From NCBI GenBank assembly GCA_964388715.1, contig CAYMBN010000008.1, positions 1 through 58,510 on the forward strand: a DNA stretch of 58,510 nt. The letters are read 5' to 3'. A program made the position numbers and the translations under genes. Source of the stretch: an uncultured Methanosarcinales archaeon. GTDB lineage: Archaea; Nanobdellota; Nanobdellia; Woesearchaeales; CAYMBN01. Under the pieces are notes generated by a model. That model made no database searches and had not been told where the DNA came from. It worked only from the letters and a program-made list of their open reading frames with translations. This document shows positions 1-58,510 of the stretch, piece after piece (position 1 is the stretch's first letter; every line of letters begins with the position of its first letter).

Positions 1-3000
1 ATTTCATCAATCTCATCACTCACAGTAGTAAACTTATCAACAGCATCATCAACAGTTACTTGTTCTTCTCCAAAAAGATTTTTAAGATCAATAAGAGCAA
101 GATCTAAATCACTTTGATCAGCAGCAACATCTCGAACATCTATCTGATTTAGGTTGATTTCATCTAAACTTTCATCCTTAATAGTATAAGTCTCATCCTC
201 ATTAAAATTTATATGATGTATATTCACATTTCCAAATCTTTCATCAAACTTTCCAAGCCCGTTAAGAAATTCTCCATTTAGCGCATGAATTGAATTTAAA
301 TTTTCATTTCCATCAAAATAGATTTTTTCTACATTCCCAACATCTTGAAGTCTTTCATCAAAATTTTCAATTCCTCTAAGCTCTCCTCCATCTGGAGCTG
401 AAATATAATATAAATTTCCACCTAAATCAAGTGATACTATATATATATTCTCAACACCATTAAGTATTGGTTTAAATTCACTAACTCCTTCAAGTATTTC
501 TCCCATAGGAGCTGCAATAATGTCTAAACTACCCTCTCTATAAATAAATACTATCCTTATATTCCCAACATCCTTAACTTCAGGAAATATATTTTCAACT
601 CCTATAAGCTCTTCTCCATCTGGAGCTTGAATCGCGTATATTGTTTTAGTATTATCATGAAGATACACATCATCAATATTCCCAACACCAGCCCCTTCAA
701 GAGCTGCTTTAGCTTCAGCTCTAGCTTCTTCATCAGTACCAATATATTCTGCAGCAATAACAGGATGAATAGCAGGTTTTCCTGCAGTAGGAATTAGATC
801 AATATCCAAATCACCAACAATTTCAGCAGGCACTTCTGGTTTCACAGCCTCAGGCACAGCTTCAACAGTTGCTGGTTTAGGTGCAACACCTGCTCTTGTA
901 GTAAAACCCCAACTAAAAATATCTCCTGTTGTGTATCTACCATCTGTAACCACAAGCTGCTCCACAACAACAACATATGAACTTTTAGTTTCTAACGGAA
1001 ACAATGGCTCAAAAGTTATCACATTATGTTTAGCATCGCGCACAATCCTACCAGGAACAGGTGGTCCATCTAATTGTTCAACATTTATATTAAATTTATC
1101 CAAAGATGTACCTGATGGTGTATCAAGTACAACTGAAATCCTAGAAGTAATTGCTATATCCCTTGCACCAGGAGAAGGCAATGCTAAAAGCACTTGTGGA
1201 GGTTTAACTTCTTTTTCTTCTGGAATTAATCCCCTTTCTTTATTTATTTTCTCTTGCCTTGATCTAAATATCTCATTAATTCTTCTTCTGAGATCACTTG
1301 TATCTTCATCAACAGGTTCTTCTTCTTCTACTTTACGAACAGGTTCTGGTAAAGATGCAACACCTGATTTTGTAGTAAAACCCCAACCATAAATTTCTCT
1401 TTTTGAATACGTACCAGATGCAGTCCTAACAATCTGCTCTAAAACAACAGTATATATACTTCCAGCTTCAAATGCAGACAATGGGGCAAAACTTATCACA
1501 TTATGTATTTGATCACGGGTAATTCTACCAGGAACAAGATCGCCATCTAATCTAACTTGAATATGTAATTTTTCAAGAGGCACGCCTGATCCTGAATCAA
1601 TTGTAGCACTAATACTAGACCTAAGAGCTATCTCATATGCACCAGGAGAAGGTAATGTTATTAATATATGACTTTGTTCTAGTAGTTTTTCTTCAACCTC
1701 TTCTCTTTCATCTACTTCTCTTCTTAATCTAATCATCTCAGCAAGCTCTTGAAGTCGATCCATCTCAGAACTTTCTTCTTCAACAGTAACAGCACCAGCA
1801 GACTTTTTCTCATTTATTCGCTTAATTGCATCTGTTGCAAGACTACCTTCATCATCATTATCATCAAAGTAATTAGCTAACTCATAATATTTAATAGCAT
1901 TACTATCTTGACCTTTTTTTTCATAAACCTCTCCAAGCATAAAATAAATATTCCATGATTCACTCTCATCAAACATACCTTCACACTCTTTTAAAAGTTC
2001 AAGAGCAAGATCATAATTTTCTTCTTTAATAAGAATTTCAGCATACTTTTCATGAGCAAGTATATGTGTTGGGTCTGCTTGCATTACCTTAAGAAGTGCA
2101 CTTTTTCCTCCTTTACGATTCCCCTCAGCATATCTAATTTTACCTGTTTGAAATAATCTTTCTATCTCTTCTGCAGAAAGTGTTTCTTCTTCTTCTTCTT
2201 CTTCAGCAGGTTCTTCTGTCTTTGCAGTAGGAGCTTCTAAAGGAGTATCAAATTCAATACTCTTCACTGTTTTTTTACTTTCATCAGTTACAGGCCACAC
2301 TTCAATATTAAATGTTGCTTTCTTCCCATAATGACCTTCAAAAGATATTGGAGTGATTACTGCCATTGATGATTGTGAACAAGTTTGAAAATTATTAGAT
2401 TTAACTTCTGTATCTCCAACACTAATCTTCCAAGAATATTTGACAATATTTCTCAGTTCACTAAATACATCAAAATTATTAACTATAAATTTAATTTTAT
2501 AATGGGGTGTACCAGTAAATGACCAACTGTTGCCAAATTCAGGTGCAAAGATAGATATATCTGGTAAAGGCATTTCTCCCTCAACCATAGCCCTATCAGC
2601 ATCCATTCCATCAACAACTTTTTGTACAACACCCAATTCTTTTCTTATCGCATCAAGATCTCCATTATGTTCTTCGTATAAATTTCGGGCATTATATGCA
2701 CCTCCAATATTGGGTATTGCCATTAAGTCTGTTGCTTCATCAAAATTACCATTTGTAGCTTCGTACAACATTCCAGCATACCAACTATTTACAACACCAG
2801 GAATTTCCATCCATTTTTTTGTTTTACCAAGCCTTCTTCCTGTAAGAATATATAAACTTGCAAGATAATATGTTTTTTCAGTATCTGGTATTTTCAATAT
2901 ATACTTTGCTGTTTTAGTATCTCCATTTGTAGCTTCATATAATTTTGAAGCATCTAATCCATTTCCAATACCATCTATCTTCATCCATTTTGTTGCTTCA

Positions 3001-3254
3001 TCAAACTCTCCTTTTGTAGCTGCGTATAATTTGTAAGCCCAAAATCCACTTCCAATATCAGGTATTGCCATCCATTCTCTCGCAATATCAATCCTCCCTT
3101 CTGTAACACCATATAAGTATCTATAATTACTTCCAATATCAGGTATTGCCAACCATTCATTTTTTGTTTCCTCATCCAAATCATCCCAATCTGTAAACGC
3201 TAAAACATTCCCTACCAAAACCAATACAAGTATCCAAATCATTATCTTTTTCAT
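1..3254 (-). CDS. Large secreted multidomain protein (>1080 aa, runs off window start): signal peptide, six ~29-aa HhH-like repeats, TPR region, two Ig-like (Big_5/SbsA-like) domains, ~38-aa repeats
   Basis: Manual translation from ATG at 3254 (overlaps TGA of upstream gene): MKKIMIWILVLVLVGNVLAFTDW..., open to position 1. Not in the ORF track because no stop codon is in the window. TPR-like YFMLGEVYEKKGQDSNAIKYYE; Ig domains begin LPSPGA and end WGFTT. Confidence 0.85.
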   Translation of the reverse strand, partial: MKKIMIWILVLVLVGNVLAFTDWDDLDEETKNEWLAIPDIGSNYRYLYGVTEGRIDIAREWMAIPDIGSGFWAYKLYAATKGEFDEATKWMKIDGIGNGLDASKLYEATNGDTKTAKYILKIPDTEKTYYLASLYILTGRRLGKTKKWMEIPGVVNSWYAGMLYEATNGNFDEATDLMAIPNIGGAYNARNLYEEHNGDLDAIRKELGVVQKVVDGMDADRAMVEGEMPLPDISIFAPEFGNSWSFTGTPHYKIKFIVNNFDVFSELRNIVKYSWKISVGDTEVKSNNFQTCSQSSMAVITPISFEGHYGKKATFNIEVWPVTDESKKTVKSIEFDTPLEAPTAKTEEPAEEEEEEETLSAEEIERLFQTGKIRYAEGNRKGGKSALLKVMQADPTHILAHEKYAEILIKEENYDLALELLKECEGMFDESESWNIYFMLGEVYEKKGQDSNAIKYYELANYFDDNDDEGSLATDAIKRINEKKSAGAVTVEEESSEMDRLQELAEMIRLRREVDEREEVEEKLLEQSHILITLPSPGAYEIALRSSISATIDSGSGVPLEKLHIQVRLDGDLVPGRITRDQIHNVISFAPLSAFEAGSIYTVVLEQIVRTASGTYSKREIYGWGFTTKSGVASLPEPVRKVEEEEPVDEDTSDLRRRINEIFRSRQEKINKERGLIPEEKEVKPPQVLLALPSPGARDIAITSRISVVLDTPSGTSLDKFNINVEQLDGPPVPGRIVRDAKHNVITFEPLFPLETKSSYVVVVEQLVVTDGRYTTGDIFSWGFTTRAGVAPKPATVEAVPEAVKPEVPAEIVGDLDIDLIPTAGKPAIHPVIAAEYIGTDEEARAEAKAALEGAGVGNIDDVYLHDNTKTIYAIQAPDGEELIGVENIFPEVKDVGNIRIVFIYREGSLDIIAAPMGEILEGVSEFKPILNGVENIYIVSLDLGGNLYYISAPDGGELRGIENFDERLQDVGNVEKIYFDGNENLNSIHALNGEFLNGLGKFDERFGNVNIHHINFNEDETYTIKDESLDEINLNQIDVRDVAADQSDLDLALIDLKNLFGEEQVTVDDAVDKFTTVSDEIDE

Positions 3255-4093
3255 TCTATGATAAAGTATCCTTCCTCAACAACTTCTTTTGAAGCAATCC
3301 TATCAATTAACTTTACCTTTACACCATAAACACCAGGTTCTAATCCTTCTGCTAAAAAATAATTCCTTGCTTTAAAATAAGCAAGCAATTCCTTGCTTAC
3401 ACCTTGATATTCATTCTCCATAACACCAGAAACATTCTCTCCAACAACCTCAACCTCTTGCCTAAAATCATACTTGTAACCATGAATAGTTTTTGCTTGC
3501 TTAAACCCGCTCAACTCAGAATAAATATACACCATATCTTCAGATGTAAAACTCTCAACAGGAATTATACTAAAATCTTCTTCATCAACATAAAATGCAG
3601 ACTGAATACCCGCAACATTCAACTCTTCTTCAACAACCAAAACCTTTTCAATAACATCTTCATGTTTAAGATATTCATCTTTAACAGTAAACTTCATATA
3701 ATACTTACCAGAATCAATCAAATAAGGAATCTTAACAACAGCTTTTGCAGCAGAATAACCAAAATCATAATAATAATCATCTTCATTAATTAATTCACCA
3801 CTCAACTCTTCAACTTCTAACCCATTCAATGTTGTCTCAACATTAATACTATATCTAACCCTACCATTTTCATCACCAAGATTCAACATTTCAAACATAA
3901 CATGCAGATCATCACCAGGCTTAAACTCATCTTTCAAAACAAATTTATAATCATCACTTACAAACTCACACAATTCAACAGTTGCAAGATTTAATTTGTA
4001 AGCACCAACATCCTTGATAAAAAAGTAATAAATACTAAAGAGCAACAAAATACACAAAACAACTACCATCAAACCTCTTTTCTTATCATACAT
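3251..4093 (-). CDS. Membrane-anchored protein with two beta-sandwich (Ig-like) domains
   Basis: 280-aa ORF; N-terminal TM helix; two similar halves (FKPGDDLHVMFE / FTSEDMVYIYSE; GKYYMKFTVKD / GVYGVKVKLID). Confidence 0.7.
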   Translation of the reverse strand: MYDKKRGLMVVVLCILLLFSIYYFFIKDVGAYKLNLATVELCEFVSDDYKFVLKDEFKPGDDLHVMFEMLNLGDENGRVRYSINVETTLNGLEVEELSGELINEDDYYYDFGYSAAKAVVKIPYLIDSGKYYMKFTVKDEYLKHEDVIEKVLVVEEELNVAGIQSAFYVDEEDFSIIPVESFTSEDMVYIYSELSGFKQAKTIHGYKYDFRQEVEVVGENVSGVMENEYQGVSKELLAYFKARNYFLAEGLEPGVYGVKVKLIDRIASKEVVEEGYFIIE

Positions 4094-4360
4094 CTATTTA
4101 TCACCTTTTAACTTATAGATTACACTTTTCAAATCTTCATAAAAAACACAATCTTTATTACCAACAAACAATCTAAGATTACCTATTCGAGCTTCTTTAA
4201 CAACATTAATCTTAAGCAAATTCTCAAGCTCTTTTTTCACATAAGTTGGAGTAATACCAATAATCTTAGCAATACCTCTAATATGATATTGTTGATTATT
4301 AAAAAGAAGCAATTTAAGGATCTCAGCCCTTGTCTTAGATGTAAACAGTCTTTCTAGCAT
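4094..4360 (-). CDS. Winged helix-turn-helix transcriptional regulator
   Basis: MLERLFTSKTRAEILKLL...HIRGIAKIIGITPTYVKKELENL: ArsR-like wHTH of the kind often fused to MNT antitoxins, here standalone. Start placed at ATG 4360. Confidence 0.75.
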   Translation of the reverse strand: MLERLFTSKTRAEILKLLLFNNQQYHIRGIAKIIGITPTYVKKELENLLKINVVKEARIGNLRLFVGNKDCVFYEDLKSVIYKLKGDK

Positions 4361-4477
4361 TGTATACAATTAATACATAAAACCTTACTAATCAGTATAC
4401 AATACTCATATATAAAGCTTACTATTCCACACATAATACACACAGAAGACTACAAAACAAGAACAATTGTATACTTT

Positions 4478-5092
4478 TTATATCAATCCTAGCTCCCCAA
4501 CTCTACAAGCTTTACAAGTAGCATCAAGGTTAATCCAACTACCTTTTTTATAATCATTAATCCTTGCTTCTACCCAAACATGATTTGTAGTAAAAACAAA
4601 CTTGTTTTGCACACCAATTGCACTCAAGAGTGAAGCCAACAAAACAGCATGATCATCACAATCTCCACTTCTACTAAACAAAGAATCTCTTGCACTTTGC
4701 ACATACTCAACACCAACAGGATCATTAACATATTTGTAATTATCTCTTACAAAATAAAACATTGCCTTCATCCCACAAATCTTAGAGTCACAACTTAATG
4801 AAAAGATTTTGTTTGCAACTTGTTTAATTACAACATCATCACCATCAACATACTTATAAAAATCACCTTGATTCATAACAGAATGTGTTTCATTACTAAT
4901 CTCCCACTTAAAATCAACAACTTCATCAAAACCAACTCTTACTTTAGGTTCAGGATCAAGCTTAATCCCATACTTAGGCACAACCATCATTATAATTAAC
5001 AATAATAAGAATACTCCACCAATAACCCTCAGTGGTTTGTGCCATGTCTTACCTTCTAATTCCTCAAACATTTCCTCTTTTTCTTCATCCAT
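4478..5092 (-). CDS. Membrane-anchored transglutaminase-like (Cys protease fold) protein
   Basis: GDCDDHAVLLASLL, HVWVE and WINLDAT motifs (Cys-His-Asp triad); TM helix. Start moved to MDEEKEE. Confidence 0.85.
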   Translation of the reverse strand: MDEEKEEMFEELEGKTWHKPLRVIGGVFLLLLIIMMVVPKYGIKLDPEPKVRVGFDEVVDFKWEISNETHSVMNQGDFYKYVDGDDVVIKQVANKIFSLSCDSKICGMKAMFYFVRDNYKYVNDPVGVEYVQSARDSLFSRSGDCDDHAVLLASLLSAIGVQNKFVFTTNHVWVEARINDYKKGSWINLDATCKACRVGELGLI

Positions 5093-5167
5093 AATAGTGT
5101 TAATTGTTTGGTTATTTATATAATTATTCAAAAAATATATAAACAAACTTCTTATCTTCACCATAAA

Positions 5168-5827
5168 ATGTTAGAAATACCAAAACATATTGCTGTTATT
5201 GTTGATGGTAACAGACGTTTTGCAAAAAAACACGGATTAAAACCATGGCAAGGACATGAAAAAGGAGCAGAAAAACTCAAACAAATGATTGAATGGGCAC
5301 AAGAACTTAACATCAAACAATTATCATTCTACACATTCTCAACAGAAAACTTCAAAAGAGACAAATTAGAGAAAGAATTCCTGTTCAAACTCTTTATAAA
5401 ATACTTCAACAAAATCAAAGATGATCCAAAACTAAAAGACACAAAAATCAATTTCTGCGGAAGACTTCACATGTTCCCAGACAATCTTCAACAATCAATG
5501 AAAGAATTAGCAGAAAAAACAAAAGACAACACTAAAATCACAATAAACTTTTGCATGGCATATGGTGGAAGAGCAGAAATAGTTGACGCATGCAAAAAAT
5601 GTCAAGAAATCACAGAAGAATCTATAACAAACAACCTCTACATCAAAGACGATGTTGACTTAATGATCAGAACAAGTGGAGAACTAAGATTAAGCAACTT
5701 CTTACTTTGGCAAAACGCTTATGCAGAATTCATTTTCCTAAAAAAATGTTTCCCAGAAATAGAAAAAGAGGATTTCTTAGACACAATCAAAACCTACCAA
5801 AACAGAGACAGAAGATTTGGAAATTAA
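5168..5827 (+). CDS. uppS: cis-prenyltransferase (undecaprenyl/polyprenyl diphosphate synthase)
   Basis: PKHIAVIVDGNRR, FSTENFKR, YGGRAEI, DLMIRTSGELRLSNFLLWQ, RRFG motifs. Confidence 0.96.
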   Translation: MLEIPKHIAVIVDGNRRFAKKHGLKPWQGHEKGAEKLKQMIEWAQELNIKQLSFYTFSTENFKRDKLEKEFLFKLFIKYFNKIKDDPKLKDTKINFCGRLHMFPDNLQQSMKELAEKTKDNTKITINFCMAYGGRAEIVDACKKCQEITEESITNNLYIKDDVDLMIRTSGELRLSNFLLWQNAYAEFIFLKKCFPEIEKEDFLDTIKTYQNRDRRFGN

Positions 5828-7707
5828 ACCTTCCGAGCAATCAAATAATCTGCAAATTCTATAAAAAACTGTTCACCATTCTTAGACAATTTAGCTTTCT
5901 TCAAAAACTTCTTTGACTCACTAACATACTTCTCAGCAATCTTCTGCACATAACTCACTGCACCTGTTGTATGCAAAACCTCAATAGTTAAGTCAAGATC
6001 TTTTCTAGAAACTTTTCTATTCCCTAAACACTTTAAAACATGTTTTTTCTGTTTAGCATTCCCAAGCTCCAAAGCTTTTATCACCAATAAAGTCTTTTTT
6101 CCATCCTTAATATCAGACCCAAGCTCATGCCCTTTACTTAAGTGCGGACTAATATCCATAATATCATCATACAACTGAAACGCAACAGCAACCAACTCAG
6201 CAAACTTACCAAGATACTCTAACTGTTTTTTCTTAGCATTCCCAAGCACAGCACCAATCAAAACACTTTCCTTAAACAAATTCCCAGTCTTCTTTTTAAT
6301 CATCTCAAAATATTCTCTTTCTCCAACCTTTTCCTTGATCTCAAAAAAAGTATCCATTGCTTGCCCATCATTAACAATCTTGTACGCTCTCTGATACAAT
6401 GAAAGTGCTCTATCCCCAGAACCGATCAAACATTTTGTACCTAGACTTTTCAAAATATTACCACAAACAACAGCAATTGTAACAGCAAACCGTGAAGATT
6501 TATCAGAAAACAAAGGCCCTTTGTAATGTTGCTCATGATAATTTTCAATAAAATACTCTTTTACCAACCGATGTATTGTTTTCTTATTTCTACGATAATC
6601 ATCTTCATCCATGATATCATCATGCACTAATGTAGACGAATGTAATAGTTCAACACTTAATGAAACAGGAATAATATTTTTTGACCGTTTTCCAGTCACA
6701 GAATTATAAGCCATTATCAGTGCAATCGGCCTTAACCTTTTTCCACCAGCCAAAACATTATCTATAATCAATTTATATTGATATCTAAGAAATTCATTAT
6801 CCAACTTCTCCAACTCTTTACTTAAAAACCTTTTCAACTCCCTATTAATCAAAGGTTGATAATATTCAATTGCTTGCTCAAACACAGAAGAATGTTTTTT
6901 CAAAGCTCTAACAACTTCCTCAATAATCCAATCAGGTGTTGAAGCTCCTGCAACAATCCCAACATGTTTTTTCTTTTTAATCCATTCCTTTCTAAGATCA
7001 CTCACAGTTTCAATATGTTTAGTATCAACATACCGTGAACAAAGTTGAGCAAGACGTTTTGTATTTGCACTATGATACCCACCAATAATAATCATAAGAT
7101 CAACTTCCTTAGCAAGTTTCTCAGCAGAACTCTGCCGTTCCCTTGTCGCAGCACAAATAGTATTATGAGGTTCAAAAGTTTCACAATGTTGACTTAATTC
7201 ATTAACAATAACATCAAACTTTTTCTGCACCTGAGTTGTTTGTGATACAACACCCAACTTTTCAAAAACACCTAACTTCTTAACATCCTCAACAGAATCA
7301 ACAACAATAGGATTTTCCAAATTCCCAGCAATACCTTTTACCTCAACATGCTTAGGATCACCAATTATAACAACCTGATACCCACGCTTCTCAAGATTCT
7401 TTGAAATATTATGCACTTTCTTAACAAAAGGACATGTTGCATCAGTAACCTTCTTAGATAATTTAGAAATCCTTTTATAAACATTATCAGCAATACCATG
7501 TGCAGTTATAATTATATTTTCATGTACAGGAACATCATCCAACTTTCTGATTATCTTAATCCCTCTCTGCTTTAACCGTTCAAGAACCTGTTTATTATGA
7601 ATCAACTGCCCAAAAACAGCAGCCTTACACTTAAGCCCATCAACAATATTAAGAGCTCTCTTTACCCCATAACAAAATCCAGTATTCTTTGCAATTGTAA
7701 TCTTCAT
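5824..7707 (-). CDS. ispH: Fusion: HMBPP reductase (IspH/LytB) + trans-polyprenyl diphosphate synthase
   Basis: N-terminal GFCYGVKRA, DATCPFV, TICAAT (three Fe-S Cys), SANT, GASTP; C-terminal GGKRLRP, HDDIMDEDDYRR, GQAMD, FQLYDDIMD, GKKTL. Confidence 0.93.
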   Translation of the reverse strand: MKITIAKNTGFCYGVKRALNIVDGLKCKAAVFGQLIHNKQVLERLKQRGIKIIRKLDDVPVHENIIITAHGIADNVYKRISKLSKKVTDATCPFVKKVHNISKNLEKRGYQVVIIGDPKHVEVKGIAGNLENPIVVDSVEDVKKLGVFEKLGVVSQTTQVQKKFDVIVNELSQHCETFEPHNTICAATRERQSSAEKLAKEVDLMIIIGGYHSANTKRLAQLCSRYVDTKHIETVSDLRKEWIKKKKHVGIVAGASTPDWIIEEVVRALKKHSSVFEQAIEYYQPLINRELKRFLSKELEKLDNEFLRYQYKLIIDNVLAGGKRLRPIALIMAYNSVTGKRSKNIIPVSLSVELLHSSTLVHDDIMDEDDYRRNKKTIHRLVKEYFIENYHEQHYKGPLFSDKSSRFAVTIAVVCGNILKSLGTKCLIGSGDRALSLYQRAYKIVNDGQAMDTFFEIKEKVGEREYFEMIKKKTGNLFKESVLIGAVLGNAKKKQLEYLGKFAELVAVAFQLYDDIMDISPHLSKGHELGSDIKDGKKTLLVIKALELGNAKQKKHVLKCLGNRKVSRKDLDLTIEVLHTTGAVSYVQKIAEKYVSESKKFLKKAKLSKNGEQFFIEFADYLIARKV

Positions 7708-8555
7708 TCTTTCAACTCTGTCTTAAAAACAAACTTAAACTCATCCTTAAACTCTTCATAAGCATTATCTAACTCCTCTTTGTTTTTAAAAACAGCAAAT
7801 AAAGTTGACCCAGAACCAGTCATAAGAACATTAAGTGAACCTATTCCTAACAAATTTTCTTTAATCTCTCTCAAACGTGGATATTTCTCAAAAACAAAAT
7901 CCTCAAAATCATTATGCATACTCTCTACAACACTTTTCAAATCATTCTGTTTAATTGCATCAATCATTTTCTGTGTTTCCTCAATCCTTTTCCCAGTCAT
8001 CCTTAAATTAAGAAGAGAATAAGCTTCTTTTGTTGAAACACCAAATTCAGGAGTAACAATCAAAACATAACCACTATCTAGTCCAGGCTTAACTTCATAA
8101 ACCAATTCTTTTGATTCAGTATCAAACACACTCCCATTAAAAAAGAAAAATCCAACATCCATCCCAATCTCTTTACTCAATCTAACCAACTCTTCCCTAG
8201 ACAAATTCAACCCCCACAACTCATTCAAAATCATAAACATTGTTGCTGCATTACTTGATCCACCTGCAAGTCCAGCTTTAATAGGAATATTTTTTTCAAT
8301 CTCAATCCTAACATTCTTTTCAATATTAAACCTTTCCTTCACCAACATAACAACTTTCATAACCAAGTTTGACTCATCCAAAGGCATTTCTTTATTACTA
8401 CAAATCAATTCAGTCTCTTCACTCTCACTAACCTTAATCACATCATAAAGATTAATCCGTTGCTTAATTATATTAAGAAGATGATAATCATTAGGAAGTT
8501 TCCTAATTATATCAAGTGCCAACGTAATCCGTGCATATGATTTTTTTGTGATCAT
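7704..8555 (-). CDS. ispE: 4-diphosphocytidyl-2-C-methyl-D-erythritol kinase
   Basis: GHMP kinase motifs KNIPIKAGLAGGSSNAA, NDFE, MTGSGST; MEP operon context. Confidence 0.92.
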   Translation of the reverse strand: MITKKSYARITLALDIIRKLPNDYHLLNIIKQRINLYDVIKVSESEETELICSNKEMPLDESNLVMKVVMLVKERFNIEKNVRIEIEKNIPIKAGLAGGSSNAATMFMILNELWGLNLSREELVRLSKEIGMDVGFFFFNGSVFDTESKELVYEVKPGLDSGYVLIVTPEFGVSTKEAYSLLNLRMTGKRIEETQKMIDAIKQNDLKSVVESMHNDFEDFVFEKYPRLREIKENLLGIGSLNVLMTGSGSTLFAVFKNKEELDNAYEEFKDEFKFVFKTELKE

Positions 8556-9064
8556 TTTTTTAATTCTTCAATTTCTTTAATTAATTTTTTTAATCTGGGC
8601 AATGCTTTTTCTATTGCTTTAATCTTTTCTGGATGATCTTTCCTTTTTTCTTCAATACCACTTATTCTTTCTTCAAAGGATGCAATTGTTCCATTAGGTA
8701 AAACCATCATGTCTGAATAGGAAATTATTTTTTGCTCAATTGTTTTTGGAACCATGCTTGGTTCATTGGAAAGTTCTGCACTATTAAAATGGCCAATGAT
8801 CATTTTTCCAATTTCCTCTTCACCTATACTTTTTAGAAATTTATAACCCACTATAGAATGTGGTTCACCTATTTCCCTGCCAATATCATGGAGTAATCCA
8901 GCAATTTTTATTTTTTCAGGATCTAATTTTAATTCGGGATGTTTTTTGTTGATTTGTAAAGCTGTTTCATAAGCTACTTTAGAAACACTAATAGAATGTT
9001 TAATTCTATTTTTATTCTTTAACTTACTTTTCAATAATTCCTCTGCTTGTTTGTAGGTTAACAT
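8552..9064 (-). CDS. HD-domain (HDIG) phosphohydrolase
   Basis: H...IAGLLHDIGR...H...H...IISYSD motifs. Confidence 0.88.
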   Translation of the reverse strand: MLTYKQAEELLKSKLKNKNRIKHSISVSKVAYETALQINKKHPELKLDPEKIKIAGLLHDIGREIGEPHSIVGYKFLKSIGEEEIGKMIIGHFNSAELSNEPSMVPKTIEQKIISYSDMMVLPNGTIASFEERISGIEEKRKDHPEKIKAIEKALPRLKKLIKEIEELKK

Positions 9065-9540
9065 TTTATCAAACTCACAATACTAAACACCTGTATTCCT
9101 TTTCCTTGCCCAAAAACAGTTAATCCTTCGCCTGTTGTTGCTGTTATACCAATCTGATCAACCTTAATATTCAAAAGACCAGCCAAATTCTTTTTCATAT
9201 CATCAACATACGGTTCAATCTTAGGAGTTTTACATTCAATTGCAATCGAAAGATTACCTACTCTAAACCCTTTCTCTGAAAGCATTTTATTCAAAGTTTC
9301 AAAAAACCTTTTTGAATCCTGACCAACCTTATCCAGATCAGTATCAGGGTGATAATGTCCAAGACTTTTATTACCAAGTGCAGAACTAACTGCATTAAAT
9401 ATAGAATGAATAATCAAATCCCCATCACTATGAGACATAATTCCAACATGATCCTTAATAATCTTCCCTCCTAAAACTAATGGCTTACCTTCACTCTCCT
9501 CAAACATATGCGAATCATGACCAATACCTATTTTATACAT
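9058..9540 (-). CDS. ispF: 2-C-methyl-D-erythritol 2,4-cyclodiphosphate synthase
   Basis: IGIGHDSH, HSDGDLIIHS, ITATTGEGL motifs; start at ATG 9540 after a GGGGG Shine-Dalgarno-like site. Confidence 0.95.
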   Translation of the reverse strand: MYKIGIGHDSHMFEESEGKPLVLGGKIIKDHVGIMSHSDGDLIIHSIFNAVSSALGNKSLGHYHPDTDLDKVGQDSKRFFETLNKMLSEKGFRVGNLSIAIECKTPKIEPYVDDMKKNLAGLLNIKVDQIGITATTGEGLTVFGQGKGIQVFSIVSLIKC

Positions 9541-9586
9541 ATTATTTACCCCCAAATAAGTGATTTCTTTTGTCCATATATAAATT

Positions 9587-10726
9587 TTATCTCCCTAAAT
9601 CAAGCACTAGCTCTGGTTTTAATGCTTTTAAATACATTTTATGTGGACTATAACTAACCAAACGTGATGGATTCAATCTCCTTAAAGGTTCAAGAAAACA
9701 TTCCAATAACAAATTTTTTGCCTGATTAGGATGTTCATATCTTTGAGAAAGTTTATTTTGAAGATCAACAGCTAAAACTTTAACATTAAAATCACTCATA
9801 CTTATATAACTTGAAGCTTGACATTCTTCTCCAAGATAGACTAATAATTCCATACATTCTAACAAGTCAGATTCTTCTGTTATTTCCTTTGATGCCAGAT
9901 AGGAAAATCTTTCTCTTGCTAATTTTATTTGCATTTTTGAATCTTCAACAAGTTTTTTAATTATTGCATTTGATTTAGATACTTTACTCAATATTGATGA
10001 ATCACTATCTAAATCATCTCCTAATTTATTTAAGGAATACCTCTCTTTTAAAGGTAATAAGGATTCTTCACCAAATAAATGTTGTTGCATAAAAAGTGTA
10101 AATGATTCATTTAAAACCTTAAGATAAAAAATTTGTGAAGAACTAAATTTACTTGGATTTGTTATAAAAATATCTGAATAAGTATTAGATTCATTTTTTT
10201 TAATTAAAAGATTAAATAACACATGTATTCCTTCATGATAAATACCTTCTTCAATTTTAAAAGGAGATTCTCTATCAAGAATAATCCAATGTTTATCATT
10301 AAAATAAAAATATTCTGTACAAGCTTCAAGTTCACAAAATTCTACTTGTTCTGGTTTTAGCATACTAAAGTCAGAATCTTTAAATCCTAATAAATTGTAA
10401 GCCATTCTAATAAAATTTGTTAAAATTTGAAAATAATCAGTAAATCTTATTGAGTTTCTAGGTAATAAATTTTTATAATATTTAAACATCCAATTTTCAC
10501 CATATATATCATGAAAAAAAGTATAGACCTCTCTAAATAATTTATCTTCTTTAGCTAATTTATAAAAAAGTGCTCTAGTTTCATCTGGAACAAAATAAGT
10601 TTTCATAAAATTTTCTAATGCCTTAGGATAATCCATTAAATCTTCACTAATAAATCTATCTTCTCGACGCTTATTTTCTTCAATAATTTCAATAATCCGT
10701 TCAACACTAAGAACTTCATCACTCAT
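9587..10726 (-). CDS. Hypothetical protein with HExxH (possible zinc metallopeptidase)
   Basis: 379-aa ORF overlapping the ispD stop; YHEGIH plus downstream VLNESFT. Confidence 0.6.
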   Translation of the reverse strand: MSDEVLSVERIIEIIEENKRREDRFISEDLMDYPKALENFMKTYFVPDETRALFYKLAKEDKLFREVYTFFHDIYGENWMFKYYKNLLPRNSIRFTDYFQILTNFIRMAYNLLGFKDSDFSMLKPEQVEFCELEACTEYFYFNDKHWIILDRESPFKIEEGIYHEGIHVLFNLLIKKNESNTYSDIFITNPSKFSSSQIFYLKVLNESFTLFMQQHLFGEESLLPLKERYSLNKLGDDLDSDSSILSKVSKSNAIIKKLVEDSKMQIKLARERFSYLASKEITEESDLLECMELLVYLGEECQASSYISMSDFNVKVLAVDLQNKLSQRYEHPNQAKNLLLECFLEPLRRLNPSRLVSYSPHKMYLKALKPELVLDLGR

Positions 10727-11387
10727 CTTTCTGCCTAAACAACTCTCTCACAATCGCCAAATCACTCTTCACAGTAACCTTCATGTTAATATAATCACCT
10801 GGTACAACCTTGACTTTGTGACCATTCATTGCAACAATCTCACTATCATCAGTTGCAACAAAATACTTATCATTAATAGCCTTCTCAAAACAACTCAAAA
10901 GAATCTCTCGTTTAAACCCTTGCGGTGTCTGTGCAATCCAAGTTGTTTTCCTTGCCAAAGATCTTTGTATCATCATATCATCCTCAGCATATTTTATAGT
11001 TGCAACAGGTGGCACAGCAGTCATTGCAGCACCATTCTCTTCAACAGCTTTAATCAAATCCTGGATCAACCAAACAGGAGTCAGTGGCCTAGCACCATCA
11101 TGTGTAATAACAACATCACCACTACAACTCTTAACTCCATTCAAAACAGACTCAATCCTGTTACCACCACCTTCAACAACCTTAACCTTCAACCCATTCT
11201 CAGAAAACAATTTTTCATAAAACTCAATATCCTTCCTCTGCGTTGCAACAACAATCTCATCAACATTTGCTTTAGAAAACTGTTCCAACGTCCTTACAAT
11301 AAGCATCTTCCCACCAATATCAGAAAGTAACTTATTCTCACCAAACCTTGTTGAACAACCAGCTGCAGTTATAACCACTGATATCAT
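10719..11387 (-). CDS. ispD: 2-C-methyl-D-erythritol 4-phosphate cytidylyltransferase
   Basis: AAGCSTRFG-NK, GGNRIESV, HDGARP, AQTPQGF, TDDSE, NMKVT motifs. Confidence 0.94.
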   Translation of the reverse strand: MISVVITAAGCSTRFGENKLLSDIGGKMLIVRTLEQFSKANVDEIVVATQRKDIEFYEKLFSENGLKVKVVEGGGNRIESVLNGVKSCSGDVVITHDGARPLTPVWLIQDLIKAVEENGAAMTAVPPVATIKYAEDDMMIQRSLARKTTWIAQTPQGFKREILLSCFEKAINDKYFVATDDSEIVAMNGHKVKVVPGDYINMKVTVKSDLAIVRELFRQKDE

Positions 11388-12505
11388 AACAATCCCTCCG
11401 CTGTTTTCCTAGCCTTTTTCTCAGCTTCAATTATATCATTCACATTAGGATTTTCAATATTTTCACTCATCTCAATTGTTTTCCCAATTATCTTTCCAAT
11501 ATCCATAAAACCAATCTTACCTTCAATAAAAGCCCTAACAGCAACATGATCAGCACCATGCACAACAGCAGGCATCACTCCACCATGTTCTAAAGCAATA
11601 TGCCCTAAACTTAAACATGGAAACTTATCAAAAGGTGGTTTCTCAAACCTTAAAGTCCTATCATACAAACTTACAAAATCAGAAACAGTAGCTTTAACCC
11701 TTTCAGGATAAAACAATGCATACTGTGTGTAACGTTTCATATCAGGTGTACCTAATTCAGTAATAATACTCCCATCCTGAAACTCAACAAGTGAATGACA
11801 AATATAATCAGGATGCACAACAACCTTTATCTGTTCAGACTTAACACCAAACAAATGTTTTGCTTCAATAACCTCAAACACTTTATTCATACATGTTGCA
11901 CTATCAACACTAATCTTAGTCCCCATATTCCAAGCAGGCCTATCAAGAATATCTTTCATTGTAACCTTCTTCAACTCATCACTACTCATCTCAGCAATCT
12001 TACCTTTTCCCATTGTCAAATACAAATTTCTAATCTCATGTTTTTTACCAGACTTTAATGATTGAAACAATGCAGAATGTTCAGAATCAATTGGAATAAT
12101 ATCAACACCTTTTTCCCGAGCCTTTTGCATAACAATCTCTCCAGCTAAAACTAATGTTTCTTTATTTGCTAAACCAACTGTAATCCCCTTATCAATCGCA
12201 TCTAAAGTCGGCAACAATCCAGACGCTCCAACAACAGAATTAATCAACAAATCACCACTAACAACTTTTCGCAAACCATCAACACCTTTATACACAGTAA
12301 CATCACAATCTAAACTACCAGCTTTTTCTTCATCAACAACACAAACAGCTTCTGGCTTAAACTCATCAATCTGTTGTTTTAACTTTTCAATATTAGTATT
12401 AGCTGATAACCCTACAACCTTAAACTTATCAGGATGCGCTCTAATAATATCTAATGTCTGCGTTCCAATTGATCCTGTTGACCCTAAAATACAAACTTTC
12501 CTCAA
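11384..12505 (-). CDS. dxr: 1-deoxy-D-xylulose 5-phosphate reductoisomerase
   Basis: ILGSTGSIGTQTL, LANKE, PIDSEHSALFQ, WNMGTKISVDSAT, PDM motifs. Confidence 0.96.
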   Translation of the reverse strand: MRKVCILGSTGSIGTQTLDIIRAHPDKFKVVGLSANTNIEKLKQQIDEFKPEAVCVVDEEKAGSLDCDVTVYKGVDGLRKVVSGDLLINSVVGASGLLPTLDAIDKGITVGLANKETLVLAGEIVMQKAREKGVDIIPIDSEHSALFQSLKSGKKHEIRNLYLTMGKGKIAEMSSDELKKVTMKDILDRPAWNMGTKISVDSATCMNKVFEVIEAKHLFGVKSEQIKVVVHPDYICHSLVEFQDGSIITELGTPDMKRYTQYALFYPERVKATVSDFVSLYDRTLRFEKPPFDKFPCLSLGHIALEHGGVMPAVVHGADHVAVRAFIEGKIGFMDIGKIIGKTIEMSENIENPNVNDIIEAEKKARKTAEGLL

Positions 12506-13551
12506 AATCTTCGAACCTCCTTAATCAAATCATCAACAATCTTATACTTTCTAGCTCTTGCAATTGTTTTCTCAACCTTTTTAATGATTCTACCTTTCTT
12601 ATACATTAAAATAAACTTATCACTTCCAACCAAAGCCAGGTCAGCTTTCTTTGCTTCACCAGGACCATTCACAATACAACCCATCACAGCAATCTTCAAC
12701 GGTTTCCTAATATTCAATGACTCAAGTTTTTTAGAAATTCCAACAACATCAATCCCATGCCTTGCACAAGTTGGACACGAAATAATCATTACACCATTCT
12801 TTCTTAACCCTAATGACTTAAGAATTTCATACCCAGCCTTAACTTCATCAACAGGATCAGAACTTAACGAAACACGAACAGTATTCCCAATCCCTTTACT
12901 CAAAAGAATCCCAAACGCAGCAGCAGTCTTTATATTCCCTGTAAAACAACCACCAGCTTCAGTCACACCAAGATGAACAGGATAATTAAACTTTTTTACA
13001 AACAACTCATTTGCTTTCACAGTATTTTTCACATCACTTGCTTTCAAAGAAACAATTATATCATAAAATCCATGCTTTTCCAAAATCTTAATATGTCTTT
13101 CTGCACTCTTAACCATTGCTTTAGGAGTCAAACCATACTTACGAACAAAACTCTTTTCCAAAGATCCAAGATTAATCCCTATTCTAATTGGTATACCACA
13201 ATCTTTAGCAGCTTTAACAACAGCTTTAATCTTATCTTCATTCCCAATATTCCCAGGATTAATCCGCAACTTATCAACATAAGGAGCAGCCATCACAGCC
13301 AATTTATAATCAAAATGAATATCAGCAACAAGCGGAATCTTAATATTCTTCTTAATAACCTTCAAAGCTTCTGCACTCTTTACATCAGGCACACTAACTC
13401 TAACAATCTCACAACCAACCCTCTCAAGCTCATGAATCTGCCTAATAGTAGCTTTAATATCAGAAGTCTTAGTATTACACATACTCTGAACACTAATAGG
13501 ATTATTCCCACCTATCTTTACAGACCCTACACTAACTACTTTGGTTTTCAT
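12502..13551 (-). CDS. ispG: HMBPP synthase (IspG/GcpE)
   Basis: VQSM, PLVADIHFD, RINPGNIG, HLGVTEAG, SCPTCAR, AVMGCIVNGPGEA. Confidence 0.96.
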   Translation of the reverse strand: MKTKVVSVGSVKIGGNNPISVQSMCNTKTSDIKATIRQIHELERVGCEIVRVSVPDVKSAEALKVIKKNIKIPLVADIHFDYKLAVMAAPYVDKLRINPGNIGNEDKIKAVVKAAKDCGIPIRIGINLGSLEKSFVRKYGLTPKAMVKSAERHIKILEKHGFYDIIVSLKASDVKNTVKANELFVKKFNYPVHLGVTEAGGCFTGNIKTAAAFGILLSKGIGNTVRVSLSSDPVDEVKAGYEILKSLGLRKNGVMIISCPTCARHGIDVVGISKKLESLNIRKPLKIAVMGCIVNGPGEAKKADLALVGSDKFILMYKKGRIIKKVEKTIARARKYKIVDDLIKEVRRF

Positions 13552-13610
13552 ATTCCCCCCTTTAAAAATAGAAAGTGGAAGGGTTTTTATAAATTTTATT
13601 GTAAAAAGTG

Positions 13611-13788
13611 GTGTGTATAGTGCCTTTGCCCTATTTTTGTAAAAAACAAATATTCGTATCGTAAGACAATAATGTCGAAAACCTTAACCTAAAAAGCAGA
13701 TTTTCGTGTTTTGTCAAAAACCAAAGGTTTTTGAGCATGCTCAGAAATCTTTGATTTCTGACATTTACAGGCATGGCACTATACACAC
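13611..13788. mobile_element. MITE-like element, copy 1 (14-bp terminal inverted repeats, nested 52-bp palindrome)
   Basis: GTGTGTATAGTGCC...GGCACTATACACAC; body aligns with 40426-40546. Confidence 0.7.
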
Positions 13789-13914
13789 ACTAAAAAGCAC
13801 AATATTTATAAACCAAACCTAATTTTCAACACATATCAAGAGATAAGCTGGTGTAAAACTCGCTTATACTGGAGATGAATGTTCTATCATTTTTCTCCAA
13901 GGAGGATAAATAAA

Positions 13915-14370
13915 ATGGCACGTATGTATTCAAGAAAGAAAGGTAAAGCTAGTTCAACAAAACCAAGTAAAAAGTTAGTTCCAAGTTGGATCAGATATAA
14001 ACCAAAAGAAGTTGAACTGTTAATTCTAAAACTTGCAAAAGAAGAAAAAACAGCTTCAGAAATAGGTATTGTACTTAGAGACACATATGGTATTCCAAAT
14101 GTAAAAACATTAACAAAAAAAAGTATAACCAAAATAATGATAGAAAAAAACCTTGCACCAAAAATACCAGAAGATCTTATGGCATTAATCAGAAAAGCAA
14201 TCATGATAAAAAAACATCTTGATGCAAACCATAAAGATATGCCTGCATTACGTGGATTACAATTAACAGAATCAAAGATCAAAAGACTTGTTAAATACTA
14301 CAAAAAAACAAACAAGTTAACATCTGCATGGAAATATGATCCTGAAAAAGTTAAATTACTTATAGAGTAA
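13915..14370 (+). CDS. rps15: 30S ribosomal protein uS15 (archaeal S15/S13e type)
   Basis: MARMYSRKKGKASS...IGIVLRDTYGIP...PEDL...GLQLTESKIKRLVKYYK; AGGAGG Shine-Dalgarno at 13900. Confidence 0.97.
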   Translation: MARMYSRKKGKASSTKPSKKLVPSWIRYKPKEVELLILKLAKEEKTASEIGIVLRDTYGIPNVKTLTKKSITKIMIEKNLAPKIPEDLMALIRKAIMIKKHLDANHKDMPALRGLQLTESKIKRLVKYYKKTNKLTSAWKYDPEKVKLLIE

Positions 14371-14371
14371 A

Positions 14372-15793
14372 ATGACTGTTCAGGAATTCAAATCAGCAAT
14401 CGAGAATTGTGCTACTAATTTCAAAGCTTTTGACAAATCAAAGCCAATAAGAGTAGTATCACATCTCGATGCAGATGGAATTTGTTCAGCAGCAATAATA
14501 ATAAAAGTTCTTAACCAAAACAACTTTAAATATTCTTTATCAATTGTACAACAACTTAGAAAAGACATTCTGCAAGAACTAAAAAGAGAAGAATATACTC
14601 AATACATTTTTACTGACCTAGGAAGTTCACAAATTACAAACATAAAAGAAATACTCAAAGACAAAAAAGTAATTATATTAGACCATCACGAAGTTGAAAC
14701 AGTTGAAAAGTTTGAAAACATAACTCACATTAATCCACACTTGCATGGTATTGACGGTTCAAAAACAATAAGTGGTTCAGGAGTTGTGTATTTGTTTGCA
14801 AGATCAGTTGATGAAAAAAATAAAAATCTTGCACATTTAGCAGTTATCGGTGCAATTGGTGATGTACAAGAAGAAAGTGGAGTTTTCAGTGATTTAAACC
14901 AAGAAATTCTAAACAATGCAATTGAAGCAGACAAAATAGAAATTAAAAAAGGCTTAAGATTCTTTGGCACACAAACTCGTCCTATCCACAAAGTTCTTGA
15001 ATATAGCACAGACCCTTTTATTCCAGGCATAAGCGGTTCTGAATCAAAATCAATACAATTCCTAAGCGAGATAGGTATAAATCCAAAAACAGAAAAAGGA
15101 TGGAAAAAATTAATTGACTTAACAGAAATCGAAACAAAAAAATTAGCAGAAGGAATTATCATGAAAAGGTTCAAGGAACTAAACCCAGACGATGTTTTTG
15201 GTAACATGTACTTGCTAAAAGATGAACAACAAGGTAAACCAACAAAAGATGCACGTGAATTCTCAACATTACTAAACGCATGTGGTCGTTTAAGCAAAGC
15301 TTCTTACGGAATCGGAACATGTTTAGGTGACGAAGAAATCAAATTAAAAGCAAACTCAGCATTACTTGAATACAAAAGAGAAATAGTAAACGCACTTAAC
15401 TGGTACAATAAAAACAAGGAAAGTGAATGGATAACAAAAGGAAACGGTTTCATAATAATCAATGCACAAGACAATATACTCTCCACAATAATCGGAACAC
15501 TTGCTTCAATACTTTCAAAATCAAAAGAAGTTGAAGACAACACATTAATCCTATCAATGGCACAGTTAATTGACAACACTACAAAAGTTTCTATGAGAAT
15601 TGCAGGTATGCAACCTCGTAAAGACATTAATTTAAGACAAATCATTGACAGAATAATAGAAATCACAGAATTTGGAGAATCAGGTGGCCATCAATTCGCA
15701 GCAGGTGCAATCATTCCAAGTGAGAAAGAAAAAGAATTCGTTGATATCGCAAAAAAAGTCCTCGAAAAAAGAGCAATGGAAGAAACAATTTAA
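14372..15793 (+). CDS. DHH-family phosphoesterase, archaeal RecJ-like
   Basis: SHLDADG, TDLG, LDHH, GAIGD, GGHQFAAGA; the position after rps15 is a common archaeal arrangement. Confidence 0.9.
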   Translation: MTVQEFKSAIENCATNFKAFDKSKPIRVVSHLDADGICSAAIIIKVLNQNNFKYSLSIVQQLRKDILQELKREEYTQYIFTDLGSSQITNIKEILKDKKVIILDHHEVETVEKFENITHINPHLHGIDGSKTISGSGVVYLFARSVDEKNKNLAHLAVIGAIGDVQEESGVFSDLNQEILNNAIEADKIEIKKGLRFFGTQTRPIHKVLEYSTDPFIPGISGSESKSIQFLSEIGINPKTEKGWKKLIDLTEIETKKLAEGIIMKRFKELNPDDVFGNMYLLKDEQQGKPTKDAREFSTLLNACGRLSKASYGIGTCLGDEEIKLKANSALLEYKREIVNALNWYNKNKESEWITKGNGFIIINAQDNILSTIIGTLASILSKSKEVEDNTLILSMAQLIDNTTKVSMRIAGMQPRKDINLRQIIDRIIEITEFGESGGHQFAAGAIIPSEKEKEFVDIAKKVLEKRAMEETI

Positions 15794-15794
15794 A

Positions 15795-16109
15795 ATGTAC
15801 GACAAAATCCCAATTTTGGAAACAAGAATATTTGAACAAGAACAGATAAAGCCTGAATATCAAGGACCAAGTACTGACATAGCAGTACTTGTTGACGCAG
15901 GAGAATCTGTTGGACACACTGACACAAGTCCACATAAATTAAAAATATTACTTACCATGTTAAAAGGGACAGCAATCCGTGTCTATAAAGGTGTTAACAG
16001 GTTTGAACTTGATGAAGCAACCTATGACATGGACATCCGCAACAAGGAAGAATACGTAAGAAAAGTTGATAAGATATTATTAAAAGAAGATGTTTTAAAA
16101 AAATTATAA
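15795..16109 (+). CDS. Hypothetical protein
   Basis: ATG at 15795, 1 nt after the RecJ-like stop; MYDKIPILE... Confidence 0.6.
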   Translation: MYDKIPILETRIFEQEQIKPEYQGPSTDIAVLVDAGESVGHTDTSPHKLKILLTMLKGTAIRVYKGVNRFELDEATYDMDIRNKEEYVRKVDKILLKEDVLKKL

Positions 16110-16376
16110 AATATTTCTAATCACATCAATATGATCAGCCATATCTCCGCCAGTCTTAGTCAAAGTTAGTAACTTCAATCTACCTTGTTTCTCAAACTTA
16201 ACTAATCCTGCTTTTTCCATCTCTTGCAGTATCTTTACGACGTGAGAATATGTACAATCAACTTGTTTTGCTAATGAGGATGCATACACTGCACCTTTTG
16301 AATTCTTCAAAGTAACTAACATCATAGCTGGTTTCTCTCTAAAAAAAACATTAAATATCTCCTTATTTTTCATCAT
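16104..16376 (-). CDS. Winged-HTH (MarR-like) regulator
   Basis: YASSLAKQVDCTYSHVVKILQEMEKAGLVKFEKQGRLKLLTLT; GGGGG SD-like site upstream. Confidence 0.85.
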   Translation of the reverse strand: MMKNKEIFNVFFREKPAMMLVTLKNSKGAVYASSLAKQVDCTYSHVVKILQEMEKAGLVKFEKQGRLKLLTLTKTGGDMADHIDVIRNIL

Positions 16377-16662
16377 AAAAATTCCCCCCATTTTAACCAA
16401 AAATATTGGTTATATACAATCACTCTTTTTTATTGAATGTCACTACCCAACCTTGATATATATAATAAATAATATATTTTCCTAAATATAAGAACAAACA
16501 GTTATTTATAAATCTTTTGCTTGAAGAAATACGATTATGTATACTAGTTTATGACTTGGGAGGATGGGTTTTTATAGTTTTTTGTTGAGAATCATTTTCC
16601 CACTCCCCACTAGACAGATGCGGGTAAGACTTATAAAGTTATATTTCTTATTACTAATAGAA

Positions 16663-17055
16663 ATGAAAGTATATGTTGACACATGTGTTTATGTAAACCT
16701 TTTTGGAGATGACGAGACAAAGAGTGCGTTAGCTTATCATTTTTTTTCAAAAGGTTGGAACTGCGATTTTGAACTTGTAATATCTGATTGGGTAAGATCA
16801 GAACTTAAGAGAAAAGGTTATGATAGTGAATATCCTCTACTTTTTCAACAGTTTAAGTCAAAAAATAAATTTCATTTTGTTGAACATACAAAAAAAGAAC
16901 TTAAGCTTGCCAAGTCAAAATCAAAGCATTGGCAGGATTACTTACATTATCTTATTGCAAAGAAAGCATGTTGTGATAAGATAATAACACTAGATAGAGA
17001 TTTTATTTCTTCTTTTTCACCCATCTTTGATATAACTTATCCTGAGAATATTTAG
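16663..17055 (+). CDS. PIN-domain (VapC-like) ribonuclease/toxin
   Basis: MKVYVDTCVY...ISDWVRSEL...DYLHYLIA...IITLDRDF, the acidic PIN pattern. Confidence 0.88.
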   Translation: MKVYVDTCVYVNLFGDDETKSALAYHFFSKGWNCDFELVISDWVRSELKRKGYDSEYPLLFQQFKSKNKFHFVEHTKKELKLAKSKSKHWQDYLHYLIAKKACCDKIITLDRDFISSFSPIFDITYPENI

Positions 17056-17917
17056 TATCCGTATGATTGTTTACTAGATTAAGGATTTCTAACTGTGCTT
17101 CTTTTTTTGCTTCTTCTATTTTTTTGGTAAGATAAATATTAATATTATCTTGATAATAAGATCTGAGTGATTTTTTGAATACAACAAGAGTAATATATCT
17201 CCAAAAAGTTTCAAAGATGGTTTTTGTTTTCTCCCAGTTTAATAATAAAGTAGCTCTTGCAAAATCTGTAGTTACATCAATAGTTTCTTTTGGAGCATAT
17301 TTGATTAAATCCATCAAAATTAAGTTAAGTTTTTCTTTATTTTCTTGTTTTAGATCATATAATCTTTCTTTTGCTTTGTAAAGCATATTATTTTCTTCAG
17401 AATAAACCTTTTTCTGAAGTTCAATATTATCTAATATGCAGTACTCTTCTGTCATTTTTTTTATGAAATTTAGATGTTTTGAGTTAAGATTTTTTATCTT
17501 ATGTTCTTGTCCGGTATAGGGGTGTGCACAGATTGGTCCAAACATATACCATCCAATTGGAAGACCAAGATTAAATTTTTTATTGACTTTCCAGATTATT
17601 TTATATGCCTGGGTCTTGGTTGGTTCTTTATTGAATTTTTTTGAACAGAACTGTTTAATGTGGTAATATATTGTTGATATTTTCTTCTTATCTTGATTTT
17701 TTGTAGGTAATTCAAAATAATTATTTTTATCTCTTAAATAAAATATTGTTTTATGGTTTTTCCTTTCATAAACTAAACCAAGATCCTTTAAAGTTTCTAG
17801 ATTTTCTTTTGCAGTTCTCCAATCAATATTTAGTTTATCTTTAATGGCACTAATAGAAAGAGGTTGATCTGATAATAATCTTTGAATTTTGATAAGGAGT
17901 TCTCTTTTCTCGGACAT
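17003..17917 (-). CDS. HTH + Panacea/SocA (DUF4065)-like protein, putative antitoxin or regulator
   Basis: N-terminal wHTH (LSISAIKDKLNIDWRTAKENLETLKDLGLV); KTQAYKIIW...GWYMFGP resembles the DUF4065 K..K..Y...W..GP pattern. Confidence 0.6.
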   Translation of the reverse strand: MSEKRELLIKIQRLLSDQPLSISAIKDKLNIDWRTAKENLETLKDLGLVYERKNHKTIFYLRDKNNYFELPTKNQDKKKISTIYYHIKQFCSKKFNKEPTKTQAYKIIWKVNKKFNLGLPIGWYMFGPICAHPYTGQEHKIKNLNSKHLNFIKKMTEEYCILDNIELQKKVYSEENNMLYKAKERLYDLKQENKEKLNLILMDLIKYAPKETIDVTTDFARATLLLNWEKTKTIFETFWRYITLVVFKKSLRSYYQDNINIYLTKKIEEAKKEAQLEILNLVNNHTDTKYSQDKLYQRWVKKKK

Positions 17918-18071
17918 AATTATACAATCACATAATTAATATATAAATGTTTTGCATAAACTTCAAAATACTATGGAGATATATGTATAAAAGAGAAAGA
18001 TTTATATATTAGAAAGTTTCTATAGTGTTTTGGGGTGTAATTTACCTTCAAAAATTAGGAGGTGTTTGTAA

Positions 18072-18248
18072 ATGAAACACAAAAAAGCACAAATAGAACA
18101 AATATTCATTTTACTAGGATTAATTTTCTCATTAATAGGTTTTTTTGCATTATACAATGGATTAAAAACAGGAGATTCTGATAGGCTTGTAATAGGCATG
18201 CTTGCAATAGGAATGGTTGCATTATTTGGAAAGTTAGTGAGTGGATAA
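18072..18248 (+). CDS. Small membrane protein with class III (prepilin-like) signal peptide
   Basis: Manual translation MKHKKAQIEQIFILLGLIFSLIGFFALYNGLKTGDSDRLVIGMLAIGMVALFGKLVSG (58 aa); GGAGGTG SD upstream; not in ORF track. Confidence 0.75.
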   Translation: MKHKKAQIEQIFILLGLIFSLIGFFALYNGLKTGDSDRLVIGMLAIGMVALFGKLVSG

Positions 18249-18250
18249 AA

Positions 18251-18793
18251 ATGAAAAAGAAAATATTATTTTTAATAATCCTATTACTATTCTTAGTTAC
18301 TAGCTGTGTCAAATCAAGTCCTAATCAAACATGCACCCAAAATGAGGACTGCCTTTCAAATAGATGTGTTAATAAGATATGTGAATTCAGCCAAGAAAGT
18401 GAAAAATGTAATTATGATTTTGATTGTGCTGAAGGTTTAATTTGTGAAAGCAGTACCTGTGTTTATAGTCAACAAGGAGGACGATGTACTAGTGATGAGA
18501 ATTGTAAGGAAGAAAGTAATTTTTGTTATATTGAAGAAGGACAATATAATGGTAAGTGTATAAAAAACAATTTTATTTGTAAAAAATTTTATGAAAATTT
18601 AGGACCTTCCACTTTTGTAACAATATTGGGAATTATTGTTATTTTAGCTGTGATATTAGGTGTTGGTGGCGGTCTTGTTCAGCTACTAGGGCTTCCAGTT
18701 TTTAGTTCGCCAAGTGGAATTACAGTTTATGTTTTTACGATTATTGTTGGAGGAATATGGTTGTACTTTTATTTGAGAGGTTTTTGTCTTTAG
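18251..18793 (+). CDS. Cys-rich surface protein with lipobox-like signal and two C-terminal TM helices
   Basis: LVTSC lipobox-like; repeated C-x5-C-x3/5-C-x4-C units. Confidence 0.75.
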   Translation: MKKKILFLIILLLFLVTSCVKSSPNQTCTQNEDCLSNRCVNKICEFSQESEKCNYDFDCAEGLICESSTCVYSQQGGRCTSDENCKEESNFCYIEEGQYNGKCIKNNFICKKFYENLGPSTFVTILGIIVILAVILGVGGGLVQLLGLPVFSSPSGITVYVFTIIVGGIWLYFYLRGFCL

Positions 18794-18838
18794 AAATTTA
18801 CTTTAAACTCTCCTCAATAATTTTCTTCCCCTGGACTT

Positions 18839-19489
18839 TTATTCTATGGGGCTATTTAAAAAATTAATTTCTGTTTCAAAATTGACTTTATTTTCAAAAT
18901 AGTAGCTATTTCCTTCTCCAACAAATATTTTCAATAACTTTTTATTATGGGCTTTATGAAATGCTAAATCTAAAGGGACATCTACAATTAAATATTCTCC
19001 TACTTTAGACCATTCTCCAACATCTACAATTGTTGAAGGGGTGTTTGAGGCACTGATATCATTATCATAAACAGAAATCCTAATTGCTGGAAAAAAATCT
19101 TGTCCATCAACATTATCAATAACAAGCTTAATTGATTTTAATTCTCCCCAATCTTCACCTTCTTTTTGAAATTCATAATCTAATAAACCAGCACGTACAC
19201 CATTCATCATGTTTTGAGGTATTTCATCTTTAAAAGGATAGGGGCTACTTTTATCATCTTCTTTAAGGATTACTACACTTTCAGTTAACAACTTAGCAGT
19301 ATCATAAATCTCAGTCTCTTTAAGAGGCACTGAAGAATAAATAACATTATCAGCTTGACCTTCAGAAACGATCAAATTACCTTCAGAATCCATTGGTCCT
19401 ATCAATACTTGTGGTCTAAAAAAATAAAACAAGATTATGAAAAAGAAAACAATTCCAGCAGCAAACATAAATCCTTTCCAAAATGACAT
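18839..19489 (-). CDS. Membrane-anchored hypothetical protein
   Basis: N-terminal TM helix (FWKGFMFAAGIVFFFIILFYFF); soluble beta-rich remainder. Confidence 0.65.
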   Translation of the reverse strand: MSFWKGFMFAAGIVFFFIILFYFFRPQVLIGPMDSEGNLIVSEGQADNVIYSSVPLKETEIYDTAKLLTESVVILKEDDKSSPYPFKDEIPQNMMNGVRAGLLDYEFQKEGEDWGELKSIKLVIDNVDGQDFFPAIRISVYDNDISASNTPSTIVDVGEWSKVGEYLIVDVPLDLAFHKAHNKKLLKIFVGEGNSYYFENKVNFETEINFLNSPIE

Positions 19490-19541
19490 TTTAACACCAT
19501 CAAACAATCACATAACCAAACACAATATTTAAATCTTGCTA

Positions 19542-20339
19542 TTAAAAGTTTAAAGGGAGATAATGTGATTCATGATCTTCAAATGTAATCCTATGATGTT
19601 CTTTTCTATTTTCTCTTAATACTGATTTTGCAACTTTTTCTAAATCTTTTCCATTCCCATTATGACCATAATTTACTGCCATGAAAATATCATAACCATT
19701 AATATTAAAAACACCATCAAAAGTTCTTGAATTAGATTTACAAAAATGAGAAGAAGGAGACAATGGTCTAGTGGATGAATGTTTCATTAAATAAAATACA
19801 TATCCTATTTTTTCATTTCTATCTGGGATTTCTTCTAAATCTATTGGAGAGATTATTCCTGCATGACCATCATACCAGAAAGTACCTTCTCCACCTAATA
19901 ATGCTGTAAGTGTAGCGTAAGAAGATCCAGCAACCTCTGCTAACTTAAACCCTTCTGCAATCTTCATCTTCCCTAATCGCATAAAACTTGAATAACTATC
20001 TTCTAAATCAATACTATCCAGAATAATTTCTCTTTTAGGATGATTTTCAATAAATTGATTTAAAAACCAAAACCCAGAAGGAACATGTCCCCAATGCATA
20101 CCTTGGTTAGTTGGTTGGATCACTCCACCTTTAGGAGCATAGGAAAAAAACTTATCAAAAAGTTTAGTACTATAAGATGAAACAAAACCACCAAGATGAT
20201 CTCCTTCAAAATATTTTTTGATTTCATCATCTAAATCTTTACTCTTGAAATGTCTAAGAAGTAAACCAAGCATTATACTTCTTGGATTTTCTCCTAATTC
20301 TCTTTCTAACTTTCTAATTATTTCTTGTTGAGTTATCAT
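19542..20339 (-). CDS. Hypothetical protein
   Basis: Long ORF starting immediately after the radical SAM stop (MITQQ...). Confidence 0.65.
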   Translation of the reverse strand: MITQQEIIRKLERELGENPRSIMLGLLLRHFKSKDLDDEIKKYFEGDHLGGFVSSYSTKLFDKFFSYAPKGGVIQPTNQGMHWGHVPSGFWFLNQFIENHPKREIILDSIDLEDSYSSFMRLGKMKIAEGFKLAEVAGSSYATLTALLGGEGTFWYDGHAGIISPIDLEEIPDRNEKIGYVFYLMKHSSTRPLSPSSHFCKSNSRTFDGVFNINGYDIFMAVNYGHNGNGKDLEKVAKSVLRENRKEHHRITFEDHESHYLPLNF

Positions 20340-20340
20340 T

Positions 20341-21636
20341 TTACTCATTCTTCTCATGAACCTTTTTGCTTTCTTCGTATGCTTTCTGGACTAACGGGTC
20401 TGTGAACTTGTAGTCTATTGCAAAACCATTGTCCCTGTCTGGCTTGAAATCTCTTTCAACTAACATGTTAAACAGATGTGTGCCAGGGAAAGCTTCAAAC
20501 CGGAGAGGTGAACCTACCTGTAAATCTTTACTGAAAAAAAGTCTTGCAAAATGGTATGTATTTTCATCTTGCGCTTCAGGGGATAGATCAGGATGAGGAA
20601 ACAAGATATAATCAACCACTGTTAAACATTGTGGGTTATATTGTCTTAAGAATTCTATAGCTTCACGATTGATTTCTACTGTACTTCCTGTTCTTAACAA
20701 TTTCAATGCTTCAGCAGACATTGACTGTACACCTAACTCTATTTCACTTGAAATTCTGCCAGATGAAAACATTTTTTCAATTATATCTTTATGTTTAACT
20801 AAACTAGGAGGTCTTATCTCAAGTTTAAGGAAAATTTCTTTATTAAGCATATTCAAATAATCAATAAGTTGACTAAAATAACTAGGATTAGCTAACATAT
20901 CCTCTGTGTTAAGATAAAATCTTTGGTGCCCTTTTGAAGCCCAAAAATTAATCTCAGCCATGACTCTTTTAATATCCCTGTATCTGTTAACACCTTTTTC
21001 AGTATATTCTGTCCTTAAATGTTCTGAAGCACAGAAAATACATCTTCCTTTACAATCTCCTCTAGCAATATCAATTGGGATAACCTGAAATTTAGATTGA
21101 CTTAAGATCTGAATAATATAGAACGGATCGCCTGTTGGAATTTCAGATGGTTTAACTAAACTTTTTTTATTTACTACAAGCCCATTATCTCCTTTGTACA
21201 CAAGTCCATCAACAGTTTTTACATCTCCCCCTTTTTTTCTTCTTTCCATAAACTCAACTAATGATTTGTCAGCATGGCCTCTGAACAGGAAATCAACTGC
21301 TTCTGTATCTTGCATGATTCGATCAAATGCACATGATGCAAGATTTCCTCCAAAAAGTATGGTTGGTGGGTTATCCTTTTGTTTTAATTTCTCAGCAATT
21401 GCTCTTGAAGCAGCATAATTATCATAAAATAAAGAGAATCCTACCATAGGTGCTTTTAATGAGGTTATTTCTTCTGTAATATCATCAATTGTTTTTTCTT
21501 GATAAGGAGGATGTACTACAACAACATCATAACCTGCCATTTTAAGGCTAGTGCTAAGATTAGCAAGTCCTATATTAGGAAAACCTGCACTAAAAAACTT
21601 ACTTGGCATATTTACTAAACATATATCTAATGTCAT
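20341..21636 (-). CDS. B12-binding radical SAM protein
   Basis: PNIGLANLS...VGFS...ILFGG cobalamin-binding domain; RGDCKGRCIFC (CxxxCxxC); LGVQS; PGT. Confidence 0.9.
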   Translation of the reverse strand: MTLDICLVNMPSKFFSAGFPNIGLANLSTSLKMAGYDVVVVHPPYQEKTIDDITEEITSLKAPMVGFSLFYDNYAASRAIAEKLKQKDNPPTILFGGNLASCAFDRIMQDTEAVDFLFRGHADKSLVEFMERRKKGGDVKTVDGLVYKGDNGLVVNKKSLVKPSEIPTGDPFYIIQILSQSKFQVIPIDIARGDCKGRCIFCASEHLRTEYTEKGVNRYRDIKRVMAEINFWASKGHQRFYLNTEDMLANPSYFSQLIDYLNMLNKEIFLKLEIRPPSLVKHKDIIEKMFSSGRISSEIELGVQSMSAEALKLLRTGSTVEINREAIEFLRQYNPQCLTVVDYILFPHPDLSPEAQDENTYHFARLFFSKDLQVGSPLRFEAFPGTHLFNMLVERDFKPDRDNGFAIDYKFTDPLVQKAYEESKKVHEKNE

Positions 21637-21750
21637 TTTTGAACAATTATCTAAGAACACTTCTTTTAGAGGTGAAAAGGAGGGGGTGTTTTTAAATCTT
21701 ACTGTGAAATTAACAAAACACTTAAATATTAAGAAATCAATATATTCACT

Positions 21751-22263
21751 ATGAACAAAAAAACTTTATTGATTATTTTGGTACTAACATTATTTCTTAT
21801 TTCGGCTTGTAAAGTAAAGGAAACTGTTCCTGAAATTCTCGGTGGTGACCAAATTCCAATTAAACCAGAAGATGAATGTCAAAATATTGAAGTCACAAGT
21901 AGTAGAGATGATTGCTATAGAAGAATTGCCACTTCAAAGCAGGACACTGAATTATGTAATAAAATTTCTGATTTCTCCTTGATTGATCATTGTATAGGGT
22001 TGATTGCTTCAGCAAAAAACAGTATTAAAACATGTGAAAGTTCTCATTCAAAAACAGGTTATAATGATGAATGCTTATATTGGTTGGGCATGGATACAAA
22101 TAACAAATCCATATGCAGAACAATTGATTCTGGACATCTGGAAATAGAATGTTTGAGAAGTGTTGCAAAAGCTACAAAAGATCCAGAGATATGTAGGGGT
22201 TTACCAGAAGATACCTTAACAAGAAAATTCTGTTTTGAAGATATTGGAGTAACTGAAGAATAA
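21751..22263 (+). CDS. Cys-repeat lipoprotein-like surface protein
   Basis: LISAC lipobox-like; ~26-aa repeats with C..I......D.C pattern. Confidence 0.75.
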   Translation: MNKKTLLIILVLTLFLISACKVKETVPEILGGDQIPIKPEDECQNIEVTSSRDDCYRRIATSKQDTELCNKISDFSLIDHCIGLIASAKNSIKTCESSHSKTGYNDECLYWLGMDTNNKSICRTIDSGHLEIECLRSVAKATKDPEICRGLPEDTLTRKFCFEDIGVTEE

Positions 22264-22329
22264 ATCACCCACTCCCCACACGACAACCACACAAAACATA
22301 TAAATATAATCAAAATCCATTTTAATATT

Positions 22330-24192
22330 ATGAAAAAAGAAGAGATTCTGTTCCCATATCCTAAAATAAGAGAACATCAGGATCAGGTAATCCAACAAGT
22401 ACAAGAATGTCTTAAAAACAAAACCAATCTTATCATGCACGCTCCTACTGGCCTAGGAAAAACAATAGCCACATTAGGCCCAGCACTAGCTCACGCAATA
22501 AAAAAAGATATCACCATCTTCTTCCTAACAAGCAGACACACTCAACATAAAATTGTTATCGACACATTAAAACTAATCAAAGACAAATACAATATAGAAA
22601 TCCCTACAGTTGACATTGTTGGCAAAAAATGGATGTGCCCTGTCCCAGGCACTGACCAACTTTACTCAAATGAATTTACAGAATATTGTAAATCACAAAG
22701 AGAAGAAGGAAAATGTGAATTCTACACAAAAACAAAAGATAAATCAGGCAAACCAACACCAGAAGCAAAAAAACTTATGTTTGAACTAATCTCACCATGC
22801 TCAACAGAAAAAGTAATTGAGATCTGCACACAAGAAAAATTATGCCCTTACGAAATATCAACACTGATGGCAAACAAAGCAAAAGTAATTGTCTGCGACT
22901 ATTATTATATCTTCCACCCAAGCATTAAAAAAACCTTTTTTGCAAAAACAGGCAAAAAAATAGAAAACTCAATCATAATAATTGACGAAGCACATAACTT
23001 ACCATTAAGAATGCGAGAATTACTAAGCCAAAGACTAACAAACTTCATGTTAACCAGAGCAATCAAAGAAGCAAAAAAATATGATTACAATGAAACAGTT
23101 GACATTCTCAAAGCAATCAAAGACATTCTGATTAACATGGCAAATAAAATAATTGACAAAGATCAAATGCTCATAACAAAACAAGATTTTACAACAAAAA
23201 TCAAACTAGTCAAAGACTATCAAGAACTTATAGCTGATTTAACATTCATAGCAGACGATATAAGAGAAAAACAAAAACAAAGTTACATAGGAAGCATAGC
23301 TTCCTTCTTAGAAGCATGGCTTGGTGAAGATGAAGGTTTTGCAAGAATCCTTACACAAAAAGAAACAAAATCAATCCCATTATTAACCTTGTCATACCGC
23401 TGCCTAGATCCAAGCTTACTAACAAAAAACATGATCAACGAATCATACTCAACAATTGCAATGTCAGGTACCCTCACCCCTACCCAAATGTACAAAGACA
23501 TCCTTGGCTTTGAAAAACCAACCCAAAAACGTTTTGAAAGTCCATTCCCAAAAAAAAACAGACTTAATCTAATTATCCCAGAAACATCAACAAAATTTAC
23601 CTTAAGAAACTCAGACATGTACAAACACATTGCAGTCAAATGCGCACAAATAGTTAACAATGTACCAGGCAATTGCGCAATATTCTTCCCAAGTTATTAT
23701 TTAAGAAACGAAATAAACCAATACTTTACAAATATCTGCAAAAAAACAACATTTTTAGAAGAACCAGGTTTAAGTAAAAAAGAAAAATTAGAACTGTTAG
23801 AAAAATTCAAAGAATACAAAAACCATGGCGCAGTTATTTTAGGCATTAGCTCAGGCAGTTTTGGTGAAGGCATTGACTTACCAGGCGACCTCTTAAAATG
23901 CGTAGTAGTTGTAGGCCTCCCTTTGCAAAAACCAGACCTAGAAACACAAGAACAAATAAAATACTATGATAAACTCTTCCAAAAAGGTTGGGACTATGGA
24001 TACCTTTTCCCAGCATTCAACAAATGTCTCCAAAGCGCAGGTCGTTGCATAAGAAGTGAAACAGACAGAGGCATTGTTATCTTCCTTGACCAAAGATTCA
24101 CCTGGAAAAATTACTTCAGATGCTTTCCTTTAGACATTGACCTCAAGATAACAATAGAACCAGTAAAAGAAATAAAGGAATTCTTTAGTTAA
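22330..24192 (+). CDS. xpd: XPD/Rad3-family Fe-S DNA helicase
   Basis: APTGLGKT, Fe-S Cys (MCP, YC, CEFY, LCPY), DEAHNL, SGTLTP, EGIDLPG, QSAGRCIRSETDRG. Confidence 0.93.
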   Translation: MKKEEILFPYPKIREHQDQVIQQVQECLKNKTNLIMHAPTGLGKTIATLGPALAHAIKKDITIFFLTSRHTQHKIVIDTLKLIKDKYNIEIPTVDIVGKKWMCPVPGTDQLYSNEFTEYCKSQREEGKCEFYTKTKDKSGKPTPEAKKLMFELISPCSTEKVIEICTQEKLCPYEISTLMANKAKVIVCDYYYIFHPSIKKTFFAKTGKKIENSIIIIDEAHNLPLRMRELLSQRLTNFMLTRAIKEAKKYDYNETVDILKAIKDILINMANKIIDKDQMLITKQDFTTKIKLVKDYQELIADLTFIADDIREKQKQSYIGSIASFLEAWLGEDEGFARILTQKETKSIPLLTLSYRCLDPSLLTKNMINESYSTIAMSGTLTPTQMYKDILGFEKPTQKRFESPFPKKNRLNLIIPETSTKFTLRNSDMYKHIAVKCAQIVNNVPGNCAIFFPSYYLRNEINQYFTNICKKTTFLEEPGLSKKEKLELLEKFKEYKNHGAVILGISSGSFGEGIDLPGDLLKCVVVVGLPLQKPDLETQEQIKYYDKLFQKGWDYGYLFPAFNKCLQSAGRCIRSETDRGIVIFLDQRFTWKNYFRCFPLDIDLKITIEPVKEIKEFFS

Positions 24193-24236
24193 TAAAACCA
24201 TAAAATATATAAAAATAAAAAACCTATAAAATAAAA

Positions 24237-24965
24237 ATGTTCATAAAAAACCTTTTCATGGAATTTGTGCATTCATTGTATGACTTTAGATTCTATCAAC
24301 ATATAAAAAAACAAAGAAAAAGATACTCATTAGTTTATTATTCCATGTTAATCCTGCTTGTAGTTCTTTTTATAGGTATAAAAAACAGTTATTTCCTTTA
24401 CAATGTTTCTGAGACAATCACAGAAGATATTCCAGTTATCACAATCAAAGATGGTATTGTTTACTCAGGCTCAACAAAACCTTATGTAAAAACATTTGAT
24501 CATTCTGCATTCATTGTTGACACAAGTGGAAAAGAAGGTATTAAAGAGGATTACAAATTTGTAATACTAGTTGCAAAAGATAAATTAATTCTAAAAAAGA
24601 ATGAGAACGAAATCAACAAATTCAGTTTTGTAAATGTGGAAGAATTAAGAATAGATAAACAAGCAATCACTCAATTCAGAACCATATTTTTAACATTCTT
24701 TATTCCAATTATGATGATCATCCTATACATATCCCTTTTCATAGCTTTTGGTTGCTTTATAGCATTTTTCAGTTTACTAAGCATACTACTTAACTCAATT
24801 CTAAACCTAAAAAACAACTTCAAACAAATGGCCAATGTTGGAATATACGCATTAACACCAATGTTAATCTACAATTACATACTCCAAATAATCGGCTTAA
24901 GAATCAACATCTCTGTCCTAATCTACCTAGCTTTCTTAATACCTAACATTATTATGAAGAAGTAA
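24237..24965 (+). CDS. DUF1189-like membrane protein
   Basis: TM - IPVITIKDG...FIVDTSG soluble loop - several TMs - YALTP pattern. Confidence 0.7.
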   Translation: MFIKNLFMEFVHSLYDFRFYQHIKKQRKRYSLVYYSMLILLVVLFIGIKNSYFLYNVSETITEDIPVITIKDGIVYSGSTKPYVKTFDHSAFIVDTSGKEGIKEDYKFVILVAKDKLILKKNENEINKFSFVNVEELRIDKQAITQFRTIFLTFFIPIMMIILYISLFIAFGCFIAFFSLLSILLNSILNLKNNFKQMANVGIYALTPMLIYNYILQIIGLRINISVLIYLAFLIPNIIMKK

Positions 24966-25203
24966 TTTACAAGTGTTTGTTCTAAGTCGCCAAATGGCAA
25001 GTGAGCTAGGGTGCTATTAGTAAGACTACACTGTCAGCCAATATCTTGCTTTTAATAGAAGTTTTGGCTGAGCGAACGAGACTTGGAACAAACCAAATTT
25101 ACACATAAAGCTTTTAAAAATTTAAAAAATTTTTAAACGGTTTAGAAAAAGATTTTTACTTTTTCTAAAACTTTATAAATAAAACCCTATTTTTAGAGGT
25201 AAT

Positions 25204-26565
25204 ATGGTACTTGACAAATTAGGTGATTCATTAAAGAACACATTAAGCAAGATAACCAAAGCAATCTTTGTAGATGAATCTCTAGTTAACGAACTAATCA
25301 AAGAGATCCAAAGAGCCTTACTCCAAAGCGATGTTAATGTAAAACTTGTCTTTGAATTAACTACTGAAATCAAAAAACGTATTCTTAAAGATGAAACACC
25401 ACCAGGATTAACAAAAAAAGAATATTTGATCAAAGTTGTCTATGATGAACTCACAAAATTCTTAGGTGAAACAGCTCATGATATTAAAACAGACAAAAAA
25501 CCAACAAAAATCATGCTTGTTGGCTTATTTGGTTCAGGTAAAACAACCACAATAGGTAAATTAGGTAAATTCTTCCAAAAAAGAGGATTCAAAGTAGCAC
25601 TAATGTCAACAGATACATGGCGTCCTGCAGCTTATGACCAACTAAAACAATTAGGAAAAAAGATTAACCTGCCAGTTTTTGGCAATAAAAAACAAAAAGA
25701 TCCTGTTAAAATCTACCAAGAATTCAAAGAAGAACTAAAAAAATATGATCTATTATTATTTGACACAGCAGGTCGTGATGCATTATCAGATGACTTAATT
25801 GAAGAACTTAACAATATAAACAAAACAATCAAACCAGATGAAACACTTTTAGTGCTAAGCGGAGACATTGGCCAAGCAGCACAAACACAAGCACAAGCAT
25901 TCCATGATACATGTAATGTAACAGGAGTTATAATCACAAAACTTGACGGTACTGCAAAAGGTGGTGGTGCACTTTCAGCATGTGCAATCACAAACGCACC
26001 AGTCAAATTCATTGGTGTTGGAGAAAAGATTGACGATCTTGAACAATTCCATCCTCCAAGATTTGTTGGAAGAATGCTTGGCATGGGTGACATTGAAACA
26101 TTACTAGAAAAAGCAAAAGAAGCAATCCCACAAGAAAAAGCAGAAGACCTTGGTAAGAAATTCTTAAAAGGAAAATTCAATCTTATTGATCTTTACGAAC
26201 AAATGCAAGCAATGAGCAAAATGGGTCCATTAGGTAAAGTAATGGAAATGGTTCCAGGTTTTTCACAATTAAAATTACCTAAAGACATGCTTAAAGTACA
26301 AGAAGACAAACTAAAAAAATGGAGATTTATGATGAACTCTTGTACTAAAGAAGAACTTGAAGATCCTGACATTATTTCTGCACAAAGAATTGACAGAATC
26401 TCAAAAGGCGCTGGTGTTAAAACAAGTGAAGTAAGAGAACTTATTAAACAATACAGACAAAGTAAAAAAATGGTTAAAATGCTTGGCGGCGGCAGTGGAA
26501 ACGTCAAAAACATGGAAAAGATGATGAAGAAAATGCAGAAAGGCGGCCAAGTTCGATTTAAATAA
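25204..26565 (+). CDS. srp54: Signal recognition particle protein SRP54
   Basis: GLFGSGKTTT, DTWRPAAYDQL, DTAGR, TKLDGTAKGGGALS, Met-rich M domain. Confidence 0.97.
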   Translation: MVLDKLGDSLKNTLSKITKAIFVDESLVNELIKEIQRALLQSDVNVKLVFELTTEIKKRILKDETPPGLTKKEYLIKVVYDELTKFLGETAHDIKTDKKPTKIMLVGLFGSGKTTTIGKLGKFFQKRGFKVALMSTDTWRPAAYDQLKQLGKKINLPVFGNKKQKDPVKIYQEFKEELKKYDLLLFDTAGRDALSDDLIEELNNINKTIKPDETLLVLSGDIGQAAQTQAQAFHDTCNVTGVIITKLDGTAKGGGALSACAITNAPVKFIGVGEKIDDLEQFHPPRFVGRMLGMGDIETLLEKAKEAIPQEKAEDLGKKFLKGKFNLIDLYEQMQAMSKMGPLGKVMEMVPGFSQLKLPKDMLKVQEDKLKKWRFMMNSCTKEELEDPDIISAQRIDRISKGAGVKTSEVRELIKQYRQSKKMVKMLGGGSGNVKNMEKMMKKMQKGGQVRFK

Positions 26566-26573
26566 TCTTACTC

Positions 26574-27128
26574 TTAAAAATCCACTTGCATTCCAAGATA
26601 AGGTCTTACATCATCTTCTGAAATTTCCCCAAATCCTACTACACTTATTCCTTTTCCTAATTTGTATGTTAATTCAAGTTTAGTAAACCATTCATTATCT
26701 CCATTTGTGTTAGTTGATTTTAGGAAACCAGAAAGTAATAAATTCTGTCCTAACCACCTTTGATCTTTAATTTTAAATTGATAACGTTTACAAAAATCAG
26801 TTACAAACCTTAAATACATTGTTCCTAACTCAATTCCAGGACCAAACCAATTAAAATCATTTCCACCAGCAGTTACTCCTTCTCCAATTATATCATAACC
26901 CTTATTTGTATCCAAAGTTGCTGTTAATTCTGAATAACCCTTGCCTTTTCCATAAAACTCTGAGTAAGAGTTAATACAAACATCATCCAATTCACCATTT
27001 GCATTAATAACATGCACTTTAGCATCTTCTTTTCCTTTCATAAACTGAAGGTAAACATCTGCTGCTTCTACAGCTTCAGGTGCTGCCAAAAGTAACAATG
27101 TAATCCCTACCTTTTCAACTAAATTCAT
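26574..27128 (-). CDS. Secreted protein with outer-membrane beta-barrel-like pattern
   Basis: Signal peptide (AVEA/A), alternating amphipathic strands, C-terminal YLGMQVDF; start at 27128 after GAGGT SD. Confidence 0.6.
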   Translation of the reverse strand: MNLVEKVGITLLLLAAPEAVEAADVYLQFMKGKEDAKVHVINANGELDDVCINSYSEFYGKGKGYSELTATLDTNKGYDIIGEGVTAGGNDFNWFGPGIELGTMYLRFVTDFCKRYQFKIKDQRWLGQNLLLSGFLKSTNTNGDNEWFTKLELTYKLGKGISVVGFGEISEDDVRPYLGMQVDF

Positions 27129-27129
27129 T

Positions 27130-27375
27130 TTATTCAACCTCCATTTTCATTTGTTTTATTTTATCCAAATTAGGATCATTATAATCTTTCAAATAAATCA
27201 ATTTAGCCATACCAACATGTCTTACAGTTATCAAACCTTCCCCATAAAGTGCTGCTAATGTTACTGTTACAGTATGTCTTGATATACGCAAACGTCTAGA
27301 AATACCACTAATTGTTAAACCGCGATTATTAGTTCTAAGAAGTTCTATAACCTTATCTTTATATGGAAATTCCAC
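27130..27375 (-). CDS. HTH transcriptional regulator
   Basis: GLTISGISRRLRISRHTVTVTLAALYGEGLITVRHVGMAKLIYL. Confidence 0.85.
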   Translation of the reverse strand: MEFPYKDKVIELLRTNNRGLTISGISRRLRISRHTVTVTLAALYGEGLITVRHVGMAKLIYLKDYNDPNLDKIKQMKMEVE

Positions 27376-27546
27376 CCTAAACCCTCATTTTTTATTTGTC
27401 AACAATATTGTTAATCAATATGGCGGGTAATATTGTTAACAATATTGTTTAGTAATAGTGGTAACTATATAAAGATTTATGACCATTTAATAATGAAAAC
27501 ACAAAAAATGATAGATTTATATATTAAATAGTATTTATTTATACCA

Positions 27547-27720
27547 ATGAAAAACAAACCTAAACTACCAAAAGGAGAAATCCTACCAAAGATAGATAAA
27601 GTTGAGCACATGAAAAGAAAACAATATCTTAAATATTATATTGAAGTTCTTGAAGAAAACATAAAAGAAGCAAAAGACATTCTTAAGCAGAAAAAGAAAG
27701 AATTAAAAAAGTTGAAATAA
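27547..27720 (+). CDS. Small basic coiled-coil protein (57 aa)
   Basis: Manual translation MKNKPKLPKGEILPKIDKVEHMKRKQYLKYYIEVLEENIKEAKDILKQKKKELKKLK; TATA (TTTATATA) about 30 nt upstream. Confidence 0.6.
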   Translation: MKNKPKLPKGEILPKIDKVEHMKRKQYLKYYIEVLEENIKEAKDILKQKKKELKKLK

Positions 27721-27764
27721 AAAAACAACATGTTTAAATATAAGTTATCCTTATTACTTTCTCT

Positions 27765-28083
27765 ACGAGGACAATTTGGTTGCTCTTGAAAAGAGTTTGA
27801 TCATAAAGCCACTTTCAAGTGGACGAAAATTAGTACGGTGACTGGACATATCTCACTGTGCGAAAATCCACGCTTGTTAAGCTGAATTATGATTGAGAAG
27901 AATTGTTTTTAAAATGTGCCAAAGGATCTATATCAGATTGGCTTAAACATTTAAGACTTTTTTTCACCGAGTCCAGACTCAGAGCGAGGTAATTCAGGAT
28001 AATAAATCTTCGGATTTACTCACAAACAAGCGGTCTTCGGATTTAATGTTTGGTTCTGAACCTAGATGCTCTGTTTTTCTTTT
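27765..28083 (+). ncRNA. Candidate ~310-nt structured non-coding RNA
   Basis: TATA box at 27733, many complementary segments, two C(UUCG)G loops, terminal U-tract, no ORF. Confidence 0.65.
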
Positions 28084-28140
28084 AACTCTTATTATAAAAC
28101 AGTAAACATTTTAAATAAAACCCTATTATCAACCATTAAA

Positions 28141-29175
28141 ATGTATCATTGTGTTATAATGGCAGGAGGCTCTGGCCAACGATTCTGGCCAATGAGCAGA
28201 AAAAATAAACCAAAACAATGTCTTAAACTAAGTAGAGATAAATCCATGATGCAAATTACAGTTGAACGATTAAAACCATTATTCAAAAACAACATTTACA
28301 TTGAAACAAGCCAACTTCTTGAACAACATATCAAAAAAGATACACCAGACATAAATTATATAATTGAACCAGCTGCAAAAAACACAGCACCTTGCATTGG
28401 TCTAGCAACAATCTCTCTCCTACACAAAGACCCTAATGCAGTCATTTTCATAGAAACAACAGACCATATCTACAATGACGAAAAAAAATATTTAGAATAT
28501 ATTCAAAAAGCACTAAAAAGAGCAGAAAACAGTGATGAAATAATTGTCATGGGCATTAAACCAACTCATGCTCACACTGGTTTAGGTTATATTGAACAAG
28601 GAGAACAACTTGACAGCGAAATCTATAAAGTACAATCATTCAAAGAAAAACCAGATCTACAAACAGCAGAAACATTCCTCAAATCAGGAAAATATTTCTG
28701 GAACTCAGGCATGTACATCTTTAAAGCATCTGTCATGCTTGATGCAATAAAACAACACATGCCAGAACTCCACCAAGCCCTAATCAAAATCAAAGAATCA
28801 AACCTAAACCCAGACACAATTAAAGAAGTTTTCAACTCACTTCCAGAACAATCATGCATACAAATTGATTATGGTATTAGTGAAAAAGCATCTAACATGA
28901 CATTAATAACAGCAGACATGCACTGGGATGATATTGGTGACTGGCATGCAATGGAAAGACTATTTCAACCAGACAAAGATGGAAACATCATAAAAGCAAA
29001 ACACATTGCTATTGACACAAAAGATTCAATCATTTTCAGTAAAAAACTAGTCACAACAATGGGTGTAAAAGATCTTGTAATAATTGACACAAAAGATGCT
29101 TTATTAGTTACTGATAAGAAAAGAGCACAAGAGTTAAAGAAGGTTTATGAGAAGTTAGATGAAAAGTACAAGTAA
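28141..29175 (+). CDS. manC: Mannose-1-phosphate guanylyltransferase
   Basis: IMAGGSGQRFWPMSRKNKPKQ, EPAAKNTAPCI, FKEKP, WNSGMY, IDYGISEK, WDDIGDW. Confidence 0.93.
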   Translation: MYHCVIMAGGSGQRFWPMSRKNKPKQCLKLSRDKSMMQITVERLKPLFKNNIYIETSQLLEQHIKKDTPDINYIIEPAAKNTAPCIGLATISLLHKDPNAVIFIETTDHIYNDEKKYLEYIQKALKRAENSDEIIVMGIKPTHAHTGLGYIEQGEQLDSEIYKVQSFKEKPDLQTAETFLKSGKYFWNSGMYIFKASVMLDAIKQHMPELHQALIKIKESNLNPDTIKEVFNSLPEQSCIQIDYGISEKASNMTLITADMHWDDIGDWHAMERLFQPDKDGNIIKAKHIAIDTKDSIIFSKKLVTTMGVKDLVIIDTKDALLVTDKKRAQELKKVYEKLDEKYK

Positions 29176-29212
29176 ACTTTAAATAGTATTAAGTTATAAA
29201 TTATTATATAAC

Positions 29213-29653
29213 ATGAAAAAAGACAAAAAAAAGAGGAACAATAATCATAAAAACCATAAAAAGAAATCTCATCCTACTTACAAAACTGAACTTACTTTTG
29301 CTCAAAAAGCAGCAGACAAATTAACATATTTCTGTGGAAGCTGGGCATTCATTATAGGGTTCTTTGCTTTTATTGCAATATGGATGATAATAAATGCATA
29401 TTTTTGGTTTAAGTTATCTACTGGAGAGCCATTTGATCCTTATCCATTCATACTTTTGAATTTGATATTGTCATGTTTGTCTGCTGTACAAGCTCCCATC
29501 ATCTTAATGAGTCAGAACAGGGAAGCAGAACGTGACAGACTTACTGCAAAATATGATTACCAGATCAACAGAAAAGCAGAACGTGAAAACCAGTTAATGA
29601 TGAAAGATGTTAGATTAATCATCAGACTTCTTAGAGAGAAAAGGAAAAGATAA
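29213..29653 (+). CDS. DUF1003 membrane protein
   Basis: FCGSWAFI...FDPYPFILLNLILSCLSAVQAPIILMSQNR. Confidence 0.9.
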   Translation: MKKDKKKRNNNHKNHKKKSHPTYKTELTFAQKAADKLTYFCGSWAFIIGFFAFIAIWMIINAYFWFKLSTGEPFDPYPFILLNLILSCLSAVQAPIILMSQNREAERDRLTAKYDYQINRKAERENQLMMKDVRLIIRLLREKRKR

Positions 29654-29701
29654 TTATTATATTTCAAAACTTTTAAAAACATCAAGATTATCCTAATAAT
29701 A

Positions 29702-30184
29702 ATGATAAAAGAAACATTAATCCTATTTGCAATAACATTACTACCTTTCCTAGAATTAAGAGCATCAATACCATGGGGAATATTTAAATATGGTATGAAC
29801 CCATTGCTTGTCTTTACAATCTGCATTATCTCAAACATAATACTTGTACCATTTATTTGGATATTTCTAAACTACATAATCCACGCATTCCTAAAAATCC
29901 CATCATTAAACAACCTATACCAAAAAGTCGTAATAAAAACACAAAAAAAAGTCCACCCTTATGTTGAAAAATATGGTGTACTTGGTCTAGCAATATTTAT
30001 TGGAATTCCATTACCAGGCTCAGGAGTTTACTCAGGCGGCCTAGGTGCATATCTTTTAGGCTTCAAATTCAAAGATTATTTAATTGCATCAATCATAGGA
30101 GTACTTATCGCAGGAATAATTGTTACAATTGTATGTTTAACAGGCAATACAATATTCACAAAATTTTTCATCAAAACAGTCTAA
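29702..30184 (+). CDS. Small multi-drug export-like membrane protein (COG2426)
   Basis: PFLELRASIP...GLAIFIGIPLPGSGVYSG. Confidence 0.85.
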   Translation: MIKETLILFAITLLPFLELRASIPWGIFKYGMNPLLVFTICIISNIILVPFIWIFLNYIIHAFLKIPSLNNLYQKVVIKTQKKVHPYVEKYGVLGLAIFIGIPLPGSGVYSGGLGAYLLGFKFKDYLIASIIGVLIAGIIVTIVCLTGNTIFTKFFIKTV

Positions 30185-30192
30185 AAAATCTA

Positions 30193-30783
30193 ATGAAAAA
30201 AAACAAAAAAGAGAGTTCAAAAAATCCATTAATCCTAATCTACACAGTGGGAATTCTCTTAACAATCCTCAGCTTTTTCATTGACAAACAAATTATTCTC
30301 TTATTCAAAAACATTAACATACCAATCATTGACAAATTCCTTCTCTGGATCACAGAACCATTAAGCGTTGTCATAATTCTAGTAATCATGACAAGCTTAT
30401 TCCTTTACAACGAAAAAAAGAAGGAATGGGTAATCCCACTTTGGCTGAGCTTTGGATTAACATTCGCAATAACCTATGGAATAAAATACATCATAAACAG
30501 AACAAGACCATACATTGCACTTAACTTACCATCACTATTAACAATCTCAAGCCCATCTTTCCCAAGCGCACACGCTGCAATAGTATTCTCAACAATTCCA
30601 ATTTTAGATAGAGAATTCCCTAAACTAAAATATTTTTGGATCACATTCGCACTAATCGTTTGCTTCAGTAGATTATATTTCAAAGCACATTACCTAAGTG
30701 ACATTATTTTTGGCGGATTAATTGGTTATGCACTAGGATTATTTTTTTATAATCTCGAAAAAAAATATAAAATATTAAGATAA
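30193..30783 (+). CDS. PAP2-family lipid (undecaprenyl) pyrophosphate phosphatase
   Basis: KYIINRTRP, SFPSAH, SRLYFKAHYLSDI motifs. Confidence 0.9.
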   Translation: MKKNKKESSKNPLILIYTVGILLTILSFFIDKQIILLFKNINIPIIDKFLLWITEPLSVVIILVIMTSLFLYNEKKKEWVIPLWLSFGLTFAITYGIKYIINRTRPYIALNLPSLLTISSPSFPSAHAAIVFSTIPILDREFPKLKYFWITFALIVCFSRLYFKAHYLSDIIFGGLIGYALGLFFYNLEKKYKILR

Positions 30784-30792
30784 TATACCAAA

Positions 30793-31377
30793 ATGATATC
30801 AAGACTTGAATTAAAAAGACAAATATTCCATATTGCATCCTGTTTAATATTTGTAATCCTAATCTATTACAACATTATTGGCATAAAAACACTACTAACC
30901 CTCCTCATCATTGGTTATATTCTTGCCATCATTTCAATGAAAAAAAGAATTCCATTTATCAGCTGGCTTCTTGACAATTTTGAAAGACAACATAATTTAC
31001 AAAAATTTCCAGGAATAGGCGCACTCGTTTATCTTTTAGGAATAGTAATAGTTGTCTTATTCTTTGAAAAAAATATAGCACTTGCATCAATCATAATTCT
31101 AGGCTTAGGTGACTCAATTGCACCTTTAATAGGTCAGTTTGGCAAAGTAAAACATCCTTTTTCAGATAAAAAATTCATTGAAGGTGTTATCGCAGGAATC
31201 ATTGCAGCAACCTTAGGCGCAATGTTCTTTGTTCCATGGGCTCATGCCTTAGCAGCCTCAACACTAGCAATGATTGCAGAAGGAATTGACATTGAGTTAA
31301 GAGGATACAAACTAGATGATAACCTAATCATCCCAATTGTAAGTGCAATCGTGTTATGGGTAATCACTTTAATCTAA
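30793..31377 (+). CDS. CTP-dependent polyprenol/dolichol/diacylglycerol kinase family
   Basis: RQIFH, LGLGDSIAPLIG, KKFIEG, DDNLIIP motifs. Confidence 0.85.
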   Translation: MISRLELKRQIFHIASCLIFVILIYYNIIGIKTLLTLLIIGYILAIISMKKRIPFISWLLDNFERQHNLQKFPGIGALVYLLGIVIVVLFFEKNIALASIIILGLGDSIAPLIGQFGKVKHPFSDKKFIEGVIAGIIAATLGAMFFVPWAHALAASTLAMIAEGIDIELRGYKLDDNLIIPIVSAIVLWVITLI

Positions 31378-31468
31378 AAACAGCTCTTAAAAATGCTCCA
31401 CATTTTCAAAAGCTTTATATATAAGAAATCCCAAAAATAATATATAATCATTAAAGAGGTGCATTATT

Positions 31469-31861
31469 ATGATGGAAGCAAAAGATTGGTTAAGTTTTTT
31501 TGTTGGAGCAGTTGTTGCTGCAGCAGGTATTCTACCTTTATTATTTCGAGTAAATATTGGTCCAGCTTGGTTTGAATTAAACTGGTTACCTTTTAGTATA
31601 TTTGCATACTTTGTAGCAGGATTTGGTTTTTACCTAATGGTAAATTCTGTTATTGAAATCACAAACAGCAATCCAATTGGATGGTTTTCATTTCTGATTG
31701 CAGTATTATTCCTTGCAGCAGGAATATTAAAAGTATTATTCAAGTTCAACATAGGTCCAACCTGGTTTGAACTAAACTTTATAAGTGGAATAGTTTACCA
31801 CATAATATTTGCAATCGAAGGTATTTTCCTAATGATTGCATGCTTTGCAATGGAAATTTAG
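31469..31861 (+). CDS. Four-TM membrane protein with internal duplication
   Basis: AAGIL..LF..NIGP.WFELN occurs twice. Confidence 0.7.
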   Translation: MMEAKDWLSFFVGAVVAAAGILPLLFRVNIGPAWFELNWLPFSIFAYFVAGFGFYLMVNSVIEITNSNPIGWFSFLIAVLFLAAGILKVLFKFNIGPTWFELNFISGIVYHIIFAIEGIFLMIACFAMEI

Positions 31862-33411
31862 AAATCCATTAAACTTATTTGGCCTTTTCTTTTTCTTTCT
31901 TTTACTTTTATTTGACTAACATCCTGCCCAACCTGTTTTTTTACATCAATCGCAATTTTCTTCCCAAGAATTTGTACTAACCTATTAACATCAACTTTCT
32001 TAACATCACCTAAACTTCTCACCCGATTCCTGAACAACTTCCTTGCTCTAACTCTTCCAATATTTTTCAACTTCAACAATGCCAACAACTCTTCCTTAAC
32101 TCCACTCTTTAATCTATATCTCAACTTAACAATTTCTTTAATCAACTTTTGAAATTTAAGTATTCTAGCAAGTTCCTCAGACGCATACAATAACCAATCT
32201 GCTTTATCAAGTTTAACTCTAGTCTCACCAGGTCTAATAGAAAACTTATCTAATAAAAACTCTTCATCTTTTTCATTAATCCAATCCAAAAAAAACAATG
32301 CTGTCTTTATAGAACTCAAAAATCCAGTATATTCAGGTGAAAAAGTAGAAACATCTTCCTCAAGAATATTCTCATTAAAATAAACATAAGCTTCTTCAAC
32401 AAAATCATCTTTAGGCTTAACCCTTAGTAGTGGTCTTAACTCAACAGTGTGCGACACCATCTGCAAAAAAGAAAAAGCATTAATCTCCTTTTTCATTGCC
32501 TTTTGCAAACATTTAATTAAATAATTCGCAGTCATTGGATCAATATAAAGTTCAGCAACCCTTTTCCCAATTAATGTAGCAGAAAACTTTTCATCTTCAA
32601 TTTCATCAGCAGAAACAAAATCACTACCACCTAATCTCTCAATAAAGTTATAATCTACCAAAAGTCTCAACATTTTCTCAATAATTCCAATCAACTTTTC
32701 CATATCCTTAAACTGTTGCGCCCAAAAAGTTTTTTTGAAAAACTCAATAATCTCTTTTTTCCTATTAACAAAATTAGTAGCAATCAAACTCAATAAATAT
32801 GTCCTCAACACAGGCTCAACAGCAAGTTTAGAATAAATCTCTTCAACTTCTCCATTAACATACCTGTCATAAATCTCTTCTTTATTTGTTTGTGTTGTCG
32901 CAATCGCAATTGCTTCACCATAATTATCATAACTAGGTCGACCAGCACGTCCAGCCATCTGAAGATATTCAAGCGTTGGTATCCAATTCAAACCAAAACC
33001 ACTATACCTTCTCAAATCCTTGAGAATCGTTCTAAAAGCAGGCATATCAACTCCAGCTGCAAGTGTTGGTGTTGCACAAATAATCTTTATTTTCCCACTC
33101 TTAAACTCATCCTCAATAATCTCTTTCTGCCGATGCGTCAAACCAGCATGATGAAACGCAATACCTTTCTTAACACACTTAGAAAGCCGTTGACACTGCC
33201 TTGTTGGCCTTGACAAAACACGCAAAACCTTTTCACTCAGCCCCAAAAGACTTACTCCTTTTATCTTATGTGCAATCTCTTCAGCACTTTTCTCAGCCCC
33301 TCTCTTAGAATTAACAAACACAATAGCTTGCTTCCCCTTTGCAATCGTATCAAAAGCAAGATCAATAACATAATTATTATGCATTGTAGGAATTTTTATT
33401 GTTTTTGCCAT
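31858..33411 (-). CDS. Hel308/Hjm (Ski2-like) helicase lacking the N-terminal RecA-1 domain
   Basis: VFVNSKR, GIAFHHAGL, ATPTLAAGVDMPA, QMAGRAGRP, C-terminal HhH (LKNIGRVRARKL); no Walker A or DExH. Confidence 0.85.
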   Translation of the reverse strand: MAKTIKIPTMHNNYVIDLAFDTIAKGKQAIVFVNSKRGAEKSAEEIAHKIKGVSLLGLSEKVLRVLSRPTRQCQRLSKCVKKGIAFHHAGLTHRQKEIIEDEFKSGKIKIICATPTLAAGVDMPAFRTILKDLRRYSGFGLNWIPTLEYLQMAGRAGRPSYDNYGEAIAIATTQTNKEEIYDRYVNGEVEEIYSKLAVEPVLRTYLLSLIATNFVNRKKEIIEFFKKTFWAQQFKDMEKLIGIIEKMLRLLVDYNFIERLGGSDFVSADEIEDEKFSATLIGKRVAELYIDPMTANYLIKCLQKAMKKEINAFSFLQMVSHTVELRPLLRVKPKDDFVEEAYVYFNENILEEDVSTFSPEYTGFLSSIKTALFFLDWINEKDEEFLLDKFSIRPGETRVKLDKADWLLYASEELARILKFQKLIKEIVKLRYRLKSGVKEELLALLKLKNIGRVRARKLFRNRVRSLGDVKKVDVNRLVQILGKKIAIDVKKQVGQDVSQIKVKERKRKGQISLMDF

Positions 33412-33412
33412 T

Positions 33413-33670
33413 TTAACAAAATCTCATATATCTTGAATCATATTCAATCTCAGGCATAGGTTGTTTTTTATATCTTTTTTCAGGTTCAGCTTCAGGAGTC
33501 ATATATTTTTTGTACAACTTTTTAACATCCTTTTGATTTATTTCTTTTTCCACTGGAATTTCAATAGTATGATTATAAGTCAACAATCGACAACCTATAT
33601 GGTATGTTGGTATTCCTACTGCAAAAGCAGCCAACACAATAATTATTAAGGTTGGTTTTTCTATTCTCAT
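33413..33670 (-). CDS. Small membrane-anchored hypothetical protein
   Basis: 85 aa, N-terminal TM, tightly coupled to pckA and the helicase. Confidence 0.55.
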   Translation of the reverse strand: MRIEKPTLIIIVLAAFAVGIPTYHIGCRLLTYNHTIEIPVEKEINQKDVKKLYKKYMTPEAEPEKRYKKQPMPEIEYDSRYMRFC

Positions 33671-35166
33671 AATCTCAAGAAATCAACCTTAAACTGTTTT
33701 AAATATTTTTCCCTCTCTTTTCTTAATTTATCCATAATTTCTTTAAACTTTTCGTCACCATAAATCATGTAAGGATCAAACTTCTTCATATCAACCCCAA
33801 GAATTTCCTCAGGAATATCATAACCAACATTTTTATCAAACTTCCATTTAATTGTTCCTTTAAGTATAGCTTTTATCACATCAAAAGTATCTTCTTTTTT
33901 AATCTTAATTCCGTGCTCTATTCCACCAATTTTCCCAGTGTTAAGAATAAAAACTTTTAACTTTGGATTAAGCCCAAATATTTCTTTTAACCTTTTAGCA
34001 TTCTTCTCAAAAGCAGGCACAATAAACGGATCAAATCCAACAACACGCATAGTTTTCCCAAACTGTGATTTGTCCATAGTACTAGCAGACGTTTTAACAG
34101 ACTCACCTAACATATAATATGTAACAGCCTGATCAATACTCTTAAGTCTACCTGCAATAGGAATATCATACCTGCGTGTATTAAAAAACAAATAATCAAT
34201 CTTTTTTATATCTATCTTTTGAGTAGAATTAGAAATTTTCATCCTATTAATGATAGCTCTTCCATTTGCACAAAACTCAGTATTATCAAAATCAAGTTCA
34301 CCTTCTTTAACAGCAACATTTTCAACAATTGCTTCTTCTTCAAGACATGCATTAAGCAAACTTTCCTGTTCACTTACATTATCTGTTTTTATGTAAAGAT
34401 AATTCTCAGTTCCAGATGCAAAAGCTCTTCTATTTAACAAAATAATATCATCTTGTTTAATCCCAATTCCTTCGGGTTGTTCAAATTCATGATCATGAAT
34501 AATAATAGTTGTCTTACCTGTCCCACTTAAACCAAAAACCAAAACATTTTTCTCAATTAACATATGATTTTTATCAATCACTCTATACACTTTACTTCCT
34601 GCATGCAACCCAAGTCCTCTTTTTTCATCTCGCATAATCTTCATTGCAAGCCTAAGCATAGACATCTTAACTTCTCCATAATAATCAGTTCCAAGAATAA
34701 ATGTAACATTCTCCTCAATATCAATATAAGTCGCTGTTTTTTTAAAACCAGGTACAACAACTGTAATTATATCAATCCCTTTATCTCTTTTATTATCAAA
34801 AAAATTTTTTGTATTCATAAAAGCAAGTCTTGCATATTCTTTAGGAACAATCAACAAAGTATTCATACCAAAACGATTATTCTGCCCAACACAACGTTCA
34901 ACAAAAATTAACTCTTTCCCATTCTCTTTCAAAAACTTAACAGCATATTTAATATCTTTCTTGATTTCTTTTTTCTTCTTATCATCAACCTGCTGATAAA
35001 TAAAAGTCTGATCTTTAATCCTAGAAGTAATCTTTGTATGATAAACAGGAATATTATGCTTGTTAGCAACCTCATCCTTCTTAGCCAACTCTCTCAACTC
35101 CTTAACAGAAGGATTCTTTAGAAAACTCTCCTCTTCAATCAAATCATCAACCACTTTTTTAAACAT
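33667..35166 (-). CDS. pckA: Phosphoenolpyruvate carboxykinase (ATP)
   Basis: GTDYYGEVKMS, GLHAG, FGLSGTGKTT, QDD, ENV, NGRA, LNTG. Confidence 0.9.
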   Translation of the reverse strand: MFKKVVDDLIEEESFLKNPSVKELRELAKKDEVANKHNIPVYHTKITSRIKDQTFIYQQVDDKKKKEIKKDIKYAVKFLKENGKELIFVERCVGQNNRFGMNTLLIVPKEYARLAFMNTKNFFDNKRDKGIDIITVVVPGFKKTATYIDIEENVTFILGTDYYGEVKMSMLRLAMKIMRDEKRGLGLHAGSKVYRVIDKNHMLIEKNVLVFGLSGTGKTTIIIHDHEFEQPEGIGIKQDDIILLNRRAFASGTENYLYIKTDNVSEQESLLNACLEEEAIVENVAVKEGELDFDNTEFCANGRAIINRMKISNSTQKIDIKKIDYLFFNTRRYDIPIAGRLKSIDQAVTYYMLGESVKTSASTMDKSQFGKTMRVVGFDPFIVPAFEKNAKRLKEIFGLNPKLKVFILNTGKIGGIEHGIKIKKEDTFDVIKAILKGTIKWKFDKNVGYDIPEEILGVDMKKFDPYMIYGDEKFKEIMDKLRKEREKYLKQFKVDFLRL

Positions 35167-35203
35167 AACAAAGAAAAAGAAAAACTAGTTTAAATATTTT
35201 GTT

Positions 35204-37090
35204 CTACTTCTTCCCTTCAACCTCTTTCAAACACTGTTCAATAAACTTCTCTACCTTAGACTCACCAAGAACTTTATTACTTCTATCTCTGACATTAACT
35301 GTATTATTCTTTTTCTCATTCTCTCCAACAACTAATATATAGTTCACTTTTTCTTTAACAATAGCTTCTCTTACTTTCTTACTCACTGATTCATGCCTGT
35401 AATCAATCTCAGCTCTTAGTCCAGCTTGCTTAAACTCCTTTAACACTTTCTCAGCATAAGGAATCATGTCATCGTTAATAGTTACCAACTTAATCTGTAA
35501 CGGACTTAACCACATTGGAAATTTCCCAGCATAATGTTCAACAAGTATTCCTAAGAACCGTTCAACACTACCATATATTGCCCGATGTACCATAACAGGC
35601 CTATGTCGTTTACCATCTTTACCATCATACTCAAGGTCAAACTTCTCAGGCATTGAAAAATCAACCTGTATTGTACCACACTGCCAGGTTCTTCCAATTG
35701 CATCTTTAAGATGATAATCAATCTTTGGTCCGTAAAATGCACCATCACCAGGATTAATCTTATAATTCATCTTAGCTTTTTTCAAAACATTTTCAAGCGC
35801 TTTCTCAGCCTTCTGCCAAACTTTAATTGAACCCATTGCCTTTTCAGGCCTAGTTGAAAGCTCAACATGATACTCAAACCCAAATGTTTTGTAAATAAAA
35901 TCTATAAACTTAATCAATCCCATTATTTCATCTTCAAGCTGTTCTTCAGTACAAAAAATATGTGCATCATCTTGAGTAAAAAATCTAACTCTAAACAATC
36001 CAGACAACACTCCACTTAACTCATGTCTATGCACAACACCAAATTCACCAGCACGAATAGGCAGTTCTCTGTAAGAATGCACAGCTGTCTTGTAAATCAA
36101 AAGATTACCAGGACAATTCATAGGTTTCACAGCATAATCTTTATTATCTATTTTAGTAAAATACATATTATCTTTGTAATGATCCCAATGTCCACTTTGC
36201 AACCATAACTTTTTATTCAAAATCAAAGGTGTCTTATTCAAAGTATAATCTCGTTTTAACATCTCACTTCTCATAAACCCAACTAATTGATCAAAAATAA
36301 AACAACCTTTACCATGAAAAAAAGGAAATCCAGGTCCTTCTTCATGAAAACTAAAAAGATCCATCTCTTTTCCTATTTTTCTATGATCACGCTTAGCAGC
36401 CTCCATCATTTTCCCTAAATACTGCTTTAACTCTTCTTTAGTTGGAAAACTAATTCCATAAATACGTTGCAACATCTTATTCTTAGCATCAGCTCTCCAA
36501 TATGCACCAGCTACTTTAGTTACTTTTATTCCTTTAATATATCCAGTACTTGGCACATGCGGTCCTCTACAAAGGTCAACAAAATCACCATTTTGATAAA
36601 CAGAAACCTTATCATCAACAAGTTCATTAATCATCTCAGTCTTGTAAGGATTATTTTTAAATATCTTAAGTGCTTCTTTCTTAGAAATTTCTTCACGTTC
36701 AAACTTTAAATCTTTCTTCACAATCTCTCTTATCTTTTCATTAATTTTCTTAATATCATCTTCTCCAACAGGATCCATATCAAAATCATAATAAAATCCT
36801 TCTTCAACAGCAGGACCTATTGTTGGCAATGCTTTTGGATACAAACTTATCAATGCTTGCGCTAAAACATGCGCAGAAGAATGCCTAAATATCTCAAGAC
36901 CTTCATCATCATCAAAATGAATTAGTTTGAAAGTACAATCTTCATTAATAGGTGTGTTAAGATCAAACACTTTACCATTAATCTTTACAGCAAGTGCACC
37001 TTTCCCTTTTATTTCTTTAGCAATCTCACTAGCCAAAACACCTTCCTTAAACTTCCTCTCAACCCCATCATGAAATTGAATTTTTATCAT
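35204..37090 (-). CDS. thrS: Threonine--tRNA ligase (bacterial type with TGS and editing domains)
   Basis: HSSAH, DLCRGPH, RDHRKIG, KPMNCP, GAFYGPKID, WQCGTIQ, HRAIYGSVERF. Confidence 0.97.
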   Translation of the reverse strand: MIKIQFHDGVERKFKEGVLASEIAKEIKGKGALAVKINGKVFDLNTPINEDCTFKLIHFDDDEGLEIFRHSSAHVLAQALISLYPKALPTIGPAVEEGFYYDFDMDPVGEDDIKKINEKIREIVKKDLKFEREEISKKEALKIFKNNPYKTEMINELVDDKVSVYQNGDFVDLCRGPHVPSTGYIKGIKVTKVAGAYWRADAKNKMLQRIYGISFPTKEELKQYLGKMMEAAKRDHRKIGKEMDLFSFHEEGPGFPFFHGKGCFIFDQLVGFMRSEMLKRDYTLNKTPLILNKKLWLQSGHWDHYKDNMYFTKIDNKDYAVKPMNCPGNLLIYKTAVHSYRELPIRAGEFGVVHRHELSGVLSGLFRVRFFTQDDAHIFCTEEQLEDEIMGLIKFIDFIYKTFGFEYHVELSTRPEKAMGSIKVWQKAEKALENVLKKAKMNYKINPGDGAFYGPKIDYHLKDAIGRTWQCGTIQVDFSMPEKFDLEYDGKDGKRHRPVMVHRAIYGSVERFLGILVEHYAGKFPMWLSPLQIKLVTINDDMIPYAEKVLKEFKQAGLRAEIDYRHESVSKKVREAIVKEKVNYILVVGENEKKNNTVNVRDRSNKVLGESKVEKFIEQCLKEVEGKK

Positions 37091-37171
37091 TTTTTCACCC
37101 TTCGTATTATTTTTTATTGTTTTTATTTATAATAGTTTTGTTTAAAAACAAGATTTAGGCCACTGAACAGC

Positions 37172-37270
37172 TTATGCTGTTGTGGTTGTTGTTGTAGTTG
37201 TATTTGTAGTAGTTATACTTACAACTAAAGAAAACAATACAGAATTTAAGTTAATGTTTTTGTTCATCAT
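37172..37270 (-). CDS. Thr-rich leader peptide upstream of thrS (putative attenuator uORF)
   Basis: Manual translation MMNKNINLNSVLFSLVVSITTTNTTTTTTTTA*: 11 Thr in the last 13 codons, same strand as thrS, 81 nt upstream of it. Confidence 0.75.
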   Translation of the reverse strand: MMNKNINLNSVLFSLVVSITTTNTTTTTTTTA

Positions 37271-37342
37271 AACACAAAAACACAGGCTAATATATAAATT
37301 TTACTGATAAAATATTTAAACAACCTCTTCTTCTTCAAAACC

Positions 37343-37767
37343 ATGAAAGTAGGAACACTCTGTTATGTAAAAAAAGATGGTAAAACCTTAATGCTCCACA
37401 GAACAAAGAAACAAAACGACATGCATGAAGGTAAATGGAACGGTCTGGGTGGCAAAGTAGATCCAGGTGAAACACCAGAAGAATGCGTTATCAGAGAAAT
37501 AAGAGAAGAAGCAGGTTTAACAATAAAAAACCCAGAACTAAAAGGACTTCTAACATTTCCAAATGATGTTGGTTACCCTCCTGAAGACTGGTATGTGTTT
37601 GTATTTGTAGCAAAAGAATTTGAAGGTGAACTAATAACATCAAACGAAGGCCATCTTAAATGGATCAGTGACCAAGAACTACCTAACCTTAATGTATGGG
37701 AAGGTGACAGAATATTTTTCAAGTGGCTTAATAAAAAAGGCTTTTTCTCAGGAAAATTTTGTTATAA
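37343..37767 (+). CDS. Nudix hydrolase (8-oxo-dGTPase-like), 3' end lost in assembly gap
   Basis: Nudix box GGKVDPGETPEECVIREIREEAGL; WNGLGG; WEGD. Confidence 0.9.
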
Positions 37768-37867
37768 NNNNNNNNNNNNNNNNNNNNNNNNNNNNNNNNN
37801 NNNNNNNNNNNNNNNNNNNNNNNNNNNNNNNNNNNNNNNNNNNNNNNNNNNNNNNNNNNNNNNNNNN
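37768..37867. other. Assembly/scaffold gap (100 N)
   Basis: Run of N. Confidence 1.
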
Positions 37868-38196
37868 TTTCTGCTTATCTTAAGCTTGTTAGCAACTTCC
37901 CTATGCCTAGCAGTAATCTTTTTAACTCTCTCACCATTAGTATCAACATCATCTTCCAGGAACCAATAATGTTTTAAGAATTCGTGCCATGCTTCTAACT
38001 GTTTTTCAATATCTTTTTTATATTGTTTACCTTTTCTTAATTTTTTATAATGTGCTAACTTTTCAAGTGTCTCTTTTGCATCAATATTAATATGTTTTAA
38101 AAAATCTTCAATCACAGAAATATTTTCATCAATATTAATTTTTTTACCTTTACCCTTAGAATGTTTCTTAAAAATTTTCCATTCATTGATTGCCAT
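37868..38196 (-). CDS. Hypothetical protein, 3' end lost in gap
   Basis: MAINEWKIFKK... with GAGGGA SD; runs into the N gap. Confidence 0.6.
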
Positions 38197-38262
38197 TATT
38201 TCCCTCTTTTTAATAATTATATATTCATAACATTTATAAATCTTTTCCTTATAATAATTACC

Positions 38263-39339
38263 ATGCATTCAGAAGCACATTTTAATTGGTTGAAAAGCGC
38301 TGGCTTGTACAATCTTGCACAGTCAACAAAATATTTTTTTAGAAGAGTTCTTCTAGATTGTCTCAATGCAAAACCTGGTGAAGAAATTCTTATTATTGGT
38401 GACAGAGGTAACTTTGGCCAACACATTGCAGGAGTCATGAGTGGAGCATATTACTTTGCAGCTAAAGACCTAAAACTAAAACCAACATTAATCACACAAA
38501 AAATAAAAACACCAGGTGATCCTGCAAGTGATCTTGTTGTAAAAGCATTATCAGAATTAAAACAAGGAAACCTTATTGTTCTTAATCTATCAAACAAGCT
38601 CGGTAGTATAAAAGAAATCTGTAAAAGTTACAGAACATTTGCCAGAGAAAATAAACACAGATTCCTTTCTTCACCAAGCCTTGGAATGCTTGACACACAT
38701 TATTACCAATTCCTAATCGAAGCCATCAATGTTGACTATGTCGCAATGCAAGAAAAAGCAAGAAAAATCAAAAAAATCCTTGATAAAGCAGAAATAATAA
38801 CTATAAAAACAAGAAAAGGCACAAATCTTGTTTATGATGTAGAAGGAATGAAAGCAATTGCTAACGATGGTGATTTCAGAGAACCAGGCACAGGAGGTAA
38901 TTTGCCTGTTGGTGAAGTATACATTCCACCGCGAGGCAAAACAAATGTAAACGGAACAGTAGTTATTGACGGTTCAATAAGATGCAAAAAGTGTACTCTT
39001 TTAATCAAAGATCCTGTTAAATTAATTGTAAAGGATGGAGATGTCATAGAAATCCAAGGAAAAAAAGAAGCAAAACTTTTACAACAATCAATTGATGAAG
39101 CAAAAGCAAGAGCAAAATTTCCAAAAAACGTTGCAAAACTTTCAGAACTTGGAATTGGAATTAATCCAAGATCAAAAATAGTTGGCGCAACAATTTTAGA
39201 CGAAAAAGCACATCTTACAGCACATGTTGCAATAGGTTCAAATGCATGGTTTGGTGGTGCAAACAAAACATTAATACACCTTGACCAAGTATTCAAAGAT
39301 CCAATCATAATAGTAGACGGAAAAAGACTCAGAGTCTAA
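38263..39339 (+). CDS. M29-like (AmpS/aminopeptidase T) leucyl aminopeptidase
   Basis: GGNLPVGEVY, GTVVIDGS, SELGIGINP, ILDEK, HVAIGSN, IHLD. Confidence 0.88.
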   Translation: MHSEAHFNWLKSAGLYNLAQSTKYFFRRVLLDCLNAKPGEEILIIGDRGNFGQHIAGVMSGAYYFAAKDLKLKPTLITQKIKTPGDPASDLVVKALSELKQGNLIVLNLSNKLGSIKEICKSYRTFARENKHRFLSSPSLGMLDTHYYQFLIEAINVDYVAMQEKARKIKKILDKAEIITIKTRKGTNLVYDVEGMKAIANDGDFREPGTGGNLPVGEVYIPPRGKTNVNGTVVIDGSIRCKKCTLLIKDPVKLIVKDGDVIEIQGKKEAKLLQQSIDEAKARAKFPKNVAKLSELGIGINPRSKIVGATILDEKAHLTAHVAIGSNAWFGGANKTLIHLDQVFKDPIIIVDGKRLRV

Positions 39340-40372
39340 ACACTTTCTTTGCATTTCTTTCTAAAACCTTTTTTCCAATATCTAAGTTCAATGCTTCCTC
39401 AGCCAACTTAATTATTTTAAGAACAAAATAAAGATTATAATCATAAGCATAAAGATCTTTTACCTCTTCCAACTTTCCATTTAATATTCTTCTAAGATTC
39501 TTTGCAACAATTTGTTCATCAGGTCTATAATCTTTAATTTTTGGTGTAAAGCAGAAAGGATAATCACTCCCATACAATACTTTATCCTCTCCCATTACCT
39601 CTAAAGCAGCTTGAATCATTCTTTTATCTAAAACCATTGCAGTATCAAGATGAATATTCTTAGTATCAGCTATTTTTTTAAAATCCTTGACAAAGATTTT
39701 ATTTGAACTCTTTAATGAACTTTCATAATCCTGTTTTTCAATAAGAAAACCAAAATGATTATAAGTCATATGCGGTAAAATAATGTTAATATTACTATAA
39801 TTCTGATCAATCTCAAGCAATCTTTCAACATCTTCTTCACATAATCCATGTGACAATTCAAGATTCATAGCAAACTTATTCCTATCAACAAACTCCAAAA
39901 CCTCTTCTTTCAAAGTATCTACAACAAAAACCTCATTTTTAGGTTTTTCAGGAGTCATCCTTGGATGAAACTTAATCCCGTGAAATTTAACTCTATTCTT
40001 TTTAGCAACTTCCATGGTTTTCTCCAAATCTTCAACCTTTTTTGAACCATACATAACTCCAATCAAACCTTTTTTCATCTCTTTAATCATTAATTTATTA
40101 TTCCATTTGTTAGGTTCAATACCTTCAAACCTTAGTGGTAATGGGAATCCAACTAATTTAATATCTCTCCCAGGAAAAATCCTATCAAAAACATTTAACT
40201 TTGCACTAAGAATCCGATCATGAAGAATATTATATGTCAAAGGAAACCTTGGTAAATGAACCTCTTTAATATCGTATTGTGTAGCAGTATGAGTATGACA
40301 ATCAATAATCTTTTCAGGCATCCATTCAAGAATCTCTTCTCTTAACTGATCATAATCTTCTTTCTTTAACAT
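39329..40372 (-). CDS. Amidohydrolase-family (TIM barrel) protein
   Basis: IIDCHTH, GIKFHP, IILPH, VLYGSDYPF, NAKKVF. Confidence 0.85.
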   Translation of the reverse strand: MLKKEDYDQLREEILEWMPEKIIDCHTHTATQYDIKEVHLPRFPLTYNILHDRILSAKLNVFDRIFPGRDIKLVGFPLPLRFEGIEPNKWNNKLMIKEMKKGLIGVMYGSKKVEDLEKTMEVAKKNRVKFHGIKFHPRMTPEKPKNEVFVVDTLKEEVLEFVDRNKFAMNLELSHGLCEEDVERLLEIDQNYSNINIILPHMTYNHFGFLIEKQDYESSLKSSNKIFVKDFKKIADTKNIHLDTAMVLDKRMIQAALEVMGEDKVLYGSDYPFCFTPKIKDYRPDEQIVAKNLRRILNGKLEEVKDLYAYDYNLYFVLKIIKLAEEALNLDIGKKVLERNAKKVFRL

Positions 40373-40425
40373 AAAACAAGAAGTAGTTATTGATGTTTTT
40401 ATAGTTTACTAATAAAAAATATACA

Positions 40426-40546
40426 TGCATAGTGCCTGTGCCACTTTTTTATAAAAAACAATTATTCGGTTCGTAAGACAATGATATCAAAAACCTTAAT
40501 CAAAAAAAGCAGGTTTTTGTGTTTTTTATAGGCATGGCACTATGCA
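40426..40546. mobile_element. MITE-like element, copy 2 (11-bp terminal inverted repeats)
   Basis: TGCATAGTGCC...GGCACTATGCA; body homologous to 13611-13788 without the nested insert. Confidence 0.7.
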
Positions 40547-40595
40547 CACATGAAAAACCACAACTCTTAAAAACTTCAAAACAATTCTCAATAGT

Positions 40596-40934
40596 ATGAA
40601 ACAAGTTATCTTAATCAGACAAGACCTAAAACTTCCAAAAGGTAAACTTGCTGTTCAAGTTGCACATGCATCAGTTGAAGCAACACTCAGATCTAGTTTT
40701 TTCAAAAGAAAAAAATGGCGTTTCCAAGGAATGAAAAAAATAGTTCTCAAAGTTAAAGATAAAAAAGAACTTTTCAAATACAAACAAGATGCAGAACAAC
40801 TTAGTTTAACAACAGCAGTAATTACAGATGCAGGAAAAACAGTTGTTGCACCAGGCACAGTAACATGCATGGCAATTGGGCCAGACAAAGAAGAGTTAAT
40901 TGATAAAGTGACTGGAAAGTTAAGTATGCTCTAA
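40596..40934 (+). CDS. pth2: Peptidyl-tRNA hydrolase Pth2
   Basis: KQVILIRQDLKLPKGKLAVQVAHA, KKIVLK, ITDAGKT, TCMAIGP. Confidence 0.95.
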   Translation: MKQVILIRQDLKLPKGKLAVQVAHASVEATLRSSFFKRKKWRFQGMKKIVLKVKDKKELFKYKQDAEQLSLTTAVITDAGKTVVAPGTVTCMAIGPDKEELIDKVTGKLSML

Positions 40935-41026
40935 ATAAACGTTAAGTTTTAGGAAACAAAGTTTCCTAAATCGTTTCGACTTTGTCGAAAACTTTATAAA
41001 TTAAAATAAAAATCTTATTCTATAAT

Positions 41027-41151
41027 GGGCCTGTGGTCTAGTGGCTATGACAGTGCCCTTACATTCAGTCTGTTTTACTGATAAGTGAGGCATTGATCGC
41101 CGGTTCGAGTTGAGGCATGAAACTTGTTTCACGAAAGTCCGGCCGGGCCCA
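41027..41151 (+). tRNA. tRNA-Val(TAC) with two BHB introns (37/38: 41064-41087; 59/60: 41110-41137)
   Basis: Acceptor GGGCCTG/CGGGCCC-A, anticodon stem GTGCC/GGCAT, T stem GCCGG/CCGGC; both introns fold as BHB. Confidence 0.92.
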
Positions 41152-41191
41152 TCATCACAATGAGTTTTTTTATTTAACTCATCATATTCAT

Positions 41192-41290
41192 GCGGTGATA
41201 GTCTAATGGCTAGGATCGTACCCTGCCACGGTATGGATGCGGGTTCGAGTTGAAGCGAAAATTCGTTTCACGAAAGTCCCGCTCGCCGCA
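41192..41290 (+). tRNA. tRNA-Gly(GCC) with T-loop BHB intron (59/60: 41250-41276)
   Basis: Acceptor GCGGTGA/TCGCCGC-A, anticodon loop CT-GCC-AC, T stem GCGGG/CCCGC. Confidence 0.92.
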
Positions 41291-41292
41291 TT

Positions 41293-41415
41293 GGGCCTGT
41301 AGCTTAGTCTGGAGCTTTCCAGTAAAGCAGACAATTGGAGCGCTGCTCTTATATGACAGTGTTTCATACAATCTAAGTAAAGCAGTGGTCGTGAGTTCAA
41401 ATCTCATCAGGCCCA
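41293..41415 (+). tRNA. tRNA-Ile(TAT) with two BHB introns (D-loop: 41313-41334; 37/38: 41354-41379)
   Basis: Acceptor GGGCCTG/CAGGCCC-A, anticodon stem CTGCT/AGCAG, loop CT-TAT-A^A, T arm GTGAG-TTCAAAT-CTCAT. Confidence 0.88.
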
Positions 41416-41650
41416 CTTTTTTCTTTTATTGTAGTAGTTCGTTAGACTTTTGCGTAGCAAAATGTCTAACTTAAGTGGATTTTTGTTCAAACTTTTTTTT
41501 GAGCAAAGCTCAACAAAAAAGCTTGGTGGTAATCTCATCAGGCCCACTTTTTTCTTTTTTAATGAATTCGAACAAAGTGAGAATTCCAAATCTAGGAGGT
41601 CTCGGAACCTAAGGTTCTGAGGTGGTAATCAACTCAGACCCACTTTTTTT
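41400..41650 (+). repeat. Direct repeats of the tRNA-Ile 3' end separated by short palindromes
   Basis: AATCTCATCAGGCCCACTTTTTTCTTTT at 41400 and 41531; degenerate third copy near 41621-41650. Confidence 0.75.
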
Positions 41651-41659
41651 TAATTTCTT

Positions 41660-42025
41660 TTAGAAATAACTTAATCCATCAGGAGATTCATTCTTAGTAA
41701 TCTGTACCTGATATTCAGGATCATAAACTTGAATAATTTTATATTTCCCAGAAGTTGTATTACTTTCAGAATTAATTGTTTGCTCTAACATAATTATTTT
41801 ACCCCAATACAACCATTTTTCATCTATATTATGTACTAAGAAACATCTAGTTGGAGGAGTATGGTAAATCCTTGCTTTAGGTTTATCATGAAATTCAAAA
41901 ACTTTATCTTTAATATCCTTTAACAAAATAGGTTTTTTAATATGCTTTTTCAGATCTAACTCTTTTGGAAACCCTTGTTCTGTTGTAATTTGCAAAGTAT
42001 CGTTAATTTCTATAAAACTTCCCAT
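41660..42025 (-). CDS. Hypothetical protein
   Basis: MGSFIEINDTLQITTEQGFP...; globular composition, upstream TATA-like site. Confidence 0.75.
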   Translation of the reverse strand: MGSFIEINDTLQITTEQGFPKELDLKKHIKKPILLKDIKDKVFEFHDKPKARIYHTPPTRCFLVHNIDEKWLYWGKIIMLEQTINSESNTTSGKYKIIQVYDPEYQVQITKNESPDGLSYF

Positions 42026-42147
42026 ATAAATCAATTACTCTTGAAACTATATAAATTTTCTGTTCAAGCATGTTTTTTCACCACAACCTTTAAATATATC
42101 AAAACCCATATACTCTCTTGTAGAGATCATGTTGGGGGTGCAAAAAT

Positions 42148-42513
42148 ATGGATGAAGAAAAAGCACAAACAGAAGAACCTATAGCACAAGAACAACAACC
42201 TTCTCCAGGAGACACAGTTGAACTAGGTGGAAGTATACAATTAACAGGATTCCAGGAATTTGACGGCGGCACAATGATTGTTCTAAAAAAGATAATTGGT
42301 AATTATGCAAAAAAATACTCAGACATCTGTAAAAACTTTGAACAACTAAGCTTAAGAGTAAAACCAATCCACCAAGCAGAAGATAACAAGAAATTCCAAG
42401 TAGATGCAAAAGTTCTTAACAATGGAAAACCATTCAATTCCAATGTTACAGACAAGAATATATTCGTAGCAGTAGGTTCTGTATTAAAAAAAATAGAAAG
42501 CGAACTTAGTTAA
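42148..42513 (+). CDS. HPF/RaiA-like (ribosome hibernation fold) protein, tentative
   Basis: IQLTGF-helix-LSLRVK-FQVDAKV-FNSNVT-NIFVAVGSVLKKIESEL matches the beta-alpha-beta-beta-beta-alpha pattern of HPF. Confidence 0.5.
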   Translation: MDEEKAQTEEPIAQEQQPSPGDTVELGGSIQLTGFQEFDGGTMIVLKKIIGNYAKKYSDICKNFEQLSLRVKPIHQAEDNKKFQVDAKVLNNGKPFNSNVTDKNIFVAVGSVLKKIESELS

Positions 42514-42739
42514 CTTTTTGTTTTATTAGTATCATTTGCATTAATCTTTGCATTTTGAGCTCTTGCTTTAATTCTTCTATTTCTACCTTTAATTCGTTAA
42601 TTAACTCATAATTATGTTCAATATTCTGCAAATTGTCAGTCACAACAGAAGGAACATCCATAAAACTTGATACTTGGCACCTTATCTCCTTAACCCATGC
42701 ATCCACGTCTTCTCTGAACCTTACAAGCTCTTTTTCCAT
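42506..42739 (-). CDS. Small coiled-coil hypothetical protein
   Basis: GAGGT SD; heptad-rich C-terminus. Confidence 0.65.
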   Translation of the reverse strand: MEKELVRFREDVDAWVKEIRCQVSSFMDVPSVVTDNLQNIEHNYELINELKVEIEELKQELKMQRLMQMILIKQKVN

Positions 42740-42892
42740 AAAAATAACCTCTTTTTTGATACTAGTATACAATATTATATACTAACATATATATAAATGT
42801 TTCGAAAATGAGTCATTTCACAAAAGTAGCAAAAACTAAACCACAACTTATATAAATCAAACCCTTTATTTTATTGCTAAAGGTGATTAATT

Positions 42893-43084
42893 ATGCCACA
42901 TCCAGTTATTGATGCAAAATGTAAAGGAAACGAAAAATGCTTACTAGATGCATTAGATGTATGTCCAACACAGGTTTTTGCAAAAGAAGGAGACAAAGTA
43001 ATTGTCAAAAACCCTAAAGAATGTATTGGCTGTAGAGCATGTGAAACACAGTGCGAACATGGTGAAATAAAGGTAATTGACTAA
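42893..43084 (+). CDS. 4Fe-4S ferredoxin
   Basis: CIGCRACETQC plus VCP; first cluster motif degenerate. Confidence 0.9.
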   Translation: MPHPVIDAKCKGNEKCLLDALDVCPTQVFAKEGDKVIVKNPKECIGCRACETQCEHGEIKVID

Positions 43085-43085
43085 A

Positions 43086-43289
43086 ATGCCTAAAATAACA
43101 AAAACCATGAATATTGGTGAAATTGCTTCTAAATACCCAGAAACACTAGAAGTCTTTGCAAAGCACGGCTTACATTGCATAGGTTGCGCAGTAGCACATT
43201 TTGAAACACTTGAACAAGGAGCACAAGCACATGGCATTGATGCAGATAAATTAGTTAAAGACTTAAACAAAGCACTTGATAAGAAATAA
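43086..43289 (+). CDS. DUF1858 / hybrid-cluster-associated redox disulfide protein
   Basis: ITKTMNIGEI..KYPE..EVF..HGLHCIGC.VA.FETLEQGAQAHGID. Confidence 0.9.
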   Translation: MPKITKTMNIGEIASKYPETLEVFAKHGLHCIGCAVAHFETLEQGAQAHGIDADKLVKDLNKALDKK

Positions 43290-43291
43290 TC

Positions 43292-44044
43292 TTATTCTTC
43301 ACTATCACTTTCTTCACTATCTTCTTCATTAATCATCTCTTCAATCTCTTCTTCACTCATACCTTTTTCAATCATTGCAGCAATCGCAGCCACTTTTTCT
43401 CCATAATTAATATGTGCTATCCCAGCACGATGTTTAGCATGTTCTGCCATCTTAAGATACTTCTCTTTTTTAACAGGATCTTTTTCATCACGAGCCATCA
43501 TACTATAAATTCTTGCAGCAAACTGTTCTAGAGCCCTTTCTCCTCCTATTGCTCCTGAAAAACCAAAGTAAAGGTGAAGATTTTCATGATTGATTACAGA
43601 TTCTAATTGTGCATCAGATGATAATCCGAATTTTCTTCCAATATCTTTTTTTGCTTTTTCATAAAATTTTTTACTAAAATATAATATTTCATGACCCGTA
43701 TGTATAGCAGCCATTCCTTTTCCACTTGGGTCTGTTTTATCTAGAACAGCAATTTGTTTAATTGTTTTTTTCCCAGGATTGGCTAATTTACTAGCATATT
43801 TAAGGAACTTTTCACCTTCTTCTTGCATATGTGAGTCATAGAATGATTCAAAATGTTTTAAACTTGATACATAATCATCAATTTCATTAATTTTTGAAAA
43901 TATTTTTACTTCATTACTTTCTCTATCTTTTACAATTCCATAATTAGTTTTAAGCTTAGCACTACTATGATCTTTATAACAAACTACATTATCTATTGTG
44001 TTATACATTACATTCTGCATTTTACCAATGTCATCTAAACACAA
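43292..44044 (-). CDS. Hypothetical protein with HExxH motif
   Basis: VINHENLH followed by E(RALE); acidic tail; start codon uncertain. Confidence 0.6.
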   Translation of the reverse strand: MCLDDIGKMQNVMYNTIDNVVCYKDHSSAKLKTNYGIVKDRESNEVKIFSKINEIDDYVSSLKHFESFYDSHMQEEGEKFLKYASKLANPGKKTIKQIAVLDKTDPSGKGMAAIHTGHEILYFSKKFYEKAKKDIGRKFGLSSDAQLESVINHENLHLYFGFSGAIGGERALEQFAARIYSMMARDEKDPVKKEKYLKMAEHAKHRAGIAHINYGEKVAAIAAMIEKGMSEEEIEEMINEEDSEESDSEE

Positions 44045-44061
44045 TAAAAAGAATAAAAAAA

Positions 44062-44733
44062 TTATCTTTTAACTCTGTATCTTGATTTTGCTGAATCATA
44101 TTCTTGTGCATTAGAAACAAGTCTACCTGCAACATCATCATAACCTTCAAGATCAGCTAATTTTACATCTGGATTTATTGCACCTATTAATTTTTTAGTA
44201 AATTTCTCAAGTGTATCTTTATTTTTATGGAATGGATCTCCTTTATTTAATCCTTGAGCAACAAGATTTACATCATTTCCAGATCTTCTTAAACCAAGGC
44301 TATCAAAGAAATCCTCTTTTAGAGCTTCATCACTATAATCAGTAAGCCTTTCAAGATGTTTACGGATATCTGTTTCATGGTTATATAACCCATGTCTTCT
44401 TAATTCCAACCTTAATAGGTCATCTGAATCTTCTGCACCAGGATCAATATTAAACATTTCTTTTAAAACTTTCTTAGTAATTTCATATAATCTTTGATGG
44501 TGTTCTTTACTAGGTGTTGCTTCATCACTATCCTCATCTCTTTTTAATGTTTTATAAAGAGGGTCTCTCTTAAATTCAGCCATAATTTTTTCTTCAAGTT
44601 CTTTTGAGTATTTCTTTTTTCTTGCTCTAAAACCAACATATTGTTTATGAATTCTTTTGAATATAGGTAAATATTCAGAATTTCCAAATTCTTTCTCAAG
44701 ATCTTCCTTTAATTTCCTAAGGCGCATATTCAT
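44062..44733 (-). CDS. Hypothetical protein
   Basis: 223-aa charged helical ORF with GGTGA SD. Confidence 0.65.
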   Translation of the reverse strand: MNMRLRKLKEDLEKEFGNSEYLPIFKRIHKQYVGFRARKKKYSKELEEKIMAEFKRDPLYKTLKRDEDSDEATPSKEHHQRLYEITKKVLKEMFNIDPGAEDSDDLLRLELRRHGLYNHETDIRKHLERLTDYSDEALKEDFFDSLGLRRSGNDVNLVAQGLNKGDPFHKNKDTLEKFTKKLIGAINPDVKLADLEGYDDVAGRLVSNAQEYDSAKSRYRVKR

Positions 44734-45012
44734 TATAAATCACCTAATATATTTTATTTATCATATCCTTATAAATTTTTTGGTTTTTCATTATGTAATG
44801 ACGACTATGTCATCAAAAGTATGTTATGTAACACCTATATTTAAACACTACTATCCAACACAACATATAACTGAGACAAAAATGTCATATATCACTGACT
44901 TTTTTGTCACACACTTATATCCTTAACCCAAATAATCTTTATATACTCAGTGCTGTTACTAATTAAAAGATGATATTTTAAACTATATGTTAAAGGATAT
45001 AGGTGATGATAA

Positions 45013-46851
45013 ATGGCAAAAAAGAACTCAAAAAAACCAAAACAAGATGATGCAATGAAAAAAGCAGAGCAAGCTGCTCTTGCAAAATTACCAAAAGAAG
45101 CTCAGGAAAAACTAAAAGCAATCAAAACAAAAATAGAAAAATTCCAAAAACAAATTGTAAGTAAGTTTGGAAAATATATTATGGGCGTATCCCTACTTCC
45201 ACCACCAAAACCACAAGAAGGTAAAGAAGTAGACAAAGACAAAATTAATGTTTTAGTTTTAATCGACGACTCTGATTCTAAAAAAATGTCAAAACTTGAA
45301 CTCAAAGATAAATTAACATTGATCATAAAAAAACAAGCAGAAGAAATCGACAAAAACTTCCAAGCACAAATAGTTATTCTTTCAGAACTATGGCAATCAT
45401 GCTATGATGGAAAACATGAACTATTACAATTAATTGCATTAGGTGCACCTGTTTTTGATACAGGTATGTTACAAGCAGTCAAGATTGCAGAAATCCATAA
45501 AACAATGATTCTGAAAAAGTTCGAAAAATACATTGTCTCATACGTTCTTGCAGGATCATTAGTTCAAGGAAAAGCAACAAAATCTTCTGACATCGACGTT
45601 TGGGTTGTAATTGACGACACAGATGTCAAAAAAATGACTCGTGCAGAATTAAAAGATAAATTAAGAGCAATCATAATTGGCATGGGTATTGAAGCAGGAG
45701 AAATGACAGGTATCAAAAACAAACTTAACATACAAGTATATATCCTGACAGACTTCTGGGATTCATTAAAAGAAGCAAATCCAATAATCTTTACATTATT
45801 AAGAGATGGTGTACCATTCTTTGATAGAGGTATTTTCATGCCTTGGAAACAATTACTAAAGATGGGCAAGATCAAACCAAGTGCAGAAGCAATTGACATG
45901 TTCATGCACTCAGGAGAACAAATGTTAAAAAGAGTACACATGAAAATAAAAGACATTGGGATGGAAGATACATTCTATGCAATCCTTACACCATCACAAG
46001 CAGCTCTGATGATGTACGGTGTTCCACCACCAACTCCAAAAGAAACTCCAACATTAATGAGAGAAATCTTTGTCAAAAAAGAAAAATTACTCGAAGCAAA
46101 ATTCGTTGACATTCTTGAACAAAATATTCAAGTTAGAAAAGAACTTGAACATGGAATGAGAAAAGATGTTACCGGTAAAGAAATTGACGAACTTTTAGGC
46201 AACGCAGAAAAATATTTGAAAAGAATCAAAAGATTATTCACACAAATTGAAAAGATAAAAGAAGAAGAATCAATGCTTAGCGTATATGAATCAATTGTAA
46301 CAATAATCAGAGATGTTATGAGACTTGAAGGTGTTGAAAGAATCAGTGATAAAGAAATGGTCAAGACATTTGAAAACGAAATGGTTGCTTTAGGTAAAAT
46401 CCCTGAAAAATACCTAAGAATGTTAAAGAAAGTTATCAAAGCAAAAGACGACTATGACAACAAAAAACTTACTAAAAACGAAGTTGAAGATGTAAGAAAG
46501 GATTCAAACCAATTCATCAGATTCATGGTTGAATATATCCAACGTAAACGTGGCAGAGAACTAGAAAGAGCAAAGATAAGAGTTAAACATGGTAATAGAT
46601 ACGGAGAAGTTCTTCTTCTCGGCAAAGAAGCATTCATAATTCATGACATTGATCATGAAGAAAAAGAAGTAAGCCATGCAAAGATAAATGATGACGGATC
46701 TTTCACAGGTATAAAAAGAACAAATCTCGAAGAAATGGAAAAAGCATTAGTAAAACACCAAATAATGCCAAAAACATTCATCAAAGAAAAAGTCTTCGAA
46801 CACTTAAAAGAAATCTTTGGCAAAGACGTTGAGATCCTCATAAATTATTAG
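45013..46851 (+). CDS. Tandem nucleotidyltransferase (MNT-like) plus helical HEPN-like domain protein
   Basis: Intact NTase motif LAGSLVQGKATKSSDIDVWVVIDD, preceded by a degenerate copy (INVLVLIDDSD); helical C-terminal bundles. Confidence 0.8.
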   Translation: MAKKNSKKPKQDDAMKKAEQAALAKLPKEAQEKLKAIKTKIEKFQKQIVSKFGKYIMGVSLLPPPKPQEGKEVDKDKINVLVLIDDSDSKKMSKLELKDKLTLIIKKQAEEIDKNFQAQIVILSELWQSCYDGKHELLQLIALGAPVFDTGMLQAVKIAEIHKTMILKKFEKYIVSYVLAGSLVQGKATKSSDIDVWVVIDDTDVKKMTRAELKDKLRAIIIGMGIEAGEMTGIKNKLNIQVYILTDFWDSLKEANPIIFTLLRDGVPFFDRGIFMPWKQLLKMGKIKPSAEAIDMFMHSGEQMLKRVHMKIKDIGMEDTFYAILTPSQAALMMYGVPPPTPKETPTLMREIFVKKEKLLEAKFVDILEQNIQVRKELEHGMRKDVTGKEIDELLGNAEKYLKRIKRLFTQIEKIKEEESMLSVYESIVTIIRDVMRLEGVERISDKEMVKTFENEMVALGKIPEKYLRMLKKVIKAKDDYDNKKLTKNEVEDVRKDSNQFIRFMVEYIQRKRGRELERAKIRVKHGNRYGEVLLLGKEAFIIHDIDHEEKEVSHAKINDDGSFTGIKRTNLEEMEKALVKHQIMPKTFIKEKVFEHLKEIFGKDVEILINY

Positions 46852-46987
46852 TATAATTTATGGGACCCATTTGCTGGGTTTTAATCAATTATTAATCTTT
46901 TTTATCTTTTTTCTATATATTTTTTCAATAACTTTATAAATAAATTCTATTTTTTAGAGTTATAATAATTATTATGGGGTAATCAAA

Positions 46988-47383
46988 ATGGAAGACTCTA
47001 AAAATATATGTGATTATTGTGGTATTGAATTTGAAGAAAAAGATCTTGTCCTTGTTAGAGGAGACAGGAAGTTATACCATGCTCGTATGGGACTAGTAAA
47101 TGAAACACTTTTTCCAAGTTGTGCAGGAAAACAATCCAAAGAAGAAGGTGGAGAACCAATTAATGCAGACAATTTTTATATTTATGTTGGTGATGGTAAA
47201 TACTCAAGAAACTTAAAAGATTTAGAACCATTAAGATTTCTAGATGCAATAAGAAAAGCAACCATAAGGGAAGCAGAGAGAGCAGTAGAAAAATTAGGAA
47301 AAATTACACCTGAACATGTTGGTTTTGATCCAAAACCTTATGGAGATCAAGTTATGTTTTATAGGATGGTAATCGCTTTATAA
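46988..47383 (+). CDS. Hypothetical protein (N-terminal CxxC)
   Basis: CDYC...YH...C; GGGGT SD. Confidence 0.6.
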   Translation: MEDSKNICDYCGIEFEEKDLVLVRGDRKLYHARMGLVNETLFPSCAGKQSKEEGGEPINADNFYIYVGDGKYSRNLKDLEPLRFLDAIRKATIREAERAVEKLGKITPEHVGFDPKPYGDQVMFYRMVIAL

Positions 47384-47396
47384 TTTTTTTAATTTT

Positions 47397-47858
47397 TTAT
47401 CTTTTTTCTATATATTCTTTTAAATGATTATAAATAACATGCACAGCAACTAATATTGCACTAGCTGGCTCTTTCCTAGGTTTACTTATATCAGATTCAG
47501 TGATTAAATCAATCAAAATTTTATTAGAATTTGTATCCTCATCAAATCCTCTTGAAGTACTAATCCTTTTAGGTAATTCCCAGCTTTCAATTTCACTCAA
47601 ATTAACTTGTCCTTTTTCTTTTACCCTTAAATGTATATCAAGTTGATATTTTCCTTCAGATTCATTATGTTTAACAATTCCAACATCAAAAAATTCATCT
47701 GGTCTTGTCATAATTACATCATAAGCAGTCATATCATAATCTCTACTTTGTTCTTTCATTCCTAATTGTTCATAGCCTTGTCTAATCAATCCTTGGGTTG
47801 TAGCGTTAATAAAATAAAATTCTCCTAGACCAGCCTCACTTTTATCTAATGGTATCAT
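47397..47858 (-). CDS. Hypothetical protein (paralog of 47928-48389)
   Basis: LIRQGYEQL...YDVIMTRPDEFFDVGIVK...YQLDIH...ELP. Confidence 0.65.
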   Translation of the reverse strand: MIPLDKSEAGLGEFYFINATTQGLIRQGYEQLGMKEQSRDYDMTAYDVIMTRPDEFFDVGIVKHNESEGKYQLDIHLRVKEKGQVNLSEIESWELPKRISTSRGFDEDTNSNKILIDLITESDISKPRKEPASAILVAVHVIYNHLKEYIEKR

Positions 47859-47927
47859 ACATAAAAAACAAATAAGAACCCTTTTAATATTTTATTATAA
47901 TAGAAAGTATAGTTTACTTTCTCCCTT

Positions 47928-48389
47928 TTAATACCTTAATAATACACTTTTCTTCACAGCATTATACGCAGCATTAATAACCCTAACAATAGATTCAAAA
48001 GGTTGCTGTACAGAATATTGAGTTTCACTTGTCCTAAAAAACATTTTTATTTTACCTTTCTCATTCTTATCTTTCTCAGGCCCAATTTTTTCAATTTCAT
48101 CAGGTAACTCTTCATTATACAATTTACCAAAAGTAGGTAAAATAGACGCAAGCTTAGAGTAAATATCTAATCTGTAAACTCCTTTTTCAGGATTTTCTTT
48201 TTTTACACACACATCAAACCATTCTTTAGGTTTTATCATAACCAAATCATAATCTCCCTGATAATATGTGCCGCTTCTTTGCTCATTTTCAAGTTTCTTA
48301 TATCCTTCATGAACCAATCTTGAAGCCAAAAGTTCTAGAACTCCATTACCACTATTTCTTATTTCTTCATCATCAATATCATATCCCAT
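47928..48389 (-). CDS. Hypothetical protein (paralog of 47397-47858)
   Basis: LVHEGYKKL...YDLVMIKPKEWFDVCVKK...YRLDIY...ELP. Confidence 0.65.
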   Translation of the reverse strand: MGYDIDDEEIRNSGNGVLELLASRLVHEGYKKLENEQRSGTYYQGDYDLVMIKPKEWFDVCVKKENPEKGVYRLDIYSKLASILPTFGKLYNEELPDEIEKIGPEKDKNEKGKIKMFFRTSETQYSVQQPFESIVRVINAAYNAVKKSVLLRY

Positions 48390-48496
48390 ATCTCCTGGAA
48401 TTTCTACTTAGTATTAATATTTTTTGAAAAACTTTATAAATCCAAAACAAAACCCTCTTTCTAAATTATTAAAAAACAAACACGGGGGTGTGTTAT

Positions 48497-50524
48497 ATGT
48501 TATTATGGATAATGTTAATAGCAATTCTTGCTTTGTTGTTCGCAACTGTATTAGTAGTCTTTATTGCAAAACAAAGTGCAGGAAATGAAAGAATGCAGGA
48601 GATTGCGCAGGCAATCAGAGAAGGTGCAATGGCTTTTCTCAAGAGAGAATATAAAATTCTGTTTATCTTTCTGGTAATAATGGCAATCATTTTAGCAGTT
48701 TTCTTAGATGATCCAAAAACCGCAGTTAATGAAGGAATATATACAACAATTGCATTTATTGTTGGTGCTTTATTCTCAGCACTTGCTGGTTTTATTGGAA
48801 TGAGCATTGCAACAAAAGCAAATGTAAGAACAACAGAAGCAGCAAAGAAAGGTTTCAAAGCACTAAGAATAGCTTTCTCAGGTGGAGCTGTTATGGGACT
48901 TACAGTTGTTGGCCTAGGACTTTTAGGCTTAAGCGGTGTTTATTACTTATATACATCATACTTAGGAATCCAACCAAGCATTGTTGTTAATGTAATTGCA
49001 GGATTCGGATTCGGAGCTTCATCCATAGCCCTATTCGCCAGAGTAGGAGGAGGAATTTACACAAAAGCAGCTGACGTAGGTGCAGACTTAGTTGGTAAAG
49101 TTGAAGCAGGAATACCAGAAGATGATCCAAGAAACCCAGCAGTTATCGCAGACAATGTTGGAGATAATGTTGGAGATGTTGCAGGTATGGGAGCAGACTT
49201 ATATGAAAGTTACGTTGGCTCAATCATTGCTGCAATGGTAATTGGAATTGTAATGTTTGGTATTAATGGTTTAATGTTACCAATGGCTCTAGCAGCATTA
49301 GGTATTTTATGTTCAATAATAGGAACATTTTTTGTAAGAGTTAAAAAAGAAGCAAAAGTACACGGTTCATTAAGAAACGGTCTTTTGGTTGCAACAGTTC
49401 TTATGTTAATTGGAGCATTCTTTGTAACAAAATGGATTTTACCAGACACAATCACAGTGTATTATGCAATGGTAGCTGGTTTAATTGGTGGAGTATTGAT
49501 TGGACTTTTAACAGAATACTATACTTCTGACAAATATAAACCAGTTAGAGCAGTTGCAGAAGCTTCAAAAACAGGTTCAGCAACAAACATAATCCATGGT
49601 TTAGCACTAGGTTATCAAAGTACAGCTATTCCAGCATTAGTTTTAGCAGTTGCAATTTATCTTGCATATCATTTTTCAGGAATTTATGGTATTGCAATTG
49701 CAGGAGTAGGAATGTTATCAACATTAGGAATCAGTTTAGCAACAGATGCTTATGGACCTATTGCTGATAACGCAGGTGGAATTGCAGAAATGGCTAACTT
49801 ACCAAAAAGAGTCAGAAAAGTTACAGACGCTTTAGATTCAGCAGGAAACACAACAGCTGCAATTGGTAAAGGTTTTGCAATTGGTTCAGCAGCCTTGACA
49901 GCACTTGCTTTATTTTCAGCATTTACACAATCAGGAAACCTTTCAGCAATTGACATAATGAATCCATTAGTAATAGCAGGATTATTAGTTGGTGCAATGT
50001 TACCTTATTTCTTCTGTTCAATCGCAATGCGTGCAGTAGGAAGAGCAGCATTCCAAATGATTGAAGAAGTTAGACGACAATTTAGAACAATTAAAGGTTT
50101 AATGAAAGGTAAAGCAAAACCAGATCATGCAAAATGTGTTGACATTGCAACAAAAGGTGCACTAAAAGAAATGATTATTCCAGGATCAATGGCAGTAATA
50201 GTACCAGTCCTTGTTGGATTGTTGTTTGGCATGGAAGCACTTGGTGGATTACTTGCAGGAACATTAGTATCAGGAGTAATGTTAGCAATATCAATGGCAA
50301 ATTCTGGTGGTGCATGGGACAATGCAAAGAAATATATTGAATCAGGCAAACTTGGTGGAAAAGGTTCTGACACACACAAAGCTGCTGTTGTTGGTGACAC
50401 AGTTGGTGACCCATTCAAAGACACAGCAGGACCATCATTAAACATCCTGATAAAATTAATGAGCATTGTTTCACTAGTATTTATCCCATTATTTGTTAAA
50501 TACGGTGGATTATTGCTTGGATAA
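48497..50524 (+). CDS. hppA: Membrane-bound pyrophosphatase, K+-dependent type (likely Na+-translocating)
   Basis: [35 protein letters not shown] (Ala at the K+-dependence position), [15 protein letters not shown]. Confidence 0.96.
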
Positions 50525-50671
50525 ACTTTTTTTATTTTTTACTTATTTTTTCTCATTTTTCCTCAAAAAACCGAAACATTTATAAATAATTAGTTATTCT
50601 ATAGTGGTAACAAAAGAGGTTCTAGTAGATAATTATTTAAATCCTTATAATATAGTACGAGGTTATACAAA

Positions 50672-51382
50672 ATGGTTATGAATCTTGAAAACATGTCTCC
50701 AGAAATGAAAGCAGCTGTTGGTGCTGGAGCACTAACTCTAGAAATTTTAATAGCAGGTTGTGGTGGAGGCAGTGGTGGCACTGGTATTTCTGAAGTTATT
50801 GATTATATTACTAGTAGATACCAAAATGCAATCTCAGGAAAAAACATTGTAATTGTTCCAGGAAATTATAATTTTGAAGGAAACGGTTTCAGTGTTCCAC
50901 AAAGAGCAGATTATCCAAGTGTTACTGTCACTGAACTAGGTTCAACAAATCAAACTAATTTTGGTAATATGGATGAACCAAACCATGCAACAAATAGAGA
51001 TGATATTTCTTCAACTAAAAAATTACTTTGGGTTGTTTATGAAGGAACACATGGAGTTGCTGTTCCTGTCAAAGTAGATAAAGGCGACAAAGATGCAGAT
51101 GTTGTTAAAGGTTCTTATCCTAATGGTCTTGATCACGAAATCAATGTTGGTGATGATGCTTACATAATTTTCTGGGGATTTGAAGATAGTATTAACAAAT
51201 TTTTCAATGAAAAAGATAATTTAGATCAACTAGACGCTTATCTTCATAACAGAGGATCAAGCATCCCAGATGCAAATGTTTCTGGTGAAAGACTAAGACA
51301 ATTACTTGAAGAAATGCTACCAAACTACAAAAGAAAAGAAGATGAATATTTACGTCATAGAGATAAAGTAGCTTTATCATAA
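50672..51382 (+). CDS. Hypothetical lipoprotein-like protein
   Basis: LIAGC lipobox-like followed by GGGSGG linker. Confidence 0.6.
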   Translation: MVMNLENMSPEMKAAVGAGALTLEILIAGCGGGSGGTGISEVIDYITSRYQNAISGKNIVIVPGNYNFEGNGFSVPQRADYPSVTVTELGSTNQTNFGNMDEPNHATNRDDISSTKKLLWVVYEGTHGVAVPVKVDKGDKDADVVKGSYPNGLDHEINVGDDAYIIFWGFEDSINKFFNEKDNLDQLDAYLHNRGSSIPDANVSGERLRQLLEEMLPNYKRKEDEYLRHRDKVALS

Positions 51383-51441
51383 TTATAAATTAAAGGGGGT
51401 AACAAAAAAGGTAGTTAGATATAATCATAATTACACAAAAA

Positions 51442-54400
51442 ATGAACTTAAAAAGGCAACTTTTGGCATTGTACACCATACTTTTAATAGTTTTAATGCC
51501 AGTAAATATTTCTGCTACTGATAATGCACCTGATGTAACAATAACTTCTAGTGCAACAACAACTTACGTTAACAAAGATTTTACTTTAACAATTAAAGGA
51601 ACAGACGATGTTGGTCTAGACCTGATTGCATATAAAGAAGAAAATGAAGAAGACTGGCACAGATTTAATTGTGATAATTCAACTAAATGTGAGGAAAATG
51701 TAACATTAAGTATGGATCAAGTTGGTCTTTACCGTTTTGTTGGCGCTGCTAAAGATGTTATAAATCAAAAAGCAAGTGACAGTGTTTTCATTTCAGTCTT
51801 ACAAAACAACCCACCTCAAATATCTTCACCTAATCCAGAACAAATAGTTGATATTGATGAAGGTTCTTCACAAGGTTTTAGTGCAACTATCACAAACTCT
51901 GAAGATGATTATGGAGAAATACTTGATTATGAATGGAAACTAGATAACCAAATTGTTAGTGATGGAGAAATCTCAAGCGGAATTCTATTTTATCTTTACA
52001 CTCAAGATGATTATGATGAAGCAACAAGAACACATGAACCAACCCATACATTATCATTAACAGCTACAGATGAAGCAGATCAAATAGCATCTTATCAATG
52101 GAACATAACAATCAAAAATGTCAACAGAAAACCAACTTTAGATTATGTTGAATTACCAAATACAGATAAGTACACAGATGATGAAATAACATGTACTGTT
52201 TATGGTGCAGAAGATCTTGACAATGATCCAATTACTTATCGTTATTCCTGGAAAAGTAACGGTGGAATCTATCCAATAAGACATGAAGAAAAAACATCAA
52301 ACACAGATACTCTTGACTGTGGAATAACACAACACTGTGATAAAGATGACTTAATCAGTTGTGAAGTAGAATTAGTTGATACTCAAACAGTAAGTGAAAC
52401 AAAGATTGACAGTTTAACAATCCTAAACACTGCTCCTGAATTTACAAGCGTCGCTTTAACACCAGAACAACCTCAAAAAGAAGATATGTTAATATGTACT
52501 GCAGATGGTTTCTCAGATGCAGATAATGATGCAGAACAATTTAGATTTACATGGAAAAGTGATGATGATCAAATTAAACAAATTACAAAAACAAGTAATG
52601 TTGACTCAATAAGTTGTGAAACAGAATCTTTATGTGAAAAAAATAAAATAATTACTTGTGATGTTGAAGCTTATGATGGAGAAGATTATAGTAATATAAT
52701 TAGTAATAATAAGGAAATTCAAAACACAATACCTTCTTTCAACACAACTCACATTACTCAAGAAGTTTACACAGATACTTTAATTGAATGTACTGCTACA
52801 GGTTGGACAGATCCAGATGCAAATGATTTTGCAAAATATGATTGGATATGGTTTATTAACGGAAACATAACACAAACAGAACAAGACTCAACATCCTCAA
52901 CATTAAATTGTGACACAGTTACTGGCTGTGAAAAAGATAAACAAGTAACATGTGAAGCAACACCAAAAGATGATGATTCAGCAGGAATTCCAAAATCAAG
53001 TAATATCACAGTACAAAACACAATCCCAACAATTGACTCAGTTTCAATAACAGATCCAGCAGATAAAACAACAGAAATAATTGCAACTCCAATTGGCTGG
53101 AATGACCCAGATGAAAATGATGATCCAATCTATCAATATAAATGGTCAAGAAATGATGCTGGACTAGGATTTGGTCCTAACTCTGCAACTTATTCTGGTG
53201 ATAAAATAAGAGGAGATATAATTAAAGTAAGAGTCACTCCTTATGATGATACTGTTGGTTATAACACTCATTCAAAAAAACATGTAGAAGTAACAATCAC
53301 AAACGCAAATCCAGTTATCTCAGATGTAACAATCACACCAGAAAACGCTTACACAAATTCAACATTAACAGGTTCTGGAACTTTCTTTGATCCAGACACA
53401 GTTGACTTTGACGATGCAGAACAAGGTTCAACTTACAAATGGTTTGTAAACAACGAACTTGTTGGAACAAACAAAAACCTAACACCAGACTTATTCAACA
53501 AACACGATAATATTACTTTTGAATACACACCAATGGACAACCTAAGTTTAGCAGGAGACCCTGTAAACTCAACCCCAATCACAATCTCAAACACACCACC
53601 TGTATTCACAGATATCTCAGTTACCCAAAATGTTTACACAAATGATATCATAACATGTACACCTTCAGGTTTCAGTGACATTGACAATGATGCAGAGAAT
53701 TATACTTATGAATGGAGAATTGATGAAGAAATTGTTGAAGGACAAACTTCAAACACTTTTGACTGTTCAGTTGAAGGATGCGACAGAGACAAACCAATAG
53801 ATTGTTATGCAACTGCTGTTGATGATAATAATGCATTAGGAAATACTCTTGTTGCAAGTACTACAATACTTAACACTGCTCCAGAAGTAACAAATGTTCA
53901 CATTGAACCAGCACAACCATACACAACAGACAAACTAGAATGTGTTTACGATTTTAGCGATGCAGACAATAATGTAGAAGATGGTTCAACTTACAGATGG
54001 TTTAAGAACCAAGCTTTAACAGGATTAACAACTAAAGAAATTTCAAGTTCAAATTCAATCAAACATGAAACATGGTCATGCGAAACTACTCCTAATGATG
54101 GAACTAATGAAGGAATCCCAATTAATTCAACAAATACAACAATAAAAAACACACCACCAGAAATAACCAACATTGCAATCACTCCAGAAATTGCTTATAC
54201 AAATACTACATTAATAACAGAACTTGGTTATTTTGATGCTGATAATGACGTTGAAGGTGGCTCTATACTTGAATGGTTTGTAAATGATATTCTTGTTGGA
54301 GGCGCTAACACACCAGTACTTTCTTATGAAAATTTTAGTAAGGGAGATATTGTAAAATTTGTTTATAATGTTCATGATGAAGAAGAATTTGGAGTTTCAG

Positions 54401-57400
54401 AATCAGCTAATATAACTATAAGTAACTACCACCCAACATGGGACTCCCTACCAAGAAATCGTGCAATAATTGAAGACAATCCTTTAACATACAATATTGA
54501 TGCAAGTGATATTGATACAGTTGACACAGTTAATTATTTTGTTAATGATCCTGAATTTTCAATTGACAGCCAAGGCGTATTAACTTACACTCCTCAAGCA
54601 AACTGGACAGGTAAAAAAACAATAACCTTAACTGCTTCAGACAGTTTTGAAAACATAACTACTTCAATTGATGTAACAGTTCTTCCTGATAATGATCCAC
54701 TTTTTATCATAACTCCATTCCAAAATTTTGAAATGGACGAAGATACAGAATCAGATGAAATTTACCTAACAGACATCTTTGGTGATATTGATACTGTAAA
54801 TGATTTCCTAATTGATGTAATTAATGAAAGTGAAGAAAAACTTTACGAAATAAAAGGAAAAGATTACTTAGTAGAAGCTTTAAACATTGACCTTAACACT
54901 GTCAACTTAAAAATTGATTATCAAACATATGAATTTGGAATTGGTGACTCAAATCAATTGCCAGATGAAATGAAAGTAGCTGTAAAAGATATTCTAGTTG
55001 GCACTCCAAATAAAGCAGAATTAATGTTCTACACTGACAGTCAACAGATGATGTATTCAGTAGATGGAGAAAATAACATTAATGTATACATCGGTGATGA
55101 TGATGTTACTTTTGTTCCAAAACCAAACTGGTTTGGCAATGAAACAATTACTTTTGAAGCAAACGACGGCCAATATCAAATAAGTGATGACATTACTGTA
55201 ACTGTAAAAAGTATGAATGACCTTCCTACAATCAACTTAACAGGACCAACACCAAATCAATGGTACAAAGAAGTCATTCCTGTTAGCGCAGATGCTAATG
55301 ACATTGATCCTGATTATGGTATCGCAAATGTATTATTTGAATACTCTCTTGACTCAGACACAAATGGAGAAAATGGAAACTGGAATTTAATATCAAATAT
55401 AACAACTGAACCTTATGAAACAGTAACAGATAGCACATTATATTTAGACAACTCTTTAAACAATAATGTATGGATAAAAGCAACTGTTCATGATAGTTAT
55501 GGAGCATCTGTCTCAGACAAATTAAAAATAATGGTTGATAATGAAGCACCTACAACAACTGATTCAGGTACAGATACAGATTGGCATAATGAGAATGTTA
55601 TAATTACTCTTTCATGCGAAGATGGGATTGGTTCTGGATGCAACCAAACATTTTATTGTATTGGAAGTGATACTTGCATTCCTGACCAGATTTATGATAA
55701 TGGGATAACAGTTTCAGAGGAAGCTATTAGATATGTAAGATTCTTTTCAAATGATACTCTTGGTAATCAAGAAACAGTTCAATTTACTGATAACACTGTT
55801 AAGATTGATAAAACTGAGCCTTTTGTTGATGCTGGTCCAAATATTAAAACTAATGAAGAAAAGTTACTTAATGGGGTTGTTGAAGGCGGATTAAGCGGAG
55901 AAAATACTTTTTCATGGACAAAAACAAATGGTCCAGGACAAGTATCATTTAATATTCCTGATCAAGAAGATACTCTTGTTTCAGCTGATATTAATGGGGT
56001 TTATACAATAAGATTAACAGCAACAGATGGTGCTGGTAACATTGCATTTGATGAAATGTTATTTACTTGGGACACAGCTAGCCCAAATGTTAATGTTGGT
56101 GTTGATAGAATTACTAATGTTTCTATTTTTCTAAATGCAACAGTTGAAGATACTTTAAGTAACATAACTAATTATGCTTGGGTAGAAGCATCAGAAGATG
56201 CACCAGGTAATTTAACTTTTAACCCACGTGATACAGAAAACACAACAGTTTCAGCTGATGCTGATGGGGTTTATATAGTAAGATTAAAAGTTAGTGATGA
56301 AGCTGGAAATACTGGGGCTGATGATCTTTCATTTACATGGGACACTACACCTCCTAATATATTTGGATCAAACATAGAAAATACAATAGAATATGGTCAA
56401 GATGTTGAAGTAAGAGTTAATACAACAGATTTAACAGAAATAAGCTCTGTTTTTGCAGATGTTAATCAAACATTACATGAAATGACTGTTGAGTCAGGTA
56501 GTACTTACTTAACAACTATTTCAGATCTAGAAGTAGGAACATATAATGTCCAATATATAGCAAACGACTCTTTCAATCAAGTTAATAACACTATTACAGA
56601 CTTGTTTGAAGTGATAGACACAATAGATCCTGTTTTTACAGTAGAACTTTCAAATGAAACTAAAGAGTTTGCAACAGATTCAGTTAGTCAAGATTTAGAA
56701 GCAACAGATCTAAGTGGCATCGCAAGTTATGAAGTCAATGATAATACAAACTTTGAAATAGATAGTAATGGTCTACTAACAAACAAAACCAGTCTAGCTG
56801 TAGGTACATACAATTTAATTGTAACAGCAACAGACAATCATGCTAGAACATCAACTACAATCTGTACAATCACAGTTCAAGACACAATAGACCCAGAGTT
56901 CACAACAATACCTTCTAATGAAGAAGTTGTTTATGGCCAAGAATGGTCAGGTGTACAGTTTGAAGCAGACGATCTAAGCGGTATTGATACTTATTATATA
57001 GATGATACTAATAGATTTAATATAGATGGAACAGGATTGTTAACTTGGAACAACGCACTAGATGTTGGTGAATATTATATAGAAGTTTTTGTAAATGATA
57101 CTCAAGGAAATGATAATTCAGTAATTTATAATTTAAATATTACCAAGAAAGGTTTAACAATCACTGCAAATAGTGATACAAAAGTTTATGATTCAGTAGC
57201 ATATAGTGGAGGTAATGGTGTAACTTATGACGGATTTGTAGGAAGCGAAGACCAAACAGTCCTTAGTGGAACACTATCTTACACAGGTACAAGCCAAAGT
57301 GCAACAGAAGTAGGCACTTATGTAATCACACCTCAAGGTTTAACCTCAGACAATTATAATATTGCTTTTGTTGGTGCTCAGTTAAGTATCACTCAAAGAC

Positions 57401-58510
57401 CAATTACAGTCACAGCAGATGCAAGCCAAAGCAAAGTTTATGGAGAAGATGACACAACATTCACATACACAATCACTTCAGGCAACCTAGTAGGTTCAGA
57501 TAGTTTCTCAGGTTCACTAGGCAGAGATGCTGGTGAAGATGTAAATACTTACGCAATCACACAAGGAACCCTAACAGCAGGTTCAAATTATGATTTAAAT
57601 TTTGTCTCAGACAACTTTGCAATCACTCAAAGACCAATTACAGTCACTGCAGACGCAAGCCAAAGCAAAGTTTATGGAGAATCAGACTCAGAATTCACAT
57701 ACACAATCACATCAGGCTATTTAGTAGGAAGTGATAGTTTCTCAGGCACACTTAGTAGAGATGCTGGTGAAGATGTAGGAACTTATGAAATTACTCAGAA
57801 TACTCTAACTGCTGGTAGCAATTATGATCTAAGTTTTGTTTCTGACAATTTTGAGATCACAAAATCACAATTAACTATAACAGCAAATGATGATACTAAA
57901 GTTTATGACGCAATTGGTTATAGTAATGGAAATGATGTAACATATGATGGTTTTGTAAGTGGAGATAATGAAAATGATCTTACAGGAGCATTATCATACA
58001 CAGGTACAAGTCAAGGTGCAACAGAAGTAGGCACTTATGTAATCACACCTCAAGGTTTAACCTCAGACAATTATCAAATTAGTTTTGAAGATGGAACACT
58101 TAATATCACAGCTAGAGACTTAACACTAACAAACTTCGTAGCAAACAACAAAGTATATGATGGCACAATTGGTATCACAGGTGATAATTTTGATGATGAT
58201 AGAATTCAAGATGATGAATTAACCTTTTCATATGACATATCATTCGAAGATAAGAACGTAGGCACAGACAAAGATGTTGACTTCACAAACATTGCAATTA
58301 ATGGTGGAGCTGATCAGAATAATTATAATCTTGTAACAACTTCAGGAACTGCAGTTGCAAACATCACAGCAAAAGATCTAACCTTAACAAACTTTGTAGC
58401 AAACAACAAAGTCTATGACACTACAACTGATGTAACAGGTAATGATTTTGATGACGATCGTTTAGGAAGCGACGAATTAACATTCTCATACAACGTAGCA
58501 TTTGAAGATA
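51442..58510 (+). CDS. Giant secreted adhesin/surface protein (>2350 aa, runs off window end): Ig/cadherin-like repeats, then MBG and YDG repeats
   Basis: Manual translation MNLKRQLLALYTILLIVLMPVNISATDNAP...; repeated NT.P...D.D.D...Y.W...C...P.D modules; TITANSDTKVYD / TVTADASQSKVYG (MBG-like); ANNKVYDG...FEDKNVGTDK (YDG-like). Not in the ORF track because no stop is in the window. Confidence 0.88.
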   Translation, partial: MNLKRQLLALYTILLIVLMPVNISATDNAPDVTITSSATTTYVNKDFTLTIKGTDDVGLDLIAYKEENEEDWHRFNCDNSTKCEENVTLSMDQVGLYRFVGAAKDVINQKASDSVFISVLQNNPPQISSPNPEQIVDIDEGSSQGFSATITNSEDDYGEILDYEWKLDNQIVSDGEISSGILFYLYTQDDYDEATRTHEPTHTLSLTATDEADQIASYQWNITIKNVNRKPTLDYVELPNTDKYTDDEITCTVYGAEDLDNDPITYRYSWKSNGGIYPIRHEEKTSNTDTLDCGITQHCDKDDLISCEVELVDTQTVSETKIDSLTILNTAPEFTSVALTPEQPQKEDMLICTADGFSDADNDAEQFRFTWKSDDDQIKQITKTSNVDSISCETESLCEKNKIITCDVEAYDGEDYSNIISNNKEIQNTIPSFNTTHITQEVYTDTLIECTATGWTDPDANDFAKYDWIWFINGNITQTEQDSTSSTLNCDTVTGCEKDKQVTCEATPKDDDSAGIPKSSNITVQNTIPTIDSVSITDPADKTTEIIATPIGWNDPDENDDPIYQYKWSRNDAGLGFGPNSATYSGDKIRGDIIKVRVTPYDDTVGYNTHSKKHVEVTITNANPVISDVTITPENAYTNSTLTGSGTFFDPDTVDFDDAEQGSTYKWFVNNELVGTNKNLTPDLFNKHDNITFEYTPMDNLSLAGDPVNSTPITISNTPPVFTDISVTQNVYTNDIITCTPSGFSDIDNDAENYTYEWRIDEEIVEGQTSNTFDCSVEGCDRDKPIDCYATAVDDNNALGNTLVASTTILNTAPEVTNVHIEPAQPYTTDKLECVYDFSDADNNVEDGSTYRWFKNQALTGLTTKEISSSNSIKHETWSCETTPNDGTNEGIPINSTNTTIKNTPPEITNIAITPEIAYTNTTLITELGYFDADNDVEGGSILEWFVNDILVGGANTPVLSYENFSKGDIVKFVYNVHDEEEFGVSESANITISNYHPTWDSLPRNRAIIEDNPLTYNIDASDIDTVDTVNYFVNDPEFSIDSQGVLTYTPQANWTGKKTITLTASDSFENITTSIDVTVLPDNDPLFIITPFQNFEMDEDTESDEIYLTDIFGDIDTVNDFLIDVINESEEKLYEIKGKDYLVEALNIDLNTVNLKIDYQTYEFGIGDSNQLPDEMKVAVKDILVGTPNKAELMFYTDSQQMMYSVDGENNINVYIGDDDVTFVPKPNWFGNETITFEANDGQYQISDDITVTVKSMNDLPTINLTGPTPNQWYKEVIPVSADANDIDPDYGIANVLFEYSLDSDTNGENGNWNLISNITTEPYETVTDSTLYLDNSLNNNVWIKATVHDSYGASVSDKLKIMVDNEAPTTTDSGTDTDWHNENVIITLSCEDGIGSGCNQTFYCIGSDTCIPDQIYDNGITVSEEAIRYVRFFSNDTLGNQETVQFTDNTVKIDKTEPFVDAGPNIKTNEEKLLNGVVEGGLSGENTFSWTKTNGPGQVSFNIPDQEDTLVSADINGVYTIRLTATDGAGNIAFDEMLFTWDTASPNVNVGVDRITNVSIFLNATVEDTLSNITNYAWVEASEDAPGNLTFNPRDTENTTVSADADGVYIVRLKVSDEAGNTGADDLSFTWDTTPPNIFGSNIENTIEYGQDVEVRVNTTDLTEISSVFADVNQTLHEMTVESGSTYLTTISDLEVGTYNVQYIANDSFNQVNNTITDLFEVIDTIDPVFTVELSNETKEFATDSVSQDLEATDLSGIASYEVNDNTNFEIDSNGLLTNKTSLAVGTYNLIVTATDNHARTSTTICTITVQDTIDPEFTTIPSNEEVVYGQEWSGVQFEADDLSGIDTYYIDDTNRFNIDGTGLLTWNNALDVGEYYIEVFVNDTQGNDNSVIYNLNITKKGLTITANSDTKVYDSVAYSGGNGVTYDGFVGSEDQTVLSGTLSYTGTSQSATEVGTYVITPQGLTSDNYNIAFVGAQLSITQRPITVTADASQSKVYGEDDTTFTYTITSGNLVGSDSFSGSLGRDAGEDVNTYAITQGTLTAGSNYDLNFVSDNFAITQRPITVTADASQSKVYGESDSEFTYTITSGYLVGSDSFSGTLSRDAGEDVGTYEITQNTLTAGSNYDLSFVSDNFEITKSQLTITANDDTKVYDAIGYSNGNDVTYDGFVSGDNENDLTGALSYTGTSQGATEVGTYVITPQGLTSDNYQISFEDGTLNITARDLTLTNFVANNKVYDGTIGITGDNFDDDRIQDDELTFSYDISFEDKNVGTDKDVDFTNIAINGGADQNNYNLVTTSGTAVANITAKDLTLTNFVANNKVYDTTTDVTGNDFDDDRLGSDELTFSYNVAFED

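Follow-up and report, generated by a model that had tools for sequence, protein, structure and literature searches.

A candidate stand-alone gene for a large two-domain structured RNA in Woesearchaeota

Few conserved structured RNAs exceed about 300 nt, and where their function is known they are in many cases ribozymes or the cores of essential particles. To our knowledge, those known from archaea are rRNA, RNase P RNA and SRP RNA. The window analysed here, by which we mean the whole stretch of 58,510 nucleotides, holds a tract between SRP54 and a mannose-1-phosphate guanylyltransferase-like gene for which a sequence-only reading had proposed a separate, structured, non-coding RNA of about 310 nt on the + strand. 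Is there such an RNA gene and, if so, what kind of RNA does it specify? The proposal is upheld by the analysis described below, at a length of about 315 nt and with a homolog at locus L008, in a second genome, that carries compensatory pair changes. With somewhat more confidence than doubt, we take the tract to be a gene standing by itself, whose structured, non-coding product acts in trans, has two domains and about 315 nt, and belongs to a family that is absent from Rfam 15 and found in at least two Woesearchaeota. The full-text literature, as searched with subscription journals and supplements outside its scope, yielded no description of such an RNA.

The RNA gene and its surroundings

The RNA site lies in a region of about 30-35% G+C. 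SRP54, at 25204-26565 on the + strand, has its closest relatives (57-75% identity) in MAGs mostly titled Woesearchaeota or Nanoarchaeota, with many others under the title 'uncultured Methanosarcinales archaeon', which makes the host a DPANN archaeon. L001, L006, L024 and about 25 further loci, whose SRP54 is 62-71% identical to that of the window, carry the titles 'uncultured Methanosarcinales archaeon', 'Candidatus Nomurabacteria bacterium' or 'Candidatus Aminicenantes bacterium', and these contigs are probably mislabelled or mis-binned Woesearchaeota DNA.

The genes around the RNA are ordinary chromosomal genes. Upstream the order is an XPD-type helicase, DUF1189, SRP54, a 187-aa ORF, an 81-aa HTH protein and a 57-aa ORF, the 187-aa and 57-aa ORFs between SRP54 and the RNA matching no family; downstream lie the mannose-1-phosphate guanylyltransferase-like gene, ManC (ATG at 28144), DUF1003, a small exporter and PAP2. 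Pfam scans of the window's larger ORFs revealed no reverse transcriptase, transposase, integrase or cas gene. The candidate 57-aa ORF just upstream of the RNA (27547-27720) is lysine-rich, has no Pfam family and is absent from L008; a TATA-like TTTATATA stands about 30 nt ahead of its ATG.

The gene itself is delimited by the following features.

27765..28083, + strand: predicted transcript of about 319 nt with two domains, placed from the lack of an ORF, the fold z-score and the homology to L008, which starts at 27765
27733..27740, + strand: TATA box (TTTAAATA) of the RNA gene, recognised from the sequence, with a predicted start at about 27763-27767
28074..28083, + strand: oligo-T tract T5CT4 (TTTTTCTTTT), recognised from the sequence, a probable archaeal terminator

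The TATA box and the U-rich end that had been claimed for this gene are both present, TTTAAATA at 27733-40 and TTTTTCTTTT at 28074-83, and the tract indeed lacks an ORF, none of 40 aa or more lying within 27765-28065. Oligo-T is a termination signal for the archaeal RNA polymerase. Taken by itself the TTTAAATA octamer does not exceed chance, with 19 copies in the window against 16.2 expected. It also occurs at 28110 and 29178, 34-35 nt ahead of the ATGs of the next two + strand genes (28144 and 29213), and it is from this spacing that the start of the RNA is put near 27765-27767. In L008 an A/T-rich TATA-like box precedes the homology start at the same distance as in the window. Since the copy at 28110-17 lies 34 nt ahead of its ATG, ManC would have its own promoter. 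A TATA box at 27733, an oligo-T tract at 28074-83 and a separate TATA box for ManC together point to a separate transcription unit for the RNA.

The folding energy bears on the strand. Folded as 319 nt, the + strand reaches -85 kcal/mol, with a z-score of -2.85 and one of 100 shuffles equally good, against a z-score of -1.02 for the - strand, where 13 of 100 shuffles do as well. Each domain also folds well alone, the 5′ domain with a z-score of -3.52 (0 of 200 shuffles equally good) and the 3′ domain with -3.34 (1 of 200). The G.U pairs, which can form on the + strand only and make up 8 of the 98 cells of the fitted window/L008 alignment described below, fix the strand as +, in agreement with the energies and with the strand first proposed.

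Some other parts of the window deserve mention in their own right. A complete-looking bacterial-type MEP/DOXP isoprenoid cluster occupies 5108-13551 in this archaeon: it comprises IspH fused to a polyprenyl synthase (5824-7707), a GHMP kinase (IspE-like), an HD protein, IspF, a 379-aa ORF without a family, IspD, Dxr and IspG, and is adjoined by an undecaprenyl-diphosphate synthase. At 41293-41415 Rfam places a tRNA (49 bits) with two insertions, one in the D-loop region (29 nt) and one behind the anticodon loop (27 nt); ARAGORN finds no tRNA in the whole window, and by eye 41200-41292 is like the 3′ part of another tRNA with a T-loop insertion. Open-ended, surface-protein-like ORFs stand at the two margins, one of at least 1084 aa with a Big_5 domain (3-3254) and one of at least 2356 aa with MBG, YDG and PKD-like domains (51442-58509).

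A second copy and the four-way junction of the 5′ domain

Relatives were sought at 80 loci, about 70 of them archaeal, that were drawn from a genome collection by a scan for SRP54 with 6-kb flanks. With the window RNA as query, nhmmer found a single place among the 80 loci, L008 7688-7904 (E 6.9e-6). The copy there spans about 7698-7906 on a Woesearchaeota MAG contig that ends inside the RNA, for which reason the 5′ domain alone is comparable. A covariance model built from the window sequence only, with the structure of 27765-27979, recovered L008 over its full length (1-215) at 80.1 bits (E 4.4e-15), and the next matches scored no higher than 17 bits (E 0.33 or worse) in the 760 kb searched; this amount comprises 70 loci and the window, the 10 bacterial-type loci having been left out of the covariance-model searches. 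Matches at L057, L045 and two other sites in the window (E 0.33-9.2) were considered as homologs and taken as chance. Neither a two-sequence covariance model nor a covariance model of the 3′ domain found a copy beyond L008 in the 70 loci, so that 69 of the 70 show no copy of the RNA within 6 kb of SRP54. A two-sequence profile in nhmmer and motif scans likewise returned L008 only from all 80 SRP54 loci, and the 10-nt core of an invariant block at 27963-77 occurs in one of the 80, again L008. The phage and plasmid collections gave no match to the window RNA, and there is no second copy or repeat of it elsewhere in the window. The RNA family occurs, on sequence similarity, in at least two Woesearchaeota (DPANN archaea), with one of the copies cut by a contig end.

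In L008 a divergently oriented phosphoesterase gene lies upstream of the RNA copy, which also speaks for a separate transcription unit. About 750 nt upstream of that copy there is also a 298-aa ORF (6047-6943, - strand) with a weak match to the C-terminal part of the RNA ligase RtcB (E 8.3e-7), for which the window has no counterpart. Near another SRP54, in the Nanoarchaeota MAG of L045, Rfam matches an RT-16 RNA at 10079-10217 (99.6 bits, E 1.6e-14), about 2.7 kb downstream of the protein gene.

Although they are only two, the sequences are informative about structure. RNAalifold applied to a plain MAFFT alignment of the window RNA and L008 predicts 44 pairs, 13 of them compensatory on both sides. 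In the model-fitted alignment there are 51 pairs and 98 cells, 99% of which are paired; 14 of the 51 pairs have changed on both sides and are still paired, and there are 21 further pair types. Pair counts from a fitted alignment lean towards the structure to which it was fitted, and the RNAalifold result, which used MAFFT only, agrees with them. When the 3′ partners were slid by 1-3 columns as a control, 35-46% of cells could pair and 0-2 pairs had changed on both sides. The covariation check comes from one homolog, L008, and the 14 doubly changed pairs of the 5′ domain bear out the structure of that domain given below. Identity between the two copies is 61% in paired columns and 64% in unpaired columns. 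The invariant stretches are the hairpin-A loop, AGCC, GAAA, the first six bases of the hairpin-C loop, UUAAGCU and the 15-nt block at 27963-77. The elements of the domain are as follows.

27769..27780, + strand: 5′ strand of the closing helix H1 (GGAC, a 3-nt AAU bulge, UUGGU), from RNAalifold on the MAFFT alignment and from the MFE fold
27783..27795, + strand: hairpin A, with a short stem and an invariant loop of GAAA type, UGAAAAG; in L008 both sides have changed at 2 of its 4 pairs
27800..27893, + strand: long arm E-F-C, made of helices E and F and hairpin C, with large internal loops that hold the invariant AGCC, GAAA and UUAAGCU
27800-06/27887-93, + strand: helix E, with 2 compensatory pairs
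27819-23/27867-71, + strand: helix F, partly kept in L008 (3 of 5 pairs aligned)
27833-41/27853-61, + strand: hairpin C, with 4 compensatory pairs and an 11-nt loop at 27842-52 (CUGGAC...)
27895..27965, + strand: long hairpin D, whose tip is variable; its 3 helices comprise 21 pairs, of which 6 have changed on both sides, and it was found independently by RNAalifold
27963..27977, + strand: 15-nt block identical in both species, containing the 3′ strand of H1 (27966-74) and GUCCAG (27971-76), the candidate partner of the hairpin-C loop

Comparison of the two species shows the 5′ domain (27765-27975), as far as pairing can be read from sequence, to be a four-way junction in which a bulged closing helix surrounds a GAAA-loop hairpin and two long arms; the stems covary between the species, and the loops and the 15-nt linker are invariant. 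The inner part of the closing helix (27776-80/27966-70) has all five pairs in both species, with one change from U-G to C-G. Its possible extension across the AAU bulge, where 27769-72 could pair with 27971-74, is without covariation support.

Most of the helices drawn in the sequence-only reading reappear in this structure. That at 27833-41/27853-61 and the arm in which AAATGT/ACATTT encloses GCCAA/TTGGC are both in the MFE fold and are kept in L008 with compensatory changes. The helix placed at 27798-806/27887-95 survives in the shorter form 27800-06/27887-93, which is in the MFE fold and compensatory in L008. An outer helix at 27767-77/27900-10 had also been proposed and is contradicted, because 27895-27965 is taken up by hairpin D in both species; the 5′ end pairs instead with 27966-74.

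The 3′ domain and long-range contacts

The remainder of the RNA is described from the window sequence, with the following predicted elements.

27980..28073, + strand: 3′ domain, a three-way junction in which the MFE and centroid structures coincide (-28.2 kcal/mol), from thermodynamics only
27980-86/28067-73, 27987-90/28060-63, AAU bulge and 27994-28000/28053-59, + strand: 3′ closing stack in the MFE fold
28003-18, + strand: 3′ hairpin 1, with 6 bp and cUUCGg, in the MFE fold
28023-52, + strand: 3′ hairpin 2, tipped by cUUCGg and interrupted by the 3x3 internal loop AGC/UAA, in the MFE fold

The 3′ domain is accordingly predicted to be a three-way junction with two cUUCGg hairpins. The MFE fold reproduces the helices previously put at 27980-85/28068-73 and 27993-99/28054-60, and it contains both of the C(UUCG)G hairpins that had been pointed out. 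The two domains are closed in the same manner, at 27769-27780 and 27987-28000, by four pairs, an AAU bulge and a helix that starts with U, and the 5′ end of L008 also carries this closing element. This shared element may be a repeated protein-binding or tertiary motif.

Two pseudoknots had been suggested, and they fare differently. For the first, between CUGGAC in the hairpin-C loop (27842-47) and GUCCAG in the linker (27971-76), both halves are invariant in L008, which speaks for the contact; it lacks covariation and has a competing nested helix. Two differences in L008 beside the loop hexamer would extend the pairing to 8 bp, which is not covariation; we regard this extension as suggestive support at the sequence level. 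The competitor arises from GUCC at 27971-74, which can also pair with the 5′ GGAC (GGAU in L008) and is paired in that way by preference in both the MFE and the RNAalifold structures. The two pairings would be mutually exclusive, and the RNA may alternate between them. The second pseudoknot (27871-78/28025-32) is a perfect 8-mer complement and is at chance level, complements of 8 bp or more being found in 67% of 200 dinucleotide shuffles. An equally long alternative complement exists at 27882-89/27990-97, and the second pseudoknot would undo the lower stem of hairpin 2; we do not retain it.

These elements suggest how the RNA might be organised. The invariant loop CUGGAC at the end of arm C would dock on GUCCAG, the invariant linker immediately downstream of the closing helix, and so lock the arm onto the junction. 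Such a loop-linker contact would compact the four-way junction, and it may alternate with the 5′ GGAC:GUCC pairing. The 3′ three-way junction would close the molecule and protect its 3′ end beside the oligo-T terminator.

Known RNA families and the nature of the RNA

At gathering scores Rfam 15 (4227 families) recognises a single tRNA and nothing else in the whole window. With the threshold relaxed to E<=10, the region 27650-28200 gives three chance matches only, to SNORD-like and dfrA-dnaX models (15.9-21.8 bits, E 3.9-8.7), and a scan of the whole window at E<=5 adds nothing relevant; a check against Rfam therefore returns no family at gathering scores and none that is credible at E<=10. The breadth of the comparison is two sequences, one of them cut by a contig end, and absence from Rfam is compatible with an extremely diverged housekeeping RNA. 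The RNase P and SRP helix-8 signatures had been reported as absent, and motif scans, which did no better than on shuffled sequence, confirm this for consensus motifs taken from the Rfam alignments of E. coli rnpB and ffs. The covariance models of OLE, ROOL, GOLLD, HEARO and raiA, families that we take to be included in Rfam 15, gave no match to the window RNA through Rfam.

The leading rival explanation is that the RNA is the remodelled SRP (7S) RNA of this lineage, with the 3′ junction as S domain and the 5′ domain in place of the Alu domain. Both copies lie downstream of SRP54 on the same strand, at 1.2 kb in the window and 3.1 kb in L008, and a tblastx comparison of the window with the L008 locus finds that, besides the RNA, SRP54 alone is common to both. 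This proximity is the only functional lead that the sequences offer, and a weak one: placement at random would be expected to put about one extra copy near SRP54 in a sample of 70 loci. Archaeal 7S RNA is about 300 nt long, a size that fits, and the order of helices in the 3′ domain (closing stack, hairpin, hairpin with a symmetric internal loop), which comes from thermodynamics alone, mimics h5/h6/h8. Neither the window nor 22 Woesearchaeota SRP54 loci (287 kb altogether) yielded a canonical SRP RNA, which is a weak argument from small genome samples, and the RNA-binding motif of SRP54 is somewhat diverged across the lineage. However, the helix-8 signature is missing: AGCA occurs nowhere in the window RNA, there is no exact AGCAGC, and the best matches to GGUCAGG and GGAAnnnAGCAGC have 2-3 mismatches and are equalled in 48-100% of shuffles, L008 likewise doing no better than shuffles for the helix-8 motif. 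The internal loop is AGC/UAA with a UUCG tip instead of a GNAR tip, no Rfam SRP model (Archaea_SRP and its clan) matches even at E<=10, a long rod like helix 5 is lacking, the two ends of the molecule do not pair with each other, and the 5′ domain, with its four-way junction and some 210 nt, greatly exceeds an Alu domain in size. On this evidence we consider a remodelled SRP RNA distinctly unlikely. As to SRP54 itself, its RNA-binding motif (window 26340-26380, in the M domain) has D or E in 62 of 67 archaeal-type loci at a position that is K or R in the SRP54 of P. furiosus and M. jannaschii, the preceding Ser being variable; bacterial loci are likewise not basic at this position, so the argument from divergence is weak.

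It is also conceivable that the RNA acts in cis, as a leader or riboswitch of ManC and the envelope-sugar genes that follow, the 3′ domain and oligo-T tract serving as a conditional terminator. The RNA does lie 60 nt upstream of ManC on the same strand, it ends in a stem and then a U-tract, and two alternative 8-bp pairings join the 5′ and 3′ domains. Yet those 8-bp complements are at chance level, and the oligo-T tract at 28074-83 is followed by the TTTAAATA box at 28110-17, 34 nt ahead of the ManC ATG and spaced as at the next gene, which would suggest a leaderless mRNA. A length of 315 nt is, moreover, unusually large for an aptamer plus platform. We rate this explanation as very unlikely.

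A highly diverged RNase P RNA has still less to commend it and appears highly improbable. According to the review PMC6380272, RNase P proteins are encoded in every archaeal genome that it examined, and DPANN lack the protein-only form; given this, an RNA subunit of such a size is expected somewhere in the genome. In the window RNA several helices meet in a junction, one loop is of GNRA type, and GUCC takes part in a candidate long-range pairing. The conserved motifs, however, are at shuffle level throughout: for CR-I the best match in the window RNA has 3 of 11 mismatches (equalled by 23% of shuffles) and for CR-V 4 mismatches among 12 specified positions (63%), L008 being worse for both, and CR-II, CR-III and CR-IV do no better than shuffles in either RNA. 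No Rfam RNase P model (archaeal, type T, bacterial A/B or nuclear) matches at E<=10. The ends of the RNA form no P1, as 27966-74 is the partner of the 5′ end and the 3′ domain follows beyond that helix; the candidate pairing is without a bulged U and sits in a hairpin loop; and the helix order P1-P2-P3-P4 fits nowhere. A circularly permuted RNase P, compared by eye with the consensus, was rejected, its motifs not being conserved in L008 and Rfam giving nothing. The same holds for H/ACA or C/D guide RNAs, K-turns and a core like that of the cobalamin riboswitch, which were compared in the same way; the template repeat of a diversity-generating retroelement was set aside since its second copy is missing from the window.

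An origin in a mobile element or virus, or from a group I-like intron that survives as a detached remnant, is equally hard to credit. One stretch of the window RNA loosely resembles the R element of group I introns, but L008 does not conserve it. Between SRP54 and the RNA the two genomes carry completely different genes, and for most of the genes scanned there Pfam gives no family. PMC6125680 reports that the rRNA of Woesearchaeota commonly contains group I introns and that Rfam RF00028 found 0 of 39 archaeal introns, so that introns of this type would be invisible to that model; RF00028 does not match the window RNA, a result to be read with its failure on the archaeal introns of PMC6125680 in mind. 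Against such an origin, there is no host gene or exon context: the RNA stands between a TATA box and an oligo-T tract, and neither flank carries an rRNA, a tRNA or a split ORF. Genes for an integrase, a reverse transcriptase or a homing endonuclease are absent from the neighbourhood, and the window holds no repeat copies, nor do the phage and plasmid collections hold a match.

We return, then, to a stand-alone gene for a trans-acting structured RNA. The RNA would most likely be the folded core of an RNA-protein particle, or a ribozyme-like RNA, rather than a regulator of the next gene. Its role as a trans-acting particle core we infer from the anatomy of the predicted fold, and its ribozyme-like character is speculation. 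A folded RNA gene of 315 nt is probably important, since it has been kept in very small DPANN genomes. A bolder proposition, tentative and on the unlikely side, is that the RNA represents a new large archaeal class, be it a new ribozyme or a particle core that Woesearchaeota have retained in their reduced genomes, or else the lineage's SRP RNA rebuilt without a helix-8 motif that is universal elsewhere. Were it a new class, it would be a candidate for new RNA biochemistry; were it SRP or RNase P RNA in remodelled form, it would be an exception to a motif regarded as universal. The case also shows that scans with family libraries leave real structured RNAs unannotated in DPANN lineages.

Set beside known systems, the RNA comes close to several and coincides with none. 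It is like archaeal SRP (7S) RNA in its length, in having a gene of its own that is bounded by a promoter and an oligo-T tract, in lying close to SRP54 in the window as well as in L008, and in a predicted 3′ three-way junction of h5/h6/h8 order; it is unlike it in having no helix-8 motif, GNAR loops, long helix 5, paired ends or Rfam score, and in the large four-way junction of its 5′ domain. With the archaeal RNase P RNAs (types A, M and T) it shares length, multi-helix junctions, a GNRA-type loop, a candidate long-range pairing and, presumably, bound protein, whereas CR-I to CR-V, the P1 or P4 arrangement and an Rfam score are all lacking. The group I introns of Woesearchaeota rRNA (IA3 and IB4, as described in PMC6125680) resemble it in lineage, in a size range of 203-392 nt, in a multi-domain fold that is pseudoknotted in the introns and possibly so here, and in the blindness of the general Rfam model; in contrast, the window RNA is not inserted in a gene, P1/P10 exon pairing is not possible, and no conserved R/S-like elements are common to it and L008. 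The orphan bacterial ncRNAs, of which OLE, ROOL, GOLLD and raiA are examples, differ from the window RNA in that it is archaeal (DPANN), has two copies so far and shows no similarity to them in Rfam; what it has in common with them is a large, ornate and conserved fold that was discovered from sequence.

Follow-up and report, generated by a model that had tools for sequence, protein, structure and literature searches.

Our analysis of the 5' region of thrS in a Woesearchaeota-like archaeon suggests that this gene is preceded by a lineage-specific, leaderless upstream open reading frame (uORF) that senses charged tRNA-Thr via the ribosome, a reading to which we assign a probability of roughly 45 %. 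The well-supported half of this model, compared with the other, is the sensing of Thr-tRNA and not the output step.

The window, by which we mean the whole 58.5 kb stretch of DNA that was analysed, had been attributed to an archaeon in a preliminary description, and this attribution was borne out by Hel308 domain 4, XPD, GAN DHH-CID, S15 together with an S13_N domain, and an intron-bearing tRNA. The genome is described as reduced and symbiont-type, and the lineage belongs to DPANN. Its thrS gene (35204..37090, minus strand) encodes a 628-aa bacterial-type threonyl-tRNA synthetase (ThrRS) with TGS, SAD, class II core and anticodon-binding domains, as assigned by Pfam, and is the sole aminoacyl-tRNA synthetase (aaRS) gene of the window. 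Homologues are annotated as threonine--tRNA ligase of Woesearchaeota or Nanoarchaeota, and identity does not exceed 66 % even for the closest ThrRS of the protein database. The thrS start codon (ATG at 37090) is preceded by the Shine–Dalgarno (SD) sequence GGGTGA (37100..37095, minus strand) across a spacer of 4 nt (AAAA); GGTGA was also found before further genes of the window.

The uORF (37172..37270, minus strand) precedes thrS in the same orientation, across a gap of 81 nt, and comprises 32 codons and a TAA stop. It starts with ATGATG, without an SD sequence. The peptide has a length of 32 aa, and its sequence and a count of 11 Thr among the last 13 codons, with ACA, ACT and ACC mixed, are as the preliminary description gave them. 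The Thr tract proper (37178..37213, minus strand) holds 11 Thr in 12 codons, made up of ACA seven times, ACT three times and ACC once, with one AAT. Codons 20–31 of the uORF (37213..37178) run in the order ACT twice, ACA, AAT, ACA, ACT, ACA three times, ACC and ACA twice, and are followed by GCA and the TAA. This codon choice resembles the usage of coding sequences (ACA 558, ACT 313, ACC 54, ACG 13). In a six-frame scan, the tract was the only place in the window with at least 7 ACN per 13 codons, and the only 11/13 tracts of any single residue were the Thr tract and its own antisense Val reading. Mononucleotide shuffling of the 252-nt intergenic region never reached 8/13 ACN in 20 000 trials, the maximum of 7 being attained once, and tracts of at least 9/13 ACN numbered zero in the 1 406 388 bases of 80 related loci. 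The Thr tract is beyond chance expectation. Two other origins were rejected. A remnant of the Thr-rich linker of a secreted protein does not fit a window in which no other Thr-rich stretch occurs in any frame and in which an in-frame TAA (37303..37301) closes the uORF frame upstream. A C/D-box sRNA, considered since the leader begins AUGAUGA, was set aside as the CUGA box is absent from 37270..37160 and snoRNA matches elsewhere were sub-threshold.

The promoter evidence would place the uORF at the start of a transcript. A BRE/TATA element (P1, AAAATTTATATA, 37291..37302, minus strand) was recognized by pattern matches and by a position weight matrix (PWM), and contains the previously described TATA box TTTATATA (37298..37291), 20 nt upstream of the uORF ATG. 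The pattern AAWNTTTATAWA had 11 matches against 2.3 expected, and P1 ranked 12th of 116 720 positions when scored with a PWM that was derived from 9 other sites and excluded P1 itself. With 20 nt separating the end of the TATA box from the ATG, the predicted transcription start falls at or beside that codon, and the uORF would be leaderless. A TATA-to-ATG spacing of 20–23 nt was also seen by eye at several genes of the window, and the TATA box of the tRNA at 41027 stands 26 nt from the mature 5' end. This geometry, shared with the genome's leaderless-type genes, supports the earlier view of a near-leaderless uORF and predicts that the uORF begins at the 5' end of its mRNA. A second, TATA-like element (P2, TTATAAATA, 37124..37132, minus strand) stands ~33 nt before the thrS ATG, with the spacing of an SD-type gene. 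Its pattern had 7 matches against 3.0 expected, and its PWM rank was 92 of 116 720, near the presumed NUDIX promoter at rank 99; among sites ranked 61–100, a gene start lay 10–60 nt downstream at 5 of 40, compared to a background of 2.2 %. P2 is thus a possible own promoter of thrS. The preliminary description had named transcription of thrS from a promoter downstream of the uORF as a point that would count against it, and the position of P2 (37132..37124) between uORF and thrS goes part of the way towards this. Read from the sequence alone, the interval has a strong P1 upstream and, between uORF and thrS, a single T5 run and the TATA-like P2.

The end of the uORF is covered by a strong hairpin (hairpin B, 37160..37185, minus strand) of 10 bp with a 2-nt bulge, an AUAA loop and a stability of -12.0 kcal/mol. 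Its 5' arm (37185..37176), loop (37175..37172) and bulged 3' arm (37171..37160) span the last three Thr codons, the Ala codon and the stop, which lies in the loop (37174..37172). A hairpin over the last Thr codons and the stop had been claimed beforehand; it was present in all folds and is unusually stable, being matched by only 10 of 38 902 sampled 30-nt windows, which represent 6 distinct loci including its own. Reading hairpin B as a BHB or a K-turn was unsupported on inspection. A weak hairpin further upstream (hairpin A, 37195..37227, minus strand) appeared in minimum free energy folds, with GUUGUA of the Val codons able to pair in several registers with UACAAC of the early Thr tract; this complementarity is of low complexity. 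The elements described downstream of the uORF are likewise all in place, namely the U-rich stretch TCTTGTTTTT (37153..37144), the GGGTGA (37100..37095) and the thrS ATG (37090).

The stretch TCTTGTTTTT (37144..37153, minus strand) is at best a weak archaeal termination signal. It holds a single T5 run (37148..37144), which starts 11 nt past the stem of hairpin B. Runs of T5 or longer are not avoided in the sense strand of coding sequences (114 compared to 88 expected), and T5 was therefore rejected as a strong termination signal. Clear gene ends in the window carry at least two such runs, so the single run after the uORF would permit read-through. A bacterial-type terminator was rejected on account of the 11-nt gap between stem and T5, the lack of enrichment of hairpin-plus-T sites in this genome (27 compared to ~21 expected) and a terminator scan that returned no site on the minus strand.

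The alternative that survives best, which we nonetheless regard as unlikely, is that two independent units lie side by side. P1, the 32-codon ORF, hairpin B and T5 would form a small gene for a small protein or a ~125-nt RNA, thrS would be transcribed from P2, and the Thr content would be coincidental. The first unit is complete as a leaderless gene, with a promoter before its ORF and, on the 3' side, a hairpin with a T run after it, and a comparable hairpin with a 9-nt spacer and T5 run stands behind the tRNA cluster (41441..41485). The spacing of P2, like that of the genome's SD-led genes, and its rank close to the NUDIX promoter are also consistent with this arrangement, as is a uORF peptide that is hydrophobic in its N-terminal half. 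However, it demands a severe coincidence, in that the only Thr tract of the window, of a type missing from 1.41 Mb of related loci, adjoins the gene whose product charges tRNA-Thr. Moreover, Thr-rich stretches are absent from all other proteins of the window, and the peptide is without a homologue, as phmmer returned 0 matches against 1.84 billion representatives, a search in which a 32-aa low-complexity query has little power.

Constrained folding links hairpin B to the position of a ribosome on the uORF. Its pair probability was 1.00 in the free leader and 0.00 with the P-site at Thr28, Thr30 or the Ala codon, and it persisted when the ribosome was stalled at the beginning of the Thr run. 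The stop codon being in the loop, an unstalled ribosome would also melt hairpin B. As an early stall leaves it intact, a hairpin that acted as a terminator would give less thrS under starvation, which is the opposite sign to classical attenuation. Neither arm found an alternative partner in free or footprint-constrained folds, and no antiterminator was therefore predicted. The idea that the leader might sequester the thrS SD was rejected, as the mean unpaired probability of the SD was constant at 0.31 across all 8 folding states and the duplex between leader and thrS start (-8.9 kcal/mol) was no better than shuffles (mean -10.4 kcal/mol; 76 % of 500 at least as good). The E. coli-type ThrRS operator is a mimic of the tRNA-Thr anticodon arm, a stem-loop with a 7-nt loop beside the SD sequence. 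No such loop with a Thr anticodon was predicted near the thrS SD on inspection, and hairpin B was rejected in this role, having a 4-nt AUAA loop and lying 60 nt from the SD.

For the charged tRNA-Thr sensor, the following sequence of events may be proposed. Transcription from P1 would start at or beside the uORF AUG, and a ribosome translating from this 5'-terminal AUG would have to decode 11 Thr codons just ahead of the stop. According to the folding models, its position would then decide the state of hairpin B, melted with the P-site anywhere from Thr28 to the stop and formed when the ribosome is absent or stalled earlier. Whether the hairpin is formed or melted when RNA polymerase passes over the weak U-tract 11–16 nt beyond could set the share of P1 transcripts that reach thrS, and this read-through would add to basal thrS expression from the probable proximal P2. 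Archaeal termination relies on U-tracts and aCPSF1 (PMC8716108). The proposal of the preliminary description that ribosome stalling controls thrS is upheld in part: the cognate Thr run, the promoter and the hairpin speak for it, whereas the missing antiterminator and the single, distant T5 speak against it.

The weakness of these termination elements, with T5 lone, distant and not avoided and hairpin-plus-T sites not enriched, also favours a variant which we consider somewhat less likely than two separate units. Here the same sensor would act post-transcriptionally, without termination at the U-tract, the stalled ribosome for instance protecting the P1 transcript against 5'-to-3' decay at its 5' end, or altering ribosome traffic to the thrS start. 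Stabilization of mRNA by a stalled ribosome has a precedent of the ermC type, and it would give the homeostatic sign at whichever Thr codon the stall occurred. Against this, no predicted structure connects the Thr tract with the ribosome-binding site of thrS, the 81 nt from the uORF stop to the thrS AUG is long for reinitiation, and the strong hairpin B would be left without a role.

The preliminary description had held that the Thr tract is not a simple microsatellite. This stands as far as the mixed codons are concerned, but in Tandem Repeats Finder the tract comes out as a degenerate array of period 3 (8 copies, 80 % matches) or period 6. As it is repeat-like and as the 58.5 kb window holds just one further period-3 array, replication slippage may have seeded it. 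An (ACA)n slippage array in decay, devoid of function and sharing the frame of an ATG by chance, would agree with these repeat scores, with the AT-rich genome and with the lack of the tract in every relative examined. We hold this to be improbable, given how rare such arrays are in the window and given that five of the six departures from ACA fall at codon position 3 and are synonymous (binomial p = 0.018). In addition, a start-window ATG in the Thr frame followed by 19 open codons would arise by chance with a probability of ~0.0065 on a rough estimate, and a promoter among the 12 best-ranked sites precedes the tract, while a hairpin among the six most stable borders it. Least credible, and very unlikely indeed, is a CA-rich binding site, either for a DNA-binding activator of P2 at the four ACAAC repeats in 37201..37178, upstream of P2, or for an Sm-like protein that would recognize (AAC)n in the RNA, in the way that Hfq-type proteins bind A-R-N triplet repeats, since the repeats lack regular helical phasing, there is no candidate binding protein, and the leaderless ATG, open frame, synonymous pattern and stop-codon overlap would all go unexplained.

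Comparison with relatives gave no sign of conservation, which counts against the sensor. None of the five archaeal loci carries a Thr-rich uORF upstream of thrS, although all are distant (54–59 % ThrRS identity) and the test is weak. The preliminary description had regarded such absence as evidence against its model, and this applies only in part at these distances. No Thr-rich upstream stretch was found in any of 75 scanned related loci, where at most 5/10 codons were ACN; the scan left out L020, L032, L033, L043 and L073, which are without upstream DNA. Likewise, none of 8 N-terminally extended ThrRS homologues, taken as a view into the upstream DNA, was Thr-rich. A search of the five archaeal loci for other cognate-codon-rich uORFs gave only Leu tracts of at least 9/12, in non-coding frames. 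The intergenic region matched no Rfam family, even at E up to 10. A T-box riboswitch at thrS was rejected, there being no covariance-model match in the intergenic region; the T-box was absent from the 6 weak Rfam matches at E up to 10 in 36800..37500, and none occurred window-wide at the gathering score. One locus, L018, has a T-box directly upstream of its thrS, out of seven scanned loci with at least 300 nt upstream (11 scanned), and since only one in seven of these bacterial-relative loci has it, the contrast with the uORF is weaker than expected.

The classical bacterial leader-peptide transcription attenuators are thrL, pheM, trpL and hisL. The thrS leader shares with them a short ORF with a run of cognate codons, a stable hairpin between leader ORF and gene, and a U-rich stretch thereafter. 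It differs in its archaeal host and predicted leaderless mRNA, in lacking a mutually exclusive antiterminator, in a U-run that is single and 11 nt past the stem, and in a stop codon within the hairpin loop and a possible second promoter downstream. Of the features expected of the thrL/pheM type, the run of cognate codons in a short upstream ORF is present; an intrinsic terminator, meaning a G+C-rich hairpin with a U-run immediately after it, is not, and nor is conservation, for which relatives of at most 59 % ThrRS identity in archaea and 66 % anywhere provide a weak test. The thrL/pheM layout given in the preliminary description consequently fails, with no antiterminator, a single T5 11 nt off the stem, an empty minus-strand terminator scan and no enrichment of hairpin-plus-T sites. 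Bacterial leader peptides control pheST, Streptomyces trpS and leuS, and Bacillus hisS (PMC1262725, PMC2965389). In the mycobacterial ‘Cys ribulon’, leaderless poly-Cys sORFs act as attenuators (10.1101/834739). These sORFs resemble the thrS leader in forming a short, leaderless first cistron in which a single cognate codon is repeated, and in that the proposed signal is a pausing ribosome. They differ in that the stalled ribosome there blocks an RNA duplex that sequesters the ribosome-binding site, a duplex not predicted here, and in that a biosynthetic operon is regulated rather than an aaRS gene. The T-box leaders of Firmicutes aaRS genes perform the same task, sensing tRNA-Thr charging before a closely related bacterial-type thrS in L018, with a tRNA-binding RNA as the sensor instead of the proposed ribosome. 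In pyrBI-type attenuation the signal is UTP-dependent pausing and in the tnaC type it is Trp-induced arrest, with termination by Rho or at bacterial intrinsic terminators. The thrS leader resembles these systems in a leader ORF that enters or adjoins the termination signal, so that the ribosome masks the signal directly and an alternative hairpin is unneeded; it differs in signal and factors, the archaeal counterpart being aCPSF1/FttA. Sensing of coupling by aCPSF1/FttA is presented only as a hypothesis in the FttA structure paper (PMC11616081).

The broadest form of our interpretation, which we consider doubtful on balance, is that it represents the first described case in Archaea of leader-peptide control in which the ribosome senses an amino acid. 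Such control would have arisen de novo in one DPANN lineage before a bacterial-type thrS, with archaeal components (leaderless initiation, a hairpin masked directly by the ribosome, and a U-tract with aCPSF1-type termination) and without a terminator/antiterminator switch. Leader-peptide attenuation is the textbook proof of functional transcription–translation coupling in bacteria. No amino-acid-sensing leader peptide in archaea was found in the literature searched, and Ribo-seq papers on Haloferax and Methanosarcina merely list uORFs in the portions available. Should the arrangement be mere coincidence, it has no consequence. If it works, ribosome stalling would serve archaea as a metabolic sensor, and thrS would offer a natural test case for whether the ribosome can modulate archaeal termination, a point left open in the FttA structure paper (PMC11616081). 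It would also mean that such sensors emerge rapidly and by convergence, in this case in a genome of the reduced, symbiont type.

The only aminoacyl-tRNA synthetase (aaRS) gene of the window, thrS (35204..37090, minus strand), encodes a 628-aa ThrRS with TGS, SAD, class II core and anticodon-binding domains, and all elements of the preliminary description of its 5' region were recovered (minus strand, 37302..37088). Promoter P1, a BRE/TATA element AAAATTTATATA (37302..37291), is followed by a 20-nt spacer and a 32-codon upstream ORF (uORF; 37270..37172) that starts ATGATG and contains a 12-codon Thr tract (37213..37178) of 11 Thr codons (ACA x7, ACT x3, ACC x1) and one AAT, with an Ala codon and TAA directly 3' of it. 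The last Thr codons form the 5' arm of a stem–loop, hairpin B (37185..37160), which holds the stop codon in its loop; a U-rich stretch TCTTGTTTTT (37153..37144), a second TATA-like site, P2 (TTATAAATA, 37132..37124), the thrS SD GGGTGA (37100..37095) and the thrS ATG (37090) follow on the same strand. We favour reading the uORF as a Thr-tRNA sensor, with a probability of roughly 60 % for its two output routes together. As a NUDIX gene lies upstream on the opposite strand, from 37343 onward, the 252-nt intergenic region is a divergent promoter region. A scaffold gap (run of N, about 37761-37869) cuts short the NUDIX ORF as well as an opposite-strand ORF; it is ~460 nt away from the uORF promoter.

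Matches to AAWNTTTATAWA number 11 where 2.3 are expected, and most lie ahead of genes or of the tRNA cluster at 41027. Using a weight matrix built from nine of these 11 matches, with P1 held out and an intragenic match (7474..7485) excluded, P1 ranked 12th of 116,720 positions. The P1 TATA box lies 20 nt from the ATG and, by eye, several window genes show 20-23 nt; given this rank and spacing, the uORF resembles a leaderless gene when judged by the conventions of this genome. The same matrix placed P2 92nd and the presumed NUDIX promoter 99th, and among ranks 61-100 a gene start was found 10-60 nt downstream of 5/40 sites, compared to a background of 2.2 %. Together with the 33 nt between P2 and the thrS ATG, similar to the SD-led genes of the window, these ranks suggest that thrS may well have its own promoter. 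An alternative built on a P2-driven thrS, with the uORF as an independent small gene beside it, is considered unlikely. Elsewhere, a 25-nt tandem repeat (27396-27477, 2.7 copies) containing the palindrome TTGTTAACAA abuts a top-scoring promoter-like site (27466-27477, minus strand), which has no called gene start within 300 nt. A perfect palindrome with 13-bp arms (13723-13752), which ranks with the most stable local hairpins, separates the divergent promoters of the MEP operon (13586-13597, minus strand) and the S15 gene (13801-13812, plus strand) and could be an operator.

The Thr tract was the only 13-codon stretch with at least seven ACN codons in six frames of 58.5 kb, and only this tract and its own antisense Val reading reached 11/13 for any single residue in the window. 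When the intergenic region was shuffled 20 000 times, eight ACN codons never arose (the maximum of seven arose once), no tract of at least 9/13 was found in the 1,406,388 bases of 80 related loci, and the sole residue at 9/12 in the five archaeal loci was Leu, in non-coding frames. Tandem Repeats Finder scored the tract as a degenerate period-3/6 array, so replication slippage may have seeded it. Neutral repeat DNA is nonetheless considered highly unlikely, as the window has only one other period-3 array, the departures from ACA fall mostly at codon position 3 (5/6, p=0.018) and the codon mix tracks usage in the window genes (ACA 558, ACT 313, ACC 54, ACG 13). That the tract is a protein-binding CA-rich element is considered very unlikely.

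The 188-nt leader folded at -32.8 kcal/mol, compared to -20.8 +/- 3.3 for shuffles (z=-3.7), with hairpin B (-12.0 kcal/mol) as the sole outstanding element; only 10 of 38,902 sampled 30-nt windows, at six loci including hairpin B itself, were as stable. The leader was refolded with the ribosome footprint forced single-stranded. Hairpin B stayed paired (probability 0.99-1.00) when the P-site was at Thr20 to Thr26, and its pair probability was 0.00 when the P-site was at Thr28, Thr30 or the Ala codon, the last of these placing the stop in the A site. Accessibility of the thrS SD was 0.31 in each of the eight states. For pairing of the leader with the thrS start region, the best duplex (-8.9 kcal/mol) did not outperform shuffles (mean -10.4), 76 % of 500 shuffles being at least as good. 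Neither arm of hairpin B was given a different partner in any fold, which goes against the layout of a thrL/pheM-type bacterial switch proposed initially, and the evidence does not carry a terminator/antiterminator mechanism of that kind.

Hairpin-plus-T sites were not enriched in the window (observed 7, 7 and 13; expected 6.0, 7.9 and 7.0), and gene sense strands did not avoid T5+ runs (114, with 88 expected); such a run lay within 60 nt of the stop in only 10/44 genes. Clear gene ends have at least two T5+ runs each, in agreement with a report on Methanococcus, in which a single U4-tract terminates less than two and aCPSF1 binds the U-tract (PMC8716108). Only a single T5 run (37148..37144) follows the uORF, beginning 11 nt past hairpin B, and by this comparison it would be a weak, leaky signal at best. 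A polymerase just past this run (3' end ~37144) would still hold ~15 nt of RNA, so hairpin B would only just have emerged. A tightly coupled ribosome, with the stop in its A site, would mask hairpin B, and one held at the first Thr codons would leave it free. If termination is favoured by hairpin B, thrS expression would fall under starvation, a sign that resembles pyrBI-like logic; if stalls in the second half of the tract dominate, or hairpin B protects the RNA, the sign would be homeostatic. For the Thr-tRNA sensor, output through transcript continuation falls slightly short of an even chance, and a post-transcriptional output is distinctly unlikely.

A genome scan for thrS loci retrieved five archaeal (54-59 % ThrRS identity) and 75 bacterial loci, mostly Firmicutes (50-56 %). 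The Thr-rich uORF expected of archaeal relatives was found in none of the five, all of them distant (54-59 % identity), and neither was a long leader. With five loci excluded for invalid upstream slices, the best 10-codon upstream window had at most five ACN codons among 75 validly scanned loci, compared to nine at the uORF. The closest archaeal relative (L001) has an unrelated 11-codon uORF ending ATGA over the thrS start, with a 2-codon ORF ahead of it (region 9938-9996). The five archaeal loci yielded no cis-regulatory RNA of a known family; the only RNA hit was SRP RNA, whose gene lies <1 kb upstream of thrS in two (L001, 8962-9234; L002, 4522-4793). A T-box was directly 5' of thrS in one of seven bacterial loci with enough upstream DNA, and no Thr-rich N-terminal extension was seen in eight extended ThrRS homologues. 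Leader peptides usually persist over shorter evolutionary distances than these, and even the nearest sequenced relative has a ThrRS identity of 66 %. Sensing systems ahead of one aaRS gene are often exchanged, according to PMC2965389.

Genes of the window mark its host as an archaeon: they specify a Hel308-type helicase that has the archaeal domain 4, XPD, a DHH-CID (GAN-type) nuclease, SRP54, ribosomal protein S15 with an S13_N domain and an intron-bearing tRNA detected by Rfam and missed by ARAGORN. The best ThrRS homologue among 7,996 proteins scored was 66 % identical, and named homologues were from Woesearchaeota, Nanoarchaeota or Nanobdellota. The ThrRS is of full bacterial type, and its near-equal identity to Firmicutes (50-56 %) and to the five archaeal proteins retrieved (54-59 %) suggests an old transfer between Firmicutes and archaeal groups. 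A bacterial-type MEP/DOXP isoprenoid operon (5824-13551, minus strand) comprises IspG, Dxr, IspD, an unassigned ORF, IspF, an HD-domain protein, an IspE-like GHMP kinase and IspH fused to polyprenyl synthetase; a publication about pathways of bacterial type in DPANN reportedly mentions the MEP pathway (PMC8204110). A three-tRNA cluster (41027-41415, plus strand) lies behind a consensus promoter (40989-41000); ARAGORN detected none of the three and Rfam only the third, which has the anticodon loop UAU and two insertions (29 and 27 nt). By eye, the first two resemble Val(UAC) and Gly(GCC), each with a similar ~27-nt T-arm insert, the first also with an anticodon-loop intron. Downstream, two tRNA 3'-end-like copies (41533-41552 and 41622-41650, plus strand), each followed by a T-run and the first repeating the last bases of the tRNA at 41393-41415, could be attachment-site remnants or tRNA fragments. 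An ORF of >2,356 aa (51442-58509, plus strand) continuing beyond the window end probably encodes a giant surface protein; its domains are of the MBG, YDG, PKD-like and Ig-like types, and 234 nt are duplicated in tandem at 57388-57860.

In its working, the element would most resemble the bacterial aaRS leader peptides (pheST, trpS, leuS, hisS; PMC1262725, PMC2965389) and the mycobacterial leaderless poly-Cys sORFs (10.1101/834739); however, neither the terminator/antiterminator pair that defines the former nor the RBS-sequestering duplex that defines the latter is predicted at the thrS uORF. No amino-acid-sensing leader peptide in archaea was found in the literature searched, which is no proof of absence because most subscription journals lay outside its scope. 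Taken together, the 5' region of thrS is predicted to be transcribed with a Thr-run ORF that is probably translated, and in the constrained folds its strong hairpin would exist or not according to whether a ribosome occupies the final four Thr codons or the stop codon.
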